Of a stretch of 64,000 bases of DNA, positions 1-64,000 are shown in pieces. The stretch is taken from NCBI GenBank assembly GCA_000092065.1, contig CP000588.1; one strand, 5' to 3'. The DNA is from Ostreococcus lucimarinus (lineage: Eukaryota). Position 1 is the stretch's first letter; each line of letters starts with the position of its first letter. The translations under genes and the position numbers were made by a program. The notes under the pieces were generated by a model. It saw only the letters and a list, made by a program, of their open reading frames with translations. It did no database searches and was not told the DNA's origin.

Positions 1-55
1 GACGGTGTTGACGACGCCGCGCCGAGCGCGGGACATCAAACCACGACGCGTTCCC

Positions 56-604
56 ATGAGTGTCTCCACGAGCGCGCACGCGTCTACTTGGCGCGAGGAA
101 AAGCATGAACACGCCAAGGACGTCGCCAGGGCATTGCGCGCGCGATGTCTTGAACGAAACATAGACAGCATTTTTGAGTTGGACGAGTTCACCGACGAGG
201 CGTTGTTCACGCAGCTCGGCGAGAGCTTACTCGGCGCGAGCGGGCGAGTCCCGGCGAAATCGTTCAAGCACAGCGCCCACTTCAAAAGCATCGTGAAGCA
301 CGAGTACGATGCGATGTACGGGGACGTTCGCGAGTCGAAGAGCGACAGCGAAGAGTTGGCGTCGCCGCGAAAGTCGCCGCCGACGCGAACGTCCCCGAGA
401 CGTCGACGCGAAGACACGACGACGGTGTTCGAGCGTTGGAAGGCGCGACTTCGAGTGTTAGAGGACGTGATAACGTTTGTGGCTCTCCTTGCGGTGTGTT
501 TTGTCGCTGGAATATTGCTTTGCGACGTTTGCGAGAATCATTTCCAAGAGCTCGCGAAACCGGCGACGAGGGAAGACGACGCGTCTCCGTTCGCGACGCC
601 GTAG
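56..604 (+). CDS. hypothetical protein with C-terminal hydrophobic (TM-like) segment
   Basis: Track ORF 5..604 begins at GTG; first in-frame ATG at 56 (MSVSTSAH...). GC3-biased codons, C-terminal VITFVALLAVCFVAGILL hydrophobic helix. No recognisable domain. Confidence 0.3.
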   Translation: MSVSTSAHASTWREEKHEHAKDVARALRARCLERNIDSIFELDEFTDEALFTQLGESLLGASGRVPAKSFKHSAHFKSIVKHEYDAMYGDVRESKSDSEELASPRKSPPTRTSPRRRREDTTTVFERWKARLRVLEDVITFVALLAVCFVAGILLCDVCENHFQELAKPATREDDASPFATP

Positions 605-982
605 ACCGCGACGCGCGCACTCGGCGCGACCGACGACGACGATCGAAACGACGCAAGAATAGATTGAAACGCGAGTGAACGAACGACTGTAGGCGTGGTG
701 AGGGACGACGAGGTGCGGCACGTATGCAAACGAAGGGGACGACGCAGCGAGTGGAGCAAAGCGCGTGTCGAAAAGAGTCCCAGCTCGCCCTCGCGTGCGC
801 GTCTAGTCAGCCGCCAGAGAATAAGTCCGCGTGCGACGCATTGTTTCAGTCGTACAAAGATTGCCGAAAGCTGGACCTCGAGCGCGTGATACGCGAACGG
901 GTGGAGAAGAGGAAGAGCGCTTTTTGAGCAATTGCTCGAGGGACGCGTTAGTCGCCGTCGAAAAACCGCTGGTTGGAACAGT

Positions 983-1864
983 ATGCGTCGAGTCGCGAGT
1001 GCGGAGCGCGTGGTCGTCGCGGCGATGCGCGCGCGGTGCGCGGAGACGTCTCTGAAAGCGAGAACGAGGTGCGCGAGGTGCGCGAGCGGGACGGCGGACC
1101 CGCCGCCTCGAGTGTTCGCGGCGCCGCCAGCCGCGCCGGGGGATGAAGATTGGAAAAACATGACAATTTTGATGGATAAACCTCAGAAGTACACGTCGTT
1201 TGACGTCGTGGCGCGCGTGCGGCGGTTGAGCAGGGAGAGAGGGGTCAAGAAAGTTGGACACTGCGGCACGCTCGATCCCATGGCGACCGGATTGTTGATT
1301 TTATGCGTTGGCAAGGCGACGAAGAGCGTGGAGGAGTACTCGGGGATGGATAAGACGTACACTGGTACCATTAAGTTGGGTGAAGGGACGCCGTCGCAGG
1401 ACGCGGACGAAGAAGTGAACGAACGCGAACCTTGGGAACACGTCACGGACGTCGAACTACGTGAGGGCGCGCGCAAACTCACAGGCGCGATCAAGCAGTT
1501 ACCACCGATGTATTCAGCAATCAAGGTGAACGGAAAACGTCTGTATAAATCTGCCAGAGAAGGTGTCGAGGTCGAGCGCAAGCACCGAGACGTGGTGATT
1601 CACGAATTCGAAGTCGAGCGAGACGCGGAGGACGCACAAATCGTACACTTTTCCGCACACGTCTCCAAGGGCACTTACGTGCGCACGTTGGCGTACGATT
1701 TGTGTAAAAGTCTCGGCACGACAGGTCACTTAACGGCGCTTCGCAGGACAAAGATCGGGAGTGAGTTTGACGTGGAAGACGCGTGGACAATCGAGCAGTT
1801 GGCTGAAGCTTGTGGGGAGGATCCGTCAAAGTTCAAAAAAACTCCAAAAAAGGAGAGCTCTTAA
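983..1864 (+). CDS. TRUB: tRNA pseudouridine synthase, TruB/Pus4 family, with organelle-presequence-like N-terminus
   Basis: Catalytic-Asp motif GHCGTLDPMATGLLILCVGKATK typical of TruB. About 293 aa from first in-frame ATG at 983 (track ORF starts at TTG 932). N-terminal MRRVASAERVVVAAMRARCAE is Arg/Ala-rich like a targeting peptide. Confidence 0.85.
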   Translation: MRRVASAERVVVAAMRARCAETSLKARTRCARCASGTADPPPRVFAAPPAAPGDEDWKNMTILMDKPQKYTSFDVVARVRRLSRERGVKKVGHCGTLDPMATGLLILCVGKATKSVEEYSGMDKTYTGTIKLGEGTPSQDADEEVNEREPWEHVTDVELREGARKLTGAIKQLPPMYSAIKVNGKRLYKSAREGVEVERKHRDVVIHEFEVERDAEDAQIVHFSAHVSKGTYVRTLAYDLCKSLGTTGHLTALRRTKIGSEFDVEDAWTIEQLAEACGEDPSKFKKTPKKESS

Positions 1865-1954
1865 TCGCAATTGATAATCGCGACTGATTTTACAAAACGT
1901 TTAGGCTACTAATGGTACGTAGGTGTTGATGTTGTACATGATACATGTGAGTTT

Positions 1955-3409
1955 TCAGATGACGAGCGCCATGCTAATCTTGTGCTCGCGGCAGAGCGTC
2001 GCGGGATCTCGAACTACGCACACGCGCACGCGCTTCTTGTCTCCGGCGTTATACACGCGATATATATGATAATCCACGCTTGGTTTCGTCGCAAAATCCC
2101 ATTCCCAAGGTGAAATCTCAAATGCGTTTTTATCGTCGAAACGCGTCGACTTGACCTCTACGAAAGTCACGCGCCCAGTGGCAACGTCGGTGACTTTGAT
2201 GTCGTAAAAACTGTTCGTCTCGCCTTCCGCGTTCAACCACTCGACGAGATGATTCTCTCGCGCGGGGTACGATGCGAGTAGGTATTGATACACAAGCGCT
2301 TCGCCCCATCGACCGACGGCGCGCGTATCGCACGCGTCTACTTCTTCCCACCAAGGTACGAAACGCGAGACGCCTGGGATCGCGTCTTCGCCTCGGCTCG
2401 ATGCCTCCTTCGGCGCGCGCAACCTTCCTTCCCATTCGTAACGATCCTCGACCCGGAAACGAATTCCCGTCGACGCGTTCTCTTCGCGCGCCGCCGGTTC
2501 GTCGTCGACGCGCACGACGCTCACGCTCGGTGCGCGCTCTCGCTTGCCGCGCTTCGTTGCCGGCGCGTCCTCGTCGGCTCTCTCGTCGACGACGTCTGCG
2601 CCCTCCTCCTTCTCTACCTCCTCCTCAAAACATTTCGCGCGGTACTTCGAACCTCCCATATGCAACATCGCGTACTCTGCCATCACTGTCGCGCGCTCGC
2701 TCGCCGACAGCTCGTCCATGATCGTCTCCACCGCCTTGCGCGCCTTGCCGAAGGATGGCTTCCAAACCGTCGTCGCCGACGACCCACCCGCCAACGTCTC
2801 GTACACCTTCCTCAGCGCGTTCTTCGTCTCCTCGCGCGTCGGTTCGACCAACTTCGGCGTGTTCAATCGCCGCAACCGATTCCCCGCGCGCGCCGCGCGT
2901 TTCGCTGCGATCGCCGCCTCCGAAGCCGCCGCCTCCGCTTCGCTCGCCGCGCGCCTCTCTCGCGCCAACGTCATCGACTCCGCGTGTCTCTCCGCCATCG
3001 CCGACACGCGCGCGTAAAACGCATCATCACCACCGCTCCCATCGCCATCGCGCCTTTCGTCGCCATGGCGTCGCGTCGCCTTCGCGAACGTCCATCGTTC
3101 GCCGCGCTTCGCCGGCGGCGCGCCCGCCGCCGCCAATCCCTCCCTCGTCGCCCGCAGCGCGTCCACGTCCAGCGCCCGAGAGAAATCCTCCAGCGCCACG
3201 TCGCGCGCGTCCGGCAGCGGTATTTCCTCGCTCTCCGTCGCGCGCTCGGCGCGTTCGCCCGCGGCGCGCGTGAACGCGCGCAGCGCGTGCGTCAAATCCG
3301 CCACCAGCTCATCCCTCGTCCCGGTCGATTTACGCGCGAACCACGCCTTGGCGTACGTCTCCGCGATGTCCATCAGTCGAGGATTCGGTCTCGACGCCTC
3401 GCGCGCCAT
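1955..3409 (-). CDS. DUF3883-domain protein (NO VEIN-like C-terminal restriction-endonuclease-like fold) with long charged N-terminal region
   Basis: C-terminal block GRWGEALVYQYLLASY...NSFYDIKVTDVATGRVTFVEVKSTRFDDKNAFEISPWEWDFATKPSVDYHIYRVYNAG matches the DUF3883 pattern (YDI...EVK(S/T)T...F.(L/I)S..E.......Y.(I/L)YRV). Start set at ATG 3407-3409 (MAREASRPNPRLMDIAETYAKAW); the Arg-rich track extension to 4189 overlaps the importin gene and is rejected. Confidence 0.55.
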   Translation of the reverse strand: MAREASRPNPRLMDIAETYAKAWFARKSTGTRDELVADLTHALRAFTRAAGERAERATESEEIPLPDARDVALEDFSRALDVDALRATREGLAAAGAPPAKRGERWTFAKATRRHGDERRDGDGSGGDDAFYARVSAMAERHAESMTLARERRAASEAEAAASEAAIAAKRAARAGNRLRRLNTPKLVEPTREETKNALRKVYETLAGGSSATTVWKPSFGKARKAVETIMDELSASERATVMAEYAMLHMGGSKYRAKCFEEEVEKEEGADVVDERADEDAPATKRGKRERAPSVSVVRVDDEPAAREENASTGIRFRVEDRYEWEGRLRAPKEASSRGEDAIPGVSRFVPWWEEVDACDTRAVGRWGEALVYQYLLASYPARENHLVEWLNAEGETNSFYDIKVTDVATGRVTFVEVKSTRFDDKNAFEISPWEWDFATKPSVDYHIYRVYNAGDKKRVRVCVVRDPATLCREHKISMALVI

Positions 3410-3637
3410 CGCGGCGTCCGCGCGCGTCGCGCGTCGCGCACTGCGACGCGTTTGAAGATTCAAAAGTGACTCCACGCGTTCAAACGGCGTCGACTGCGCG
3501 GCAGTCCACGGCGCGTGCGCGTCCGCGCGCGCGCATCGCGACGCTCGGGACGATCGGTCGCGTTCGCGAGCGCGTTCGCGAGCGCGCGCGGGGCGCGATT
3601 CGGTCGAGGCGCGACGCGAACGCTTCGGGACGTCGAC

Positions 3638-6600
3638 ATGCGGGCGGATGAAGTCGCGCGGTGCCTGGCCGAGACGCTCTCGCCCGACGCCGTCGCGCGC
3701 GCCGAGGCGCAGCGCGCGATCGAGCGCATGGGAGGCGAACCGGGGTTCGCGGAGACGCTGGCGTCGATCGCGCTGCGCGGCGTCGAGGGCGCGGTGGTGG
3801 ACATCAGCACGAGACAGCTGAGCGCGGTGCTGCTGAAGAAACACGTGCGAGAACACTGGAACGCGCTGGATGAAAGGTTCGTCGCGCCGGAATTGACGGA
3901 AGCGGAGAAGCAAGGGTTGAAAACAGTGCTCCCGAAGGGACTGGCGGATGAGTCGAGCAAGATGCGCACGGCGTTCGCGGCGGGGATCGCGCAGGCGGCG
4001 GCGAGCGACGGCGCGATTTGGGACGAGCTGACGACGACGTTGGTGGAAGGAATACGAGCGAAACGATCGAGGTCGGAGGTTTTGGGGTGCTTGAAGTGTT
4101 ATGAGATTATTGCGGGGGAGATTGACGCGAAGGATGTCGCCACGGTGGGGCCGACGTTGTTTCCAGAGTTGTTGACGCTGGCGAGGCACGGAGAGGACGG
4201 CGCGCTACGGAGGCGAGCGGAAACGGCGTTTTCGTCGACAGTGAGCGCGTTGACCACGCTCACGGGGACGGAGCAAAAGGAAATGCGAGACATGTTGTTA
4301 CCGTATTTGCCCACGTGGTTGGAGACCGTAGCGATCGCGTTGGAGGGAATGCCGAATCCGAACAATTTCGACGCGTTGGCTTCGACCATGGCGGCGCTCA
4401 CGAGTCTCGCGCTCGCGGTGCAGTACTTTACCAAGCCCGCGGGCGAGGCGCTGATGCCGGCTTTATCCCGTGGGGCGATAATGTTTCACACCATAGCGCC
4501 AGTTTGGGCGAAATACTCAGAGGAGACGGATCACTTGGATCCGGGCATGGATAGCGACGGCGACACGGTGAGTTTCGAGGCGGTGGTCACAGAACTCCTG
4601 GAGCTCGTCATCAACATCGCGGAGCAGCCTAAGTTGAATAAGCTGCTCGAGCCGAATTTAGCGGATACGTTGTACGTCACGATGGGTTACATGACGATGA
4701 GCTCATCGCAAGAGGAGATGTGGATGGATGATCCGAACCAGTTCGTCGCGGACGAGGACGACGATTTCGGCAATGTGCGTGCCGCGTGCGGTCTCATGCT
4801 TGATTCTCTCGGAGAAAGATTCGGCGTAAAGGCGGTCGCTGCGCTCTGGAACGCATCAAATAGACGATTGGCGGAGTCCATATCGGCGCAACAAACCGGT
4901 GACTCGATGTGGTGGCGACCGCGAGAAGCGGCGCTCCTCGCCGTGGGCACGATGAACGAGGTCGTCTTGTCGAGCCTGGAGCGCGCGCAAGAAAAGGGCA
5001 AACCCGCACCTTTCGACATCGCCGCTTTCATGAAAACGGTGATTGAGAACGATTTGCACGAGAGCACGGCGGCGTCGGCGCCGTTCTTGCGTGGCCGAGC
5101 GTTGTGGGTCACGGCTCGCCTATCGAGCGGCGTGCCGACGGAGATGGCGGATGCCATTCTCAGAGCTTCGGTAAGTTCGCTGGCGCCCGGTTTAGCGCCA
5201 CCACTGCGTATTGGTGCGTGCCGCGCGATCGCTGAGTTTTTACCGATCGCGAAGAAGGAAGTGACGACTCCGTACATTGGTGAAATTTACAAAGGCTTGG
5301 GCAATTTGCTCGTCGACGCCGGCGAAGAGACTCTGCATCTCATTTTAGAAGCCATGCTCGTGCTCATTAAGGCTGACTCCGACGCTGCAGCGGCGTGGTT
5401 GAGCGCACTCGCGCCGGCGGTGGTGAAAATATGGGCGGAGTACGTCCGAGATCCCTTGGTGAGCGCAGATACCACCGAGGTGTTTGAGGCGCTCGCGGAG
5501 ATTCCTGCGTGCCAGGCGCAGTTGCACACCATGCTCGTGCCGACGCTTTCGCACATACTCGCATCGCCGAGCGAACAACCTGAAATGTTAGTGGAGGCGA
5601 CGCTCGATCTATTGACAATCATTCTTCGCCCGGCGTCGCCTGAGACGGCCAAGGCTACGCACGACGTGTGCTTCAAGTACGTGTGCGGTCTCATCATGCA
5701 GAGCGACGACGCCGGCGTGATGCAGGGTGCGTCCGAGACGTTACGCGCATTTCTTCGCGCGGGAAAAGAGAACATGCTCGAGTGGGGTAGTGGTGACCCG
5801 ACCGTGGGCGGTGGCGACGTGTTGCGCGCGATGTTTGAAGCCGCGTCGCGCTTGTTGGATCCAAATTTGGAGGACAGCGCAAGTCTGTACGCGGCACCTT
5901 TGCTGTGTCAAATGCTTCGTCGTTTGCCGACCAAGGTGGGCCCGGTGCTTCGCGATATCACGGCTGCGGTCGTGGCGCGCTTGCGCTCTTCAAAGCAGCC
6001 CAATCTGTCGGCGTCGTTGTTGACGGTGTTCGCGCGCATCGTGCACGTGGACGCCAACGCGTTCATCGAGCTCTTGATGTCGCTTCCGAGCGGCGGTGAC
6101 GAGCCGAACGCGTTCGATTTCGTCATGCGACAGTGGTCAGAGAAGCAATGCGATGTACACGGTTCGTTTGACATCAAGTTGACCACGACCGCGCTCGGTT
6201 TGCTTCTCAACACGCAGAGTCCAGCGTTGCACGCCGTCGTCGTCAAGGGCCAGCTCGTGGAGACGCCCGCGGAGAGCGGCCGCATTCGCACGCGCGCGCG
6301 CGCTCAAGCCAACGGCCCAGAAGTCTGGACCCAAATCCCACTCTCCGCCAAAATAGTCGAACTCTTAGCCGACGTCCTCATCGAGTACGCCGAAGGCATG
6401 GCCGGCGCCGAAGACGACGAAGACGAATGGGAGGAGGAGCGCGACGACGACGAAGACGACCCCGACGACGCCGCAGACGACGACGACTTCACCGGCGAGG
6501 AAAAGGAATTCACCGGCGACTTATTCGAGCGTCTTCTCATGCGCGGCGGTCTCGACGCGTTCGATCCCGACGACGCCGACGAGGCCGAGGATCCCGTGAA

Positions 6601-6733
6601 CGACATCGACGTTCGCGCCTTCGTCGTCGGCGGCTTTCGCGCGCTCCACGCATCCGGCGTCCTCGCCCCGCTCGCGCAGTCCATCGCCACCAGGCACCAG
6701 CGCGCCATTCACGACGCGCTCACGCATCAGTAA
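3638..6733 (+). CDS. IPO9: importin-9 (importin-beta family nuclear import receptor)
   Basis: Importin N-terminal region MRADEVARCLAETLSPDAVARAEAQRAIERM. Internal NQFVADEDDDFGNVRAACGLMLDSL...MWWRPREAALLAVGTM and C-terminal RTRARAQANGPEVWTQIPLSAKIVELLADVL followed by an acidic tail all align with human IPO9 (NPQQFVEDEDDDTFSY..., [23 protein letters not shown]...). First ATG 3638; the track extension from 3515 is Arg-rich 5' sequence. Confidence 0.85.
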   Translation: MRADEVARCLAETLSPDAVARAEAQRAIERMGGEPGFAETLASIALRGVEGAVVDISTRQLSAVLLKKHVREHWNALDERFVAPELTEAEKQGLKTVLPKGLADESSKMRTAFAAGIAQAAASDGAIWDELTTTLVEGIRAKRSRSEVLGCLKCYEIIAGEIDAKDVATVGPTLFPELLTLARHGEDGALRRRAETAFSSTVSALTTLTGTEQKEMRDMLLPYLPTWLETVAIALEGMPNPNNFDALASTMAALTSLALAVQYFTKPAGEALMPALSRGAIMFHTIAPVWAKYSEETDHLDPGMDSDGDTVSFEAVVTELLELVINIAEQPKLNKLLEPNLADTLYVTMGYMTMSSSQEEMWMDDPNQFVADEDDDFGNVRAACGLMLDSLGERFGVKAVAALWNASNRRLAESISAQQTGDSMWWRPREAALLAVGTMNEVVLSSLERAQEKGKPAPFDIAAFMKTVIENDLHESTAASAPFLRGRALWVTARLSSGVPTEMADAILRASVSSLAPGLAPPLRIGACRAIAEFLPIAKKEVTTPYIGEIYKGLGNLLVDAGEETLHLILEAMLVLIKADSDAAAAWLSALAPAVVKIWAEYVRDPLVSADTTEVFEALAEIPACQAQLHTMLVPTLSHILASPSEQPEMLVEATLDLLTIILRPASPETAKATHDVCFKYVCGLIMQSDDAGVMQGASETLRAFLRAGKENMLEWGSGDPTVGGGDVLRAMFEAASRLLDPNLEDSASLYAAPLLCQMLRRLPTKVGPVLRDITAAVVARLRSSKQPNLSASLLTVFARIVHVDANAFIELLMSLPSGGDEPNAFDFVMRQWSEKQCDVHGSFDIKLTTTALGLLLNTQSPALHAVVVKGQLVETPAESGRIRTRARAQANGPEVWTQIPLSAKIVELLADVLIEYAEGMAGAEDDEDEWEEERDDDEDDPDDAADDDDFTGEEKEFTGDLFERLLMRGGLDAFDPDDADEAEDPVNDIDVRAFVVGGFRALHASGVLAPLAQSIATRHQRAIHDALTHQ

Positions 6734-7202
6734 CGCAAATCTTCATTCGCGGTCTCACTCGCGTTCGCCAGCCCTCGTTCGCCTTTGATTCCGCTCCGTT
6801 CGTCGTCGCCGCGCCGCGCCGCGCCGTCCCGCTCGAGCGTCGTCGCCATCCCTCGACCCGTCGTCGTCACACGTCGACCGCGCGCCGACCGACCGCGCGT
6901 CTGCGAGACGCGAACGCGCGCGCGCGTCGTCGTCGTCGTCGCTCGCGCGCGATGCCGCGCGCGCGCGACGCGCGCGGCGTCGCGAACGTCGTCGACGCGG
7001 CGACGTCGCTCGGCACCGCGTCGACGCGCGCGGCGCATCGCGGGGCGTTCGCGGCGGCGCGCGGCGACGCGCGGCGATGGTCGATCGTCGCGCGCGATCG
7101 GGGCGTCGCGCGCGCGCGCGAGACGGGCGGAGACGCGCGCGCGCGCGCGAGGGGGACGGAGACGCGCGCGGCGAGCGGGACGCGCGGGTTCGCGGCGAGC
7201 GG

Positions 7203-7203
<1 letters not shown>

Positions 7204-7242
<39 letters not shown>
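7204..7242. repeat. (ACG)13 trinucleotide microsatellite immediately 5' of an in-frame ATG of the LETM1 gene (poly-Thr if translated)
   Basis: Perfect 39-nt ACG run seen directly in the sequence, followed by ATG at 7243. Confidence 0.95.
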
Positions 7243-7243
<1 letters not shown>

Positions 7244-9411
7244 TGCGGACGTGGAATGGATGGTGTGAGCTGCGCGTCGAACGCGCGGGCGAAGGGAGAC
7301 GCGCGCGCGAGGCGTGGACGGTGACGGCGCGACGCGGGTTCGCGGCGGAGCCGTTGAAGGAGTCGGCGGCGGAGGACGAACCGACGGAGGAGGTCAAGGT
7401 CGACATCGCCGCGCTCGATCGCGCGCGAGCGGAAATATCGAAGTTGCACAGAGAACGACAGCTAAAGGCGTGGGAGCGCATGTACGCGTCGGCGGTGGGT
7501 GGGGTGACGTACGCGGCGTCGTTCGGGCCTTGGTTCGTTTCGCTGAGTAAAATGTCGCGCGCAGAGTGGAAGAGTGGCATCAAGCACAGCTGGGGACACG
7601 TCAAGGATGAGATGCATCACTATTGGTCCGGCGCAAAGCTGCTCTGGGTCGAAGTGAAGATCGCGTCGCGGTTGTCTTGGCGGTTGATGAGCGGATCGGA
7701 GTTGTCGAGGCGAGAGCGAAAGCAGCTGACGCGCACGACGGCGGACGTCTTTCGTTTGGTGCCTTTCGCGGCGTTCGTGTTGATTCCATTCATGGAAGTC
7801 TTCTTACCCGTAGCTCTGAAGCTGTTTCCGAACATGCTTCCCACGACGTTTAGAAACGATCTGAAGCACGAGGAAGAGTTGAAGAAGAAGCTCAAGGCGA
7901 AGCTCGAGGTGGCGAGATTTTTACAAGACACGGTTCGAATGATGGCCAAAGGCTTGAAGCACTCGCGCGACGGTGTCACGCGCGATCGCGCCGATGATTT
8001 GTACGTTTTTATGAAGAAAATTCGCTCCGGCGCCAAGGTGACGAACGAAGACATTTTGAAGTTTTCAAAGCTCTTCAACGACGAATTCACGTTGTACCAA
8101 GTCAATCGCGCGCAGTTGGTGAACATGTGCAAGTTTGTCGGTATCGCGCCGTACGGCACCGATACTTTCTTGCGTTTTCAGCTTCGAAACAAGCTTCGTG
8201 AGATCAAGAACGACGATAAGATGATCTACTTCGAGGGATTGAGCAATATGACGACGAGCGAACTGCGAAGCGCGGCGCGCTCGCGCGGGATGCGATGGGA
8301 GTGCGAGCGGGAAGATTTAATCAAGCAACTCGAGGATTGGCTCGAGTTGAGCCTGAAGAATAAGCTCCCATCGACTCTCCTACTTCTTTCGCGTGCGTTT
8401 GTCATCACAGCTGAGTCCAGCGGCGAGGATGCCAAGACGAAGGTGTTCCAAGATATCACCGACACCTTGGCTTCGTTGCCCGAGGACGTCATCACTTCCG
8501 CGGCGGTTGACGAAGGTTTGGCCACGCATACGCCAACGAAGAAGGAAGATTACACGAAGAGAATGGAGTTCTTGAAGCGCGAAGAAGAAATCATCGCGGA
8601 GGAGCAAAAACAAACGGAAGCCGTGCAGGAAGAAATCGTGCCGGCGCCGGAGACGACGGAAACAGAAACAGTCGACAAGGCGGCGGAGGAGATGGAGGGC
8701 GCGCCTTCGACGAAGCAAGCGGCCGCGCCTTCCGCCGACGCATCAGGCGATGATGAAGAGAAGGCCATTCGCAATGAAGAAAAGGCGACGTACGAACGCG
8801 AGAAGCGCGCAAAGCGCGCCGCGCAGCTCTCGCGTTTGCTAACCATGGTTTCCGACACGTCATCCGTCTGCGTTGAACGCACCGAGTTGATGATGCTCGT
8901 CAAGAAGGGTGTAGACGCATACGCCGACCGCGTCGAAGAAGCGCGATGCGCCGCTGAAGAAATCGCCGCGGACCAGGGCGCCATCGAGCACCTCACCGCG
9001 GAAGTGGACGAAGAGGCTCGACTCTCGCATCAGCTCGCCGACCAAGTCAGCGCTCGCGTGGACAAGATGTTGCAATCCGCGAGCAAAGACATTGAAGAAG
9101 TGGAGAAGCGCATCGGCGACAAACTCCGCGTCCTCGACGCGGATTGCGATGGTAAGATCACCATGCAGGAGCTGTTACGCGTGCGCGACGTTCTCGGCGC
9201 CGATCAAATCGACGAACGCGACGAAATCGAGTTGGTGAACATTCTCAGCGGTCTCATCAAGGACGACGGAACCATCGCCGTGGAAGATTTGAGAAAGCTC
9301 ACCAGCGACATCATCTCCACCGAACACTTGGAAGACGTTCAAACGGACGACGACGCGGACATCGAGGCGACCTCGAGCGCGAGCGCCGCGTCCTCGGATG
9401 TCCCCGCGTAG
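7243..9411 (+). CDS. LETM1: LETM1/Mdm38-family mitochondrial inner-membrane protein with C-terminal coiled-coil and EF-hand
   Basis: [51 protein letters not shown] is near-identical to the human LETM1 core ([49 protein letters not shown]). C-terminal EF-hand DADCDGKITMQELLRV. Start chosen at ATG 7243 immediately after an (ACG)13 repeat (gives about 722 aa); an upstream in-frame ATG at 6952 is possible. The track start 6427 overlaps importin-9 and is rejected. Confidence 0.8.
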
Positions 9412-9524
9412 AGCTTTAATACAACTTGTACGTAGCGCGTATCGTTCAAACTCGCTCAACGCGCCGCACTGTTCGACGTCGACCCTCTTCGCGCGCCGCT
9501 CGACGTCCCGGTCGATGCGCAACG

Positions 9525-11837
9525 ATGTCTTCGCACCGCTCGTCGTCCGCGTCGCGTCGCGCGTCGTCGCGTCGCGCCTCGAGCGATGCGAGCACGTCGC
9601 AACGGTCATGGAGTGAATCGTCACGGAGCGACGGCGATGGCGACGCCGCGCCGCACTATCGCAACGCGCGCGATCCGCCGTTGCGCCAAGGCGTGTCTCG
9701 CGTCACCGTCAGCGCCGATAATCTGTCGAACGAGAGCGAGTGGGAGACGATGAAAATCACCGCGAGCGCGGCGGCGAGAGGCGCGGCGACGACGGCGGCG
9801 CGGCGACGACGATTCTGCGCGGCGGTGCGTCGGATGGCGGGCACGAAGCGTGGAATATACGAAATAATGCGAAGTCCAGGGGCGGTGAGCGCGCTTCGGC
9901 GGTTGATGAGCGACGAGGACGTGGATTGTCGACGAGGGGCGTGCGAGGCGGTGAGCGAATTGGCGAAGACGCCATTCGGCGCCGCATTACTGTGCAGCAC
10001 CGACGCGCAGTTGAAAGAGGCCTGGGGAACGGTGCGGACGTGGGAGTGGAAGATGGCGCTAGCGAGGATAAAGCGGACATTTGGGTATAAAACGTACGCG
10101 CAGTGCTTGGCGGCGTTCGCGACGTCGACGTCGTTACCACTCAAGGCATCCGGGGAAGCCGTTGACAAGTACTTGTCGCGGCAGGTGTTTTTTCCATTAC
10201 AGTCCAACTTTTCGCCGACGTTTCGCGATGAGACGCACGCGTTAGAGTCGTTGTCTAAAGTTTTGAGTCGACCGGACGACAAGCCCGAGGTGTTGTACGC
10301 CGCCCTGAGCGCCTTGGACACGTTGTTATCAACGGTGAATTTCTCGGCTGAAGTCATCCCGTTGGTGAATCAATCGACTTACGCGACGGCGCAGCGCTTG
10401 TCGAAAGCGACGGAAACGAGTTTAGCCGCACTCGACCCCGTGGAGGCTTTCATGGGTTCGGACTGGACTGAGGCTGTTCGTGGCCCCGGGTGCGTCGGCA
10501 CCGTCGTAATGTTGTTCAAGCGTTGGGTGTTGAAGACCGATGAAAGCACCGTTGACGGAGACGAAGCCAGCGAGCGCGAGGAAGAAGACGAAGATGACAG
10601 AGAAGCCATACGGCGACGAAATGACAAAGCCGTGCTTTCAGTGACACAATTCAAATTAGACCGAAGATTGATGGTGCTCGCGTCGCACAAGACGGACGCA
10701 ATCATCAGAGAAGACGCGAGCCGCATCTTATACGAAGCGACGCTGAATTGCGAAAACAAGAGCGTCGGCAAGCGAGTGTTTGAAATGCTCGTCAGTAGCG
10801 ACAGTGTTCTACGCGCGAGTACGCTTTCGTGGATGGCGTACTTGTTCGTACAACATGTGCGAACCGTGCGCGCTTTTGTTTCGATCGACGAAAACGAGAT
10901 ATGGCCTTTGACGAAGACGGTGCGATACTTGCTTTCGGACGACGTGCTGCGTTCGGCGAGCAGAGGGCTGTCGGAACAAGAAGAGTCCATACGCTTGGGC
11001 GCCACGCGAATGCTTCGCGCCGCGTGGGATGCGGTATCAGTTAAGCCATCAGCCATGCCGGAAAAAAGCGAAGAAAACCCAGCGATCTTTGTCGACGAGC
11101 GGCTTTCGTTCCCCGGATCCCACGAGCGCTGGCTCGTCTTTGTGAATAGCGGCGCCGTAGCCGCGCTTTGCGACATGCAGCTCAGTCGGGCGATAGGGGC
11201 GTCGCAGCTTGCGGATTCCACGCTCGATCACCTCGTGAAAACCGAGCCTGCGGCGATGCAGTATTTGCTATCGCGCAACAAGCAGCCGAGTGCGGCGGAG
11301 AAGCGCGAGGTGATTCGACAAAAGGTTGAACATCACAAGGCGGATTTCCCTCGCTCGAGGGTGGTTGAAACGCAGACGCTGCCCGCGGAAGAGGAATCGC
11401 CGCCGACACCAACCGACGCCCAAGACAGTCTTGAGAGCGTGAACATCGCGCCGCATCGCGCGCGGTGGCGCGAGTATAGAGAAAATCACAAGCCTATCGT
11501 CGCTAAGTTTGTTGACGTCGACAGCTTCGGAGATGACGAACTTGATCGCGAGGGGTGGCGAGCCAAAGCGGAGGACTTTATAATCGCGGGTGGATCGGCG
11601 CGAAAGAAGAAAGGTTACGAAACACATCGTGGTCCGTACGAACGGGCGGTTTTACGCGAAGGAACGCTCGGTTTGGCGGCAAAAAGCGACAAAATGCCCG
11701 TAGTGTTCTCAGCGAACCCGAACGTGGGCCCGTACGACGCCGCCGCACCGCGAAGCGCTTCGGCGAAAGTTTTCACGCGACCGAGTAAGCGACATGAGAT
11801 TCCGCGAGACGGTATCCCCTCGAACGCGAGGACCTAG
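9525..11837 (+). CDS. hypothetical protein, Ser/Arg-rich N-terminus, helical-repeat-like body
   Basis: 770-aa ORF from first ATG (MSSHRSSSASRRASSRR...). Sustained GC3-biased coding signal, no antisense competitor of similar quality. No domain I can name with confidence. Confidence 0.45.
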   Translation: MSSHRSSSASRRASSRRASSDASTSQRSWSESSRSDGDGDAAPHYRNARDPPLRQGVSRVTVSADNLSNESEWETMKITASAAARGAATTAARRRRFCAAVRRMAGTKRGIYEIMRSPGAVSALRRLMSDEDVDCRRGACEAVSELAKTPFGAALLCSTDAQLKEAWGTVRTWEWKMALARIKRTFGYKTYAQCLAAFATSTSLPLKASGEAVDKYLSRQVFFPLQSNFSPTFRDETHALESLSKVLSRPDDKPEVLYAALSALDTLLSTVNFSAEVIPLVNQSTYATAQRLSKATETSLAALDPVEAFMGSDWTEAVRGPGCVGTVVMLFKRWVLKTDESTVDGDEASEREEEDEDDREAIRRRNDKAVLSVTQFKLDRRLMVLASHKTDAIIREDASRILYEATLNCENKSVGKRVFEMLVSSDSVLRASTLSWMAYLFVQHVRTVRAFVSIDENEIWPLTKTVRYLLSDDVLRSASRGLSEQEESIRLGATRMLRAAWDAVSVKPSAMPEKSEENPAIFVDERLSFPGSHERWLVFVNSGAVAALCDMQLSRAIGASQLADSTLDHLVKTEPAAMQYLLSRNKQPSAAEKREVIRQKVEHHKADFPRSRVVETQTLPAEEESPPTPTDAQDSLESVNIAPHRARWREYRENHKPIVAKFVDVDSFGDDELDREGWRAKAEDFIIAGGSARKKKGYETHRGPYERAVLREGTLGLAAKSDKMPVVFSANPNVGPYDAAAPRSASAKVFTRPSKRHEIPRDGIPSNART

Positions 11838-11929
11838 TACACCTTAGATGAACAGTAGGTAGGATGAATTTAAGCGCACTCGATGGAAAACATCGATTAC
11901 AAAAATTTTAAATGAATCGCAGGCGACGC

Positions 11930-13132
11930 TTACATGCCGAGCGCGTTGATGTGATGACCCCACGCTAAGCCCGTCGTGAGCAGACCAAACACCAAGAACG
12001 GCTGCGCGCTTGCTTGATACTTGACGTCGTTCTTGATGGGATCCGGCAAGAAGAACTTGAACTGGAAGAAGATTTGTGGGAAGATCAAGCAAAACAAGAC
12101 GTTTGAGTACGTCTCTTCGCCGATGGCGCGCAGGTAGCACGCGACGAAGAGCTGCGTGATGTCGATCGTAGACACCGTGATCCACTTCGCCTTCTCGATG
12201 CCGAACGCCACGGGGAGCGATTGCAAGCCGAGCTCTCGGTCACCTTCGATGGACTTGAAATCGTTCACGATGGCGATGCCCAAACCGGCGATCGAGTAGA
12301 GGACGGTTAAAAACATGACGTCCGGCGTCAATTGCCCGAAAGTCGCCATACCCGCCCACCACGGCAGTGCGATGTACGACGAGCCAAGAGCGTAACACCC
12401 CTTCCAGCCCTCAGCCTTGAGCTTCAGCGGCGGCGCGCTGTAAATGTACGATATGTACGACCCGAAGAGCGACAGCGCCAACACGATTGGAAAATCGTGT
12501 TCGCACCATCGGTCGAGTTGCAGCGCGCACAACCATCCACCGACCAACAGCACCGCAATCTGCGCCTTGACTTCATTCTCCGAAATCAACCCGCTCGGGA
12601 TCGGCCTGTACGGCTCATTGATCGCATCGATCTCTCTATCGTACCAATCGTTGATCGTCTGCGTGTACCCCGTCAAAAACGGCCCGCTCATCGTCATGCA
12701 CAGCAGCGCCTTCCCGACGTTATCCAGGTTCCACTCGTAGTGCCCGCTCGCCGCCGCCCCGCACATGACGCCCCAAATCAGCGGCACCCACGTCCCCGGC
12801 TTGGTCAGCTGCACGCGAATCTTCCACACGTCGTCCGTCTCCGCCGCGCCCTTGAACCCGAGCAGCTGTCTCACGTTCCCACCGAGCTCCGTCGTCGTCA
12901 CGTCCTCCGCCGTGTTCTCCGCCTTGATGTTCGCGTCGTCATCGTTCGACGCCGCCGTTCGCGCGCGTCGTCGTCCGCGCGTCGTCGCCACCGCCGTCGT
13001 CGTCATCCTCGACGTCGCCGTCGCCATCGTCGGCGTCATCGCGCGCCCGCGCGTCGCCGTCGCGCCGCGCCGCGCCGCGCGCGGCGTCGCTCTCGGCGTC
13101 GCCGTCGTCCGCGTCGACAGCATCGCTCGCAT
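11930..13132 (-). CDS. CHLG: chlorophyll synthase (ChlG, UbiA prenyltransferase family) with plastid transit peptide
   Basis: WKIRVQLTKPGTWVPLIWGVMCGAAASG...TGYTQTINDWYDREIDAINEPYRPIPSG...YSAPPLKLK...GLGIAIVNDFKSIEGDRELGLQSLPVAFG...KYQASAQPFLVFG is near-collinear with plant/algal ChlG. N-terminal MRAMLSTRTTATPRATPRAARRG... is Thr/Ala/Arg-rich (chlorophyte-type transit peptide, no signal peptide). Confidence 0.9.
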   Translation of the reverse strand: MRAMLSTRTTATPRATPRAARRGATATRGRAMTPTMATATSRMTTTAVATTRGRRRARTAASNDDDANIKAENTAEDVTTTELGGNVRQLLGFKGAAETDDVWKIRVQLTKPGTWVPLIWGVMCGAAASGHYEWNLDNVGKALLCMTMSGPFLTGYTQTINDWYDREIDAINEPYRPIPSGLISENEVKAQIAVLLVGGWLCALQLDRWCEHDFPIVLALSLFGSYISYIYSAPPLKLKAEGWKGCYALGSSYIALPWWAGMATFGQLTPDVMFLTVLYSIAGLGIAIVNDFKSIEGDRELGLQSLPVAFGIEKAKWITVSTIDITQLFVACYLRAIGEETYSNVLFCLIFPQIFFQFKFFLPDPIKNDVKYQASAQPFLVFGLLTTGLAWGHHINALGM

Positions 13133-13325
13133 CGCGCGCGCGCGCTCGCGCGTCGTCGTCTGGCGACGTCGCGCGCGCGCGATCGTTATCCACGGCGTCG
13201 GCCCGCGATCGAACCCGAATCCGAGGTTCGCGTTCGAACCTCGCGCGAGGGTCGACGCGCGATCGTCGATCGACGCGCGCGCGGGTTCGCCGCAGACCTC
13301 GGCGCGCGCGCGCGCGCCGCGCGCG
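13133..13325. promoter_or_regulatory. 193-bp bidirectional promoter region between chlG (minus) and PRIM2 (plus) start codons
   Basis: Head-to-head ATGs at 13130-13132 (minus) and 13326 (plus); extremely GC/CpG-rich spacer. Confidence 0.5.
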
Positions 13326-14882
13326 ATGCCGCGCGCGGGCGCGGACGTCGACGTGGAGACGCTCGTGCGACGCGCGAAGACGCGGTTGAACGCGCTGTAC
13401 GGGATTCAGCACGTGCGCGCGAACGCGCGCGCGAGCGACGGGGCAAACGGCGACGACGCGTGGGCGATTCGCGACGCGGACGCGGCCGAGGTCGCGCGCG
13501 GGCTGTTCGCGGACGACGAGGTCGGCGATCGGACGTCGCTGGCGATGGTGAAGATGGCGTTCTGCGCGGTGGAGCGGAAGCGGAGGCTGGAGCGGTGGGA
13601 GTACGGGGCGGAGTGGTTGGCGCGCGCGGAGCGCGACTTGACGAAGGCGCGCGTCGAATGCGGCGAACGCGAGATACCGGCGCGGTTTTTGAAGCCGGAT
13701 TGCGACTACGCGATCGAGGAGGAGGGAGACGTGTGGATGACGTTCGAGCGGGCGGGGCGGGCGGTGGCGAGGCGAGCGGTGCGACGGATGCGAGACGGGT
13801 ACGCGTTGGTGCCGAAGCGAGAGTTGGCGGAGACGTACGCGGAGGCGGTGGCGCGAGAGATACGGGAAGATTGCGATCGGGTGTTGCGGAAGATGCACGC
13901 GTGGTTGGCGACGGGGAAGGCGCCGATGGCGTTCGATCCGAAGTGTCGATCGAACGCGCTGCGAATCGTGCGCACGTATCAGCCGGATGCGAGCGAGTTG
14001 CCGAAAATATCGGCACCCAACGGGTTCAATTTCGCAAAGGCGAGGCGCGAGCGACGTCGCGCGCAGCGTGTGGGTGGCGTGGCGCAACACGCTATTGCGA
14101 TCGAGGCCGACGGTGAAGTCGAAGCGATCATCGAGACGCGACCTGGGGCGGAATTGCGTCGCGCGCGCAAAGCGCTTGACTCAAACGTCAATCGCGACGT
14201 CGCCACGAGACCGTTTCCTCCGTGCATTCGAAACAAGATGGAAGATTTACGCCGAGATGCACACTTAAAGTGGCACGACAGGTTTCAACTCAACCTGTTC
14301 TTCAAGGGCATCGGGTTCACGGTGAACGAAGCTCTCGAGTTCTGGCGTCGCGGCGTGTTTCCGAAGGGGCGAATGAAGGCGTACCAAGGCGAGCACACGT
14401 ACGCGATTCGACACCACTACGGCTTGGAGGGCGCCATGAAAGACTACAACCCGCACAAGTGCGATTCGTTAGCAGAACTCACGGAAGGCGTGCGCACGTG
14501 CCCTTTCGTCGGTTCCGTGGAAGATTTGCGTCAGTCATCGAACTCGCGGGATTGGTACCAAGCGCTCTCGTTTGACGGCCGCGAAGCCGTCGAGTTAGCC
14601 GTACAAGCGGGCGACCGACGCGCGGCGTGCGAACGCGTCTTCGCCGATTTCCACGGCGGAATGTCGATTGGAGAAGACTTCGAATCTCCCGCCGATTACT
14701 TCGACGCATCCATGGAGATCGAGGACCAATATCGCGACAGACAAAGACGCGACGCGTTTTCGTCGAAATCCGTCGCCGCGCCGCCGCCCGACGACGACGC
14801 TCCGCCCGCACCGAGCTCCCTCCTCCCCGAACGACTTCAACTCGATATCGAAGACTCGTCGTCCGACGAAGAACCCGCCTGA
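13326..14882 (+). CDS. PRIM2: DNA primase large subunit (PriL/PRIM2) with Fe-S cluster domain
   Basis: PPCIRNKMEDLRRDAHLKWHDRFQLNLFFKGIGFTVNEALEFWRRGVF...YAIRHHYGLEG...YNPHKCDSL...CPF is the conserved PriL C-terminal 4Fe-4S region. First ATG 13326 (MPRAGADVDVETLVRRAKTRLNALYG); the track ORF start 12765 overlaps chlG on the opposite strand. Confidence 0.85.
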   Translation: MPRAGADVDVETLVRRAKTRLNALYGIQHVRANARASDGANGDDAWAIRDADAAEVARGLFADDEVGDRTSLAMVKMAFCAVERKRRLERWEYGAEWLARAERDLTKARVECGEREIPARFLKPDCDYAIEEEGDVWMTFERAGRAVARRAVRRMRDGYALVPKRELAETYAEAVAREIREDCDRVLRKMHAWLATGKAPMAFDPKCRSNALRIVRTYQPDASELPKISAPNGFNFAKARRERRRAQRVGGVAQHAIAIEADGEVEAIIETRPGAELRRARKALDSNVNRDVATRPFPPCIRNKMEDLRRDAHLKWHDRFQLNLFFKGIGFTVNEALEFWRRGVFPKGRMKAYQGEHTYAIRHHYGLEGAMKDYNPHKCDSLAELTEGVRTCPFVGSVEDLRQSSNSRDWYQALSFDGREAVELAVQAGDRRAACERVFADFHGGMSIGEDFESPADYFDASMEIEDQYRDRQRRDAFSSKSVAAPPPDDDAPPAPSSLLPERLQLDIEDSSSDEEPA

Positions 14883-14896
14883 CCCGTCGCGCGCCC

Positions 14897-14905
14897 TATA
14901 TATAG
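14897..14905 (+). promoter_or_regulatory. TATA-like box (TATATATAG) about 180 bp upstream of the 15086 ATG
   Basis: Only clear TATA-like element seen in an intergenic spacer; lies between the PRIM2 stop (14882) and the next gene. Confidence 0.3.
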
Positions 14906-15085
14906 TCTTATTAGCCTTTGCAAGTAGCCCGCGGCGCGCCGCCGCGCTTTGAAATCGCCTCGTCTCGCGGCGTCCTCACACGCGCCCTCGCCGAGGCCGC
15001 GCCCTCGCTCGCCGCCGCGCGCGATCTCGAGCGTCAACAACGCAAATGTTCGACTGATCGCGACGTGACCGCCGCCGCGCGCGCC

Positions 15086-16567
15086 ATGCCGAACGCGTGC
15101 GCGCCGTGCTGCGGGTCGAAGCCGAAGGGTGTTGGCGACGACGAGAGCGACGACGCGGGCGCGCCGGCGCCCAACTCGCTTCGCCACGTCTCGGCGACGA
15201 AAACGAAACGCACCGCGCCGAAGTCGCTGCGAAATCTGGTTCAGTACGGCGCGGGGGACGAACGCGACGCGAGCGATGATTCGGGCGCGGAGAAGGTTGA
15301 GGACGATCCGCGCGCGCAGTACGAGACGGCGACGACGCCGGCGGGGAAGCCGAAGTTTGATCCGAACAAATTTAAAAAACGCGTCGGTGATCATCTCGCG
15401 GCGAAACGCGCGCTCGAGGCGGAGCGAAGGCCGTTGCTCGAAGAAACGACGGCGCGGGTTGGTGTTGAGCCGGAGGACGAGAAGAGCGAGAGACGGGCGA
15501 AGCGAGAAGAGCGTGAACGACGGAAAGAGGCGAAAAGAGCGGCGAAAGAGGATAAGCAGAAGCAACGCGCGCGAGTCCTCAAGGCGCGGTCGACGCAGAG
15601 GCGGTGTTGGTGGATTCTCATGATCGTCGTGCTCGTCGTCATCGTGTGCGCGGGTATCATCTTCGGGGACGACGTGCATTTTAATTATTGGAGATCGAAC
15701 GCCGATCGCGTCGACGCTCGTGATGATTCGACGCAGACGCATGCGATAGATTCAAATCAGATGGACGAGCGTCCCACGACCACAGAAGATTCCACAGACG
15801 TCTCAAGGGCTGGGCTCTCTCTCGCGGATGGGCCGAAATCGCAGGATAGCTTTGACGACGACGGCGACGACGGTGATGACAGCGATGAGCACGCACGCGC
15901 GTTGGATGTCGACGGTGACGAGTACGGCGTTGATTTCAACGACCCGAGTTTGCGCACCATGGCGCCGAAGGCATGGCGAAGACGCGAGCGGGAAATAGAA
16001 AAAATAAAGCGCCGAGCGCGCTCGTCGGCAAAGGATGACGTACAGCGATTCGTTGAAGGTGCGCACCGCGAGCTCGGCGTGCGCGACGAGGAAAAAGATG
16101 CAGAAGAAGAGTACGAGGATACTCTCATCGAACGCATCGAGTCGTCACCGGGGGTGGTGATCGAAAAGAGGCGAGGCGGCGAAGACGCGTCGCGGTCGGG
16201 CGACAAAGCCGCCGAGGTATTAGCCAAATCGCAAGCGTCGATTCTGTCGCACGGATTGATACGCGACACCAAGAGTTCATCGCGCGACTTAGATAGGCTC
16301 TCGTTCGGGGACGATGTCGCCGCGGGCGGAACTGCGTCTCCGGATTCTCGCGCCGCCGCCGCGGGCGAGGCGCCAACAGCCCGGGAGGCCTCGAAGACGA
16401 AGCGAGCGGCCGACATCAAAGATGACGATTCCGATCCAGATTTCGGGCTTAGCGCAGTGTTTCGTCCGCCGAACGAGCCGGTGGTGCATGAGAGACAACC
16501 CGACGACGACGGCGCGTTCTCCGCGGCGCTTCCCAGAAGAGTGCCGCGGCGCGCGCTCGCGGCGTAA
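15086..16567 (+). CDS. hypothetical single-pass membrane protein, Lys/Glu/Asp-rich
   Basis: First in-frame ATG 15086 (track start is TTG 14918). One strong TM helix RRCWWILMIVVLVVIVCAGIIFG flanked by KR-rich and acidic low-complexity regions. TATA-like box about 180 bp upstream. Confidence 0.4.
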   Translation: MPNACAPCCGSKPKGVGDDESDDAGAPAPNSLRHVSATKTKRTAPKSLRNLVQYGAGDERDASDDSGAEKVEDDPRAQYETATTPAGKPKFDPNKFKKRVGDHLAAKRALEAERRPLLEETTARVGVEPEDEKSERRAKREERERRKEAKRAAKEDKQKQRARVLKARSTQRRCWWILMIVVLVVIVCAGIIFGDDVHFNYWRSNADRVDARDDSTQTHAIDSNQMDERPTTTEDSTDVSRAGLSLADGPKSQDSFDDDGDDGDDSDEHARALDVDGDEYGVDFNDPSLRTMAPKAWRRREREIEKIKRRARSSAKDDVQRFVEGAHRELGVRDEEKDAEEEYEDTLIERIESSPGVVIEKRRGGEDASRSGDKAAEVLAKSQASILSHGLIRDTKSSSRDLDRLSFGDDVAAGGTASPDSRAAAAGEAPTAREASKTKRAADIKDDDSDPDFGLSAVFRPPNEPVVHERQPDDDGAFSAALPRRVPRRALAA

Positions 16568-16754
16568 CATTCGATTGTGATATTAACGTTAGAAGATTAG
16601 ATATTTTGCGAGTACAACAGTCGTCTGTGCATGGTTATTGAAATGTAAGTGTGGGTCGTCGCGACGATAATAAGGCCGGCGGCGCGCGACGACTGCGTCG
16701 ATCGAATCGACGCTCGACGAATGTCTCTGCGTTTGTCGACAACCGATCGGTCGA

Positions 16755-17183
16755 TTACATGATGACGCATCCCTTCTTGCCTCCCTTACCCTCACCGATA
16801 GAGTCAAGTTTACCCCTCAAAGCGGCCAGAAGCTTATCCTTGTTCTTCCCCGTCGCGAGCTTCTTCGCGTCGTCGCCATCCTTGTTTTTAATCTTGACGT
16901 CGGCGCCCGCCGCGACCAGTCTCGCGACGTTTTCCACGTTCCCCGCGCACACGGCGTACATGAGCGCCGTCCACCCATCCTCATCCTGCGCGTTCAAGTT
17001 GCACTTCTTATCGATGATCAACTGCAGCACGTCGCCGAATCCGTGCGCCGCCGCGCTCATCGCCGGCGTCCCGCCGTCCTCCGCCGTGAGATCGAGCAAC
17101 GACGGCCCGCGTTGCATCGCCTTCAGCACGTCCACGTGTCCACCGCTCGCGGCAAACATCGCCGCCGTCTTCCCTGCATTACT
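16755..17183 (-). CDS. ankyrin-repeat protein, exon 2 (3' exon)
   Basis: Ankyrin repeats (G.TALMYAVCAGNVENVARLVAAGADVKIKNKDGD, GKTAAMFAASGGHVDVLKAM). Joins in phase 0 to exon 1 through a CAG acceptor at 17184-17186. The track ORF start at 17189 is a GTG, not ATG. Confidence 0.55.
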   Translation of the reverse strand, partial: SNAGKTAAMFAASGGHVDVLKAMQRGPSLLDLTAEDGGTPAMSAAAHGFGDVLQLIIDKKCNLNAQDEDGWTALMYAVCAGNVENVARLVAAGADVKIKNKDGDDAKKLATGKNKDKLLAALRGKLDSIGEGKGGKKGCVIM

Positions 17184-17406
17184 CTGCACGCGTTAAACCG
17201 CCACACCGCGGTCCGTCAGTCATCGCTCGCCTCCGTCTCGCTCGCGTCCGCGCCGCGCGCCGCGATCTCCAATCCCCAACCGTCCACCATCGCATCGAAT
17301 TCCCCCTTCTTCCCCCCCCGCGACGCGTTCCGCCCCTACCCGACGCCCGCGTCCGATCAAAGAATTCATCCACCATCGCGTCGCGCGCGCCTCGCTTCGG
17401 ACGCAC
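17184..17406 (-). other. spliceosomal intron (223 bp) of the ankyrin-repeat gene: GTGCGT donor, CAG acceptor, phase 0
   Basis: The upstream minus-strand ORF carries an in-frame ankyrin repeat (TGLAPLHKAAADGDLEKVIALLDDGADGNIRACGE) and runs straight into GAG|GTGCGTCC. The downstream ORF resumes the repeat (SNAGKTAAMFAASGGHVDVLKA) right after CGTGCAG|. Joining restores a continuous ankyrin repeat. Confidence 0.45.
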
Positions 17407-17538
17407 CTCTCCGCACGCCCTGATGTTCCCATCCGCGCCGTCGTCGAGCAGCGCGATCACTTTTTCGAGATCGCCGTCCGCCGCGGCTTTGTGCAGCGGC
17501 GCGAGCCCGGTGAACGTGTCGTGGTCGTTGATTCCCAT
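17407..17538 (-). CDS. ankyrin-repeat protein, exon 1 (start codon uncertain)
   Basis: MGINDHDTFTGLAPLHKAAADGDLEKVIALLDDGADGNIRACGE. ATG at 17536-17538 chosen as the nearest start upstream of the first repeat; in-frame ATGs further upstream (to 17793) cannot be excluded. Confidence 0.4.
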
Positions 17539-17804
17539 GGCGAGATTTACGCTCGATTCGTCGCCGCGTCGCGTCGCGTCGTCGTCGGCGTCGCGGCGGC
17601 GTGTGACGGTCGCGCGCGCGCGCTGACGCGGACGGCTCGACCGCGTCGGGCGGGTGTATGCGCATACAGTGAGACGCCGTGTACGCGCGTCGCGTCGCGC
17701 GATCATGGCGCGCGGCTCGTAGAGTAGCACCGATCGCGATTCGCGATCCGCCCGCGATCGCGACGCCGCGCCGCGCGTCGACGCGCCACTCATCGACGCG
17801 CGCG

Positions 17805-18278
17805 ATGCCGACGGCGGCGCTCGATCGCGCCGCGACGCTCTCCGCGCGCGCGCGCGTCGCCGCGACGCCGCGCCGACGCGCGCGCGCGACGACGACGACG
17901 ATTCGACGACGACGAACGCGCGGCGCGACGACGACGCGCGCGTCGAACGCGGACGACGCGCAGCGATGGATCGACGCGTGGACGAAAAAAACCGGCGCGA
18001 CGACGACGACGGCGACGACGACGGGAACGATCGGGGCGCTGGACGCGATGCTGCCCGCCGAGGCGGCGCCGGCGGCGGCGCCGCCGGCGCCGGCGAGCGC
18101 GCCGCGCGAGCGCAAACCGGGAGAGATCTCGCCGGAGATGCGGAAAAAGTTGCTGGGCGAGAGCGTCGGGCTGGGAGGATTGCCGGAGAAGCCGATGCCG
18201 TCGAACATTTTCTTGAACGTCATACTGGGGGTGACGCTGATCGTGGTGGTGGCGTACGCGGGGGGGATCCGGCCGTGA
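17805..18278 (+). CDS. small C-terminally anchored membrane protein with transit-peptide-like N-terminus
   Basis: First ATG 17805 (track start 17679 is GTG). N-terminus MPTAALDRAATLSARARVAATPRRRARATTTT is Ala/Arg/Thr-rich. C-terminus EMRKKLLGESVGLGGLPEKPMPSNIFLNVILGVTLIVVVAYAGGIRP has a single TM helix next to the stop. Codons GC3-biased. Family not recognised. Confidence 0.35.
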   Translation: MPTAALDRAATLSARARVAATPRRRARATTTTIRRRRTRGATTTRASNADDAQRWIDAWTKKTGATTTTATTTGTIGALDAMLPAEAAPAAAPPAPASAPRERKPGEISPEMRKKLLGESVGLGGLPEKPMPSNIFLNVILGVTLIVVVAYAGGIRP

Positions 18279-18451
18279 CGCGGCGGCGGCGCGAGCGCGC
18301 GAATGTAATGCGATAAAGCGCGATCGAAGACGATTCCGATGGATGATGTCGACGCCTTCGGTGACTCGAGTCCGCGTCGGCGCCGTCGCGAATTTCGCCG
18401 CGTCGATTACGTCGCCGAGCGTCGAGCGCCGCACACGCCGCCGCGACCTCC

Positions 18452-18502
18452 ATGAGCGCGCGCCGCGACGTCGACGCGCGTCACGCGTCGACGTCCGAAA
18501 AG
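18452..18502 (+). CDS. putative 17-codon 5' micro-exon of the JmjC demethylase gene (inferred)
   Basis: ATG 18452 opens MSARRDVDARHASTSEK and ends at AAG|GTGCGC (donor at 18503). A phase-0 join to the CAG acceptor at 18591-18593 continues DSERKPSRTTTADIASAPTFRPTLEEF (JmjN). Confidence 0.25.
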
Positions 18503-18593
18503 GTGCGCCACGCGATGCCGCGCGAGTCCGCGCCGCGCCGCGCCGCGCCGCGCGCGCGAACCGTCGACTGACGCGCGATACCGACGACGGCAG

Positions 18594-20453
18594 GATTCCG
18601 AAAGAAAACCGTCGCGAACGACGACGGCGGACATCGCGAGCGCGCCGACGTTCCGTCCGACGCTCGAGGAGTTCGCGGACCCGATCGCGTACCTGTCGTC
18701 GATCGAGGCGCGCGCGCGCGAAGCGGGGATATGCAAGGTGATACCGCCGCGAGGCGCGGCGCCGAGGTGGAACGGCGAGGCGTGGAGGCGAGACGACGCG
18801 CGATTCGAGACGAAATTGCAGAACGTACACTCGCTGAGCGAGGGAAGGACGTTTCAGTTCGGGAAGGAGTACGCGAAAGGGGAGTACGAGGCGATGGCGA
18901 AGGCGTATGAGGAACGGTGGGCGAAGGAACGTCCGGACGTCGACGCGAACGACGCGAACGCGCTGGAGCGAGCGTTTTGGGATATGGTGGAGACGCGGAG
19001 CGAGCAGGCGCGAGTCGAGTACGGGAATGATTTAGATACCAAGATTTTCGGTACCGGGTTCGGGGTGGACGAAAACGGGGAGAAGCATCCGTGGGATTTC
19101 GAGCATTTGTACTCGCATCCGCTTAATTTATTGCGCGTCGTCGAGCACGACATTCCGGGACTCACCAAGCCTTGGTTGTATCTTGGCATGCTTTTCGCCA
19201 CGTTTTGCTGGCACGTTGAGGATCATTTCTTGTGTTCGCTTAACTATTTGCATCGCGGGGCGGCGAAGACGTGGTACGGTGTGCCAGGAAGCGACGCGGA
19301 GGCGTTCGAGAATTGCGCTCGGGCGACGGTGCCGCGCCTATTCGAGCAAGCGCCAGATATTTTACATCAAATCGTCACGATCGTCCCACCTGGAGTATTG
19401 GTAGATCATGGCGTCAAGGTCGTGCACACGGTGCAACAGCCTGGGGAGTTTGTCGTGACGTTCCCTCGTGCTTACCACGCCGGGTTTTCCCACGGTTTCA
19501 ACGTCGCCGAAGCGGTGAACTTCGGTCATGTCAACTGGCTCGATTTCGGCCGTCGAGCCATCGACGTGTACAGCACCGGATCGTTCAAACGCAACGCCGT
19601 GTTTGCACATCATCGCCTCGTTTCGCGCGCCGCCGAAACCTTCGTCGAAGTTCTGGGTAAGAACGCTCGACTGGTGAAGAGTAAAGCCATGGGCGCCATC
19701 GTATCGACGCTTCGCAAGGAGCTCGAAACGATTTTGAGCGATGAAGAAATTTATCGTGCCTCCCTCGTGCGTCGTGGATTGAACATAGAAATCGTTCAAG
19801 CACCTAACGAGGACGACGATGCGTGCTGTATTCGCTGCAAAGCGATGCCGTTTCTCTCCGTCGTGCGATGCAAGTGTCTACCGACGGCGGTGCGATGCCT
19901 TCGACACGCCATGGACGCTTGTGATTGCGCGGCGGGGGAGAGAACCTTAGAGATTCGCGTGGTTGATTCACGACTTCGCGAGCTCATTAAAGCACTGTTC
20001 TTCGGTGACGGCATACAAACCAAGAACGACGCCGCGAAAGCGCGCGTAGATTTCTCGGCCAATGTGAACAGAGTCGCCGTCAATCGAGCGCCGCCGCCCA
20101 AGCCGAAAGTCGTCCTTCCAAAGCCGAAAACCGTAAAACCGCCGCCGACGCGAGCGGTACTCGCGTCTCCACCCCCCACGCGCATCGTCGCATCGAAAGC
20201 CGACGATGCTTTCACCGCGCGCGGTCTTCCGCGCAAGCGAGCCAAGTGCGAAACCCGGCGGCGCTGGACCGCCGAGATGGTCGCCGACTTCGAAGTCGCC
20301 GTCGAGCGCCTGGGCGGCGTCGACGCGGCGACGGGCAAAAAGCTCGCCGAAGCGTTATCCGCGCACGACGTCACGCGAGACCAATGCGCGAGTCGCTTGC
20401 AAAAGCACCGCGAGAAAATCAAATCAAACGCGGACGCGCGCGCAACCTTGTAA
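18594..20453 (+). CDS. JmjN/JmjC histone lysine demethylase with C5HC2 zinc finger and C-terminal Myb/SANT-like domain (KDM5/JMJ14-like); main exon, 5' end unresolved
   Basis: JmjN PTFRPTLEEFADPIAYLSSIEARAREAGICKVIPP. JmjC core WLYLGMLFATFCWHVEDHFLCSLNYLHRGAAKTWYGVP...FVVTFPRAYHAGFSHGFNVAEAVNF (Fe-binding HxE...H). C5HC2 finger CCIRCKAMPFLSVVRCKCLPTAVRCLRHAMDACDC. C-terminal RRRWTAEMVADFEVAVERLGG...LQKHREK is Myb/SANT-like. The JmjN is in frame upstream of the track start (GTG 18738), but there is no in-frame ATG back to the stop at 18453-18455, so a 5' intron is inferred. Confidence 0.85.
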   Translation, partial: DSERKPSRTTTADIASAPTFRPTLEEFADPIAYLSSIEARAREAGICKVIPPRGAAPRWNGEAWRRDDARFETKLQNVHSLSEGRTFQFGKEYAKGEYEAMAKAYEERWAKERPDVDANDANALERAFWDMVETRSEQARVEYGNDLDTKIFGTGFGVDENGEKHPWDFEHLYSHPLNLLRVVEHDIPGLTKPWLYLGMLFATFCWHVEDHFLCSLNYLHRGAAKTWYGVPGSDAEAFENCARATVPRLFEQAPDILHQIVTIVPPGVLVDHGVKVVHTVQQPGEFVVTFPRAYHAGFSHGFNVAEAVNFGHVNWLDFGRRAIDVYSTGSFKRNAVFAHHRLVSRAAETFVEVLGKNARLVKSKAMGAIVSTLRKELETILSDEEIYRASLVRRGLNIEIVQAPNEDDDACCIRCKAMPFLSVVRCKCLPTAVRCLRHAMDACDCAAGERTLEIRVVDSRLRELIKALFFGDGIQTKNDAAKARVDFSANVNRVAVNRAPPPKPKVVLPKPKTVKPPPTRAVLASPPPTRIVASKADDAFTARGLPRKRAKCETRRRWTAEMVADFEVAVERLGGVDAATGKKLAEALSAHDVTRDQCASRLQKHREKIKSNADARATL

Positions 20454-20489
20454 TGTTATTCCCTCGCCCCGCGCAGCGCGCGTTACAGC

Positions 20490-22166
20490 ATGGCGTCCAA
20501 ACGACCCCGCGGCGACGCCACCGACGCGTCCACGCCTCGAGCGCGCGTCTCCGAGGAAGACGCGCGCGCCCCAGTCTCCCTCAAGTCCCTGCTCGAGCGA
20601 TGGAACCTCGGCGACGTCGTAAACACCGCCGGCGTGTCGCGTCGAATAAAGTGTCGACTCGTCCCGGTGTGTCGAACGAAGGACGACGAGCGCGCGCGCA
20701 TCGCTCGAGGCGAGCCGGTGATATGCGCGAGCGCAGAGTACGCGTCCGAAGTGTTCGACGCGATCGGGACGGCGCGCGACGGCCTCGCGTGGGCGACGCG
20801 GTCGAGTTTCTCAAACTTTGACGCCGAGCGCGGCAAGGTGGCCATGCGAAGCGGTTGGGGCGCGCCGGGGACGCACGTGCTGAGCAATCGAGACATGACG
20901 ATCGTGACGTCGTTCGCCGAGGTCGTCGACCCGGCGAATGAAAAGCCGCTGAATTTACAAATGTTTCATCGCGAGGACACCGCGGTGCCGGTGTTGTCGA
21001 GGAAATTGAAGTGGCCGAGCGAGGAGGAATTTTTTGGAATCGAAGGCGAAGACGCGCCGGGGAGGCTTTTAGACGACGCGACGCGCGTGAGCGCGAGAGG
21101 GGCGATGACGTGGTGGCACTTGGATGACTGTGGGGAGTTTGTGTGTCAAGTCGGGTTGCCCGAGGCGGGGGAGGCGGCGGAGGACGTGTTGCTCGGGCCG
21201 ACGGGGAAACCCGTGGTGAAGTTGTTCATTTTCGCCCAGAGGAAAGACTACGCGTGGGTGGCGCAAGACGCAGAGATGAATAAATCTTACAAAAATTGCG
21301 CACTGGATCTTTTCGATACGCCGGATCATTATTATCCCACGGCGAGCGAGATGTGCCACCCATCGAGCGCGCCGCTTGACGTTTCGTCGCCAAAGGCGTT
21401 CGACGGCGCCGCGACGAGCGACGACGCCGAAGATCCATGTCCAACGTTTTGGGTCGCTCCGCTCGAGGCTGGAGGGCCACCTTTATTATCACCTCCCAAT
21501 ATCATACACTGTGTGCTCACCGTACGCGACTGCGTGATGTGTGAAGAGCGCCGGCTTTCGCTGGCGTACATGGATGAAGTGTTGTACTTTCAGCGACGCG
21601 CGGCGAGATGGTGCGAACCACCCATCTTCTACGCTTTCGTTCGTGAAGATTTGAGCGACACGGAGAAGGCTAGGTCGAACGCGATGCGGCCACTCGTGAA
21701 GATGCTGAATGACTTGAAGCGCGTTGGCGCGACAGACGGCGACGCGTATCGCTTTGCGCGGTGTTTAACGTCGTTGCGAGTTTTGGCGAATCATTCGCCC
21801 GAATTCTACGCACTCGACGCAGATGGCGTCGCCGAGGCTCGTAAAAGCATCGACAAGCTCGAGTCTTGGTTGGCTGACGACTCAAACTGTGAGTTCGTCG
21901 AGAAAATTCAAGCCGCGGTAAAGGCGGATCCGCGAGCGGTGGAGGACGCAGAACTCGCAGAGTCTATGATGAGCGAAACACTTGGCGTGCTCAATCTCGC
22001 CGACGGACGATCGTGCGCCGTCGTTCACGAGCGTGGTCGACCTCGCTGGGGCCCGGTGCGCAACTCCAAGTCGCTCGTAGACAAGGACCGAAAAGATATG
22101 AAGAATGCGATTCGTTCGGGAACGCTCGACGCGCTTCTCCTCGCGTATCGCCGCGACATCATCTAA
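20490..22166 (+). CDS. hypothetical protein, possibly a divergent cupin/JmjC-like fold
   Basis: 558-aa ORF from ATG 20490 (MASKRPRGD...). Segment AMTWWHLDDCGEFVCQVGL...GKPVVKLFIFAQRKDYAWV...PPNIIHCVLTVRD loosely resembles the JmjC/cupin pattern T.WH.ED...K.W...H. Similarity is weak; treat as hypothetical. Confidence 0.45.
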   Translation: MASKRPRGDATDASTPRARVSEEDARAPVSLKSLLERWNLGDVVNTAGVSRRIKCRLVPVCRTKDDERARIARGEPVICASAEYASEVFDAIGTARDGLAWATRSSFSNFDAERGKVAMRSGWGAPGTHVLSNRDMTIVTSFAEVVDPANEKPLNLQMFHREDTAVPVLSRKLKWPSEEEFFGIEGEDAPGRLLDDATRVSARGAMTWWHLDDCGEFVCQVGLPEAGEAAEDVLLGPTGKPVVKLFIFAQRKDYAWVAQDAEMNKSYKNCALDLFDTPDHYYPTASEMCHPSSAPLDVSSPKAFDGAATSDDAEDPCPTFWVAPLEAGGPPLLSPPNIIHCVLTVRDCVMCEERRLSLAYMDEVLYFQRRAARWCEPPIFYAFVREDLSDTEKARSNAMRPLVKMLNDLKRVGATDGDAYRFARCLTSLRVLANHSPEFYALDADGVAEARKSIDKLESWLADDSNCEFVEKIQAAVKADPRAVEDAELAESMMSETLGVLNLADGRSCAVVHERGRPRWGPVRNSKSLVDKDRKDMKNAIRSGTLDALLLAYRRDII

Positions 22167-22185
22167 TCTAGAAACTAGCGATAGA

Positions 22186-23244
22186 CTACATATTAGAGCT
22201 ACTAGCTTTAGAAGCTTCGGCGCGCTCGAAAACATCGCGAACGAGCGCCGCAATTTCGTCGCCGTGACTGCGCAAGCCGTCGTGCGCGACGCCCGGAAGG
22301 ATGACGAAAAAATCACAATACCGTTCCCACGAGCGCACCACGCGACGCGGCGCGGCAAAATCACAGTCACCCTCAATCATGCCGCAATACCACGTCCGAT
22401 TCGCATCCTTCAAAACATCCATCGCGCCGTTTTCGTGGCCGTCCACGACGCAGTGCACCCAACACTCGGCGTCCAGGCGGCTCAAATGCGCGAAAAACGG
22501 CGCGAATGCCGCGTATGAACTCTTCAAATAGCCCAGCACTCGCGACAGCGCCCACACAAATCGAGGAAACGTCGCCGCGAAGCGAAGCGACGCCCCGACG
22601 ACGGCGCTCGTTGCTTTCAAACCGACGACGCGTTTCGCGATGGACACGACGACGTCGGCGCCTCGACGCCCGACGAGCCCGTCGAGAATGCGCTCGGGCG
22701 TCCCCAGCAAGCTCACGTGACAACGAATGACAGCAGGTCTGCATCGAATCATCTCGAGCGCCACCTGCGTGCCGTACGAGTACGACACCAAATCGACGTC
22801 TCGTTCGCGCTCGACGCCGCTCCTCGAGCAAAACTCATCGACGCACGCCCACGCATCCTTCGCGAACGCTTTCGCGCTCACGAGGGCGTAATCGCGTGGA
22901 TTCTCGCTGCACCCGTGCCCTCTGAAATCAAACTCCAGCGCGCATCGCCCGCGCGCGACGCACTCGTCCGCGAGGCGCACGAGCTGGAAATTTTCATTGC
23001 TCAGCCCGTTCACGAACACCGTGACGCCCGACGCGCGCGCGCCCGGACGGCGACCGCGGTAGGCGATCAACGTTCCATCCTCCCCGGGAACCCTTCCCGG
23101 GAACTCGCGCGCCATGCGCGGCGGTGTGCGGGCGTTCGTTTGGAAAATTGTTTGCCATGTTTTACAAGAAGAAGCGTCATACTCATACAAAAGTCGTGCG
23201 ACCGACGCCTCGGCGTCGATCGCGCATAAAAAGTACAGGCGCAT
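22186..23244 (-). CDS. alpha/beta-hydrolase fold protein
   Basis: GVTVFVNGLSNENFQLVRLADECVARGRCALEFDFRGHGCS...DVDLVSYSYGTQVALEMI (HG oxyanion region and GxSxG-like nucleophile elbow SYSYG). ATG at 23242-23244; an alternative in-frame ATG at 23113-23115 (MAREFPG...) may be the true start because the upstream 40 codons are low-GC and UTR-like. Confidence 0.7.
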   Translation of the reverse strand: MRLYFLCAIDAEASVARLLYEYDASSCKTWQTIFQTNARTPPRMAREFPGRVPGEDGTLIAYRGRRPGARASGVTVFVNGLSNENFQLVRLADECVARGRCALEFDFRGHGCSENPRDYALVSAKAFAKDAWACVDEFCSRSGVERERDVDLVSYSYGTQVALEMIRCRPAVIRCHVSLLGTPERILDGLVGRRGADVVVSIAKRVVGLKATSAVVGASLRFAATFPRFVWALSRVLGYLKSSYAAFAPFFAHLSRLDAECWVHCVVDGHENGAMDVLKDANRTWYCGMIEGDCDFAAPRRVVRSWERYCDFFVILPGVAHDGLRSHGDEIAALVRDVFERAEASKASSSNM

Positions 23245-23932
23245 TTCGCGCGCACATATTAATCCTCAACCATCATACACTCGCCGTCGCCGTCGCCGTC
23301 GCCGTCGTCGCCGCTCGTTCGCTCGTCTCGTCGCCGCGAGCGTCTCCGCGTCCGCGTCCGCGCGCGCGCCCGCCGTCCTCATCGCGCGCGTTCATCGTCG
23401 GAATCGCACGTCATCGTCCGCGTTTCGTCCTCGTCCGCGCTCTCTCGATCGCGTCGCCGCATCGACAGCGACACGACGTCTTCGCACCGCACGCGCGCCC
23501 TCGCGTGCGTCCCGAGCGCGCCTCGCAGCGCCTCCATCGCGAACGCTCGCTCGCGCGCGTCCACGCCCGCGAACCGCGCGTTCGCGCACGGCTCGCGATC
23601 GCCCACGAGCGTGATGTCGCACTCGCGTCCGACGAGATCGTCCCAGACGGCGAGCGCGCGCAGCTTGAGAAAGACGCGACACGCCGCGAGCGCGTCGGCG
23701 TCGTCGGCGTCGGCGTCGGCGGCGGCGGCGGCGCGCGCGCGCGTCGGACTCATGCGACGCGGCGGCGACGCGGGTCGGTCGTCGACGGCGATTCGCGCGC
23801 GCGGCGCGGAGTGCGGACGCGGCGGCGCGGCGCGAGGGCGCGATCGCGAAAAAGTGCACCGCGCGATTGACACGCTGGCGGTTGAGATATTTCGCGCGAC
23901 GGAGCGGCTTTGATTATATTATAAACGACGCG

Positions 23933-25303
23933 TTAACGCGAGACGGCGGACTCGAGGGCGCGCTTGGTGGCGAAGACGACGTCCATGACGTCCTCGACGA
24001 CCTTGTCCGGCGTGGACGCGCCCGAGGTGATGCCGATGACGACGTCGCCGGCGGGGAGCCAACCGTCGGTGGTGACGAGCTCGCCGTGGGCGAGCTTGTG
24101 GGAGATGGAGTTGGTGTCGGCGTTTAAGCGATCGGCGGTGTCGACCCAGTAGCTCGGAATGGCTTTGTCTTCGCTGATCTCTTGTAAGTGTTGGGTGTTG
24201 GAGGAGTTCAAGCCGCCGACGACGAGCATGATGTCGGGCTTGGCGTCGACGAGCTTGTACATGGCGTCTTGACGCTCTTGCGTCGCGTCGCAAATGGTGT
24301 CCATGACGACAAAGTGTTGGTCGACGTTTTCAACGCCGAATTTTTCCATCATGGTGGACTGGAACAACTTTCCGATCGCCTCGGTCTCGCCCTTGAGCAT
24401 GGTGGTCTGGTTGGCGATGCCGACGCCGTCGAGGTCTTCGTCGGGGTCGAAGCCTTGGGACATGGCGTTTTTAAACTTTTCCATAAACTCCGCCTTATCG
24501 CCGCCCTTCAAAATGTAATCGCGCACGTAGTTCGCTTCCCTCATATCCTTGACGATCAAGTACGTCGTCGCGAAACTCGCCGTCGCCACCGTCTCCTCGT
24601 GGCTATACTTGCCGTGAATGATCGACGTAAAGTCCTTTCGCTTGTGCGTGTCCACGGCGTTCCAAACCTTGCTCACCCACGGGCACGTCGTATCGACGAT
24701 GTTCGCCCCTTTATCCGCCAGAAACTTCATCTCGTGCACACTCGCGCCGAACGCGGGCAAAATAACCACCTCTCCGCGCTTCACTCCACTGAAATCCTTT
24801 CCGTCGCTCGTCTCCTCGACAAAGTTCACCCCCATCTCGCTCAGCCGGTCGTTCACCGTCGGGTTGTGAATGATTTCATTCGTGATCCACAGCTTCGCCT
24901 CCGGGAACTGTTTCCTCGCCTCGTACGCCATCTGCACCGCGCGTTCGACGCCCCAGCAGAACCCGTACGCGTCCGCCAGCTTAAACGTGATCCCGTCCTC
25001 GACGTACGACAACCCGTTCTCCTTCATCTTCGCCACCAACCCAGTCTTGCTGTACGAGATCCCATCGTTCGCCATCTTCGTCGCCGCCTCTTCGTCGTTC
25101 AGGAACTTTCGGCTGTACTGCGACGTTCGTCCGAGGTCACGGCGGTACTCTCGCGGGTCGAACGGCAGATTCGGCGCCGCGTTCGTGCGCGTCGTCGTCG
25201 CGCGTCGCGTCGAGGGCGTCTTGATTCGCGATCCATTCGCGCGCGCGTCGGGCGCGCGACCGATCGCGGCGGTCGCGGACGTCGGTGAGCGGTGCGCGAG
25301 CAT
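23933..25303 (-). CDS. ISPH: 4-hydroxy-3-methylbut-2-enyl diphosphate reductase (IspH/HDR, plastid MEP pathway) with transit peptide
   Basis: LVAKMKENGLSYVEDGITFKLADAYGFCWGVERAVQMAYEARKQFPE...ILPAFGASVHEMKFLADKGANIVDTTCPWVSKVWNAVD...GKYSHEETVATASFA...LIVKDMREANYV is plant-type IspH/LytB with the conserved Fe-S Cys residues. N-terminal MLAHRSPTSATAAIGRAPDARANGSRIKTPSTRRATTTRTNAAP is transit-peptide-like. Confidence 0.9.
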   Translation of the reverse strand: MLAHRSPTSATAAIGRAPDARANGSRIKTPSTRRATTTRTNAAPNLPFDPREYRRDLGRTSQYSRKFLNDEEAATKMANDGISYSKTGLVAKMKENGLSYVEDGITFKLADAYGFCWGVERAVQMAYEARKQFPEAKLWITNEIIHNPTVNDRLSEMGVNFVEETSDGKDFSGVKRGEVVILPAFGASVHEMKFLADKGANIVDTTCPWVSKVWNAVDTHKRKDFTSIIHGKYSHEETVATASFATTYLIVKDMREANYVRDYILKGGDKAEFMEKFKNAMSQGFDPDEDLDGVGIANQTTMLKGETEAIGKLFQSTMMEKFGVENVDQHFVVMDTICDATQERQDAMYKLVDAKPDIMLVVGGLNSSNTQHLQEISEDKAIPSYWVDTADRLNADTNSISHKLAHGELVTTDGWLPAGDVVIGITSGASTPDKVVEDVMDVVFATKRALESAVSR

Positions 25304-25579
25304 CGTTTGCGTGCGCGCGCGCGCGCTGCGACTGAAGAGTGCGGTTCGGACGCGTGCGCGCGCGAATGGCGACGCGGATCCGCGTTATCCACGAGACGGC
25401 TGTTTTCGCCATCATTTGGCGAAATCTCTCGGCGCCGACGGCGCCGCCGCGGACGATGGACGCGCGACGCGCGCGGACGCGCGCGGACGCGACGCGCGAC
25501 GCTAATCTACACGCAATGTTATTACACGATCGAACGACGCGCGCTCGAGCGACGACGACGACGGACCGCCGTCGTCGGA

Positions 25580-26083
25580 CTACCGCGACGCCGCGCCGGC
25601 GGCGCGCGCGGGCACGACGACGGCGACCGCCAGCGCCTCGTTCCTCGGCCGCTCCCACTGCACGAGCCCGGTGTGCATGTTCCAATAATACGGAATCTTC
25701 TCCGCGGTCTCGCTCCTGAGCTCGCGCCAGCCGTCGGGCAGCGTCGGGGATTCGACGACGTCCGCGCGAAGCGTTCGCGTCCGCGTCCCCTTGAGCTCGC
25801 GCGGGCACTCCCACTGCACCGTCCCGCGCTCGATCTTATCGAAGTAGTACCGTCGTCCGTCGCGCGTGATCGCCTGTCCCCAGCGCTGCTCGGCTCGTCG
25901 CAGGCGCTCGGCGTCGCGCTTTTCCGCCTCGGCGACGTTCGCGATGGCTTTGGCGCGGCGAATGAGCGCCATGAAATCTTCGTCGTTCGCGTCGGTCGCG
26001 TCGTTCGCGTCGTTCGCGTCGTTCGCGTCGTCGCGGGACGCGCTCGCGCGCGCGTCGCTCGCGTCGCGCGCGTCGTCGCCCAT
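25580..26083 (-). CDS. small WW-domain protein (two WW domains) with (D-A-N)n repeat
   Basis: WW1 RDGRRYYFDKIERGTVQWECP; WW2 LPDGWRELRSETAEKIPYYWNMHTGLVQWERP. Start at ATG 26081-26083 (MGDDARD...); the 360-aa Arg-rich upstream part of the track ORF is rejected. The DANDANDANDATDAND tract is encoded by a 9-bp tandem repeat. Confidence 0.6.
   Translation of the reverse strand: MGDDARDASDARASASRDDANDANDANDATDANDEDFMALIRRAKAIANVAEAEKRDAERLRRAEQRWGQAITRDGRRYYFDKIERGTVQWECPRELKGTRTRTLRADVVESPTLPDGWRELRSETAEKIPYYWNMHTGLVQWERPRNEALAVAVVVPARAAGAASR
25982..26026. repeat. 9-bp tandem repeat (GTCGTTCGC-like, about 5 copies) encoding the (D-A-N)n tract of the WW-domain protein
   Basis: gtcgttcgc gtcggtcgc gtcgttcgc gtcgttcgc gtcgttcgc read directly. 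Minus-strand translation gives DANDANDANDATDAND. Confidence 0.9.
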
Positions 26084-26197
26084 CGCGCGCGCGGGCGTCG
26101 CGAGCGACGCGTCGAGGATTGACGTTCGATTCGCGCGCGCGCCGGCACACGCGCGCGCGCGACGTCGCGCGTCGGCGTCCCGAGCGCGCGAAGCGCC

Positions 26198-27127
26198 ATG
26201 TTGCGCCTCGCGCGGCGCGTCGCCGACCGCGCGTCGACGTCCGCGCGCGGCGTCGCGGCGACGTCGGAGGCGCGATCGATCTTTACCCTCGGCGTTCGCG
26301 ACGGCGCGCGCGCGTTCGCGACGACGACGGACGCGGACGCGCGCGAGGCGACGGAGACGCCCGAGGCGCGCGCGCGACGAACGATGCGGGACGGCGCGCG
26401 AAAGGTTCGGGAGGCGGCGGACGCGGGCGGGGCGCGCGGGGAGAGCTGGGGCTGGGTGTACGACTTGACGGAGAGCGGCGAGACGGCGGAACGGTGGGTG
26501 AATCAAGCGAACGCGCGGCTGAGCGATCGAGCGAAGACGCAGATGTACGCGATGCACGGAGAAGATCCGGTGACGTGGAGCGTGGACGCGTTGGCGGCGA
26601 AGTATCGCGTTCGAAAGCAACGCGTCGGGGCGATTTTGGCGCTGAAACGAAGAGAGGAGGAGGCTGTCAAGGCGAATAGGACGCTGTTTCACGACACGGA
26701 GGCGGCGATGGAGCGAGCGAGTGGAAGCGTGGACATCGGAACGGGGGAGCGACACGTCGCGGACGTGCCGACGATGCCGCAGTTTCAAACGGTGAGCGCT
26801 TTTGATCACGGACGAGACGCCAAGCCGAAACGTTTCGTCGAGGCGAGCGAATTGGCGCGCAAACAAGAGCGGGTTTTGGTTCGAGAGTTTTTCGAACGCT
26901 TGGAGTATAACGTGGGTGAACGCGGACAAGGTTTGCGACGCGTTAGTAGGCGTGCAAGCGCGCCGCCGCGGCCCGAGGGTGGATACGCGCTGCACGTCAC
27001 GCCTCTCGGCGACACAAACATCGAACCGTACGTGGCGTACAAAGACGGAACCCAGCGTCCGCTTAATGACGATGAGGCCGAGCATGCCCGGCAAAAGACG
27101 CCTAAGCGCCGTCGTCGCATCATCTAG
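26198..27127 (+). CDS. hypothetical protein with mitochondrial-presequence-like N-terminus
   Basis: ATG 26198, MLRLARRVADRASTSARGVAATSEARSIFTLGVR (amphipathic Arg-rich). 309 aa, GC3-biased, basic C-terminus KTPKRRRRII. Family not recognised; a mitoribosomal or other matrix protein is possible. Confidence 0.45.
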   Translation: MLRLARRVADRASTSARGVAATSEARSIFTLGVRDGARAFATTTDADAREATETPEARARRTMRDGARKVREAADAGGARGESWGWVYDLTESGETAERWVNQANARLSDRAKTQMYAMHGEDPVTWSVDALAAKYRVRKQRVGAILALKRREEEAVKANRTLFHDTEAAMERASGSVDIGTGERHVADVPTMPQFQTVSAFDHGRDAKPKRFVEASELARKQERVLVREFFERLEYNVGERGQGLRRVSRRASAPPRPEGGYALHVTPLGDTNIEPYVAYKDGTQRPLNDDEAEHARQKTPKRRRRII

Positions 27128-27171
27128 AAGTAGAAGCTCAATATATTTCAACATTCACAACATCTTCGGCG

Positions 27172-30168
27172 CTAAAACATGAATTCTTTCGGAAACGGCG
27201 CGTGTAAAAATGTGTGGAGCGTCTTCGCTTGCCGTGCGTCGCCAAGGATATCCGCGAGTTCGTCTTCTCTCAGGTCGCACATCTTTTCGATACTTTCAAC
27301 TCGTGCGATGACTCGTCGGTAATTGCCGTCGGTGATACCCGGTAGCCTGCGCAACAAATCGACGGCAGCGTCGTTGAGGTTATCCTTTACGAGTTTGTGC
27401 ACGTCACCGTCGGCATCGGGAACGCCTATTCGCTGCGCAGTTTCGAGTGAGGGTTCAGGCTCAAGCCTTTTTAACTCTGCGAAAATTTCAGCCGTCATGT
27501 GCATCGATCGACTCCAAATAAGACGCAACTTTCGAAAACGTGTGATGAGCATACATATCTTCGTGATGAGATGTTGCTGCCCGACGAAACGAGGAAGGTC
27601 GGCTTCTGCGTGCAGAGCGAACGCTTTTGAGCCGTCAAACTCGATGAGTAGAATCGGTGTCTTATAGTGTTTGCACATCGCTTCGACTTGTGCTATCAAA
27701 CGCCCAGACGCGAAGGACTGAATCAAGTCTGGAATGGCTTTGCGCTCGACGCACATATCGGGCGAGAGGATGTAATCGCCCACTTCTAGCGTCGTCGGGC
27801 GCACTTTGAAACCTGCCGAATGCAACACGCAAGGGAGCGCAGACATGAACTCACGCATATCCACTATGACTTCGAGAGACGAACGAATAGTGAGCGATCT
27901 GCCTCCTTTACGCGTACTCGCCTCTTGCGACTCCTCGATTCGATGTCGAGCGGTCGAGCTCGGCAACGACAACGGCAACGGATTCTCTGAATCGGTCCAA
28001 CCCTCTTGTTCAGCGGGAACAGCCATATGCTGCTTCGTGCGTATGAGGTTTTCGAACGCCGCACTCTCGCGTTTGATGCTACTGAGATACTTTTGCTCCT
28101 CTAATGACGTGTCGTACACCAAAAAGTACACCTTGACCGGGACGTCCGGGCGCGTCGCCTGATAGACTTCGAGTTCACGGATGAATGACGCGTCTGGATC
28201 ATACATCACCACGAACGAAGGCTGAATGCGGTTCAGCAGGTTCAATTTGCGCTCGTGCGCGTACACGTACATGTTATCGGTATCGCGCTTAACGGTCGAG
28301 CGCGTGCGCGTATCGCCGACTACGATGACTTCGTCGTCGCTAGCCGCCGCGTCCTCTTCCGCTTTCATTTCTATTTTGATATCTAACTCTTTCGCCGCCT
28401 TCGTAGCCTTCATCTTCTTATCCGCGTCTTCGGCCTTCTTCGCAGCGACTAGGGTCTTCTTCGCCTCCGCTGCGGCCGCCGCTAAGAGTTTGTTCTCGTC
28501 AGATTTCCCATCTTTCGCCGGCCCCGGATCTTCGTCGATTTCTCGACCCTCCATTCTCGCCTGAATGCGCTCGAGTTTTGAATACACACGCTGAGGCTTC
28601 TGCGCCGCACCGCGCCCACCACCACGGCCACTACCACGGCCACCACCGCGCCCGGCACCGCGCCATCCCGTCTGTCGCTTCGTCACTTGCGCCGCCACGT
28701 TCTTCCCGCCCCGGCTAAACAAGTAATCGACCCAATGCGCATTCATCAGCGCCGGCGTTCCGTAACGAATGCAGTACTCCAGTTGCCGCGCCACGTGCTC
28801 TTCTTTACACACAATCAACGTCGCTCCTTGCTTGTATTTTAACATTCTATGCGTGCCGTGCTCTTGGGACTCATACGGCTGAGAAAACGTCAGGTCCACG
28901 ACCGTTTCGGAGTCCGCCACGGCGAGGAGCTCTCCGCCTTGCCGACGTTCTTCGTCTATTTCATCTAAAATCTCTTCCATGAGCGTCCATTTTGGCATGG
29001 GTTCTAAAATCGGAATCAAGTCCGTCTCTGTGATTTGTGGTGGAAGCGGTCGCTTTGCGCCCAAGCCTTTCGGTTGCGCCGCCGCGGCTTTACGCTTGAG
29101 CAGGTAAACTCGCTTTTTCGCGTACTCGAAAATCGCGTGCGAGGCCTCTGTGAACATCCACATGCTCTCACGTGACTCACTCGCTCGCAACGCCTGCAAG
29201 TACTTCAAAAACGTGACTGAATCGTACTTCAGCAACGCATCTGCGAGTAAGCGGAGCGTCTTTAAATCGTACACGATCTGTTTCACTCGTCTCGGCGCGA
29301 TGTGCCACACCTTGTCGAGTTGTCGCTGCAAAATCAAATCGAAGCTCTTGAACAACCCACTCTCGAGCGTTAAATCGCTCGTGTCGATGTAGCGACTTTT
29401 CTTCAACTCAGCCATGCACGAATCCATGACGCTGACGATCGCTTCTTGAATCTTCAACACGTTCTCGCTCATCGGCTGTCTCAATTCGATCACCTCTGGC
29501 GGACGCGCGTCTAAATCGTCCTTCACTCGCAAATGAAATCGCGGCCACAGATGCACGCGCGTGAGCATCAGCGCCTTCAAACATCGTTCCACGCTATTAA
29601 AGCCGCGCGTCAAATCCCCAGGGCGATCGCTGATCGCCCGCACGTATCCTTTCCTATTCCCCTCTCTAAACAACCGCACGACGAACCCCTCCCCCGACGT
29701 CTCGTTCGTCCTATGCGCCGAGCACACTATGATCCCTCGCACTCGCTTCGCGTCCAGCCTCCCACTCAACAAATCCACGCTCGCGATTCGAGTCGTCACG
29801 AACGCCACGCATCCCGCGTCGTAAAACTTTTTCCTCTTGTCGCCCGCGTAGTCGGCGGTGAACTCCAGCGGCGGCGCCGCGCGCGGAAACAGCGCCGTCA
29901 TACGCTCCTTCACGCTCACTTTCGCGTGCTCACTCGCACCGACGATGAGCGTCACCATGGGTGGTTCGCCTAGAACGTGCGTCTTAGACAGCGCGTCGTC
30001 GACGGCGACGAGCGCGGCGATGACTGCGCTCGCACCGAGTCCTTCGGCGAGAACGCAAAAACCATCGCGCGCGAGCAGTTCCTTGGTGATCTCGCGCTGG
30101 AACGGCAAAAGGTCGGCCCCGTCGACGACCGCTTCGCTCGGACTCGCGTCGGCGAGGACGAGGGACAT
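27172..30168 (-). CDS. ERCC4: DNA repair endonuclease XPF/ERCC4/RAD1 (helicase-like N-terminal domain + ERCC4 nuclease + HhH2)
   Basis: N-terminal SF2-helicase-like region (LLPFQREITKELLARDGFCVLAEGLG...). ERCC4 nuclease core IVDMREFMSALPCVLHSAGFKVRPTTLEVGDYILSPDMCVERKAIPDLIQSFASGRL (GDY...ERK motif). C-terminal HhH2 (LLRRLPGITDGNYRRVIARVESI). Gly/Arg-rich insert GWRGAGRGGGRGSGRGGGRGAAQ. Confidence 0.85.
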   Translation of the reverse strand: MSLVLADASPSEAVVDGADLLPFQREITKELLARDGFCVLAEGLGASAVIAALVAVDDALSKTHVLGEPPMVTLIVGASEHAKVSVKERMTALFPRAAPPLEFTADYAGDKRKKFYDAGCVAFVTTRIASVDLLSGRLDAKRVRGIIVCSAHRTNETSGEGFVVRLFREGNRKGYVRAISDRPGDLTRGFNSVERCLKALMLTRVHLWPRFHLRVKDDLDARPPEVIELRQPMSENVLKIQEAIVSVMDSCMAELKKSRYIDTSDLTLESGLFKSFDLILQRQLDKVWHIAPRRVKQIVYDLKTLRLLADALLKYDSVTFLKYLQALRASESRESMWMFTEASHAIFEYAKKRVYLLKRKAAAAQPKGLGAKRPLPPQITETDLIPILEPMPKWTLMEEILDEIDEERRQGGELLAVADSETVVDLTFSQPYESQEHGTHRMLKYKQGATLIVCKEEHVARQLEYCIRYGTPALMNAHWVDYLFSRGGKNVAAQVTKRQTGWRGAGRGGGRGSGRGGGRGAAQKPQRVYSKLERIQARMEGREIDEDPGPAKDGKSDENKLLAAAAAEAKKTLVAAKKAEDADKKMKATKAAKELDIKIEMKAEEDAAASDDEVIVVGDTRTRSTVKRDTDNMYVYAHERKLNLLNRIQPSFVVMYDPDASFIRELEVYQATRPDVPVKVYFLVYDTSLEEQKYLSSIKRESAAFENLIRTKQHMAVPAEQEGWTDSENPLPLSLPSSTARHRIEESQEASTRKGGRSLTIRSSLEVIVDMREFMSALPCVLHSAGFKVRPTTLEVGDYILSPDMCVERKAIPDLIQSFASGRLIAQVEAMCKHYKTPILLIEFDGSKAFALHAEADLPRFVGQQHLITKICMLITRFRKLRLIWSRSMHMTAEIFAELKRLEPEPSLETAQRIGVPDADGDVHKLVKDNLNDAAVDLLRRLPGITDGNYRRVIARVESIEKMCDLREDELADILGDARQAKTLHTFLHAPFPKEFMF

Positions 30169-30286
30169 CGCGCGCGCGTCGCGCGCTCGAATGTGAGGAG
30201 AATCTGGTTGGTCTCCCTCAACTGTTCGTGGCGCTCGGATGGGGCGACTGCGCGAATGTATTAAATGTCGCGCTACATCGCGGTGA

Positions 30287-31660
30287 CTACTGCGCTATCT
30301 TAAAGTAATCGAGCGTTTCGTGCAAAATCTTCTTCTTGCACGCGCGGTAGATGAACCGCACGCGCTCGGCGTCGTCGACGCACGCGCCGGAGCGGAGCGC
30401 GTCGACGTCTTCGGCGAGCGATGTCGGCATTTGGGCCAAGAGTTGTTCGCATCGCGCGGCGATGTCGGCGCGAGCGAATTTGAGCTCATCGCCACAAATT
30501 GGGCCGTTGATATCTCCCGAGGCCTCGGTACCGGCATACATGGCGGCAAAAGCACTGAGAAGTCGCGCGTCGATTCTCCCGGCGCCGAGAGCCTTCAATC
30601 GAGGCTCCGCCGCGGCGAGCTTGGCGTCCGCCGAGCCCTCGGCCTCGAGCGCTTTCGTGACTTCATCGTACGCTGCGTTCGCAGCTTTCTCGCGAATTTC
30701 GCCCTCGGGCCCGTCCCACAACTCTGGATGCGCCACCGAGTGCCACACCATCGCGTGCTCGAGATTGCTAAACAACACGCAATCGTCGTGCGGGTTGTTG
30801 TCCGGCGCGAAGCCGTAATAAATCAAAAAATGATCGTTACTGCGCTCACCGTAAGACATCAACGCCTCCTCGCCCTCTTCAATGTCTCGCGTCGCCGCAA
30901 ACTGAATGACGCCCTCTTCGGCGTCGAGCGTGGACCACGCGATGTTATCCGTCGCCGCAGTCGTCATATCCGTCAGCTCCCCCGTGGTCTCATCCCGCGT
31001 CAACGACGTCACGATATCGCCTCCATGATTCAGCATATCCGCCAACGGCAGCAGCACGCGAAAGTACCCAGCGTTATCCTCCGCGCTCGCCACGCCGTAC
31101 GTCCGCGAGTGCACCACGCCGACGGCGTTCGCGAACGCCTCGTAATCAAAATACGCGTCCCCGAGCGCCTCCGGCGCCTTCTCCCTGAGCGTCTCGTGCC
31201 ATTTTCTACACGCCGCTTGCATCTCTCGTATCTCCGACATCGCCGGCGGGTACTGCACGTCCGCGATCGCCTTTTCATCGTAGTGTATCGGCGACGTCGG
31301 CACGCGTTCCGGAAGCGTCCTCGCGTACGCCGCGTACGCCGACCCCTCGCCCAACTTCTTCTCCTGCAGCAGTCTGCACGCCAATCGCACCCCCCAGGGC
31401 GCTTCCTTCATCGCGTCCCGCGCGCTCTCCGGATGTCCCTTCGCATCGTCGACGATTCCGCTCGCCAGTTTCAGCTCGAGCACGCCTTCGCCCGCGCGCA
31501 GCGCGCGCGTCGCCTCCAACCCTCGTCCCGCGCCCGCGCCCGTCTCCAGCGCCACCGTGAGCCCGCTCCCGCGCGCGCCGCGTTCGACGCACCACCGCAC
31601 CAGCGCGCGCACGTCGTCCGCGTCGCGCGTCGCCGTCGTCGCCGCCGTCGCCGTCGACAT
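30287..31660 (-). CDS. SET-domain protein lysine methyltransferase, Rubisco LSMT/SETD3-like
   Basis: LSMT-type SET with Rubis-subs-binding-like C-terminus: GEGVLELKLASGIVDD..., AVGVVHSRTYGV, FRVLLPLADMLNHGGD, EEALMSYGERSNDHFLIYYGF. Start at ATG 31658-31660 (MSTATAATTA...). An upstream in-frame ATG at 31832-31834 would add a poly-Thr transit-peptide-like extension. Confidence 0.75.
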   Translation of the reverse strand: MSTATAATTATRDADDVRALVRWCVERGARGSGLTVALETGAGAGRGLEATRALRAGEGVLELKLASGIVDDAKGHPESARDAMKEAPWGVRLACRLLQEKKLGEGSAYAAYARTLPERVPTSPIHYDEKAIADVQYPPAMSEIREMQAACRKWHETLREKAPEALGDAYFDYEAFANAVGVVHSRTYGVASAEDNAGYFRVLLPLADMLNHGGDIVTSLTRDETTGELTDMTTAATDNIAWSTLDAEEGVIQFAATRDIEEGEEALMSYGERSNDHFLIYYGFAPDNNPHDDCVLFSNLEHAMVWHSVAHPELWDGPEGEIREKAANAAYDEVTKALEAEGSADAKLAAAEPRLKALGAGRIDARLLSAFAAMYAGTEASGDINGPICGDELKFARADIAARCEQLLAQMPTSLAEDVDALRSGACVDDAERVRFIYRACKKKILHETLDYFKIAQ

Positions 31661-31755
31661 TCGCCGTCCGCCTCGTCCCGCGACGTCCCGCGCGCGCGCG
31701 CGCGTCCGCGACGCGCCGACCGCGCGCGCGCGCGTCGTCGTCGCTCTCGCCGTCG

Positions 31756-31757
<2 letters not shown>

Positions 31758-31796
<39 letters not shown>
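31758..31796. repeat. (GTC)13 microsatellite, which is (GAC)13 on the minus strand; poly-Thr in the upstream in-frame extension of the SET/LSMT-like gene
   Basis: Perfect 39-nt run seen in sequence. In the minus-strand reading frame it encodes TTTTTTTTTTTTT between ATG 31834 and ATG 31660. Confidence 0.95.
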
Positions 31797-31798
<2 letters not shown>

Positions 31799-31832
31799 GC
31801 GCGTCGCCGCGTCGCGCGATGCCGGCACACGC

Positions 31833-32483
31833 ATGCTCGCGCGCGAGTCGCGCCCGCGCCTCTCGCGCGCGCGCGCCGCGCTCGCGCGCGTCGCGTGCGT
31901 CGCGCTCCTCCTCGCGCTCGCCGCGCGCGCGCGTCGCGCCGCGCCGGCGCCGCGCGTCGAGCGCGCGCGCGACGACGACGACGACTCGGTGATTCGCGAC
32001 GTGACGATGACGATCGGCGCGCACGGCGACGTGCGGCTGCGACTGCGCCCGGATTGGCACGCGGAGAGCGCGGCGTACGTCGCGGCGCTCGCGGCGGACG
32101 CGCGCGCGTGCGAGGACGCGTGCGAGGTGTACCGCGTGGAGCCGGGATTCTTGGTGCAGGGAACTTTAAAGAGCGCGTCGGCGGCGAGCAACACGAAGAC
32201 GAAGGAGGGGCCGAGGTTGATGCGACGAGGCGACGTCGGGTGGGCGGGCGAGGGACCGGGACCGGATTTTTTCGTGTACGTGGGCGCGAAGCCGGCGGCG
32301 CACTTCGGGAGGCGACACACGGTGTTCGCGGAGGTGGCGGACGAGACGTCGATGGCGACGCTGGAGCGCGTGGCGAACGCGCCGAGCTCGACGCCGGGCG
32401 GGACGGGGACGATGCGGTTCATCGATGAGCGCCCGCGGATTACGCTTCGCGACGCGCGGTCGAAAGGCGCGGCGCGCGCGTAG
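31833..32483 (+). CDS. divergent cyclophilin-like domain protein with signal-peptide-like N-terminus
   Basis: VYRVEPGFLVQGTLKS...GPRLMRRGDVGWAGEGPGPDFFVYVGAKPAAHFGRRHTVFAEVADETSMATLERV resembles the cyclophilin fold pattern (FHRV.PGFM.QGG...G.LSMAN.G...GSQFFIT....LDGKHVVFG.V). The catalytic Arg/His pattern is not clearly conserved, so it may be inactive. ATG 31833 gives MLARESRPRLSRARAALARVACVALLLALAARA (signal-peptide-like); ATG 32007 (MTIGAHGD) is an alternative. Confidence 0.4.
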   Translation: MLARESRPRLSRARAALARVACVALLLALAARARRAAPAPRVERARDDDDDSVIRDVTMTIGAHGDVRLRLRPDWHAESAAYVAALAADARACEDACEVYRVEPGFLVQGTLKSASAASNTKTKEGPRLMRRGDVGWAGEGPGPDFFVYVGAKPAAHFGRRHTVFAEVADETSMATLERVANAPSSTPGGTGTMRFIDERPRITLRDARSKGAARA

Positions 32484-32689
32484 CGACGGCGAGTCGAAAA
32501 CGGTGGACGGCGTCGAACGCGTCGTCTCGCGCGTCGCGACGGCGAGTCGAAAACGGTGTAAATTATTGAATGCGCGTCGCTCGCGCGCGACGACGCGCGT
32601 TTTCGCTAGGTTTTTCTTCTATGGAAGTACGCGTCCCGCGCTCGCGCGCTCCCGTCCTGCGCTATGCTATGCTACCGCGACGTCGCGAC

Positions 32690-33019
32690 TCAACTTTTGA
32701 AGCGCGCGCGCGCGTCGCCGAGCGGCGAGTCGCCCTCGCGCAAACGCGCAATCTCCTTATCCTTGCGTTCGATCTCCCCCCTCGCCGTGTTAAACAAGCA
32801 CGAAATGTTCCTCTCCAAGTTCTCGCATCGCTCGCGCAGGCTCGCGTTCTCGTCCATCAACGCTCGACGTCGCGCCTCGCTCTCGCTCAGTTTCAGGTTC
32901 AATCGACCGATCGCTCCCGCGCTCGCCGCTTCCGCCCCGCGCGCGCCCTCGCGCGCGTCCAGATCGCCGTACAGCACGTCTTCGTCCTCGCCGTCGTCTC
33001 GCGCGCGCTCGTGCGCCAT
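32690..33019 (-). CDS. small coiled-coil ORF (109 aa) in the cyclophilin-like/eIF2B-epsilon spacer
   Basis: ATG 33017-33019, MAHERARDDGEDEDVLYGD...LKLSESEARRRALMDENASLRERCENLERNISCLFNTARGEIERKDKEIARLREGD. Heptad-like coiled coil, lower-GC codons than surrounding 5' regions. Lies entirely in an otherwise unassigned 600-bp gap. Confidence 0.2.
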   Translation of the reverse strand: MAHERARDDGEDEDVLYGDLDAREGARGAEAASAGAIGRLNLKLSESEARRRALMDENASLRERCENLERNISCLFNTARGEIERKDKEIARLREGDSPLGDARARFKS

Positions 33020-33097
33020 CGTCGACGCCACCGCGCGGCGGGACGCGCGGGCGCGCGCGTCACTTTTTGCCGCGTCGGCGTCGCTTCGCGCGTCGCC

Positions 33098-35410
33098 ATG
33101 GCGCCCAAGCCCGCGGCCGCGGACGTGCACGTCAAGCCGACGCTCCAGGCGGTCGTCCTCGCGGACTCGTTCGCGACCGCGTTCAAACCGCTGACGGAGA
33201 AGACGCCCAAGGCGCTCGTCCCGCTCGGCCACGTCCCGATGTTGGAGTACACCCTCGAGTGGTTGTCGTCGCAGGGCGTCGAGGAGACGTACGTCTTGGC
33301 GTGCGCGCACGCGGAGATGATCGATCAGTACCTGAAGAGCGCGGGATGGGGGGAAGGAGACGCCGGGGATAAAGAGACGAAACCGGGACAGCGAAGAAGG
33401 ATGACGACGAAGTGCGTGCCGAGTGCGAGCTGCGTCAGCGCGGGCGAAGCGCTGCGGTTGATCGATCATAAACACGTCATACGGAGCGATTTCGTGCTGG
33501 TGAGTGGGGATGTCGTGACGAACATCGATCTGAAGGATGCGCTGGAGCGACACCGGGCGAGGAGGAAGAAGGAAAAGTTGGCGGTGATGACGGTGTGCTT
33601 GCGAAACGTCGGGGCGAGCGTGAGAGAATCGAGGTATGGGGATTCGAATTTGACCATCGCCATGGATGCGGAGACGAATAAGATCGTACATTACGAGGAG
33701 CACGGGAGTGGACACAGCGCGACGAAGTTGCCGCCGACGTCGCTGGACGCGTCGTTGTTCGGGGAGGTCAAGAATATTCGAGTGAGGACGGATTTGATGG
33801 ATTGTCACGTCGATATTTGCGCACCCGAGTTCTTGATGCTATTCACGGACAACTTCGATTATCAGCACATTCGTCGGGACTTCATCGTCGGGACGCTTAA
33901 CGAGCGGGAGCTGGGGAACACGATTTACGGGTATGAGATTTCGCGATACGATTACGCCGCGCGCGTGCACAATTTGCGCTCTTACGACGCGGTTTCACGC
34001 GATATTTTGAACAGATGGACGTTTCCGTACGTACCGGACACGCGCGTCGTACCAGTTCAAGATCCACAGACGTTCACGCACACGTGGGGGAACAATTATT
34101 TGAGCCCCGACTGCGAAGTGCACGAATCGGCCAAGCTCACTAAGGGATGCTCAATCGGTGCAGGAACGATGATTGGCGCCGGCACGTCGGTATCGCACAG
34201 TGTGATCGGAAAGAACGTTATCATAGGACAGAACTGCGTCATCTCAGGCGCGTATATCTTCGATGGTGCGCGCATCGAAAACGAATCTTCGGTAACGAGC
34301 GCCATCTTGCAAGAAGCCGTCGTCGTGCACGCCTACGCACATGTCACCGCCGGATGCGTGTTAGCCGCGGATGTCGTCATAGGAAGTGGATTCAGCGTGA
34401 AACCAAACACGCGAATTTCGCTCAAGGCGCAGCCCGCTATCGAAGACGACGATTACGATTCGGACGACTCGGAGCAGTCCACGTCGCTCGGACTCGGCGA
34501 GCTTGAACTCGTTCGCGACGAAGTTCTCGGTGAACACACGATGGAACAGATCGCTGAAGCGCTCGCTGCGGCGAAAGCACGAGCGGGCGCGGACACAAGC
34601 GCGATTTGGGCGCCCACGTCTGTTGGTGCAGGCGGAGCCGGGTACGTGTGGGCCCCGCGCGAGGAAAGCTGGTTTCGCAACATCGCCCAGCCGAAAGCGC
34701 GAGAGCCGTATGATTGCTCACACGAATACGCTACCGACGAAGCGAAACGCGAGAGCGCCCCCGATTCAAGGGCGGCAGCGGTGGCGGAGTCTGATAGCGA
34801 CGAACAAGAAGACGTCAAGCGCGAGGGCGTGTTTCAGCGCGAAGTCGCGGAGACGTTTTTGCGCTGCGTCAAGCAAGGGTACGCTCAGGAAAATGCAGTG
34901 GTCGAGCTGCAAGGTTTGAAGATGGCGGAAAATAGAACGTTCGCCGATATTGCGCGATATGTTTTGATGACGATAGTCGGATTGACGTTACCGGCGCACG
35001 GTAAGACGTCTCGCGAAAACGTAAAGCTGTACCCGGCGACGGCGCCGTCGGGCACGCCGGAATTGTTGAAACGATTGCGAGAGCGATTGAAGGAGTGGGC
35101 GCCACTCTTATCGAGGTTCCTTCGGAGTGAAGATGACCAAGTCGAGGCTTTGTTAACGCTCGAAGAGTTTTGCTCCGAGGATGAGGTCTTCAAAGGCATG
35201 GGTGGCGCCGTCTGCGTGCCATCCTTCGCCAAAATTCTGCACATGCTCTACGACATGGACGTCATCGGCGAAGAGAGCGTGTTAGCTTGGGCGGAAGAAA
35301 AGGCCGAGGCCGACGAAGCGGATAAAAAGTTTCTCAGGCTCGCGCAACCGTTCATCGATTGGCTCGAAGAGGCCTCGAGCGAGGAGGAATCGTCTAGCGA
35401 AGATGACTAA
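33098..35410 (+). CDS. EIF2B5: translation initiation factor eIF2B epsilon subunit (NT-transferase + LbH hexapeptide + W2 domain)
   Basis: N-terminal nucleotidyl-transferase-like LQAVVLADSFATAFKPLTEKTPKALVPLGHVPMLEYTLEWL. Left-handed beta-helix hexapeptide repeats GAGTMIGAGTSVSHSVIGKNVIIGQNCVISGAYIFDGARIENES. C-terminal W2 domain with acidic AA-boxes (...LAWAEEKAEADEADKKFLRLAQPFIDWLEEASSEEESSSEDD). First ATG 33098. Confidence 0.85.
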   Translation: MAPKPAAADVHVKPTLQAVVLADSFATAFKPLTEKTPKALVPLGHVPMLEYTLEWLSSQGVEETYVLACAHAEMIDQYLKSAGWGEGDAGDKETKPGQRRRMTTKCVPSASCVSAGEALRLIDHKHVIRSDFVLVSGDVVTNIDLKDALERHRARRKKEKLAVMTVCLRNVGASVRESRYGDSNLTIAMDAETNKIVHYEEHGSGHSATKLPPTSLDASLFGEVKNIRVRTDLMDCHVDICAPEFLMLFTDNFDYQHIRRDFIVGTLNERELGNTIYGYEISRYDYAARVHNLRSYDAVSRDILNRWTFPYVPDTRVVPVQDPQTFTHTWGNNYLSPDCEVHESAKLTKGCSIGAGTMIGAGTSVSHSVIGKNVIIGQNCVISGAYIFDGARIENESSVTSAILQEAVVVHAYAHVTAGCVLAADVVIGSGFSVKPNTRISLKAQPAIEDDDYDSDDSEQSTSLGLGELELVRDEVLGEHTMEQIAEALAAAKARAGADTSAIWAPTSVGAGGAGYVWAPREESWFRNIAQPKAREPYDCSHEYATDEAKRESAPDSRAAAVAESDSDEQEDVKREGVFQREVAETFLRCVKQGYAQENAVVELQGLKMAENRTFADIARYVLMTIVGLTLPAHGKTSRENVKLYPATAPSGTPELLKRLRERLKEWAPLLSRFLRSEDDQVEALLTLEEFCSEDEVFKGMGGAVCVPSFAKILHMLYDMDVIGEESVLAWAEEKAEADEADKKFLRLAQPFIDWLEEASSEEESSSEDD

Positions 35411-35462
35411 GTCGAAGCGCTACAGAGTTCTATTCTAATACAAATACACATGTTCCGCACAC

Positions 35463-36080
35463 CTACACGTCGCTACGAAAACTCTCAAGGTCCTCCCCTA
35501 CTCTATGTTTCCAAAATGATTTTCCATAGCTGATCAAAATCTCCTCACCCTTCGCAATCGTCGCTTGAGGAAGCACAAAAATCGCGAGCTTCGCGTGTCC
35601 CGCCTCGTCGACGTAGGACTCAAATTTCGCATTTTGCGATCGACCCGTGTTTCTAAAGTCGTTGCAAAATCGCGCGTCGTTCCCTTCCTTTTCTGCGTCG
35701 ATAGCCAATTCGTTCGCGTCGCCGAACGCGAGCGAATAATCCGTCGTCTTGGAACAATCCACCGCGGTCGTGACCACGCCGTGGTAGTCGATGATTCGTT
35801 CCCTACCTCTCAACCGCGTGTTCGCGAACAAGCCGAACTCTCCGCGCGCCGGATGCGTCGCATCATCGATGATGCGCCCTCGCGCGCGTTTCCTATCATT
35901 CGCGCGCGTGTGCTTGATCGCGCTGCGCGCGCTCGGGGCATACTTTTCGATTACGTCTGGGGACACACTCGCCGCGTCGTAGCGCAACGAATCGAGGAAG
36001 ACGACGTCGGACGGCCACGACGCGGCAGCGGACGTCGACGCAGGCGTTTGTTTCGCGGTTTTGCGGACGTCGCGCCCCAT
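35463..36080 (-). CDS. small SET-domain methyltransferase
   Basis: GRIIDDATHPARGEFGLFANTRLRGRERIIDYHGVVT...GNDARFCNDFRNTGRSQNAKFE...EEILISYGKSFW: SET core with variant NHSC-like motif (CNDF) and ELxxxYG tail. 205 aa. Confidence 0.6.
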   Translation of the reverse strand: MGRDVRKTAKQTPASTSAAASWPSDVVFLDSLRYDAASVSPDVIEKYAPSARSAIKHTRANDRKRARGRIIDDATHPARGEFGLFANTRLRGRERIIDYHGVVTTAVDCSKTTDYSLAFGDANELAIDAEKEGNDARFCNDFRNTGRSQNAKFESYVDEAGHAKLAIFVLPQATIAKGEEILISYGKSFWKHRVGEDLESFRSDV

Positions 36081-36137
36081 GGGGCGCGACGCGGGTGTGT
36101 GCGGTGAAGTCTACTTAGTACAGATATTAGATTTTTG

Positions 36138-36142
36138 TTACA
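36138..36142 (-). promoter_or_regulatory. putative TGTAA poly(A) signal of TRRAP, 14 nt after its stop and 58 nt upstream of the next same-strand ATG (small SET gene)
   Basis: Plus-strand TTACA at 36138-36142 is TGTAA on the minus strand. TGTAA is the characteristic poly(A) signal of chlorophyte algae (established for Chlamydomonas and relatives). Confidence 0.35.
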
Positions 36143-36155
36143 TTTCCTGCAAGGA

Positions 36156-39100
36156 TTAATACCAAGGCGCCCAAATCGCTGCGGAACGACTGACGTTGCG
36201 AATGTTAAGAGCGGCATCGACCAGGTGTAAGACAGCCTTTTGAACGCTCGGTACCGTGTCCGACGTGTCGGGGAGTACCGGGGTCGGGGCGATGATCGGT
36301 AACCTCCGAAGCACCTCCTGTACATTGGCGCGCGCCATGTTTTTAATCTCCGACGGCGACGGGCTCACGGGAGGGGTGTCGCCGCCCATGCGACGCCACG
36401 GCCAAACCATGAGTTGATCGCGAAAGAATAATTCAAGATGGGCCTCTAAGTCAGCTTCGGGCGCTGTGCACGCTTGCGCGGCGGACGCCATGGAGGCGAC
36501 AAAGTCACCCTTGACGCCAAACGGTGTGAAGAACGTGTGCAAGTTTCGCGTTAGGCGGAACGGCACGGGTTCGATGTACTCGACAATACCTTTTTGATCA
36601 AACGCCGGGTGGAAGTCAAGCATGAATATCTTGCCAGTATTCTTGGCGAACATGATCTTGTTCGGTGTTCGGCCGCCAATGCGTAGGAGCGCGGACAAGA
36701 AGCTTGACATTGCGAGCTGCTGCGAAAGTTGACGCTTAAACGTCCACAAGTGCGAGCTGCTCGGAAGTGTCTTGTACATGTACTGCGAGAAGATATTTTC
36801 TGTCACGTGCTTTTGCGTAATCTCCATCAGGGCTTTCAGGCGAAGCTCCAGTACCTCTTCGGTGCCCGTAACTTCTCCCAGAATCGCAGGGTCGAGCGCG
36901 GCCTTGAAGAGCGTAATCGGTAAGTCTGCTTCGCGGCCGTAACGCGCGCAGTTGGCGTCGTACACCTCGGCATACGTGCCGTTTGCATCGTCGTCTTCGA
37001 GCAAGCGCACTTGTGGCCATACTGGAACGATGGCTGGGGTGTAATAGCACATGTTTCGACGTCTCGTCTCTGTGTGCTTGGCCAAAACTCCATTCAATGT
37101 GGACAAAAGTTGCACCATGCGCTCCTCACCGCGCGCCGCCGGTGTTAGCGACGTCTGGACCAAGAATTGCTTGGACGAACCATCCGTGCCAAGGAACTCT
37201 AAGCGTCGTAAGCAGTTTCCGTTCCGTCGCACGACGTGCACATCGGCACCGATACGCTCGAGCTTGACAAAGCGATCGGTGACGCCAAACGTCAAGTCGC
37301 CCGAATACTGCCCAGGAATTTCAATCTCGTGAAACGTGACATTTCTGAGCTGGTCGGATTCAGCCTCGAGACGCAACGTCGCCGGCAATCGATCCTCAAC
37401 ATCGTTCAGTAAGCGTTGTTTCCAAGCCTTAAGCTTCACCATGAGTTCCGCAACCGTCGTCGGAAATGTACTTTCCTCCGGATTCAATTCGCGTTCGTAA
37501 CTCGCTTTGTATTCTTCGACGAAATCTGCGTGCTTCGCCGAAGTATCCGCGCTGAAGCAGGCCTTACACACGCCTATGAGTTCCTTCTTGAAGCTCTCCG
37601 GAACTTCGCCGGTCGTCGCCGCTGGATACTTGTAGCATCGGTGCAACAACGTGTAGACGACAACTAATAACCGTTCTTCAGGCGTACACGCAAATTTCGT
37701 ACCGAGTTCGCTAAGTAAGACTTCGAGCTCGCCGACCAAGTTGCCGTGTCTGGTTCGAATGTGTTCCATGATTTCTTTCGCCGCTTCGAAAGCCCAGTTG
37801 GCATCCTTCGCGCGCGATGCAGCCGCGGCAACATCGGGTGGTAAAGGTGTGCCTGGGGCGCTGGATGACTTCTGAGTAGCGCCACTCTTCTCGGCAATTG
37901 TGCGCGCAGTTTGAGTCGCTCGCGCCGCCGAGTCTCTTCGCTCGAGTAAGCACGTGCGCAATTGGTAGTAAACCGCTTGCGGGTGCGCGGCGGCGACGTC
38001 TTTGAGAATTGCCAAAGCATACGCTTGTTCCTGATGTGCGAGAGACAGAAGTAGCTGTGGAATCCAAGGAATCCAAACCCAAGTGGGCAAAGCGTCGAGA
38101 TGACGCACGATGGCGAGGCTGATAGGCTCGGGATTTACGTCAAACGCGAGCATTTGAATCACATGAATCAACTGGTGTCGATTCTCGTGAACGTTGTGCT
38201 TGACGGCTTGCAAGTAGCAGGTCGCTGTTTGTTGCGCAATGTTTGAAATAGAGCCGTCATCACCGCGCATTCGACAAAACTTGCCCCACGACAGCCACGA
38301 CTCGGCGCGTTGCTTGCACAACGACACAGAAGTCGAATACGACGCGTGCGCAGCGTCGTAATCTTCAAGCTGCTCTTGGAACTTTGCTCTCAGGCGGAAT
38401 AACTCAGCCTTTTGCGGTGGTGAGAAGAACTCCAGACTCGCAGATTCAAGGAGATTGATTCCAGTGATGGCTTCATTCTCAAACGCGAGGTACGCTTCGC
38501 ATTGTTCTCGAAGCTTTGAGAAAGCCTCTGAAACTTCAACTTGACCTTGATGACGCGACAAGATGTTCAGCGCAACCTCAGGCAAGCGCTGTTTACGCGC
38601 CGCTCGTGCAAACTTATTCAAACTCCACGCGCGCTCACGTTGACCGAGCTGATCGAGCTGTTGCGTTACTTGCAACATCGCGGGATTTTGCTCGCCGATT
38701 TGCTTTGCTGCGTGCGTCATGATGTTGTGCATGTTTCCGCGCCACATGAGGATCTCGCTCCACCACGGCACCGGATCCCATTCGTTGGGTGTGCGCAGAC
38801 GCCAAGTTTCCATGATGTCCTGAACCAACGTGCGATTGTTCGTGATCCCTTGCACGCCTCGGCGTTGGGTATTGGAAAGTTCGAGCAAGATGCGCGTAGA
38901 TTCTTGTACTTCCGCGATGGCGTTGAACATGTGAAGCGACGGAATGTGGCACGTTGAACCGGTCTCTGGAAGACGCCACCATCGATCAAGCGATGACTTA
39001 ACGGCGTTCGCCCAGTGCTGTTCAGCTTCGCGTACGCGTCCACTGACAAGTGAGGCGAACGCGCGAACTGTGGTGATTTCGGGGGTTTCCTCGATTTCAT

Positions 39101-42100
39101 TCAGCGTGCCGCTCGGCATCAGATCTTTCACACCCGCCCAATCTGAAAGTCGCCACATGCTCTGCACCATCAACTCGCTGTGCTCAACAGTTCGACTGAA
39201 GTCAGAAATCAAGTCCCATTGATTCAGTTGTTTCGCTGAATTCAGCCATTGCGTTTCCCACAGACACATCTCCGTCTTCGACACTCCCGGAGCCTGCCCA
39301 GCGGTGGCGAGCTGGATACCTTTGAAGAAGACATCTTGCGCATCTTGCCAGTGTCCGTGCTGCACGAGAGAGAGACCTGCTCGTGTGACATCGGACTGGC
39401 AACGCTGCATCCATAAGCCAACCAAAACGTCTTGCTCGTTCAACAATCGGTAAAGCTCGCTGAGAGCGTCGAAGCATCTAGCCTCTTGCGGATAGCGCAC
39501 GACGTGATTCTCGAGCAAAGCGATGGCGGTGTGCCATGCGTTGAACGTCTTACCAAGGAACTTGCTCAACTCGCTTGGAATCTTCAGCTGCGGCTGAGAA
39601 AGAGATATTCCTTCCAGTAGAGCTTGAATGACGTTTGGACGCACTGCGGCCTGACGAAGGTGCGATTCTTTACTGAGCAAACCAATCATCGGTTTGGCAA
39701 GTTGCAACTGCTCTTCGCGTTGCAATGTCGCCCAAACGATGGGGAAGATCAAGACCCAGAGATAATACGCAATGTGTGCGTTCCTCGTCGCCACTTGTCG
39801 AAGCGGCGACATTAAGTCATTTACGCGAATCTGCGCCTTTTCGTGGAGGAACTTCGCGTGGCGCTTGATCAAATCGTCGAGTTCGGCGGGATTTGCCTTC
39901 GCGTTTTTTGATTTAGCCGGAACGGGTAGAGGTTTCTTTGTCTCTGAATCAATCGGCAGAAGCGGGGTGATCAACGCACTGTTCGGAGCAAGCATGATTC
40001 TTTCATCCTCGGCGAGCGTGCTGAGAATCAAATCCAGGCCTTGCATCAACCAGAAAGTGTCCGCCATAGCATCCCAATCTTGAATGGTCAAGATATACTG
40101 CAAGCGCTGAAAGAGCGACTTGCCGATGGCGTCGTGATAAAGTGCAAAGAACTTCTTACGGAGCTCCGGCCTTCGAGTGCGGAGACCAAGCAGGTGAGTA
40201 CGTTCGACTTTGAGGAACACTTCAGTGCGCACGGCTGGGTCGTGTTTGCCCTCGGGTGCACAGAGTTTGTAAATCGCCCCCAAAAGCTTTTCTTCCCATG
40301 CTTGCGTTTGCGTGATGGCGAGGCCCATGCGCGTCAACTGTGCAAGCTTGGACAAGAACAAGACGGTTTCCTTTGCGTTCAAGCTACCGACACGTGTATC
40401 GTTGTCTTCGGGAGCGCCGCCTTCGCCCAAGGCTAAGTCGTCCGTCCAAGTAACCATAGCGTCGAGAATAGCCATGAGAACGTTACCGTGCGTTGACTTG
40501 TCATTAATGAGTTGTAGCAGTAAACGCAAGAAAATCTGCTTCTGATCTGAGCCAGCCGCAATGACTCGCTGAGATAAGATCTTGATGCACTTAGCCATGC
40601 AGTAGGCAACGCTACCGTACTCTGGTTCGAGCACTTCAGGGGGCGCTTGACCACGCTTCGGATGCGCAGCCTGAAGCTCACCCGCGGCGGACGCAGTATT
40701 CAACTCGTGCGTCATGCGCGCGAGCACCTTCATCAAGTTTGGCAGATACGTGTCAATCTTAGAAGCGGCAAAGACGGCTTCGGATTCAACCACCGTGAGA
40801 ATGCCAGCCAATGACGTGTTTGCTTGGTCGTTATTCGGCGAACTCTTTGAAATGATGGCATCTTCCGTGCATTTTACGTAAAACACCCCGATATGCTGCC
40901 TCAATTCTTCGATATCAGCGTCGTGCTTGCCGTTCGAATCGCCGTTACACTTGAGTATCTCACCGATGACTTCACCCAAAAGCCCATGCGCTTCACGGCT
41001 CGCAGACGAGTAGGAAGGTTCGATGAGGCGAAGAGTTTGTTGAATGCTTTCTGTGACGAACTCGTAATCGGGCGTCTTCAATGCGCACTTGAGAACGGAA
41101 AGACCCATGATGAGGGTAGACGTGGGATCGCGTTGGGCTTGATTTGCCAATGTCAAGAGCTTGTCGATGAAAGTGAACTTGATGCGCACAGACGGCCACA
41201 TCGCCAACGCCTTTGAGAGGAGATCTAAAGTTCGCACATTGAGAACTTGTGCGTCTTGGTCCTTACCTTCTCCAGTGATGAAAGTCATTCGAACGAGGAA
41301 GTTGACGATGATTTCAGCCATCGCCGGCGACGTTTCAAACTCCTTTTCTTCATCTTGATCGTCGGCCGATTTGGGCATCGATTTGAGCTTTTCTGTATCC
41401 GGTAAGTCACTAACCATTTCTTCGGTAGCTTCCTCTTCTTCCTTGGTCTGCTTCGCCGAGCGCGAAGCGCGCTTTGAACGTCCCGGTGATTTGCTTTCGG
41501 CTTCTTCCTTCTTCGACTTTTTGGTACCCTTCTTTCCGCGACGAGTCGGCGTCGTGACTTCCTCGTCTCTTTCTGGACTCTCCGCCGCCTTGCGCTTTCC
41601 AGTCGTCGACGGCTCAGCTTCGTTCGATCCTACTCCAGTGATTCTATCATTCTCCCAGCTAATGATGAGTTCGACCAAATCGACCGAAAGCACTCGGTTA
41701 GAATGCGAAGAGCTCGTGGGCAAGCCCAAACGCGAAAGCAAGTTTACCATCTGCCCAACAAACTGCGCTCGTGATGAGTAAAACAACTTGGAATGCCGCA
41801 CAATCAAGTTCCAAATGTGAACGAGCTGCGGAAGCGAATGACCGTCTTCGATTAAGCTCTTCTTGGTGTATCGAATCCAAATCGGGTGCTTGTGCTCACC
41901 TGGTTGAAGACGCAAAGGCAACGCTGGAGTGAGAGCGTCAAGCGCCTCGGTAACTAATGATTTTTGCTCTGGTTGATATGCCCGAAGTAACGCAACGAAG
42001 ACTTGCAATATGATCTTTTCTGGCGCTTGATACGCCTGTAAAAAGTAACTGATGTTGACGAAGGCCCATTGCTTGCTCGAAGAATCTTCACGCTTCAAGT

Positions 42101-45100
42101 GATTCCATCCGAACTTGATGAGTTCCTTACGATGATTAACCAAAGTTTTGGGAACGTGACGAATAAGCAACGTGCTTAGTTGTAGCAACTGAATAAGAAG
42201 GGACTCGTTGTACAACGTGGTGTTGTCACCATCGGAGGGTTCGAGCACATCATCGACCAGTTCGTTCACGAATTCGTCAGTGACGACTTCAAGAGCCTCA
42301 CTTGACGCCTCTCCGTCTTCGTCGGCACAGCCGACGAGAACTTTCTCAAGCATTGGATTTATCAAAACCTTGAGCGCGGTGACGAGAACATCCGGATCGG
42401 CTTCGCCGCCGGCTTCGGCTTGCTCGCGAAACTCGGTTAAAAATTGTGTCAAGACTGCGTTGCGCTCTGCCGGTGTGTACACGTCGACGACTTCAGACTT
42501 TATGAATTCTCGGACGAAGGTGTAATCCACCACGCTACATTTGCAGAGCACTGGCATGATCTTAAACAGTATTTGAACCTGAGAACGATCGCCTTTGACG
42601 ACAGAAAGGAAGCACTTCACGAGATATTTGCTTTCCATCATTGCCGGAAGCGAGTTTGTATATCCGTTGAGCAAACGATCGGCCCGTTCTTCGCTGTCCC
42701 AACATTCGTCTAGTTGCGTCAATATGGCGCTCTCCTCGGAGAGCCACTTTGGCATGATTTTAACAATCGTAGATAAGAGCTTCAAGCCATTGTAGTAGGC
42801 AAGCTGTGGGTCTTTGTTCTTCTGCAAGTCTTTCATCGCGATCTTGTCGTGTTCATCTAGTTCGCCATTGGCACCAAAGATCACACGCAACAGCTTGGAA
42901 GAAGTCGCGGTGAGCGCGTTCAGAAGTTCGGCGCCTTCAGATAACTTGAGAATCTTTACGAAGAGGGAGAAGTGTTCCGGCTGGTCCAGACGCGCCAAGA
43001 AGTACGCGATCGATTCTTTCGGATACTTGCACAGAAATTTCGTAAGCGGCACGGTGTAAAGGGAGTTGGCCTCGCTGTACACACTTTCAGGGGGCATCGT
43101 CGCCTCAATCGCCATCACGTCGCGCACCAAAGGCTTGATGAAATCAAACGGCGTAAGCTTCGGCTCGTTCGCTTTTGCATCACTTTTACCGTCGCGAAGC
43201 TTCGGAAGTAAGTGAAACAAGTTGACGATCGACGCGATCAACTTCGCATCTTTCGGAGACTTTCGAATCTGTCCTGGTACACTCGGCGCGCTTGCGTCGA
43301 GCTCCAGCCAATACTTGATGTGCTCCAGCAACTTCTCACCCAGTGTCGGGCTGAACCACTCAGCTAAAAGTTCGAGTAAGTACTCCAATGCTTCTAACAG
43401 CGGAATTGTCAGCTTTGAGAGATGTTGCAAGTTCATCAAAATCGGGCTCACGGATTGCTTGAGCGTGTTCTTGTTCATGTGAGGCTTGACTTCAACCAAA
43501 CCACGCTTTGCGATAGCCACGATGTCTCCATTACGAGACGTCAAGCTCGTGAAGAGCACCGTCGAAATCCGCTCGCGCACAGCAACAATGTCGGCCGAGC
43601 TATCTGATTTTGAAAATTCAGGTGTGCTCAGGGCGGTACTCAAGACTTTCACGCACGACTGCCGAAGAGTGGACAGCGACTCGTTCTCTTGCGTCTCGAC
43701 GTTCAAAACTGTATTGTCATCACTCTCAGCGACAAGGAGCACAGCGTTAAAGAACGCGCCCGGGCTAGTTTGTACCGACATATCCTTCAATGGGATCAGC
43801 GATGGCGAACGAATCAAGCAAAAGTCGACAAACTTCACCAGTTGAATCTGGGCCAACACGTGTCGAGTCTGCAACGGCTTTTCAAGCAACACGGTCAAAT
43901 GTGACTTGGATTGCGACAAAATGCTTTCCATGGTAGTCGAGGTTCGCTCAGCGATCCCCAAAAGCGCTTTCTCGACCGCAGTACGACATGCACACGTGCT
44001 CGCTACGCTACGCAGTTCTTCAAGGAGAATTGACACACTAGCTGCAACGCCATCGCCGCTATCGCCTTCAATCACCGTCGGCGGCTCGCTTCCGCTCGGA
44101 ATGCTTCTCTCAATGATTCGCAAAAACACTTCTTCAGCTTCCTTTTTCTGCGTCATCGCGTACACTGGAAGTAGCTGAATCGCGCGCATTATCGCGGGAA
44201 GTATGTCGGGGAGACGAGACTTGAGGATAGACGTCGGCAAACTCTTGCACAATCTGTCCAAACCAGCAACACCGCCGATGATGCAGTGCGCTTCCTGTTT
44301 GTAGCAACAGTGGACCAATCGAGGCAGCAGCGCCTCAATAAAGGCTGCTAATTTAGGATAGGAACTCTCATCCACGTCCATCGTTTTCTTCTTCGACTTT
44401 TTCGGCGTCGGCTTTTTCTCCATCGTGTCTTCAGCGGCTTGAATCTCGTCAACTTCGTCTCGAGTTAAAATGAGCACCGCGTCGATAAAAGTACCTATCG
44501 TCTTCAAAGTTGCATTTAAGTGCACTTGCTTTGGAGATTCGAGCGACTTCATTAGCGCGTCTAAGAAGAGCGTCGTTTCCAAGATCTTGAGGTTCATCGA
44601 ACGCGGGCGATCGATTGAATCGTGATCCATTCTATCGGCCACAGGTTGCTCGGGCCGCACAGCGTTGCTAACGAACAACATGGCCATGTGCTCGCAAACG
44701 CTATCCATGAACGTCTCATCGGTTTCCTTCAAAGTTGGGTCGCATTCAGCAGCGATCACAGTGATGACCAACTGTTTGAAAACATTCTGCTCTGCCACAA
44801 GCTGACTCTTTGTTTTGTTACCTAATTGCGTCGAGCCCTCTGCGACGGTTGCAGAGTCAAACTTTTTCCCCCACCCGTTGGAAATTGCAGCTTCGATGGC
44901 ACTTTCTATTTGTTCTACAGACCCAGATAAAGCGTGGCCAGCGCTCAAGTTCAACGCGGAAATCAAGCACGTCCTAATAAAAGTCAACGCTTGGCGTCTG
45001 TGACGAATGAGTGCCTCGGACGCCTTGACGTTCGGGATCAGTGGCGTTGAAAGAATGTTCTGCATCAACACGATGCAACGATCCAAGGGGACCAGAAACG

Positions 45101-47687
45101 AAGTCTCTGGCTTGAACATCAAAATCATTCTCAAACCGTGCTCGGGATTACTTTTCGCATCCAACTCCAACGGACTTCTAAGAAACGCACGGTTGCGTCC
45201 ACCAAGTTTACCGATCAGTTGCATCGCCTTGGCGCCGAACGGCGACCCGCTCTGTTGAGGCTTGAGCATCGCCCACAACGCGAGCATCAACTCGGATTCC
45301 ACTTCGGCTATGCACGGGTCGAGAAACTCCGGATTCAATGAATCGACCCAGAACTCTAAAGTGCGTAGGCCTAGTAAGTTCAGTTCGTTTACTGGAGCAC
45401 GAAGCGCCTTACACAGCGGCGTCGCGAGCTTCGGTAAATGTGGAAGAATTGAAGACAGCCGCGCCGGCAGAATCAGGCACAACTCTACTACGGTGTCGTG
45501 TAACTCGTGCGGATCGGGTCCGTTCAACATCTCGAGCAAGCAGTCGAGACTGGCAGGCAAAATTGGTACGACTTCTCGGTAAAGAACGTCAAACTTGGCT
45601 TGCGCCATCGCTCGAAACAAATACCGAAGTAACCTGATGTACGCCGTAGGATTCTCGTGCTCCCGTATCGCCTGCAAGCATGATTCCATCATCGTGATGA
45701 CGTGCGAGCTCAGTACAGTTTCGCAGTTGCTATGCTTACTCACCGCATGAAGTAACAATGAGAAAAGCTTTAACACTAGCTGCGCTTCTTGTGACGATTG
45801 ATCGCTTAAGCACGACAACTTTTTCTCCAATAAGTAAGTCACAAACGCATCGGCGGCATACCGGCACAATTTCGCGTTCTGCAACAACAAATGGGGAACT
45901 TGTACCATCGTTGGCAGTTCTAACATTCCCGTGAAAAAGTGATCAAAGTGTAAGCAGATAATATCAACGAAATTTCGCGGTTCTAATACCGCCAAAGCTT
46001 CGGAAAAGTGCGTGCACATTTCTGTGCACTCCGTGCCCTTGAACAACTGCATGCACTTCACTCCGTTGCGAATAAATCCAGCCGAGCGCCTGAGCTCCAT
46101 GCTATCCAGTCCCAAGTCGGTGGGTTCAGAACCATTAAAGTTCGTAATACTCCACAGAAGTGTCTTCATACCGATTGTCAATGTTTTGATGATGGCTTTG
46201 CTATCTGAAAGCGATCTGAGCTTCTCGTGACTAGGGAGCTCTGGATCCTTCTCATCGTTAGCAGCGGCGTTCTTTGCGCCGCTCGCCGTTTCATCAACTT
46301 TTTTGCTCGCCGTTCCTTCAGCGCTGTCTACTTTAGGTGGCCCTGCAGCTTTGTCAGTTTTCGCCACCTTTGCCTTGATAGCTTTCTCTAAATCGTTCGC
46401 AGTCTCTAAGAGCTCGGGGACATTCGAACGCAGCGTTCTAAACTTTGCTACAGTGGCGTACATGATGTGCACTAAAAGATGCCGAGCCTGCTCCGCTTGG
46501 GTCTTCTCACTGCGCATGCGGAATATGGATTCTACAAGATGGTGCATCAGCCTCGCGCATGTCATGTGCGTCGACATTGGCAAAGTAGTATCTTGCATGT
46601 TCCGACTAAAGATGTGCACAGCTCGGCGAATCTGCGGTAGCGTAAGCTCCGCCTTCATATGATGCACTAGTTCAGCGAGGAACGAGTAAGCCAGCGGTCG
46701 CAAACTTTCAATGCACATTCGCCCCGTACCGACGAGGATATCATCATCCATCATCAAATCCAAATGCGCAAAGAACCGTTTGCAAAATGCAGGAACGCTC
46801 AGCACGTGGCGCGTGGCGACCAAGAGCTCCTTGCGCGTCGCTACGACATCTGGACAAGTCTTCAGCAACGAGACTATGGCGTCAGAGACCGCTTCTTGGT
46901 ACGGCTCCACTAGAGACGCGCTACCTCGAAGAAGATACGCGATGAAGCTGATCGTTTTCACTTGAGCCGCTTTCAGGTCGCAAAATATCGTTCGCATCGT
47001 CGGCGACATTGAGTCAGAATCGTGGCCTTCCAAGCTTGTAAACTTCACCATGAGCGGTATCATCGCCGATACTTCAGTCTGTATATTGCGATTGTAGAGC
47101 TGATAAAGCAACATGACGATGAGTGGACACTCTGTCATCACTTTAAACGACTCCAACGCCGGTATCTCACATGGATTCGACGGCTTCTCTTTCCGCCCGC
47201 GCTGCTTCACCGTCCCGCCCAGAATGTTCTCAACGCACTCCTCTGCCGAGGTGTATACGTCGGAAACGAACGCTAAAAACGGCGAGCGACGCTCATCCAT
47301 TGAAGGTCTAAAGTTTCGGTGCAAGTCAAAGATGATTCGCAAACATAGCAGCGCGTTCTTCTCGTTCTCCGACGCCAACGGGTCCAAAGCCAAATTCAAC
47401 AGTTCCTGCTCATACGGCCGTAGGACCTCGTTAAACGGCAATCTATTCAAAATCTCGTAAATGACATGACGCAGTGCATTCTCTTCGTCATCTACCAGCG
47501 TCGGTTCCGTCTTCTTCGTTAGGATCTCTTTGAAAATCGGGAAATAGCTCTTGAGAAAGTGCACGTATTCGCTCGTGTGCACGACTTCAATACCATCTCG
47601 CACGTTCGTCGCGATCTCTATCTGCTCGGAAGTCGACGCTGCGTTTAGCAATCGCTGTGCCTGCGCTCCATACGCCGTCTGCGCCAT
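36156..47687 (-). CDS. TRRAP: TRRAP/Tra1 (transformation/transcription domain-associated protein; HAT-complex scaffold, PIKK-like pseudokinase) as a single 11.5 kb exon
   Basis: 3,843-aa uninterrupted ORF from ATG 47685-47687 (MAQTAYGAQAQRLLNAAS...; track start 47741 is TTG). HEAT-repeat body. FAT-region signatures (...PNVIQALLEGISLSQPQLKIPSELSKFLGKTFNAWHTAIALLENHV...). PI3K-like kinase-like domain (RRNGNCLRRLEFLGTDGSSKQFLVQTSL...RGEERMVQLLSTLNGVL). FATC-like tail ending AIWAPWY. Confidence 0.9.
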   Translation of the reverse strand: MAQTAYGAQAQRLLNAASTSEQIEIATNVRDGIEVVHTSEYVHFLKSYFPIFKEILTKKTEPTLVDDEENALRHVIYEILNRLPFNEVLRPYEQELLNLALDPLASENEKNALLCLRIIFDLHRNFRPSMDERRSPFLAFVSDVYTSAEECVENILGGTVKQRGRKEKPSNPCEIPALESFKVMTECPLIVMLLYQLYNRNIQTEVSAMIPLMVKFTSLEGHDSDSMSPTMRTIFCDLKAAQVKTISFIAYLLRGSASLVEPYQEAVSDAIVSLLKTCPDVVATRKELLVATRHVLSVPAFCKRFFAHLDLMMDDDILVGTGRMCIESLRPLAYSFLAELVHHMKAELTLPQIRRAVHIFSRNMQDTTLPMSTHMTCARLMHHLVESIFRMRSEKTQAEQARHLLVHIMYATVAKFRTLRSNVPELLETANDLEKAIKAKVAKTDKAAGPPKVDSAEGTASKKVDETASGAKNAAANDEKDPELPSHEKLRSLSDSKAIIKTLTIGMKTLLWSITNFNGSEPTDLGLDSMELRRSAGFIRNGVKCMQLFKGTECTEMCTHFSEALAVLEPRNFVDIICLHFDHFFTGMLELPTMVQVPHLLLQNAKLCRYAADAFVTYLLEKKLSCLSDQSSQEAQLVLKLFSLLLHAVSKHSNCETVLSSHVITMMESCLQAIREHENPTAYIRLLRYLFRAMAQAKFDVLYREVVPILPASLDCLLEMLNGPDPHELHDTVVELCLILPARLSSILPHLPKLATPLCKALRAPVNELNLLGLRTLEFWVDSLNPEFLDPCIAEVESELMLALWAMLKPQQSGSPFGAKAMQLIGKLGGRNRAFLRSPLELDAKSNPEHGLRMILMFKPETSFLVPLDRCIVLMQNILSTPLIPNVKASEALIRHRRQALTFIRTCLISALNLSAGHALSGSVEQIESAIEAAISNGWGKKFDSATVAEGSTQLGNKTKSQLVAEQNVFKQLVITVIAAECDPTLKETDETFMDSVCEHMAMLFVSNAVRPEQPVADRMDHDSIDRPRSMNLKILETTLFLDALMKSLESPKQVHLNATLKTIGTFIDAVLILTRDEVDEIQAAEDTMEKKPTPKKSKKKTMDVDESSYPKLAAFIEALLPRLVHCCYKQEAHCIIGGVAGLDRLCKSLPTSILKSRLPDILPAIMRAIQLLPVYAMTQKKEAEEVFLRIIERSIPSGSEPPTVIEGDSGDGVAASVSILLEELRSVASTCACRTAVEKALLGIAERTSTTMESILSQSKSHLTVLLEKPLQTRHVLAQIQLVKFVDFCLIRSPSLIPLKDMSVQTSPGAFFNAVLLVAESDDNTVLNVETQENESLSTLRQSCVKVLSTALSTPEFSKSDSSADIVAVRERISTVLFTSLTSRNGDIVAIAKRGLVEVKPHMNKNTLKQSVSPILMNLQHLSKLTIPLLEALEYLLELLAEWFSPTLGEKLLEHIKYWLELDASAPSVPGQIRKSPKDAKLIASIVNLFHLLPKLRDGKSDAKANEPKLTPFDFIKPLVRDVMAIEATMPPESVYSEANSLYTVPLTKFLCKYPKESIAYFLARLDQPEHFSLFVKILKLSEGAELLNALTATSSKLLRVIFGANGELDEHDKIAMKDLQKNKDPQLAYYNGLKLLSTIVKIMPKWLSEESAILTQLDECWDSEERADRLLNGYTNSLPAMMESKYLVKCFLSVVKGDRSQVQILFKIMPVLCKCSVVDYTFVREFIKSEVVDVYTPAERNAVLTQFLTEFREQAEAGGEADPDVLVTALKVLINPMLEKVLVGCADEDGEASSEALEVVTDEFVNELVDDVLEPSDGDNTTLYNESLLIQLLQLSTLLIRHVPKTLVNHRKELIKFGWNHLKREDSSSKQWAFVNISYFLQAYQAPEKIILQVFVALLRAYQPEQKSLVTEALDALTPALPLRLQPGEHKHPIWIRYTKKSLIEDGHSLPQLVHIWNLIVRHSKLFYSSRAQFVGQMVNLLSRLGLPTSSSHSNRVLSVDLVELIISWENDRITGVGSNEAEPSTTGKRKAAESPERDEEVTTPTRRGKKGTKKSKKEEAESKSPGRSKRASRSAKQTKEEEEATEEMVSDLPDTEKLKSMPKSADDQDEEKEFETSPAMAEIIVNFLVRMTFITGEGKDQDAQVLNVRTLDLLSKALAMWPSVRIKFTFIDKLLTLANQAQRDPTSTLIMGLSVLKCALKTPDYEFVTESIQQTLRLIEPSYSSASREAHGLLGEVIGEILKCNGDSNGKHDADIEELRQHIGVFYVKCTEDAIISKSSPNNDQANTSLAGILTVVESEAVFAASKIDTYLPNLMKVLARMTHELNTASAAGELQAAHPKRGQAPPEVLEPEYGSVAYCMAKCIKILSQRVIAAGSDQKQIFLRLLLQLINDKSTHGNVLMAILDAMVTWTDDLALGEGGAPEDNDTRVGSLNAKETVLFLSKLAQLTRMGLAITQTQAWEEKLLGAIYKLCAPEGKHDPAVRTEVFLKVERTHLLGLRTRRPELRKKFFALYHDAIGKSLFQRLQYILTIQDWDAMADTFWLMQGLDLILSTLAEDERIMLAPNSALITPLLPIDSETKKPLPVPAKSKNAKANPAELDDLIKRHAKFLHEKAQIRVNDLMSPLRQVATRNAHIAYYLWVLIFPIVWATLQREEQLQLAKPMIGLLSKESHLRQAAVRPNVIQALLEGISLSQPQLKIPSELSKFLGKTFNAWHTAIALLENHVVRYPQEARCFDALSELYRLLNEQDVLVGLWMQRCQSDVTRAGLSLVQHGHWQDAQDVFFKGIQLATAGQAPGVSKTEMCLWETQWLNSAKQLNQWDLISDFSRTVEHSELMVQSMWRLSDWAGVKDLMPSGTLNEIEETPEITTVRAFASLVSGRVREAEQHWANAVKSSLDRWWRLPETGSTCHIPSLHMFNAIAEVQESTRILLELSNTQRRGVQGITNNRTLVQDIMETWRLRTPNEWDPVPWWSEILMWRGNMHNIMTHAAKQIGEQNPAMLQVTQQLDQLGQRERAWSLNKFARAARKQRLPEVALNILSRHQGQVEVSEAFSKLREQCEAYLAFENEAITGINLLESASLEFFSPPQKAELFRLRAKFQEQLEDYDAAHASYSTSVSLCKQRAESWLSWGKFCRMRGDDGSISNIAQQTATCYLQAVKHNVHENRHQLIHVIQMLAFDVNPEPISLAIVRHLDALPTWVWIPWIPQLLLSLAHQEQAYALAILKDVAAAHPQAVYYQLRTCLLERRDSAARATQTARTIAEKSGATQKSSSAPGTPLPPDVAAAASRAKDANWAFEAAKEIMEHIRTRHGNLVGELEVLLSELGTKFACTPEERLLVVVYTLLHRCYKYPAATTGEVPESFKKELIGVCKACFSADTSAKHADFVEEYKASYERELNPEESTFPTTVAELMVKLKAWKQRLLNDVEDRLPATLRLEAESDQLRNVTFHEIEIPGQYSGDLTFGVTDRFVKLERIGADVHVVRRNGNCLRRLEFLGTDGSSKQFLVQTSLTPAARGEERMVQLLSTLNGVLAKHTETRRRNMCYYTPAIVPVWPQVRLLEDDDANGTYAEVYDANCARYGREADLPITLFKAALDPAILGEVTGTEEVLELRLKALMEITQKHVTENIFSQYMYKTLPSSSHLWTFKRQLSQQLAMSSFLSALLRIGGRTPNKIMFAKNTGKIFMLDFHPAFDQKGIVEYIEPVPFRLTRNLHTFFTPFGVKGDFVASMASAAQACTAPEADLEAHLELFFRDQLMVWPWRRMGGDTPPVSPSPSEIKNMARANVQEVLRRLPIIAPTPVLPDTSDTVPSVQKAVLHLVDAALNIRNVSRSAAIWAPWY

Positions 47688-48156
47688 GATCACCGCCCTC
47701 GATCGCCCTCGAACTCGACTTGAGCACGGATTTGATGCCAATTGTTAGGGCAGAGGTCCGATCGGTCGAATTGCGACGAATGCTCCGCGACGAGGCGCGC
47801 GTTTTCGATCTACAATCGCGCCAATACGATCGAAGAGGGTTCTTCTTTCGTTTACCGCGGCCAATCGAAGGAGTGGGCGCGCACGCGTCGATCTAGCGCA
47901 CGATTCAGCCGGCGAATTCGCGATCGGAATTGCCGCGAGGGTTCTAGAGGGAAAATAAGCGCACAGGAATTTTAGCGGTGTCGTTCGTTGGTACAGACGA
48001 GTGTCACACAGCTCGGTACCATCGTGCTGATTGAGACGACGAACATCGTTAAGATGGGGGCTTGTTAAGTTTACAACGCGAATGTTCTACACATAGAAAA
48101 GTAAGAAGTGTGAGACGCTGAGACGTCGGCGACGTCCACAGCCACATATTAGTCTG

Positions 48157-50097
48157 TTACGCATCTTCGGAGATGTTGGTCGTCTCTTTTGACTCGTTCG
48201 TTCGAGCTGGCAGAGCATCGTTGGACGAGCTTTTCTCATCGAGCCACTCAAACTTGCACAAAACGCCAGCGCAGGACTTGCTGTCGTGTACGTATTCGTC
48301 GTCGCGCGCGAGCAACGGTACAATGCGGACGCCTTCGCGCAAAGCGCTAACGGCGACGTCGTAGTGTGCGAGGAACTCATCGCGCGCGCCATCTTTGTCC
48401 ATGGCTTGGATTTGTAGCACCGTGAGTTCGGGCTCGCGAATTTCCAAGTCAAAGTGCTCGTTCCAAATGGGTTGAGCGCACGGACCGACTCGTGCCTTGG
48501 AGTACACCGACGTTCTCATTGAATTCCCTCTGGAAGTCGCGGACAAGCGATCGGCGACGCAACCGAAGAGGGAAATCTTCATGAACGTATCCGGTGCCGA
48601 CATGAAATCGGCATCCTTGAAATTTTCCCAACCTAGTCCGCAGAAGACGTGTATGCGCAGAATTCTAGGCTTGGTCGGTCTTTGAACCGACGGGTTGATT
48701 AAATAGTCGGGCTTTTTCACGTAACCGCACCCACCGTTGACCGCAAACTTGGCTTGGTTCACCCACATATATCTGTCTTGCGCCTGAAAGTTGAGCGCGA
48801 CGAGCGATGCGCCTATGGACCACGCGTCGGAGGGATCGTAATTGTTACTCATGATGCGTTGACCGCCCGGGTACGTGCGAAGCAAATGCGCCTTGGTGAA
48901 TTCGAGCAAATCCTTTTGGCTCGACTTTTCGACTAATTTCTTGGCCTTGTTCTCGCTCCAACTGCAAGAAAACTTTGTACCGAGATCTTTCGCTTCCTTG
49001 AAACCATGAAACTTCAAATTTCGCAATGAGACGAGTGCCTTGATGTCCTCGTCGTCCTCGCCGCCGTCGTCCTCGCTCGTCCCATCGGAGTCTTCAGGAA
49101 CGCCTGCAGGCGCACTTTTGGAGAGGTTGACCACGGAGTTCGCCACCGAGAGCTTGTTTTTCCCAGTTGAAAGTGTAGCTTTGGTGCTCTCCTGTAGAAG
49201 CTTCCGAGTAGACTTAGACTTGCCCCTCGAGGATATCGCCTCGAACACTTTTCCGACGCCGAACGATGCGTTCTTGACTTCGTCTTGCTTGTGCTTCACC
49301 TTGTCCCGAATTATCACTTTACCCTTCAACTCGGCCGGCGATGGCCAGCGGTCCAACACGTATGATTCTTCTTCGCCTTCGCCTTCGCCTTTCGACGGCG
49401 GCGTCCAGAGTTTATCGCCGAACGTGTGTCGCATGATTTTCGCCATCACCGCGCGCGTCTCCCGACTCGCGTGATTCTCCAAAGTCACAATCACCGGATA
49501 CTCGCTAGCTACGTGTGCCCTGTCGTTGATAACCGCGATCGCGTCCTTAAACAACATCGGGCGCACCGCCGTCCCTCCGTGCGTGATGATCGGCCCCTTC
49601 GACCCTCCGTCGTAACAGTCCAGCTCGACGACTCTGCACCCGCGTTCGAGCGCCCACGCGATGGCCGAACTCGTCGACCTCGAGAACAACTGTCCGCCGT
49701 CCAAGTACGTATTATGCGAAGAATTCACAAAATAGTGCGACAATTCATCCGTCATCGACGCCTCGTCCACCTCCGAGCGCGCGAACGGAAAATTCTTCTC
49801 GCTCGTCAGCGCCCGCTTCGCGAACTTTCGCATCTTCACCGCGCCCTCCTCCGCCTCCCCGCAACGCTCGATCACCGCCTCCGCCTCCTCCCGCGTCATC
49901 CCCTGCGTCGTCATCATAAACTCCATCGCCTTCTCTATCGACACGCGCGCGTCCCTCCCTTCGCCCGTCGTTCCCTCGCGCAAGCGCGCATCCAGGACGC
50001 GCCAATCGAATTCGGCGTTGAACGCGATTCGCCGCGCGTCCCACCCTTGCCCGGACGTCCTGCGCGCCGTGACGCACGCCGACGCGCAGACGCCCAT
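48157..50097 (-). CDS. PLC: phosphoinositide-specific phospholipase C (X and Y catalytic boxes + C2 domain)
   Basis: X-box LSHYFVNSSHNTYLDGGQLFSRSTSSAIAWALERGCRVVELDCYDG...IITHGGT...VIVTLENH. Y-box KAHLLRTYPGGQRIMSNNYDPSDAWSIGASLVALNFQAQDRYMWVNQAKFAVNGGCGYVKKP. C-terminal C2. Start set at ATG 50095-50097, MGVCASAC (N-myristoylation-type MGxxxS plus Cys); the Arg-rich track extension to 50667 is rejected. Confidence 0.85.
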   Translation of the reverse strand: MGVCASACVTARRTSGQGWDARRIAFNAEFDWRVLDARLREGTTGEGRDARVSIEKAMEFMMTTQGMTREEAEAVIERCGEAEEGAVKMRKFAKRALTSEKNFPFARSEVDEASMTDELSHYFVNSSHNTYLDGGQLFSRSTSSAIAWALERGCRVVELDCYDGGSKGPIITHGGTAVRPMLFKDAIAVINDRAHVASEYPVIVTLENHASRETRAVMAKIMRHTFGDKLWTPPSKGEGEGEEESYVLDRWPSPAELKGKVIIRDKVKHKQDEVKNASFGVGKVFEAISSRGKSKSTRKLLQESTKATLSTGKNKLSVANSVVNLSKSAPAGVPEDSDGTSEDDGGEDDEDIKALVSLRNLKFHGFKEAKDLGTKFSCSWSENKAKKLVEKSSQKDLLEFTKAHLLRTYPGGQRIMSNNYDPSDAWSIGASLVALNFQAQDRYMWVNQAKFAVNGGCGYVKKPDYLINPSVQRPTKPRILRIHVFCGLGWENFKDADFMSAPDTFMKISLFGCVADRLSATSRGNSMRTSVYSKARVGPCAQPIWNEHFDLEIREPELTVLQIQAMDKDGARDEFLAHYDVAVSALREGVRIVPLLARDDEYVHDSKSCAGVLCKFEWLDEKSSSNDALPARTNESKETTNISEDA

Positions 50098-50352
50098 CGC
50101 GGACCCCGTGCGCGCGCGCGCGTCCGTCCCACCGCGCGCGCGGCGTTCTGCGCCGACGAACGCGTCCCGCGCGCGGGCGCCCGGAGACGCAACGGTCGAC
50201 GGTTCGATCGATCGATCGATCGCGCGATGTCTTCGCGAACCTCGCGTCGAGGGATACATGTGCGCGTCGAACCTCGACGCGAGGTTCGCGAGGACACCGC
50301 GGCGTCGATCGCGGTCGCGCGCGGCGTCGCGATCGACGATCGCGCGCGGCAG

Positions 50353-50379
50353 ACGACGACGACGACGACGACGACGACG
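50353..50379. repeat. (ACG)9 microsatellite immediately 5' of the FHA-domain gene ATG
   Basis: Perfect 27-nt run followed directly by ATG 50380. Confidence 0.95.
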
Positions 50380-50874
50380 ATGGCGACGGCGACGGCGACG
50401 GCGACGGTGGTTCGACCGACGCGCGCGACGACGCGACGGGCGGCGACGCGCGCGACGACGCGCGCGCGCGCGGCGCGCGAGGGCGACGCGAACGCGCGCG
50501 CGCGGTTCGAGCTGCGAAACTGCGGGGACAAATCGATGGCGCACCTGGACGCGCCGGTGCGCGCGCCGGGAGATCTGACGATCGAGGCGACGAAGAGCGT
50601 GATCGGACGACAGCGGTCGGAGGCGGTGAACCTGCCGATCGAGGTGCCGACGGTGAGCGGGGCGCACGCGATGATCGATTTGGTGGACGGGAAGGTGATG
50701 GTGACGGATTTGACGTCGACGAACGGGACGTTTATCGATGGGGAGGAGCTGTTGCCGGGCGTGCCGACGCAGTTGGTGGTGGGGGGGGAGGTGATTTTTG
50801 GGGATGAGTTTCTCGCGCGGTTCGAGCTGGTGGAGACGGCGGACGAGGGGAGCGGCGACGACGCCGCGGATTGA
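50380..50874 (+). CDS. small FHA-domain protein with Thr/Ala/Arg-rich N-terminus
   Basis: FHA fold signature ...SVIGRQRSEAVNLPIEVPTVSGAHAMIDLVDGKVMVTDLTSTNGTFIDGEELLPGVPTQLVVGGEVIFGD. ATG 50380 immediately follows an (ACG)9 repeat, giving MATATATATVVRPTRATTRRAATRATTRARAARE... (transit-peptide-like). The track extension from 49426 overlaps the PLC gene. Confidence 0.5.
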   Translation: MATATATATVVRPTRATTRRAATRATTRARAAREGDANARARFELRNCGDKSMAHLDAPVRAPGDLTIEATKSVIGRQRSEAVNLPIEVPTVSGAHAMIDLVDGKVMVTDLTSTNGTFIDGEELLPGVPTQLVVGGEVIFGDEFLARFELVETADEGSGDDAAD

Positions 50875-50969
50875 CTGCTGCGCGGCGTGTTTCGATCGCG
50901 AAGAGACGCGCCGAAGGAGATGTAATGTTATGTTCTCATTAAAAGTACATAGATATGTGCATCGCGTTA

Positions 50970-53900
50970 CTAAATTGGTTGCGGGCGCGACTGCACGATT
51001 ATTACGGCTTCGTCGTCGCCGAGCACGCCGCCTTCAACGTCTTGCGCCGCGCCGAGCGCGGTTTCGAGTTCAATCGCCGCCTTCAAAAGCCGTCGTCCGA
51101 GACGCGCTCTCGCGTCTGCGTTCGTGCTGAGTTCTTGTCGTGAGTAGTCCACTGATTCCATCGTCACTTTGCCAAACGTCGGTGCGCCGTACCTGCATCG
51201 CAGCGAAGACGCGTGATTGGCGTACGCGAGCACATCCACGGCGCCGGTGGCGCGGTCGATCTCAAAACGCCAAGGCGTGCCGTCGATACCGCTCGCGAGT
51301 GTTTCACCTAAACCGACACACACCTCAGCTTGTACAGATTTTGCGCCTCGAATCGGGCTTTGTGTGTGAAGGACGAATGAGAGCGCGTTCGGCGACAGTT
51401 CCTGCGCCAGCACCGCCATGCGCGCTTCGGATTGTTTTACGCCTGCGGCGCGGCGCGCGAGCACGGCGCGACGCGAGTACAGCGACGCCCAGACGTCAGC
51501 AATAGCACGTTGTACTTCGGTGACGTTTTGTGCATCGATGCCCACGACACTTTCGTACAGTCCGGCCGCGGACATGCCGCTTAAATCTTCCACGTTTGCG
51601 CTCGATCGCACGACCAGGCGAGCGCTCGCGTCTAATGCCGAGCACGCCCTCTCGACGATCTCGCGCTCTGGTAGGTTTTCGACGATAAAACTTTGGATCG
51701 CCGAGCACGCGTCGTCGATGTCGTGCACGCTGACGCTTTCGAGAGCGAGCAAAAGTTGACCAAATCGCTCTTCGTCGCGAATCGACGCTTCCATGGATCC
51801 GAAAGGCACGACGAATCCCGAGGGCGCTTTAAACGCCGCACTATCGCGAGCGATGATCGCCAAGCGACTGCACGTCGACGATTTCGCGCCAGCGTTTGAG
51901 ATCGTGGCTTCCGCCAAGGGCAGACACGTCATCACGTTCACCATAGCGCACGCCGTTGGCGACACGGCCGCGTGCGACACCGCATGACCGGATTCCCGCG
52001 AATCGCGCGTTCCATCGAAATCGCGCAACTCGGTATGTAATGAAGACACGTTCAAAACGGTGTCTTTTCCCACGCGCGTGCTCACTTTAGATCGAGCTTC
52101 CCCACTTAGTGCGCTAACGAGGGGCGTGCGCTCTTGCCTCGCTCGAATTGCGAGGTGTGACAAATGTGCCAACTCGTCGCGCAAGATGACTCCCTTCACA
52201 TTGCTTCCCGCCGACGAAATCTCTTCATCTCCATCGACCTCGGAGACAAACGCTATGATGTCCTTGTCTCCGTGCACTTGAACGCTCTCTGGATTCAAAC
52301 GGTCCAAAAGTACGAGCACGCCTTGCGCGTCTCCGGGGACGATCGGATCGAACCCGTCCCCGTCAACATTGCGTTCAACCACCTCCGACATCATCTCGAT
52401 CGTTCTAGAGAGTTGGAAAGCCACGCTCGCACGAATGACAGACTCGACAAATGTCGCGCCGACGTGGTGTTCCAGACCAAATGCGTCGGCAAGTTGTGCG
52501 GGAGCGTCGCCGAAACCACTCATGACGGCTCTCGTTTGCGATTCGATGAGTCGCCTTGCGCGTTGTAGCGTTGCCTTCAAGCGAAGGGCCGCATTTCCGT
52601 CCTCGATCGCGGGTGTGCTCGTAGTCCAAGACATGAGCTCACGTGCGATGATTCCAGTCTCGAGGGACTTCCATCCCGAAAGACCGATGTGTTTCAAAGC
52701 GAGCGCAGAAACGTTCGCCGCGTGCTGCATGTTGTCTGACTTCTCTCGCTCCATGAGATTATTGCAGCGCGCTAATAACACAAACGCGTACTCCTCCAGC
52801 GACATTTCTACCTGTCGCCAGGCGTGCCGTTGTCGCACGGAATCATCCGGAGCGTCGTTTCGCATCCCCGTGCTGAGACCGGCGCAAAAGTACGATCGTA
52901 GCCGTGTGCAGACGTCTAGCGTGTGACGCAGCGTTGCACCTTCATGATTGAGCCAGCCGTCGTTGAGATTGTTGAGCGAGTGTTGCAGTTCGCTAAGTTC
53001 GCCGATGAGCGGTTCCGTTTCCTCGTCTAAAGTCCCCCTAAGGCTATCGAGACGCTCAAACACGCCGGTGGCGTTGAAGAAACGTTTGAGTTCTCTGTGG
53101 AACTCGCGAAACTCGCGAACGAAGTCTTCAGAGTACTCGCCCTCACGCGCGGTGATTCGTTCTAACACAACTTCGGTTGCGATTAAATCCTCTGGCCCAG
53201 CGTTCCGATGCAGCTTGTTCTGAATCGTGTGTTTGATGGTTTTCTTCAAATCCTCCGGAATGTCGTTTCTGTGCGCTATGTCCCGAATTCGCGTCAGCGG
53301 CACGGCGTTCGTGAACTCTTCGTTGAACGAAGGTAGCCAAGGGTGGACTTGACGCATAACAACGCGCTCAACTTCGCCCAAATCCGTTCCGTGACGATAC
53401 ATCGCGCCCTGCACCTGCTCCATACTTATAAATATCCCCCGACCCACCATCGCCGGTCCGTTTGGACGACGATGACCTCCACTCTCCACGCACTTGATCG
53501 TCCCGGTGCTTATCCAACGCAAATACGTCGCGCTCACAGCCAACTTATCGCGCGTGATCTCTTTTCCGATACCGATTTGATTCGCCACGGCCGCGAGCTT
53601 CTCGAACCACGACCCGCCGCTTTCGTCCGCGAGCACGACGGCTCGCGCCGCGCTCGCTTCTTCCAAATTGCCCACATCCCAACGCATCGTCGCCGGCCGA
53701 TCGCTCGTGTGCTCGTTCGACTGCATCATCCGTACCTCACCGCCGCTCCATCCCTTCGCGCTCGTCGAGACCGACGGCGGCTCGCCGCCGCCGCCGTCGT
53801 CGTCGCGAGCCTCCGCTCGAGCGTCCTCGCGCGTCTCGCCTCCTCCTCCACCTCCTCCACCATCGCGCGTCACCGCGCACGCTCCGTCTCCGTACACTCC

Positions 53901-54302
53901 ACGAACGACGCATTTTTTCGCGTCGCGCACGTCCTCCACGCGCACCGTCTTATTTTCTCCGCCCTCCCACTCGACGTCGCCGCTCGCGCGTCGGCGCACG
54001 CACTTAAACGCCACCCCATCGACACCGACGTCCACGTCCGCGCGCGCGCACCACGCGTCACCGTCCGTCCACTGTAACTCCAACGCTCGGTCGACGTTCC
54101 ACGCGCCGAGGGCGTCGGCGTCGCCGACGAGCGCGAGGGAATCGCCGTAGTCGAGCTGCGCGGTGATTGCAAAGTGAAACTCGATCGACGCGCGCGAAGC
54201 GATCGACGCGCGCGGTCGCGAACGCGCGCGCGGGGACGCGCGCGTTTGACTCGGTGCGCGCGCCGGGCGCGCGCGAGGCGCGAAGGCGCGTCGCGTCTGC
54301 AT
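50970..54302 (-). CDS. PWD: phosphoglucan, water dikinase (PWD/GWD3-type: N-terminal CBM20 starch-binding domain + PEP-utilising phosphohistidine/nucleotide-binding domains) with transit peptide
   Basis: N-terminus MQTRRAFAPRARPARAPSQTRASPRARSRPRASIASRASIEF (transit-like), then CBM20 FHFAITAQLDYGDSLALVGDADALGAWNVDRALELQWTDGDAWCARADV...FKCV. C-terminal pyruvate-phosphate-dikinase-type PEP/ATP-binding region ...FVVPFGSMEASI...SSANVEDLSGMSAAGLYESV...AVIIVQSRPQPI. Confidence 0.8.
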   Translation of the reverse strand: MQTRRAFAPRARPARAPSQTRASPRARSRPRASIASRASIEFHFAITAQLDYGDSLALVGDADALGAWNVDRALELQWTDGDAWCARADVDVGVDGVAFKCVRRRASGDVEWEGGENKTVRVEDVRDAKKCVVRGVYGDGACAVTRDGGGGGGGGETREDARAEARDDDGGGGEPPSVSTSAKGWSGGEVRMMQSNEHTSDRPATMRWDVGNLEEASAARAVVLADESGGSWFEKLAAVANQIGIGKEITRDKLAVSATYLRWISTGTIKCVESGGHRRPNGPAMVGRGIFISMEQVQGAMYRHGTDLGEVERVVMRQVHPWLPSFNEEFTNAVPLTRIRDIAHRNDIPEDLKKTIKHTIQNKLHRNAGPEDLIATEVVLERITAREGEYSEDFVREFREFHRELKRFFNATGVFERLDSLRGTLDEETEPLIGELSELQHSLNNLNDGWLNHEGATLRHTLDVCTRLRSYFCAGLSTGMRNDAPDDSVRQRHAWRQVEMSLEEYAFVLLARCNNLMEREKSDNMQHAANVSALALKHIGLSGWKSLETGIIARELMSWTTSTPAIEDGNAALRLKATLQRARRLIESQTRAVMSGFGDAPAQLADAFGLEHHVGATFVESVIRASVAFQLSRTIEMMSEVVERNVDGDGFDPIVPGDAQGVLVLLDRLNPESVQVHGDKDIIAFVSEVDGDEEISSAGSNVKGVILRDELAHLSHLAIRARQERTPLVSALSGEARSKVSTRVGKDTVLNVSSLHTELRDFDGTRDSRESGHAVSHAAVSPTACAMVNVMTCLPLAEATISNAGAKSSTCSRLAIIARDSAAFKAPSGFVVPFGSMEASIRDEERFGQLLLALESVSVHDIDDACSAIQSFIVENLPEREIVERACSALDASARLVVRSSANVEDLSGMSAAGLYESVVGIDAQNVTEVQRAIADVWASLYSRRAVLARRAAGVKQSEARMAVLAQELSPNALSFVLHTQSPIRGAKSVQAEVCVGLGETLASGIDGTPWRFEIDRATGAVDVLAYANHASSLRCRYGAPTFGKVTMESVDYSRQELSTNADARARLGRRLLKAAIELETALGAAQDVEGGVLGDDEAVIIVQSRPQPI

Positions 54303-54443
54303 CTGCGGAAGCTCCGCGCCGAGACAGTTACCGCGAGGCGACGACGGCGCGAAGAAGAAGAAGAAACCAATGCAGGCGCTAAATTACAACGCCGCGGAGC
54401 GAACTCGCGCGATTCGAAACGATGATGAAAACAATCGGTGAAA

Positions 54444-55733
54444 TCACTCTGCGCTGGCCTCTTTAGCGCGCGTGTTGACGAAATAAATTCCGACGAGCGT
54501 CACCGCCGCGCCGCCGAGTTGGGTGGCGCTGAGCGTCTCGTCCAGGGTGAGATACCCGAGCGCGGCGGCGAACATCGGAGTGAGGAACGTGAGCGAGCTG
54601 AGTTTCGTGAGTGACCCCTTGGTGGCAAAGTAGAAGAAGGCGCCGTAGGCGACGGCGCCGCCGAAGACCGACGCGTACAACAGCGACGCGACGTCGGCGC
54701 CGCTCAGAGACAAATGCGAATAAAGTTCCGGTTCCGTGGCGAGAGAGTACGCGAGCAAAGGCACGCCGCCGAGCGCCATGTGCCACCCGGTCGCCATCAC
54801 CGGGTCGACGTACTTGCACACCCATCGCACCATGACTGTGCCGACGGCCATGGACTGCGCCGCGAGCAACATCCACCACTCGCCGCTGTCCCACAACGAT
54901 CCTTCGAGGCGCAACGCGCTGAGCGCGTCGGCGCCGTCGCTGTTCACAACGGATTTCAACGCATCTTCCGGAAGTTCGAGCAATAACAGACCGAGAACGC
55001 CGAGCGCCAATCCCGCGACGCCCTCGACGCCGAGCGTCTCGCCGAAGAAAATCGACGCCAAAATCGCCACCGTGAGCGGTTGCGAATCGATGATCACCGA
55101 ACCTAACCCCGCCGACGTGCGCTGCAATCCTTCCGCGAGAAACCCTTGAAACATGGCGGCGTCGACGACGGCGAACGCCGCGACGGCGCCCCACGCCGTC
55201 GCCGTCTTCGGCATCGGTCGACCCTTACTCAGCGCCCACGCCACTAAAATCAACCCCGACGGAATCAATCGCACCGACGCGACGAACATCGGCGACGTCA
55301 CCGGCAAAACCCCTTTCATCGCCACCATCGACGTCCCCCACAGAAAAAACGGCGACACGAGCGCCAAATTCGCCGCCGCGCCGCCGCTCGCGCTCGCCGC
55401 CGCGCTCGCCCCCGCGCTCGCCCCCGCCTCGTCCGCGAGCGCCTCCGCGTCGCACGACGCCTCCATCCCGACCCCCACGCACTCCACCCCGCGCGCCTCG
55501 CGCGTCGGTTCCGGGATCACGCACTCCGCGCCCATCGTCGACGCCACGCACTCGACGCCCGCGTCGTCGTCCTCCTCGCGTCGCGTCGTCGTCGCCGCCG
55601 TCGCCGCCGTCTTCGTCTCCGACGACGACGACGCGCGTCTCGTCGTTCGCTCGCGCGGTCGCGTCGCGCGCCGCGTCGCGCGCGCGCGCGTCGTCGGCGT
55701 CGTCGCGCGATGCGTCGCGATCGTCATCGTCAT
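54444..55733 (-). CDS. EamA/DMT-superfamily membrane transporter with transit-peptide-like N-terminus
   Basis: Two EamA-type halves with about 10 predicted TM helices (LALVSPFFLWGTSMVAMKGVLPVTSPMFVASVRLIPSGLILVAWAL...; ...ASLLYASVFGGAVAYGAFFYFATKGSLTKLSSLTFLTPMFAAALGYL). N-terminal MTMTIATHRATTPTTRARATRRATRPRERTTRRASSSSETK is Thr/Arg-rich. Confidence 0.75.
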   Translation of the reverse strand: MTMTIATHRATTPTTRARATRRATRPRERTTRRASSSSETKTAATAATTTRREEDDDAGVECVASTMGAECVIPEPTREARGVECVGVGMEASCDAEALADEAGASAGASAAASASGGAAANLALVSPFFLWGTSMVAMKGVLPVTSPMFVASVRLIPSGLILVAWALSKGRPMPKTATAWGAVAAFAVVDAAMFQGFLAEGLQRTSAGLGSVIIDSQPLTVAILASIFFGETLGVEGVAGLALGVLGLLLLELPEDALKSVVNSDGADALSALRLEGSLWDSGEWWMLLAAQSMAVGTVMVRWVCKYVDPVMATGWHMALGGVPLLAYSLATEPELYSHLSLSGADVASLLYASVFGGAVAYGAFFYFATKGSLTKLSSLTFLTPMFAAALGYLTLDETLSATQLGGAAVTLVGIYFVNTRAKEASAE

Positions 55734-56218
55734 CGTCGCGGCGTCGTCTCGGCGCGGCGCGCGTCGCCGCGCGTCGCCGCGACGGGTCGAGGGTTCGCTC
55801 GCGCGTCCGGCGCGCGTCCGGCGCGCGCGCGCGCGTGCGCGGTCGCGCGACGGGTCGGCGCGCGGTCGCGTCGCGCGCCATCGTCATCGTCGCACTGTTT
55901 GCGCATAGAACCCACAGCCACACGAGTCACGAACCCTAATTGTGCGCGCGCGACACACTCGACCGCGCGCGACGCCCGCGCGACGCCGCGAACGCTCGAC
56001 GAGGTGCGCGCGCGATCGATCGCGCGTCGATCGTTCGCGCGCGCGCGCCGGCCGCGCTCGGACGCGCGATCGAGCGCGACGCGCGAACGAACGATCGACG
56101 CGGACGCGAACGCACGCGCGCGACGCGAACGAACGCGCGCGACGCGAACGACGACGAGAGGACTGACGGCGACGCGGACGCGACGCGGACGCGACGCAGG
56201 CGCTCGGTCGCGCGCGAG

Positions 56219-56233
56219 ATGGTGGACTCGAAG
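56219..56233 (+). CDS. putative 5-codon 5' micro-exon (MVDSK) of the HMG-box gene (inferred)
   Basis: ATG GTG GAC TCG AAG|GTGCGA donor at 56234. TAG acceptor at 56383-56385 opens frame NALRLTDESSPEPPKRAMTAYLIF, restoring the PKRA start of HMG box 1 that lies upstream of the first in-frame ATG (56437). Confidence 0.25.
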
Positions 56234-56436
56234 GTGCGACGACGACGACGACGCGAACGGGTGATTTCGATTTCGGGCGCGCGCGCCAACGGCTTTTTAA
56301 ACCGCGCGGCGAATCGGACGAATTGGACGCGGGAGGGGGCGATCGCGGGCGCGAGACTGACGAAAACGCGGCGAACGCGCGATAGAATGCGTTGCGGTTG
56401 ACGGATGAGAGCTCGCCGGAGCCGCCGAAACGGGCC

Positions 56437-57291
56437 ATGACGGCGTATTTGATCTTTTGCAGCAAGCATCGCGAGCGAGTGATGCGGGAGGTGCACGGAG
56501 ACGACGGCGCGCGGAAGTTTTCGCGAGACGAAATGCAGTTAGTGACGACGCGGTTGGCGGAGATGTGGAATAACATTTCGGAGAAGGAGAAGAAGGAGGT
56601 GCAGGCGAAGGCGGCCGCGGCGAAGGCGGAGTATGAGATGCAGAAGGCTGCGTTTTCGCCGGCGTTGCTGAAGAAGTTGCATCGGTTGAAGAGCAAACCG
56701 AAGGGAACGGTCGTCGTGGAGGCGCAGGGTGAAAAGCCCGTGCGCGCCAAAACGGCGTATTTGATCTTCTGTGGTAAGCATCGCGCGGCGGTGATGCGGA
56801 AGATTCATCCGGAACCAGAGGCCAAGTTTACGCGCGCTGAGATGCAGCAAGTCACCACGGAGTTGGCTGCGTTGTGGAATAACATCTCCCCGCAGGAGCT
56901 CGCCGAATGCAAGGCGGCGGCGGCGAAAGAGCTCGAGCGATACAAGCAGTTGAAAGCAGAATACCGCCCGCCGGTGTACGGGCCATCCAAGCGGAACAAA
57001 GGCAAGAGCGTGCCGGGCAAGCCCAAGCGCGCTCCCACCGCGTACCTCATCTTTGCCGAAGAGTTGCGCGCCAGAATCAGACAGGAGCGACCGCATTTGA
57101 AGCACGACGAAATCTCTCAAAAACTGTCTACGGCCTGGAAGGAGATCGACGAAGCCTCCAAGAGAATCTTCCAGCAAAAGGCGGACGCAATCAAGGCGGA
57201 TCTCATGCAAAACATGCCGAGTTCTGTGATGCTCACGGGCCTGGAACACTCCTTACCGGAGCCACACTACAATACGCACATGTACCCCTAA
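56437..57291 (+). CDS. HMG-box protein with three tandem HMG boxes (coordinates from first in-frame ATG; true N-terminus probably upstream via a 5' intron)
   Basis: Three repeats of the HMGB pattern PK(R/A)..TAYLIF...HR..VMR...P......(E/D)M..V...LA..W..(I/L)S..EK...(A/E)...KAEYE. The box-1 consensus residues PPKRA precede the first ATG; the track ORF starts at TTG 56392, with a stop at 56383-56385. Confidence 0.8.
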   Translation: MTAYLIFCSKHRERVMREVHGDDGARKFSRDEMQLVTTRLAEMWNNISEKEKKEVQAKAAAAKAEYEMQKAAFSPALLKKLHRLKSKPKGTVVVEAQGEKPVRAKTAYLIFCGKHRAAVMRKIHPEPEAKFTRAEMQQVTTELAALWNNISPQELAECKAAAAKELERYKQLKAEYRPPVYGPSKRNKGKSVPGKPKRAPTAYLIFAEELRARIRQERPHLKHDEISQKLSTAWKEIDEASKRIFQQKADAIKADLMQNMPSSVMLTGLEHSLPEPHYNTHMYP

Positions 57292-57326
57292 TTGTGGGCA
57301 CAAAGCTCATAGCAAGAGTAGACGCA

Positions 57327-57331
57327 TGTAA
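57327..57331 (+). promoter_or_regulatory. putative TGTAA poly(A) signal of the HMG-box gene, 36 nt after its stop
   Basis: gcaTGTAAcag downstream of the stop at 57289-57291. Similar TGTAA elements occur after the stops of the DUF3883 gene (minus, plus coordinates 1890-1894), chlG (minus, 11897-11901) and overlapping the JmjC stop (20449-20453). Confidence 0.35.
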
Positions 57332-57375
57332 CAGATTACCACGACTTACTATGAATGATTTTTTATCATCACATT

Positions 57376-59754
57376 CTAACTTTCGAGTAGGCGCAACGCG
57401 CGCTCCTCGAGTGATTCTAACTTTTCGTCTGCGGTCATCATTCCTGCGACGGCGGGGTCGATAACATTCTTCTTGCGCGGAACGTCGCGATCGTCATCCG
57501 ATTCGCTAAAGTCACCTAAACTATCTTCTGAGTCCGAACCGCCTAACGTGACATCGGCGCCGCCCTCGTCTTCAGCGTTGCGAAGCTTTTGCTTTTTGCG
57601 CTGGCGGCCCTCGCGAAGGCGCGCCTTTTCACGCCCTTTGTCCACTCGGTCGGCATCCTTGCGCTCGGCCGCGACTTCTGCGTAACGCGCCTTCACGGCC
57701 ACTCGCAGACTTTCACCTGGTGCGCTCACTTCTTCTATGCCACTCTTTACCCCGAGCGCCTGGAGTGGCGCCATGGACGTCCCGTCCTCGTCGAAGACGA
57801 CGCGTTTGTTCGCGCCGTGACCACTCTCCTTGATTTTCAGCTTGCCCTTGAGCGCGCGCTTTCGCGCGATTTCTGCCGCCTTTTTGTCGGCGTTATACTT
57901 TTCTGCGTCGTCGGACTCGGAATCACTACCCACGAGCTTGTGATTTGTGCGTTTGACATTCATAAAATCGTCGTCGTCGTCCTCGCCTTTTTCGACGACT
58001 AGACCAAATCTACCACCACCCTTGCGTTGAATGACACCCTCCTTCGGGAGCGGAACGGTTTCTTCACTTGTACTTTCATCAGTGTCGTTGTCCTCGTCGT
58101 CATCATCGTCGCCAGCATCATCGCTCGCCTCATCCTCCTCTCGATCACTGGCGTCGTCTTCCGCTTCGTCGTCGTCGTCGGAATCGCTCTCGTCGCGCGC
58201 GCCGGCTGATTTTCCTTGTTGTAAGAATCTCAAGCGCGGTGCGTTCGGTAATCCCATGGAGAATGCGTAGGCATCCATATCGATAGACTTGATGTCGAAG
58301 ACCTTCTTGTTCTTTTGGAGATACACCGATCTCAGATAGCAAATCACTGCGCGTTGCGACAAGTATTTTAAATCACTGTCCTTAGAAAGTAATCCCTGCA
58401 TCGAGCTTTGAATGCGCGAGGACTGCTTTTTGGGGTTGAGTTTGATCGGCTTCAGAGGAACTTTTGCCACCTCGAGCTCTTTCATGAAGTGAGATTCGCC
58501 CGGGGTGAGCATCAATAGACCTTTACCAGCGGCCGTGTACCTTGCCGTTCGTCCGACGCGATGAATGTACGTCGCGACGTCCTCTGGACAATCCGCTTGA
58601 ACGACCCAATCGACGGATGGGAAATCTAAACCACGACTTGCGACGTCTGTCGCGAACAAAACTGTTTCCTTGGCGTTGCAGAAGTTGTAAAACACGCCCT
58701 GGCGTCGCGCCTGTTTCAATCGTCCGTGAATGCACTGCAGCGGCACCCCGGGTCGCATGCGCTTGAAAATTTCGTACACAAACTTCACCTGCTTACAGCT
58801 CGAGAAAAACACGAGCGTCTTCGCGTTCAAGTGAGTCTTTATGAATGACCACAGCACTTCAATTTTCTTCTCAAGCGCGCATGTGGTGACCATTTGTTGC
58901 AGCTTGGGCGGTGTCGAATGTACGCTCTCCGCATGCACTGATAAGTATTCGGGATCCTTCAACCCAAGTCGCGCCAAATCCTTTACGCTCTTCGTCTGCG
59001 TCGCACTGAACAGCAGTGTTTGACGATTCTTTGGCAAGTTGTCGATGATGGCGTTGAGCGTCTTCGTGAATCCTAAATCCAACATTCGATCCGCCTCATC
59101 GAGTACCAACATTTGCAGCGTCACGCAGTCGAACATCGGCGTCTCATCCATGTGCTGCAACAACCTTCCGGGCGTGCACACTAAAATATTCATCTTATTC
59201 ACCCTATTCGCTTCTTCCTGCACGTCCTTTCCCCCGATCAACAGCCCAGCCGACATCGTGTGCCTCGCGCCCACCTTCGTGAGGCATTGAAAAATCTGAA
59301 TGGCCAACTCTCGCGTCGGCGATATCACCAACGCCCCGACGCCATCCTGCCGTCCCCACTTCTTCCGCCACAGCGATTCGATCAAAGGCACGACGTACGC
59401 CAGCGTCTTCCCACTTCCCGTTTTCGCCGCACCGAGGACGTCTCGTCCGCACAGCGCGTGCGGCAGCGTCGCTCGCTGTATAGCCGTCATCTCCTTAAAT
59501 TTACACTCCCGCAGCGCCGCCTTCGTCGCCTGGCTGATCGGCAGGTGCGCAAACTTCCGCATTCCCATCAGCGACGTCCCCGCGTCGCCGTCGGAGCTCT
59601 TACGCGGCGCGACGGCGAGCGGGTTGTCACCGCTCGCGGGCTTGGTGTCGGCGATGACGGCTTCGATTTCCGCGATTTCCGCATCGACGCGCGCGCTCGC
59701 GGACAGACGCTTCGTCGTTTTCGCGCGCGCCTTTGTGTTTTTATCTTTCGCCAT
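57376..59754 (-). CDS. DDX10: DEAD-box ATP-dependent RNA helicase, DDX10/Dbp4-like (ribosome biogenesis)
   Basis: Q-motif/motif I region FAHLPISQATKAALRECKFKEMTAIQRATLPHALCGRDVLGAAKTGSGKTLAYVVP. PTRELA, DEAD (VLDEADRMLDLGF), SAT, HRVGRTAR. Long Lys/acidic C-terminal extension as in DDX10. Start at ATG 59752-59754 (MAKDKNTKARAK...); the Arg-rich track extension to 60288 is rejected. Confidence 0.85.
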   Translation of the reverse strand: MAKDKNTKARAKTTKRLSASARVDAEIAEIEAVIADTKPASGDNPLAVAPRKSSDGDAGTSLMGMRKFAHLPISQATKAALRECKFKEMTAIQRATLPHALCGRDVLGAAKTGSGKTLAYVVPLIESLWRKKWGRQDGVGALVISPTRELAIQIFQCLTKVGARHTMSAGLLIGGKDVQEEANRVNKMNILVCTPGRLLQHMDETPMFDCVTLQMLVLDEADRMLDLGFTKTLNAIIDNLPKNRQTLLFSATQTKSVKDLARLGLKDPEYLSVHAESVHSTPPKLQQMVTTCALEKKIEVLWSFIKTHLNAKTLVFFSSCKQVKFVYEIFKRMRPGVPLQCIHGRLKQARRQGVFYNFCNAKETVLFATDVASRGLDFPSVDWVVQADCPEDVATYIHRVGRTARYTAAGKGLLMLTPGESHFMKELEVAKVPLKPIKLNPKKQSSRIQSSMQGLLSKDSDLKYLSQRAVICYLRSVYLQKNKKVFDIKSIDMDAYAFSMGLPNAPRLRFLQQGKSAGARDESDSDDDDEAEDDASDREEDEASDDAGDDDDDEDNDTDESTSEETVPLPKEGVIQRKGGGRFGLVVEKGEDDDDDFMNVKRTNHKLVGSDSESDDAEKYNADKKAAEIARKRALKGKLKIKESGHGANKRVVFDEDGTSMAPLQALGVKSGIEEVSAPGESLRVAVKARYAEVAAERKDADRVDKGREKARLREGRQRKKQKLRNAEDEGGADVTLGGSDSEDSLGDFSESDDDRDVPRKKNVIDPAVAGMMTADEKLESLEERALRLLES

Positions 59755-59948
59755 CGCGCGCGGCGCGGGCGCGGACGCGGGCGGGACGAGGCGCCGAGTG
59801 AAGCGCCGCCGCCGCCGCCGGTCGAGCTCGGGAAACTGTTGGACGCGCGACGCGACGAGCGACGAGCCGCGATGGATGCGAGGGCGAGACGCGCGTCGAA
59901 AGGACGAGCGCGCGGCTGGCGCATCGTGACGATCTTTTTTGAATGAAA

Positions 59949-61580
59949 TCACACTCTCGGATCGATGGTTTGAAGCTTTTCGGGAAGGCGGTGATCGGCG
60001 CTCGGGAGCGACACCATCGCGTCCGCCTTGACGGTGACCTCGTGGAGGGCGCGACGATAGCGATAACGCACGCGCAAATGCTTGTCCTCGCCGGGACACG
60101 GATCGCAGAATCCGAGGAGATCGCACATGGCAACGTTTTCGTACAGATCGAGGGTGTCGTTGTCGACCATGAATTGAAGCGCGCGCGTGACGTCGACGTA
60201 CGGCGGCGGCGACGCCGCGGGCTTCGGGGCGTCTGGGCTGCCTTCTTCCGTTGAATTCGCGTTCGGCGACTGCGACGAGGGCGACCACGTCCGGAAGTTC
60301 GGAATGATTGGTGCGTCTTTAACGGTGTTTCGTCGCGGATCGAACGCGCCGAAGACGGCGCTTTCGATGACAAGACCGCCGCGCTCTCGCGCGGCGCGCG
60401 CCTTTTTATCAGCCGTCTCGGCGATCATTTTCGTCGCAGAGTGCGCTTCACGCATCGCCACGAGAATGGTCCGTTTGTTCTTCTCCCTAGCCGCGAGCTG
60501 ACGCTTGCGGATGTATCGATTCATGATCGGTCGCGCCACGAAGTGGCGCAACAGCGCGATGGCGATGGGCGGCAGCGTAAACGCCAACAGCGACTTGCGC
60601 CATGTCACCATCGGCGTTAATAATATTGGCACCACGAATCGCTGTCCTTGTCTGTTCACTCTAAATCGAAGCGAAAGCCCTCGCAAGCTGACGACGATAC
60701 TAGCGCCGAGCGCGGTGTCCTCGTCCACTTGCTTCGTCGCGCCGACGTCGAGCTCGGCGCCCGCGGTGCCTAATTTCCAACCCACCCTGTACACCCTTTT
60801 TTCGTCCATTTGTCGAATGAAATGCCCATTCAATCCACTCGCCGCTACCCCAACGCTAAAATCGCACTTGACGGCATTCTTACCGAACGCGTGCGTCGCC
60901 CCGGTGGACATCGACGACACCGGTCCGACGTTCCACGTCAAATGCCCCCTCGTTTGCGCAAACAGCTGGCGCTGAAGCATGAGCTGCAACCCGAACCCTT
61001 GCTGCGCGATATAATTATGTGACACCGCCCCCGTGGTGTGCGTCGTGAGCTGCCTCGTCACCGTCGCCGTCACCGCGCTCGTCTGCCCCGTCTGCGCGCT
61101 CACGTCGAGCGACGTCAACGGCGAAAACGCTCGTCGCCACCCTAATATAAAATTCCCCGCCCCACGTCCCCCTCGCGTCGTTCCCTGCGTCACCGTGTAC
61201 ACCGCATCCTCCTCGCTCAGCGGTATCTCCATCGAATTCTGCAGCGACACGCTCGTCAAATCCAACCCGGGATTATTCGTAAACGCCGCTCGCCGACGCG
61301 CTATGCTCTCCTCCATCAAATGCGCCGCACTGAACCCGAACACGTACGTCCCGCTGTGATTCAACCGCGCCTCCGCCGCTTCCTTCGTCTCTTTCGCGCG
61401 CCGTCGCTCGTATTCGATTCGCATCTCCTCCGTCGTTTTCCCTCTCGCGCCGAGCTCGCGTCCCGCCCGCACGCCATCCATCCCGTACGCGTCGTACGTC
61501 CGTCGCGCGTCCGCATCGCTCAGCACCTCGTACGCCTCGCTCAGCGCCGCGAACGCGCGTTGCGCCGCCTCCGTCGCGCC

Positions 61581-61618
<38 letters not shown>

Positions 61619-61772
61619 GGTCGCGGCGTCGTCGCGGCTGTTTATCTGGATGCAACGCCGCCGCGAGCTTTCGGTACGCGCGCTTGATCTCGTCGGCCTC
61701 GGCGTCGCGCGCGACGCCGAGCGCGGCGTACAGATCGCGCGCGCTCGTCGACGCGTCGTCCGCGCGCGACAT
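59949..61772 (-). CDS. DNAJC11: DnaJ homolog subfamily C member 11-like (J domain + DUF3395; mitochondrial MICOS-associated)
   Basis: J domain [32 protein letters not shown]...[29 protein letters not shown] with HPD motif and a poly-Asp insertion after HPD. C-terminal DUF3395-like ...[55 protein letters not shown]. Start at ATG 61770-61772 ([18 protein letters not shown]). Confidence 0.75.
61584..61616. repeat. (GTC)11 microsatellite, which is (GAC)11 on the coding strand; encodes an 11-Asp insertion inside the J domain of the DNAJC11-like gene
   Basis: Perfect 33-nt run. Translated in the minus frame it gives [11 protein letters not shown] between HPDK and helix III of the J domain. Confidence 0.95.
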
Positions 61773-61853
61773 GGCGCGGCGCGCGCGACGGAGTGACGAG
61801 ATTGGAATCCGAACGCGAATCCACAGACGGCGACGCGCGCGAACGACGGCGCG
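61773..61853. promoter_or_regulatory. 81-bp bidirectional promoter region between DNAJC11-like (minus) and ARP6 (plus) start codons
   Basis: Head-to-head ATGs at 61770-61772 and 61854-61856. Confidence 0.5.
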
Positions 61854-63455
61854 ATGGCGCCGAAGCGCGGCGCGCGCGACGGCGCGCGCGCGCCCTCGAC
61901 CGCGGCGGATCGACCGGCGGCGTCGAGCCTGCGCGGGGACGTCACGGTGGTCGTCGACCTCGGAGGGTCGAGCCTGAAACTGTGCGTCGCCGAGGACGGC
62001 GCGACGGCGACGCGAAGCGCGCCGAACGCGAGCGCGCGCGTCAAGGCGAGCGATGGCGCCGGGTTCGTGACGCTGCGGGGCGAGGAGATCGATGGGGTGG
62101 TGGACGTGAACGGATTGGCGCTGCGACGGCCGTGCGACCGCGGGTACGTCGTGCACTGGGAGCAACAGCGGGAGATATTAGACGACGCGCTGCGGCGAAC
62201 GCTCGGCGTGGATCCGACGCGGTGCGATTTGATCATCACCGAACCGCCGTTCGCGCTGCCGCGCACGCGAGAGGCGCTGGATGAGATGGTGTTTGAATAT
62301 TTTGGGTTTCGGCGGGCGTTGGTGACGACGCCGGCGAAACTGACGAAACGATTCGCCGATTTCGTGGACGCGAAGAAACGAGACGCGAAGGATTTGTGCG
62401 TCGTCGCGCGATCTGGGGTGGTTTTGGATTGTGGGTTTTCTTTCGCGCACGCGACGGCGTTTGTGGATGGGACCGAGGTGCCGCGCGGGATCAAGCGGTT
62501 GAACCTCGGGGGAAAGGCGTTGACGAATTATTTAAAAGAACTCGTTAGCTTTCGACAATGGAACATGATGGACGAAAGCGCGGTGATCGAGGACGTGAAG
62601 GAAAAGATGTGCTACGTCGCCGACGATGCTTTGGCGGAATTGGAGAAGTGCAAGGCGAAGCGAGGTGGAACGGTGAAGCGCGAGTACGTATTGCCAGACG
62701 GAATACACGTCTTGCGAGGGTTCGTGCGCGAGGACAGCGCAAACGTGGACAAGAAGGATGGTTCAGACGACGACGAAGAATTATCGGAATCTGACGAAGA
62801 TGATGACGATTTCGGTGCTTCAGGGAGGACAAAGAAACGACCGAAGAAGAAGGTGCCGAAGGAAAAGAAAGTTAAAATTCCCAAAAAGGATGAACCAGAG
62901 CACCAATTCTTGACGCTCGTCAACGAGCGCTTCATGGTGCCGGAGGTGCTATTTCATCCGAGCGATATCGGCGGACGGCAGTGTGGGGTAGCGGAGTTAG
63001 TGACACAGGCAGTGGAAAACGAGGATTTGTCTAACGAAGCCATGCGAGCGCTCGCCTACCTCGACGTCATTGTCACTGGGGGGTGCTCAAAGTTTCCAAA
63101 CTTTATGGAACGCTTTGAGCGCGAATTACGGCCGCTGGTCTCGGAGTCGTACATGTTGCGCATCCGGCAAATGGATGATCCAATTCAAGCGGCTTGCTTA
63201 GGCGGCGTCGATATCGCGAAGGATCGGGAATTTTTCGAGAAACATGCGCTCACGAAGGAGGAGTACCTGGCGAACAAGACGAGTATTCGCGCCGCGCACG
63301 AGAGTTTGGAATTCGAGCCAAACGTTCGCACCGGGCGTTTGCGTGAATACGCCGCGACGCCGAACCTAAAAAAACTGGACAAGAAGCGCATCATCGAGGA
63401 TTGTGAAAAGCTGACGCCTAGTTTCGAGCGGGACATCATTCACGCGTCCGCGTGA
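61854..63455 (+). CDS. ARP6: actin-related protein 6 (ARP6; SWR1/H2A.Z-deposition complex subunit) with lineage-specific charged insertion
   Basis: [18 protein letters not shown]..., [107 protein letters not shown] align closely with human ACTR6 ([60 protein letters not shown]). About 60-aa acidic/basic insert not present in ACTR6. Confidence 0.85.
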
Positions 63456-63493
63456 TAATTTGTGTTCTACGTTTTAGCGATTGTCAATACTGT

Positions 63494-63985
63494 CTATCCT
63501 CTTAGTCCTACAGTGTCCTTTCTGTGCCCGCCGATCAAACAACAGCTGAGCCCGCAGCACCCCGATCGAGCTGACCATTGCTGACTGTGCGTGCAATCAT
63601 CGCGCCAGAGTTCACTGTACACGCGCTCCTGCTCCTCCTTCTTGATGCCAACGATGTCCATCCACGCCTTGTTGTGTTTGAACTCGTTGGCGAATTGAAA
63701 GAGATAGGGAACGGCAATCGGCACGAACAATTGGCCTTTGAGTTCGTCCCGAACGGTGTCGTCCATCGGCACATACAAATCCGAGTAAAATCTTCCTCGC
63801 ACGGAACTCGCCTTCCAGCTCGGCTTGTTGTGTTTCTCCGACTTCTCCGCGCGTTCCTGAAGAAGCTTAGATTTGGAATTGATGACGTCTACATCGCTGG
63901 TAGAAGTGGAATTCCCACTTCCAATCGCCGCCGTCGAGTTTGAGGACGACGATTCCTTGCCGCTATCATCATCATACTCAGACAT
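63494..63985 (-). CDS. hypothetical small protein (163 aa), acidic/Ser-rich N-terminus, Cys-rich C-terminus
   Basis: True ATG at 63983-63985 (MSEYDDDSGKESSSS...); conserved-looking core LKGQLFVPIAVPYLFQFANEFKHNKAWMDIVGIKKEEQERVYSELWRDDCTHSQQW; ends ...CCGLSCCLIGGHRK. GC3-biased codons. Family not recognised. Confidence 0.4.
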   Translation of the reverse strand: MSEYDDDSGKESSSSNSTAAIGSGNSTSTSDVDVINSKSKLLQERAEKSEKHNKPSWKASSVRGRFYSDLYVPMDDTVRDELKGQLFVPIAVPYLFQFANEFKHNKAWMDIVGIKKEEQERVYSELWRDDCTHSQQWSARSGCCGLSCCLIGGHRKDTVGLRG

Positions 63986-64000
63986 GAGGTTGGCGTCGCC

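Follow-up and report, generated by a model that had tools for sequence, protein, structure and literature searches.

The window analysed here is the whole 64,000-nucleotide stretch of Ostreococcus lucimarinus DNA (contig CP000588.1), and the gene under study is placed near its beginning, on the minus strand. The open reading frame starts with the ATG at 3409 and ends with the TGA at 1955-1957. The 484 aa product is identical, over its full length and at every residue, to XP_001419297.1 (ABO97590.1, UniProt A4S144) of O. lucimarinus CCE9901. The UniRef label for A4S144 is 'Protein NO VEIN C-terminal domain-containing protein'; the annotation of the NOV_C domain is already public in UniProt, and the domain call itself is not new. 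The gene and the spacer that separates it from its neighbor are as follows.

1955..3409, minus strand: complete, intron-less coding sequence of the NOV_C protein, 484 codons plus TGA (O. lucimarinus XP_001419297.1)
3410..3637, no strand: divergent spacer of 228 bp between the NOV_C gene and importin-9 (ATG-to-ATG distance)

The open frame reaches 4189, and a longer gene was considered and rejected, since the in-frame extension upstream is an Arg-rich low-complexity stretch that overlaps the importin-9 start, and the orthologues and the RefSeq model begin at the same Met as the 484 aa product. A chance open reading frame in GC-rich DNA is ruled out by the orthologues in Bathycoccus and Micromonas. 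The GC content of the gene region (0.66) lies inside the range of the rest of the window.

The importin-9 coding sequence starts at 3638 on the plus strand, head-to-head with the NOV_C gene. Its IBN_N, HEAT_IPO9_c and TPR_IPO11 domains confirm the neighbor named by the first-pass annotation, as does the distance of 228 bp to its first ATG. On the other side, a TruB pseudouridine synthase gene is placed tail-to-tail with the NOV_C gene (spacer of 90 bp), and a LETM1-like gene sits past importin-9. In Bathycoccus the NOV_C gene is likewise head-to-head with importin-9, followed by LETM1, and the order NOV_C / IPO9 / LETM1 is common to both genera. In Micromonas the gene lies at most 5 kb from TruB, with Dus3L also nearby. 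The hexamer ACGCGT is present twice in the 228 bp spacer and was considered as a cell-cycle box of a shared promoter; since its frequency across the window is that of chance (64 observed against 65.8 expected), it gives no evidence for such a box.

The Mamiellales matches contain no clear paralogues; the Ostreococcus clades, Bathycoccus and Micromonas each fall into clusters of their own. A search of the IMG/VR viral contigs found no relative, and neither a viral origin nor a viral homologue has support from it. Given the conserved synteny, the lack of clear paralogues and of viral relatives and the ordinary GC content, the NOV_C gene of Mamiellales is vertically inherited and conserved in position, and behaves as a housekeeping gene rather than as a mobile element or part of a defence island.

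The C-terminal part of the protein holds the nuclease domain, whose components are listed below together with the conservation of the active-site residues. The counts derive from 120 aligned family C-domains (first search and representative library) and include only the sequences with a residue at the position.

1958..2389, minus strand: PD-(D/E)xK nuclease domain, aa 341-484 (Pfam NOV_C, PADLOC, AF2 model)
2024-2305, minus strand: Pfam NOV_C match, aa 369-462 (Pfam scan)
2300..2302, minus strand: E370 codon, helix alpha1, motif GRWGE; E in 117/117 family sequences
2201..2203, minus strand: D403 codon, start of strand beta2, motif FYD, the 'D' of PD-(D/E)xK; D in 117/117
2150..2158, minus strand: E418-V419-K420 codons, strand beta3, the 'ExK'; E in 114/115, K in 115/115
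2102..2104, minus strand: E436 codon, helix alpha2, motif PWEWDF; E in 113/113

The domain matches Pfam PF13020 (NOV_C, the renamed DUF3883) with E=2e-21 and 76.3 bits, the gathering cut-off being 22.1 bits, over profile positions 1-89 of 91. The assignment to NOV_C is far above chance and bears out the DUF3883 domain proposed by the first-pass annotation, whose quoted motif is present in the form FYDIKV...FVEVKSTRF..NAFEIS..EW......YHIYRV. Pfam and NCBIfam scans of the 484 aa protein returned no second Pfam domain and no NCBIfam domain, and hence no ATPase, again as the annotation had stated.

For the AlphaFold2 model a family alignment of 39 sequences was used. The confidence for the whole chain is moderate (pLDDT 71, pTM 0.38) because of a flexible linker, and the C-domain, residues about 341-478, is confidently modelled (block mean pLDDT about 85-94). 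The secondary structure elements follow the order H362-380, E387-391, E404-408, E414-421, H434-440, E446-453 and E462-467, a predicted alpha-beta-beta-beta-alpha-beta-beta topology that includes the alpha-beta-beta-beta-alpha-beta core of the PD-(D/E)xK enzymes. The restriction-endonuclease-like fold anticipated from the letters is thus present in the model, and the acidic residues E370, D403, E418 and E436 are retained. By its modelled core fold and its catalytic motif the domain belongs to the PD-(D/E)xK superfamily (Pfam clan CL0236), in which DUF3883 was placed by Steczkiewicz et al. 2012 (PMC3424549).

The fold-relative figures for the C-domain are 7.5 for Hjc (1gef), 7.4 for I-Ssp6803I, 7.4 for R.SwaI, 7.3 for Hje, 7.0 for Sen34, 6.8 for EcoRV, 6.4 for a FAN1 homologue (5y7g) and 6.3 for VRR-NUC. 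Sequence searches of the PDB with the whole protein and with the C-domain profile gave chance matches only, such as antibody chains and LptE. The resemblance to the archaeal Holliday-junction resolvases Hjc and Hje (PDB 1gef, 1ob8, 2wcw) is structural only, with 13-16% identity; Hjc is a stand-alone dimer of about 120-140 aa, and the Pfam scan found no Hjc match in the O. lucimarinus protein, which is not assigned to the Hjc-type resolvases.

The active site of the C-domain appears complete, with a metal-binding and catalytic set predicted from the alignment to be E370, D403, E418, K420 and E436. At least 99% of about 115 family sequences, drawn from distant eukaryotes, have the same residue at each of these positions, a degree of conservation that is characteristic of a retained active site. 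The first-pass annotation had suggested that the protein could be a lineage-specific nucleic-acid-binding factor; a non-catalytic reading along this line would make it a binding or scaffold factor with a degenerate nuclease fold. Many eukaryotic PD-(D/E)xK domains are inactive modules, and to our knowledge a catalytic role of the plant NO VEIN domain has never been demonstrated; the basic character of the N-terminal half (pI 9.2) would also suit a binding factor. Nevertheless, five catalytic residues that are invariant or nearly so in very distant eukaryotes (113/113 to 117/117; E418 in 114/115) favor an enzyme over a binder, and the family is not lineage-specific. The non-catalytic reading is accordingly held to be very improbable.

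The activity expected of such a site is known from two bacterial enzymes, HmaA and YenY4I, in which the NOV_C-type domain is an active DNA endonuclease. In HmaA, from the Hma system of Halomonas meridiana, the NOV_C domain at the C-terminus performs Mn2+-dependent nicking of supercoiled plasmid, and the D1084A/E1104A/K1106A/E1121A mutant loses both nicking and phage defence (PMC11232893). These four residues correspond to D403, E418, K420 and E436 of the O. lucimarinus protein, and the spacing of E436 agrees with that of the fourth catalytic residue, E1121. The nearest structure to the HmaA AlphaFold model is likewise Hjc (PMC11232893). HmaA couples the nuclease to a Snf2/SF2 helicase motor, whereas the O. 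lucimarinus protein lacks an NTPase and carries in its place a helical module that has not been described.

YenY4I is a modification-dependent, Mn2+-active endonuclease whose catalytic PD-(D/E)XK domain is DUF3883 (PMC6765204). The YenY4I/McaZI enzymes combine a PUA/DUF3427 targeting domain with the catalytic DUF3883 and lack an ATPase, the same design as that proposed here (PMC6765204). They are bacterial, however, and their PUA and DUF3427 domains, which read modified cytosines, are absent from the O. lucimarinus protein. Enzymes of this type are the closest in design to the protein described here, with a different targeting module.

The fold matches, which also include Sen15 and EndA beside Sen34, introduce the possibility of an RNA endonuclease or RNA-processing factor instead of a DNA enzyme. 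The RNA-modification genes in the neighborhood (TruB in the window, TruB and Dus3L in Micromonas) point in the same direction, although gene neighborhood has small functional weight in eukaryotes. The E/D/ExK metal-dependent site is of the type found in DNA-cleaving PD-(D/E)xK enzymes, whereas tRNA-splicing endonucleases use a metal-independent Tyr/His/Lys triad, and the characterised NOV_C domains cleave DNA. A Leishmania DUF3883 protein, a possible member of this family, is proximal to CRK9, a transcription and splicing kinase, and also speaks for RNA (bioRxiv 10.1101/2025.09.08.674917). With these points on its two sides, an RNA function is considered quite improbable.

The remainder of the protein comprises a helical N-terminal module and a linker, with the following features.

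2615..3409, minus strand: conserved helical N-module, aa 1-265, a reduced version of the 338-position family profile
2864..3034, minus strand: Ala/Arg/Glu-rich long helix, aa 126-182, pI 10.6, pLDDT 88-97 (AF2 models, alignment)
2624..2863, minus strand: four-helix bundle, aa 183-262, the most conserved part of the N-module (models and alignments)
2390..2623, minus strand: acidic linker, predicted disordered, aa 263-340, pI 4.7, pLDDT below 50 (AF2 model)
2534..2554, minus strand: basic cluster KRGKRER, aa 286-292, within the acidic linker (alignment)

The models place two helices at aa 10-56. These are followed by the short conserved acidic motif SEEIPLP (aa 58-65), which corresponds to the family motif DxxEIxL, and by a poorly conserved segment (aa 92-124). 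Residues 126-182 are modelled as one 55-residue helix, a candidate coiled-coil or dimerisation element or, alternatively, a basic helix that may contact nucleic acids; long single helices are often given high pLDDT, and the values for this helix are to be read with that caveat. The bundle at aa 183-262 is compact and well predicted (pLDDT about 90). It contains the motifs P-K-L-x-E-P (PKLVEP here), PSFGKAR and EYAMLHMGGSKYRAKCF, and in the family alignments E245 and R257 never vary, and G252 almost never does. The first-pass annotation described a charged, coiled-coil-like N-terminal region of roughly 390 aa. The non-nuclease part is shorter, about 340 aa, and is composed of a conserved helical module and a linker predicted to be disordered. 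A cluster of Lys and Arg recurs at the position of KRGKRER in most family members, and this short basic motif, a candidate nuclear localisation signal, is the one feature from which a nuclear location of the protein may be proposed.

The conservation differs along the chain. Among the Mamiellales orthologues the identity is 47-99% in the NOV_C domain, 35-88% in the bundle, 11-82% in the long helix and 7-70% in the first 125 aa, the latter decreasing to 7-34% outside the closest Ostreococcus clade. In 19 sequences scanned at E<=1 no recurrent Pfam family was found in the N-module; its profile has no sequence relative in the PDB, and Foldseek gives nothing below E=2.9 and no recognisable DNA-binding fold. 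The N-module is therefore a conserved module without a Pfam model, PDB relative or fold relative, and its linkage to an apparently active NOV_C nuclease is what is new about A4S144.

Besides full-length orthologues from Bathycoccus prasinos (XP_007513503.1) and several clades of Ostreococcus, the first search retrieved longer versions (590-820 aa) from the haptophyte Diacronema lutheri, from Micromonas commoda (XP_002503343.1) and from an MMETSP transcript; in all of these proteins NOV_C is the sole Pfam domain. The family thus takes in all three Mamiellales genera, Ostreococcus, Bathycoccus and Micromonas. The profile A3 (19 sequences, 338 positions), which is restricted to the N-terminal part and has the motifs DxxEIxL, PRLxxP, PSFxK and EYxMLHLGGxKYRAKxF, was searched against 1.84 billion cluster representatives (clusters at 50% identity). 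It matched 406 of these at E<=1e-3, 183 at E<=1e-10 and 71 at E<=1e-30. A word-indexed search with the N-module profile, covering 5.8 billion proteins, returned already-known members only.

The family nuclease domain is found at the extreme C-terminus of 81 of the 134 new matches listed for A3. The listed matches without it are shorter (median 331 aa), and the longest of those inspected stop inside or just before GRWGE or end in apparent mis-called tails; for these reasons they are regarded as truncated gene models. The N-module is tied to NOV_C, in that the nuclease domain closes the full-length proteins among the matches listed. Among the named organisms whose proteins carry both modules are two choanoflagellates, Stephanoeca diplocostata and Didymoeca costata, and the labyrinthulomycete Hondaea fermentalgiana. 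The O. lucimarinus protein, which is the seed of the family, carries the A3 region and, at its very C-terminal end (...LCLAI), a NOV_C domain. Its version of the N-module is reduced: the close Ostreococcus orthologue P0002 aligns only from A3 position 58 onward, and Micromonas and other lineages have about 100-200 additional N-terminal residues.

The combination of N-module and NOV_C domain is an undescribed and widespread eukaryotic family, present in algae, haptophytes, stramenopiles and choanoflagellates, and nothing was found in the literature under the accession numbers. The module spans at least four eukaryotic supergroups (Archaeplastida, Haptista, Stramenopiles, choanoflagellates). The first-pass annotation regarded the architecture as unusual and possibly lineage-specific; the 406 matched clusters, with choanoflagellates, a labyrinthulomycete, a haptophyte and Mamiellales among them, contradict that view.

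Arabidopsis NO VEIN (NOV / EMB2597, At4g13750) gave its name to Pfam NOV_C and has the C-terminal PF13020 domain in common with the O. lucimarinus protein. Both are eukaryotic; NOV is nuclear and the algal protein is presumed to be so. The plant protein has about 2,700 aa, contains a GHKL/sacsin-like ATPase region and acts in auxin-dependent patterning, whereas the O. lucimarinus protein has 484 aa, no ATPase and an unrelated N-module that is modelled as all-helical, with no ATPase fold. Among the 120 best listed matches of the family C-domain profile the named relatives are Phaeomonas, bivalves and rotifers, and no land-plant sequence is present. For these reasons (no ATPase region, the difference in size and the lack of land-plant sequences among those matches) orthology of the protein to plant NO VEIN is rejected, and the family link suggested by the first-pass annotation extends to the common C-terminal domain and to nothing beyond it.

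Among the defence systems of PADLOC, the best match is Tiamat TmtA (PDLC03972 and relatives; E=4e-23), with aa 357-478 aligned to profile positions 1185-1293 of 1302; PDC-S36 was also matched, at its C-terminal nuclease end only. TmtA is a prokaryotic, single-gene anti-phage system borne on defence islands, with 1,300-1,650 aa and a large N-terminal ATPase part. The O. lucimarinus gene, on the other hand, lies in a eukaryotic nuclear genome beside TruB, IPO9 and LETM1, and its product lacks the ATPase part. Since only the last ~110 of the 1302 profile positions match, the protein is not a Tiamat TmtA.

This match nonetheless counts in favor of an innate-immunity role, in which the NOV_C nuclease would be a counterpart of Tiamat TmtA, HmaA and YenY4I/McaZI that attacks the DNA of viruses or mobile elements, with the N-module as sensor. 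The characterised NOV_C nucleases are all anti-phage or restriction enzymes. Mamiellales are heavily infected by prasinoviruses. The scatter of the named family members over distant eukaryotic groups and the fast evolution of aa 1-125 in Mamiellales outside the closest Ostreococcus clade would also be in agreement with such a role. Several features of the gene argue against it: it is of stable size and has no clear paralogues among the Mamiellales matches, it is retained in highly streamlined genomes, and Ostreococcus and Bathycoccus share its micro-synteny beside housekeeping genes. Furthermore, the protein has no ATPase or helicase partner domain, relatives are missing from the IMG/VR viral contigs, and the nuclease domain is extremely conserved and not diversifying. 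An immune function is hence judged unlikely. Rather unlikely as well is the broader proposal that the whole family is ancient in eukaryotes and represents an ATPase-less counterpart of Tiamat/Hma, an anti-viral or anti-mobile-DNA nuclease of marine protists whose N-module would be a new type of sensor or targeting module.

The reading preferred here is that the protein is probably a nuclear, divalent-metal-dependent DNA endonuclease, a nickase or a structure-specific enzyme, in which the N-module provides targeting and possibly dimerisation. The NOV_C-type PD-(D/E)xK domain (aa 341-484) would carry out the metal-dependent cleavage of DNA, and the basic, all-helical N-module (aa 1-265) would probably bring it to its substrate or to a partner. 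The long helix may dimerise the nuclease. The acidic linker would function as a flexible joint between the two modules, and carries the basic cluster that resembles a nuclear localisation signal. The enzyme would then serve a housekeeping role in the nucleus, such as DNA repair, recombination or chromatin maintenance; given the vertical inheritance and the conserved gene position in Mamiellales, such a role fits better than a mobile or defence-island one.

The family bears on whether the nuclease domain of plant NO VEIN has a catalytic meaning, as well as on whether genome maintenance or immunity is the reason why eukaryotes have kept a domain known mainly from the anti-phage systems of bacteria. 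With its minimal genome and its amenability to genetics, Ostreococcus tauri offers a clean system for the function of an ATPase-less eukaryotic NOV_C nuclease.

The gene encoding the protein with the C-terminal NOV_C (DUF3883) nuclease domain, importin-9 and the LETM1-like gene form a micro-synteny common to Ostreococcus and Bathycoccus, as observed by comparing positions 1955-9411 of the window with the Bathycoccus metagenome contigs L001 and L002. On the other side of the NOV_C gene, TruB is its immediate neighbour in O. lucimarinus. In Micromonas (L003) TruB is placed within 5 kb of the NOV_C gene, and the interval between them contains a Dus3L-like gene and an inosine-uridine nucleoside hydrolase. 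The features of the spacer that separates the NOV_C gene from importin-9, and those of the LETM1-like gene, are the following:

3410-3637, 228-bp spacer separating the divergent NOV_C and importin-9 genes
3446 and 3474, two ACGCGT sites inside this spacer
3559-3586, 12-bp direct repeat CGCGTTCGCGAG, 2.3 copies, inside the same spacer
6427-9411 (+), ORF of the LETM1-like gene
6940-7206, degenerate CG-rich repeats of 12-29 bp, 5' portion of this ORF, ahead of the trinucleotide repeat
7203-7243, perfect trinucleotide repeat (GAC)x13.7, 5' part of the LETM1-like gene

Across the whole window, ACGCGT occurs at chance frequency. The (GAC)x13.7 repeat gives rise to a homopolymer run in the LETM1-like protein.

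The search with the profile of the nuclease part of the two-module family, whose members join an N-terminal module to NOV_C, also retrieved short animal proteins as close matches. These proteins (P0393, P0395, P0420 and P0431) have 150-280 aa and consist of NOV_C only. Among the matches listed, the hosts of such short proteins are bivalves (Ruditapes and Mercenaria) and rotifers (Didymodactylos and Rotaria). The bivalve and rotifer proteins may be either fragmentary members of the two-module family or nucleases that occur as stand-alone proteins.

Both strands of the 64-kb window carry closely spaced protein genes that appear to lack introns, and ARAGORN detected no tRNA genes in it. An ORF of 394 aa runs antisense to the NOV_C gene (2285-3469, +), and comparably long antisense ORFs cover many other genes of the window. 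Their translations are rich in Arg, Ala and Pro, which is typical of artefacts of DNA with 60-66% GC and not of real genes. A giant gene of the window is the following:

36156-47741 (-), Tra1/TRRAP, one ORF of 3861 aa with the Pfam domains Tra1_central, Tra1_ring, FAT and PI3_PI4_kinase

The sole low-GC stretch of the window (0.50-0.53, versus 0.56-0.68 elsewhere) coincides with this giant gene.
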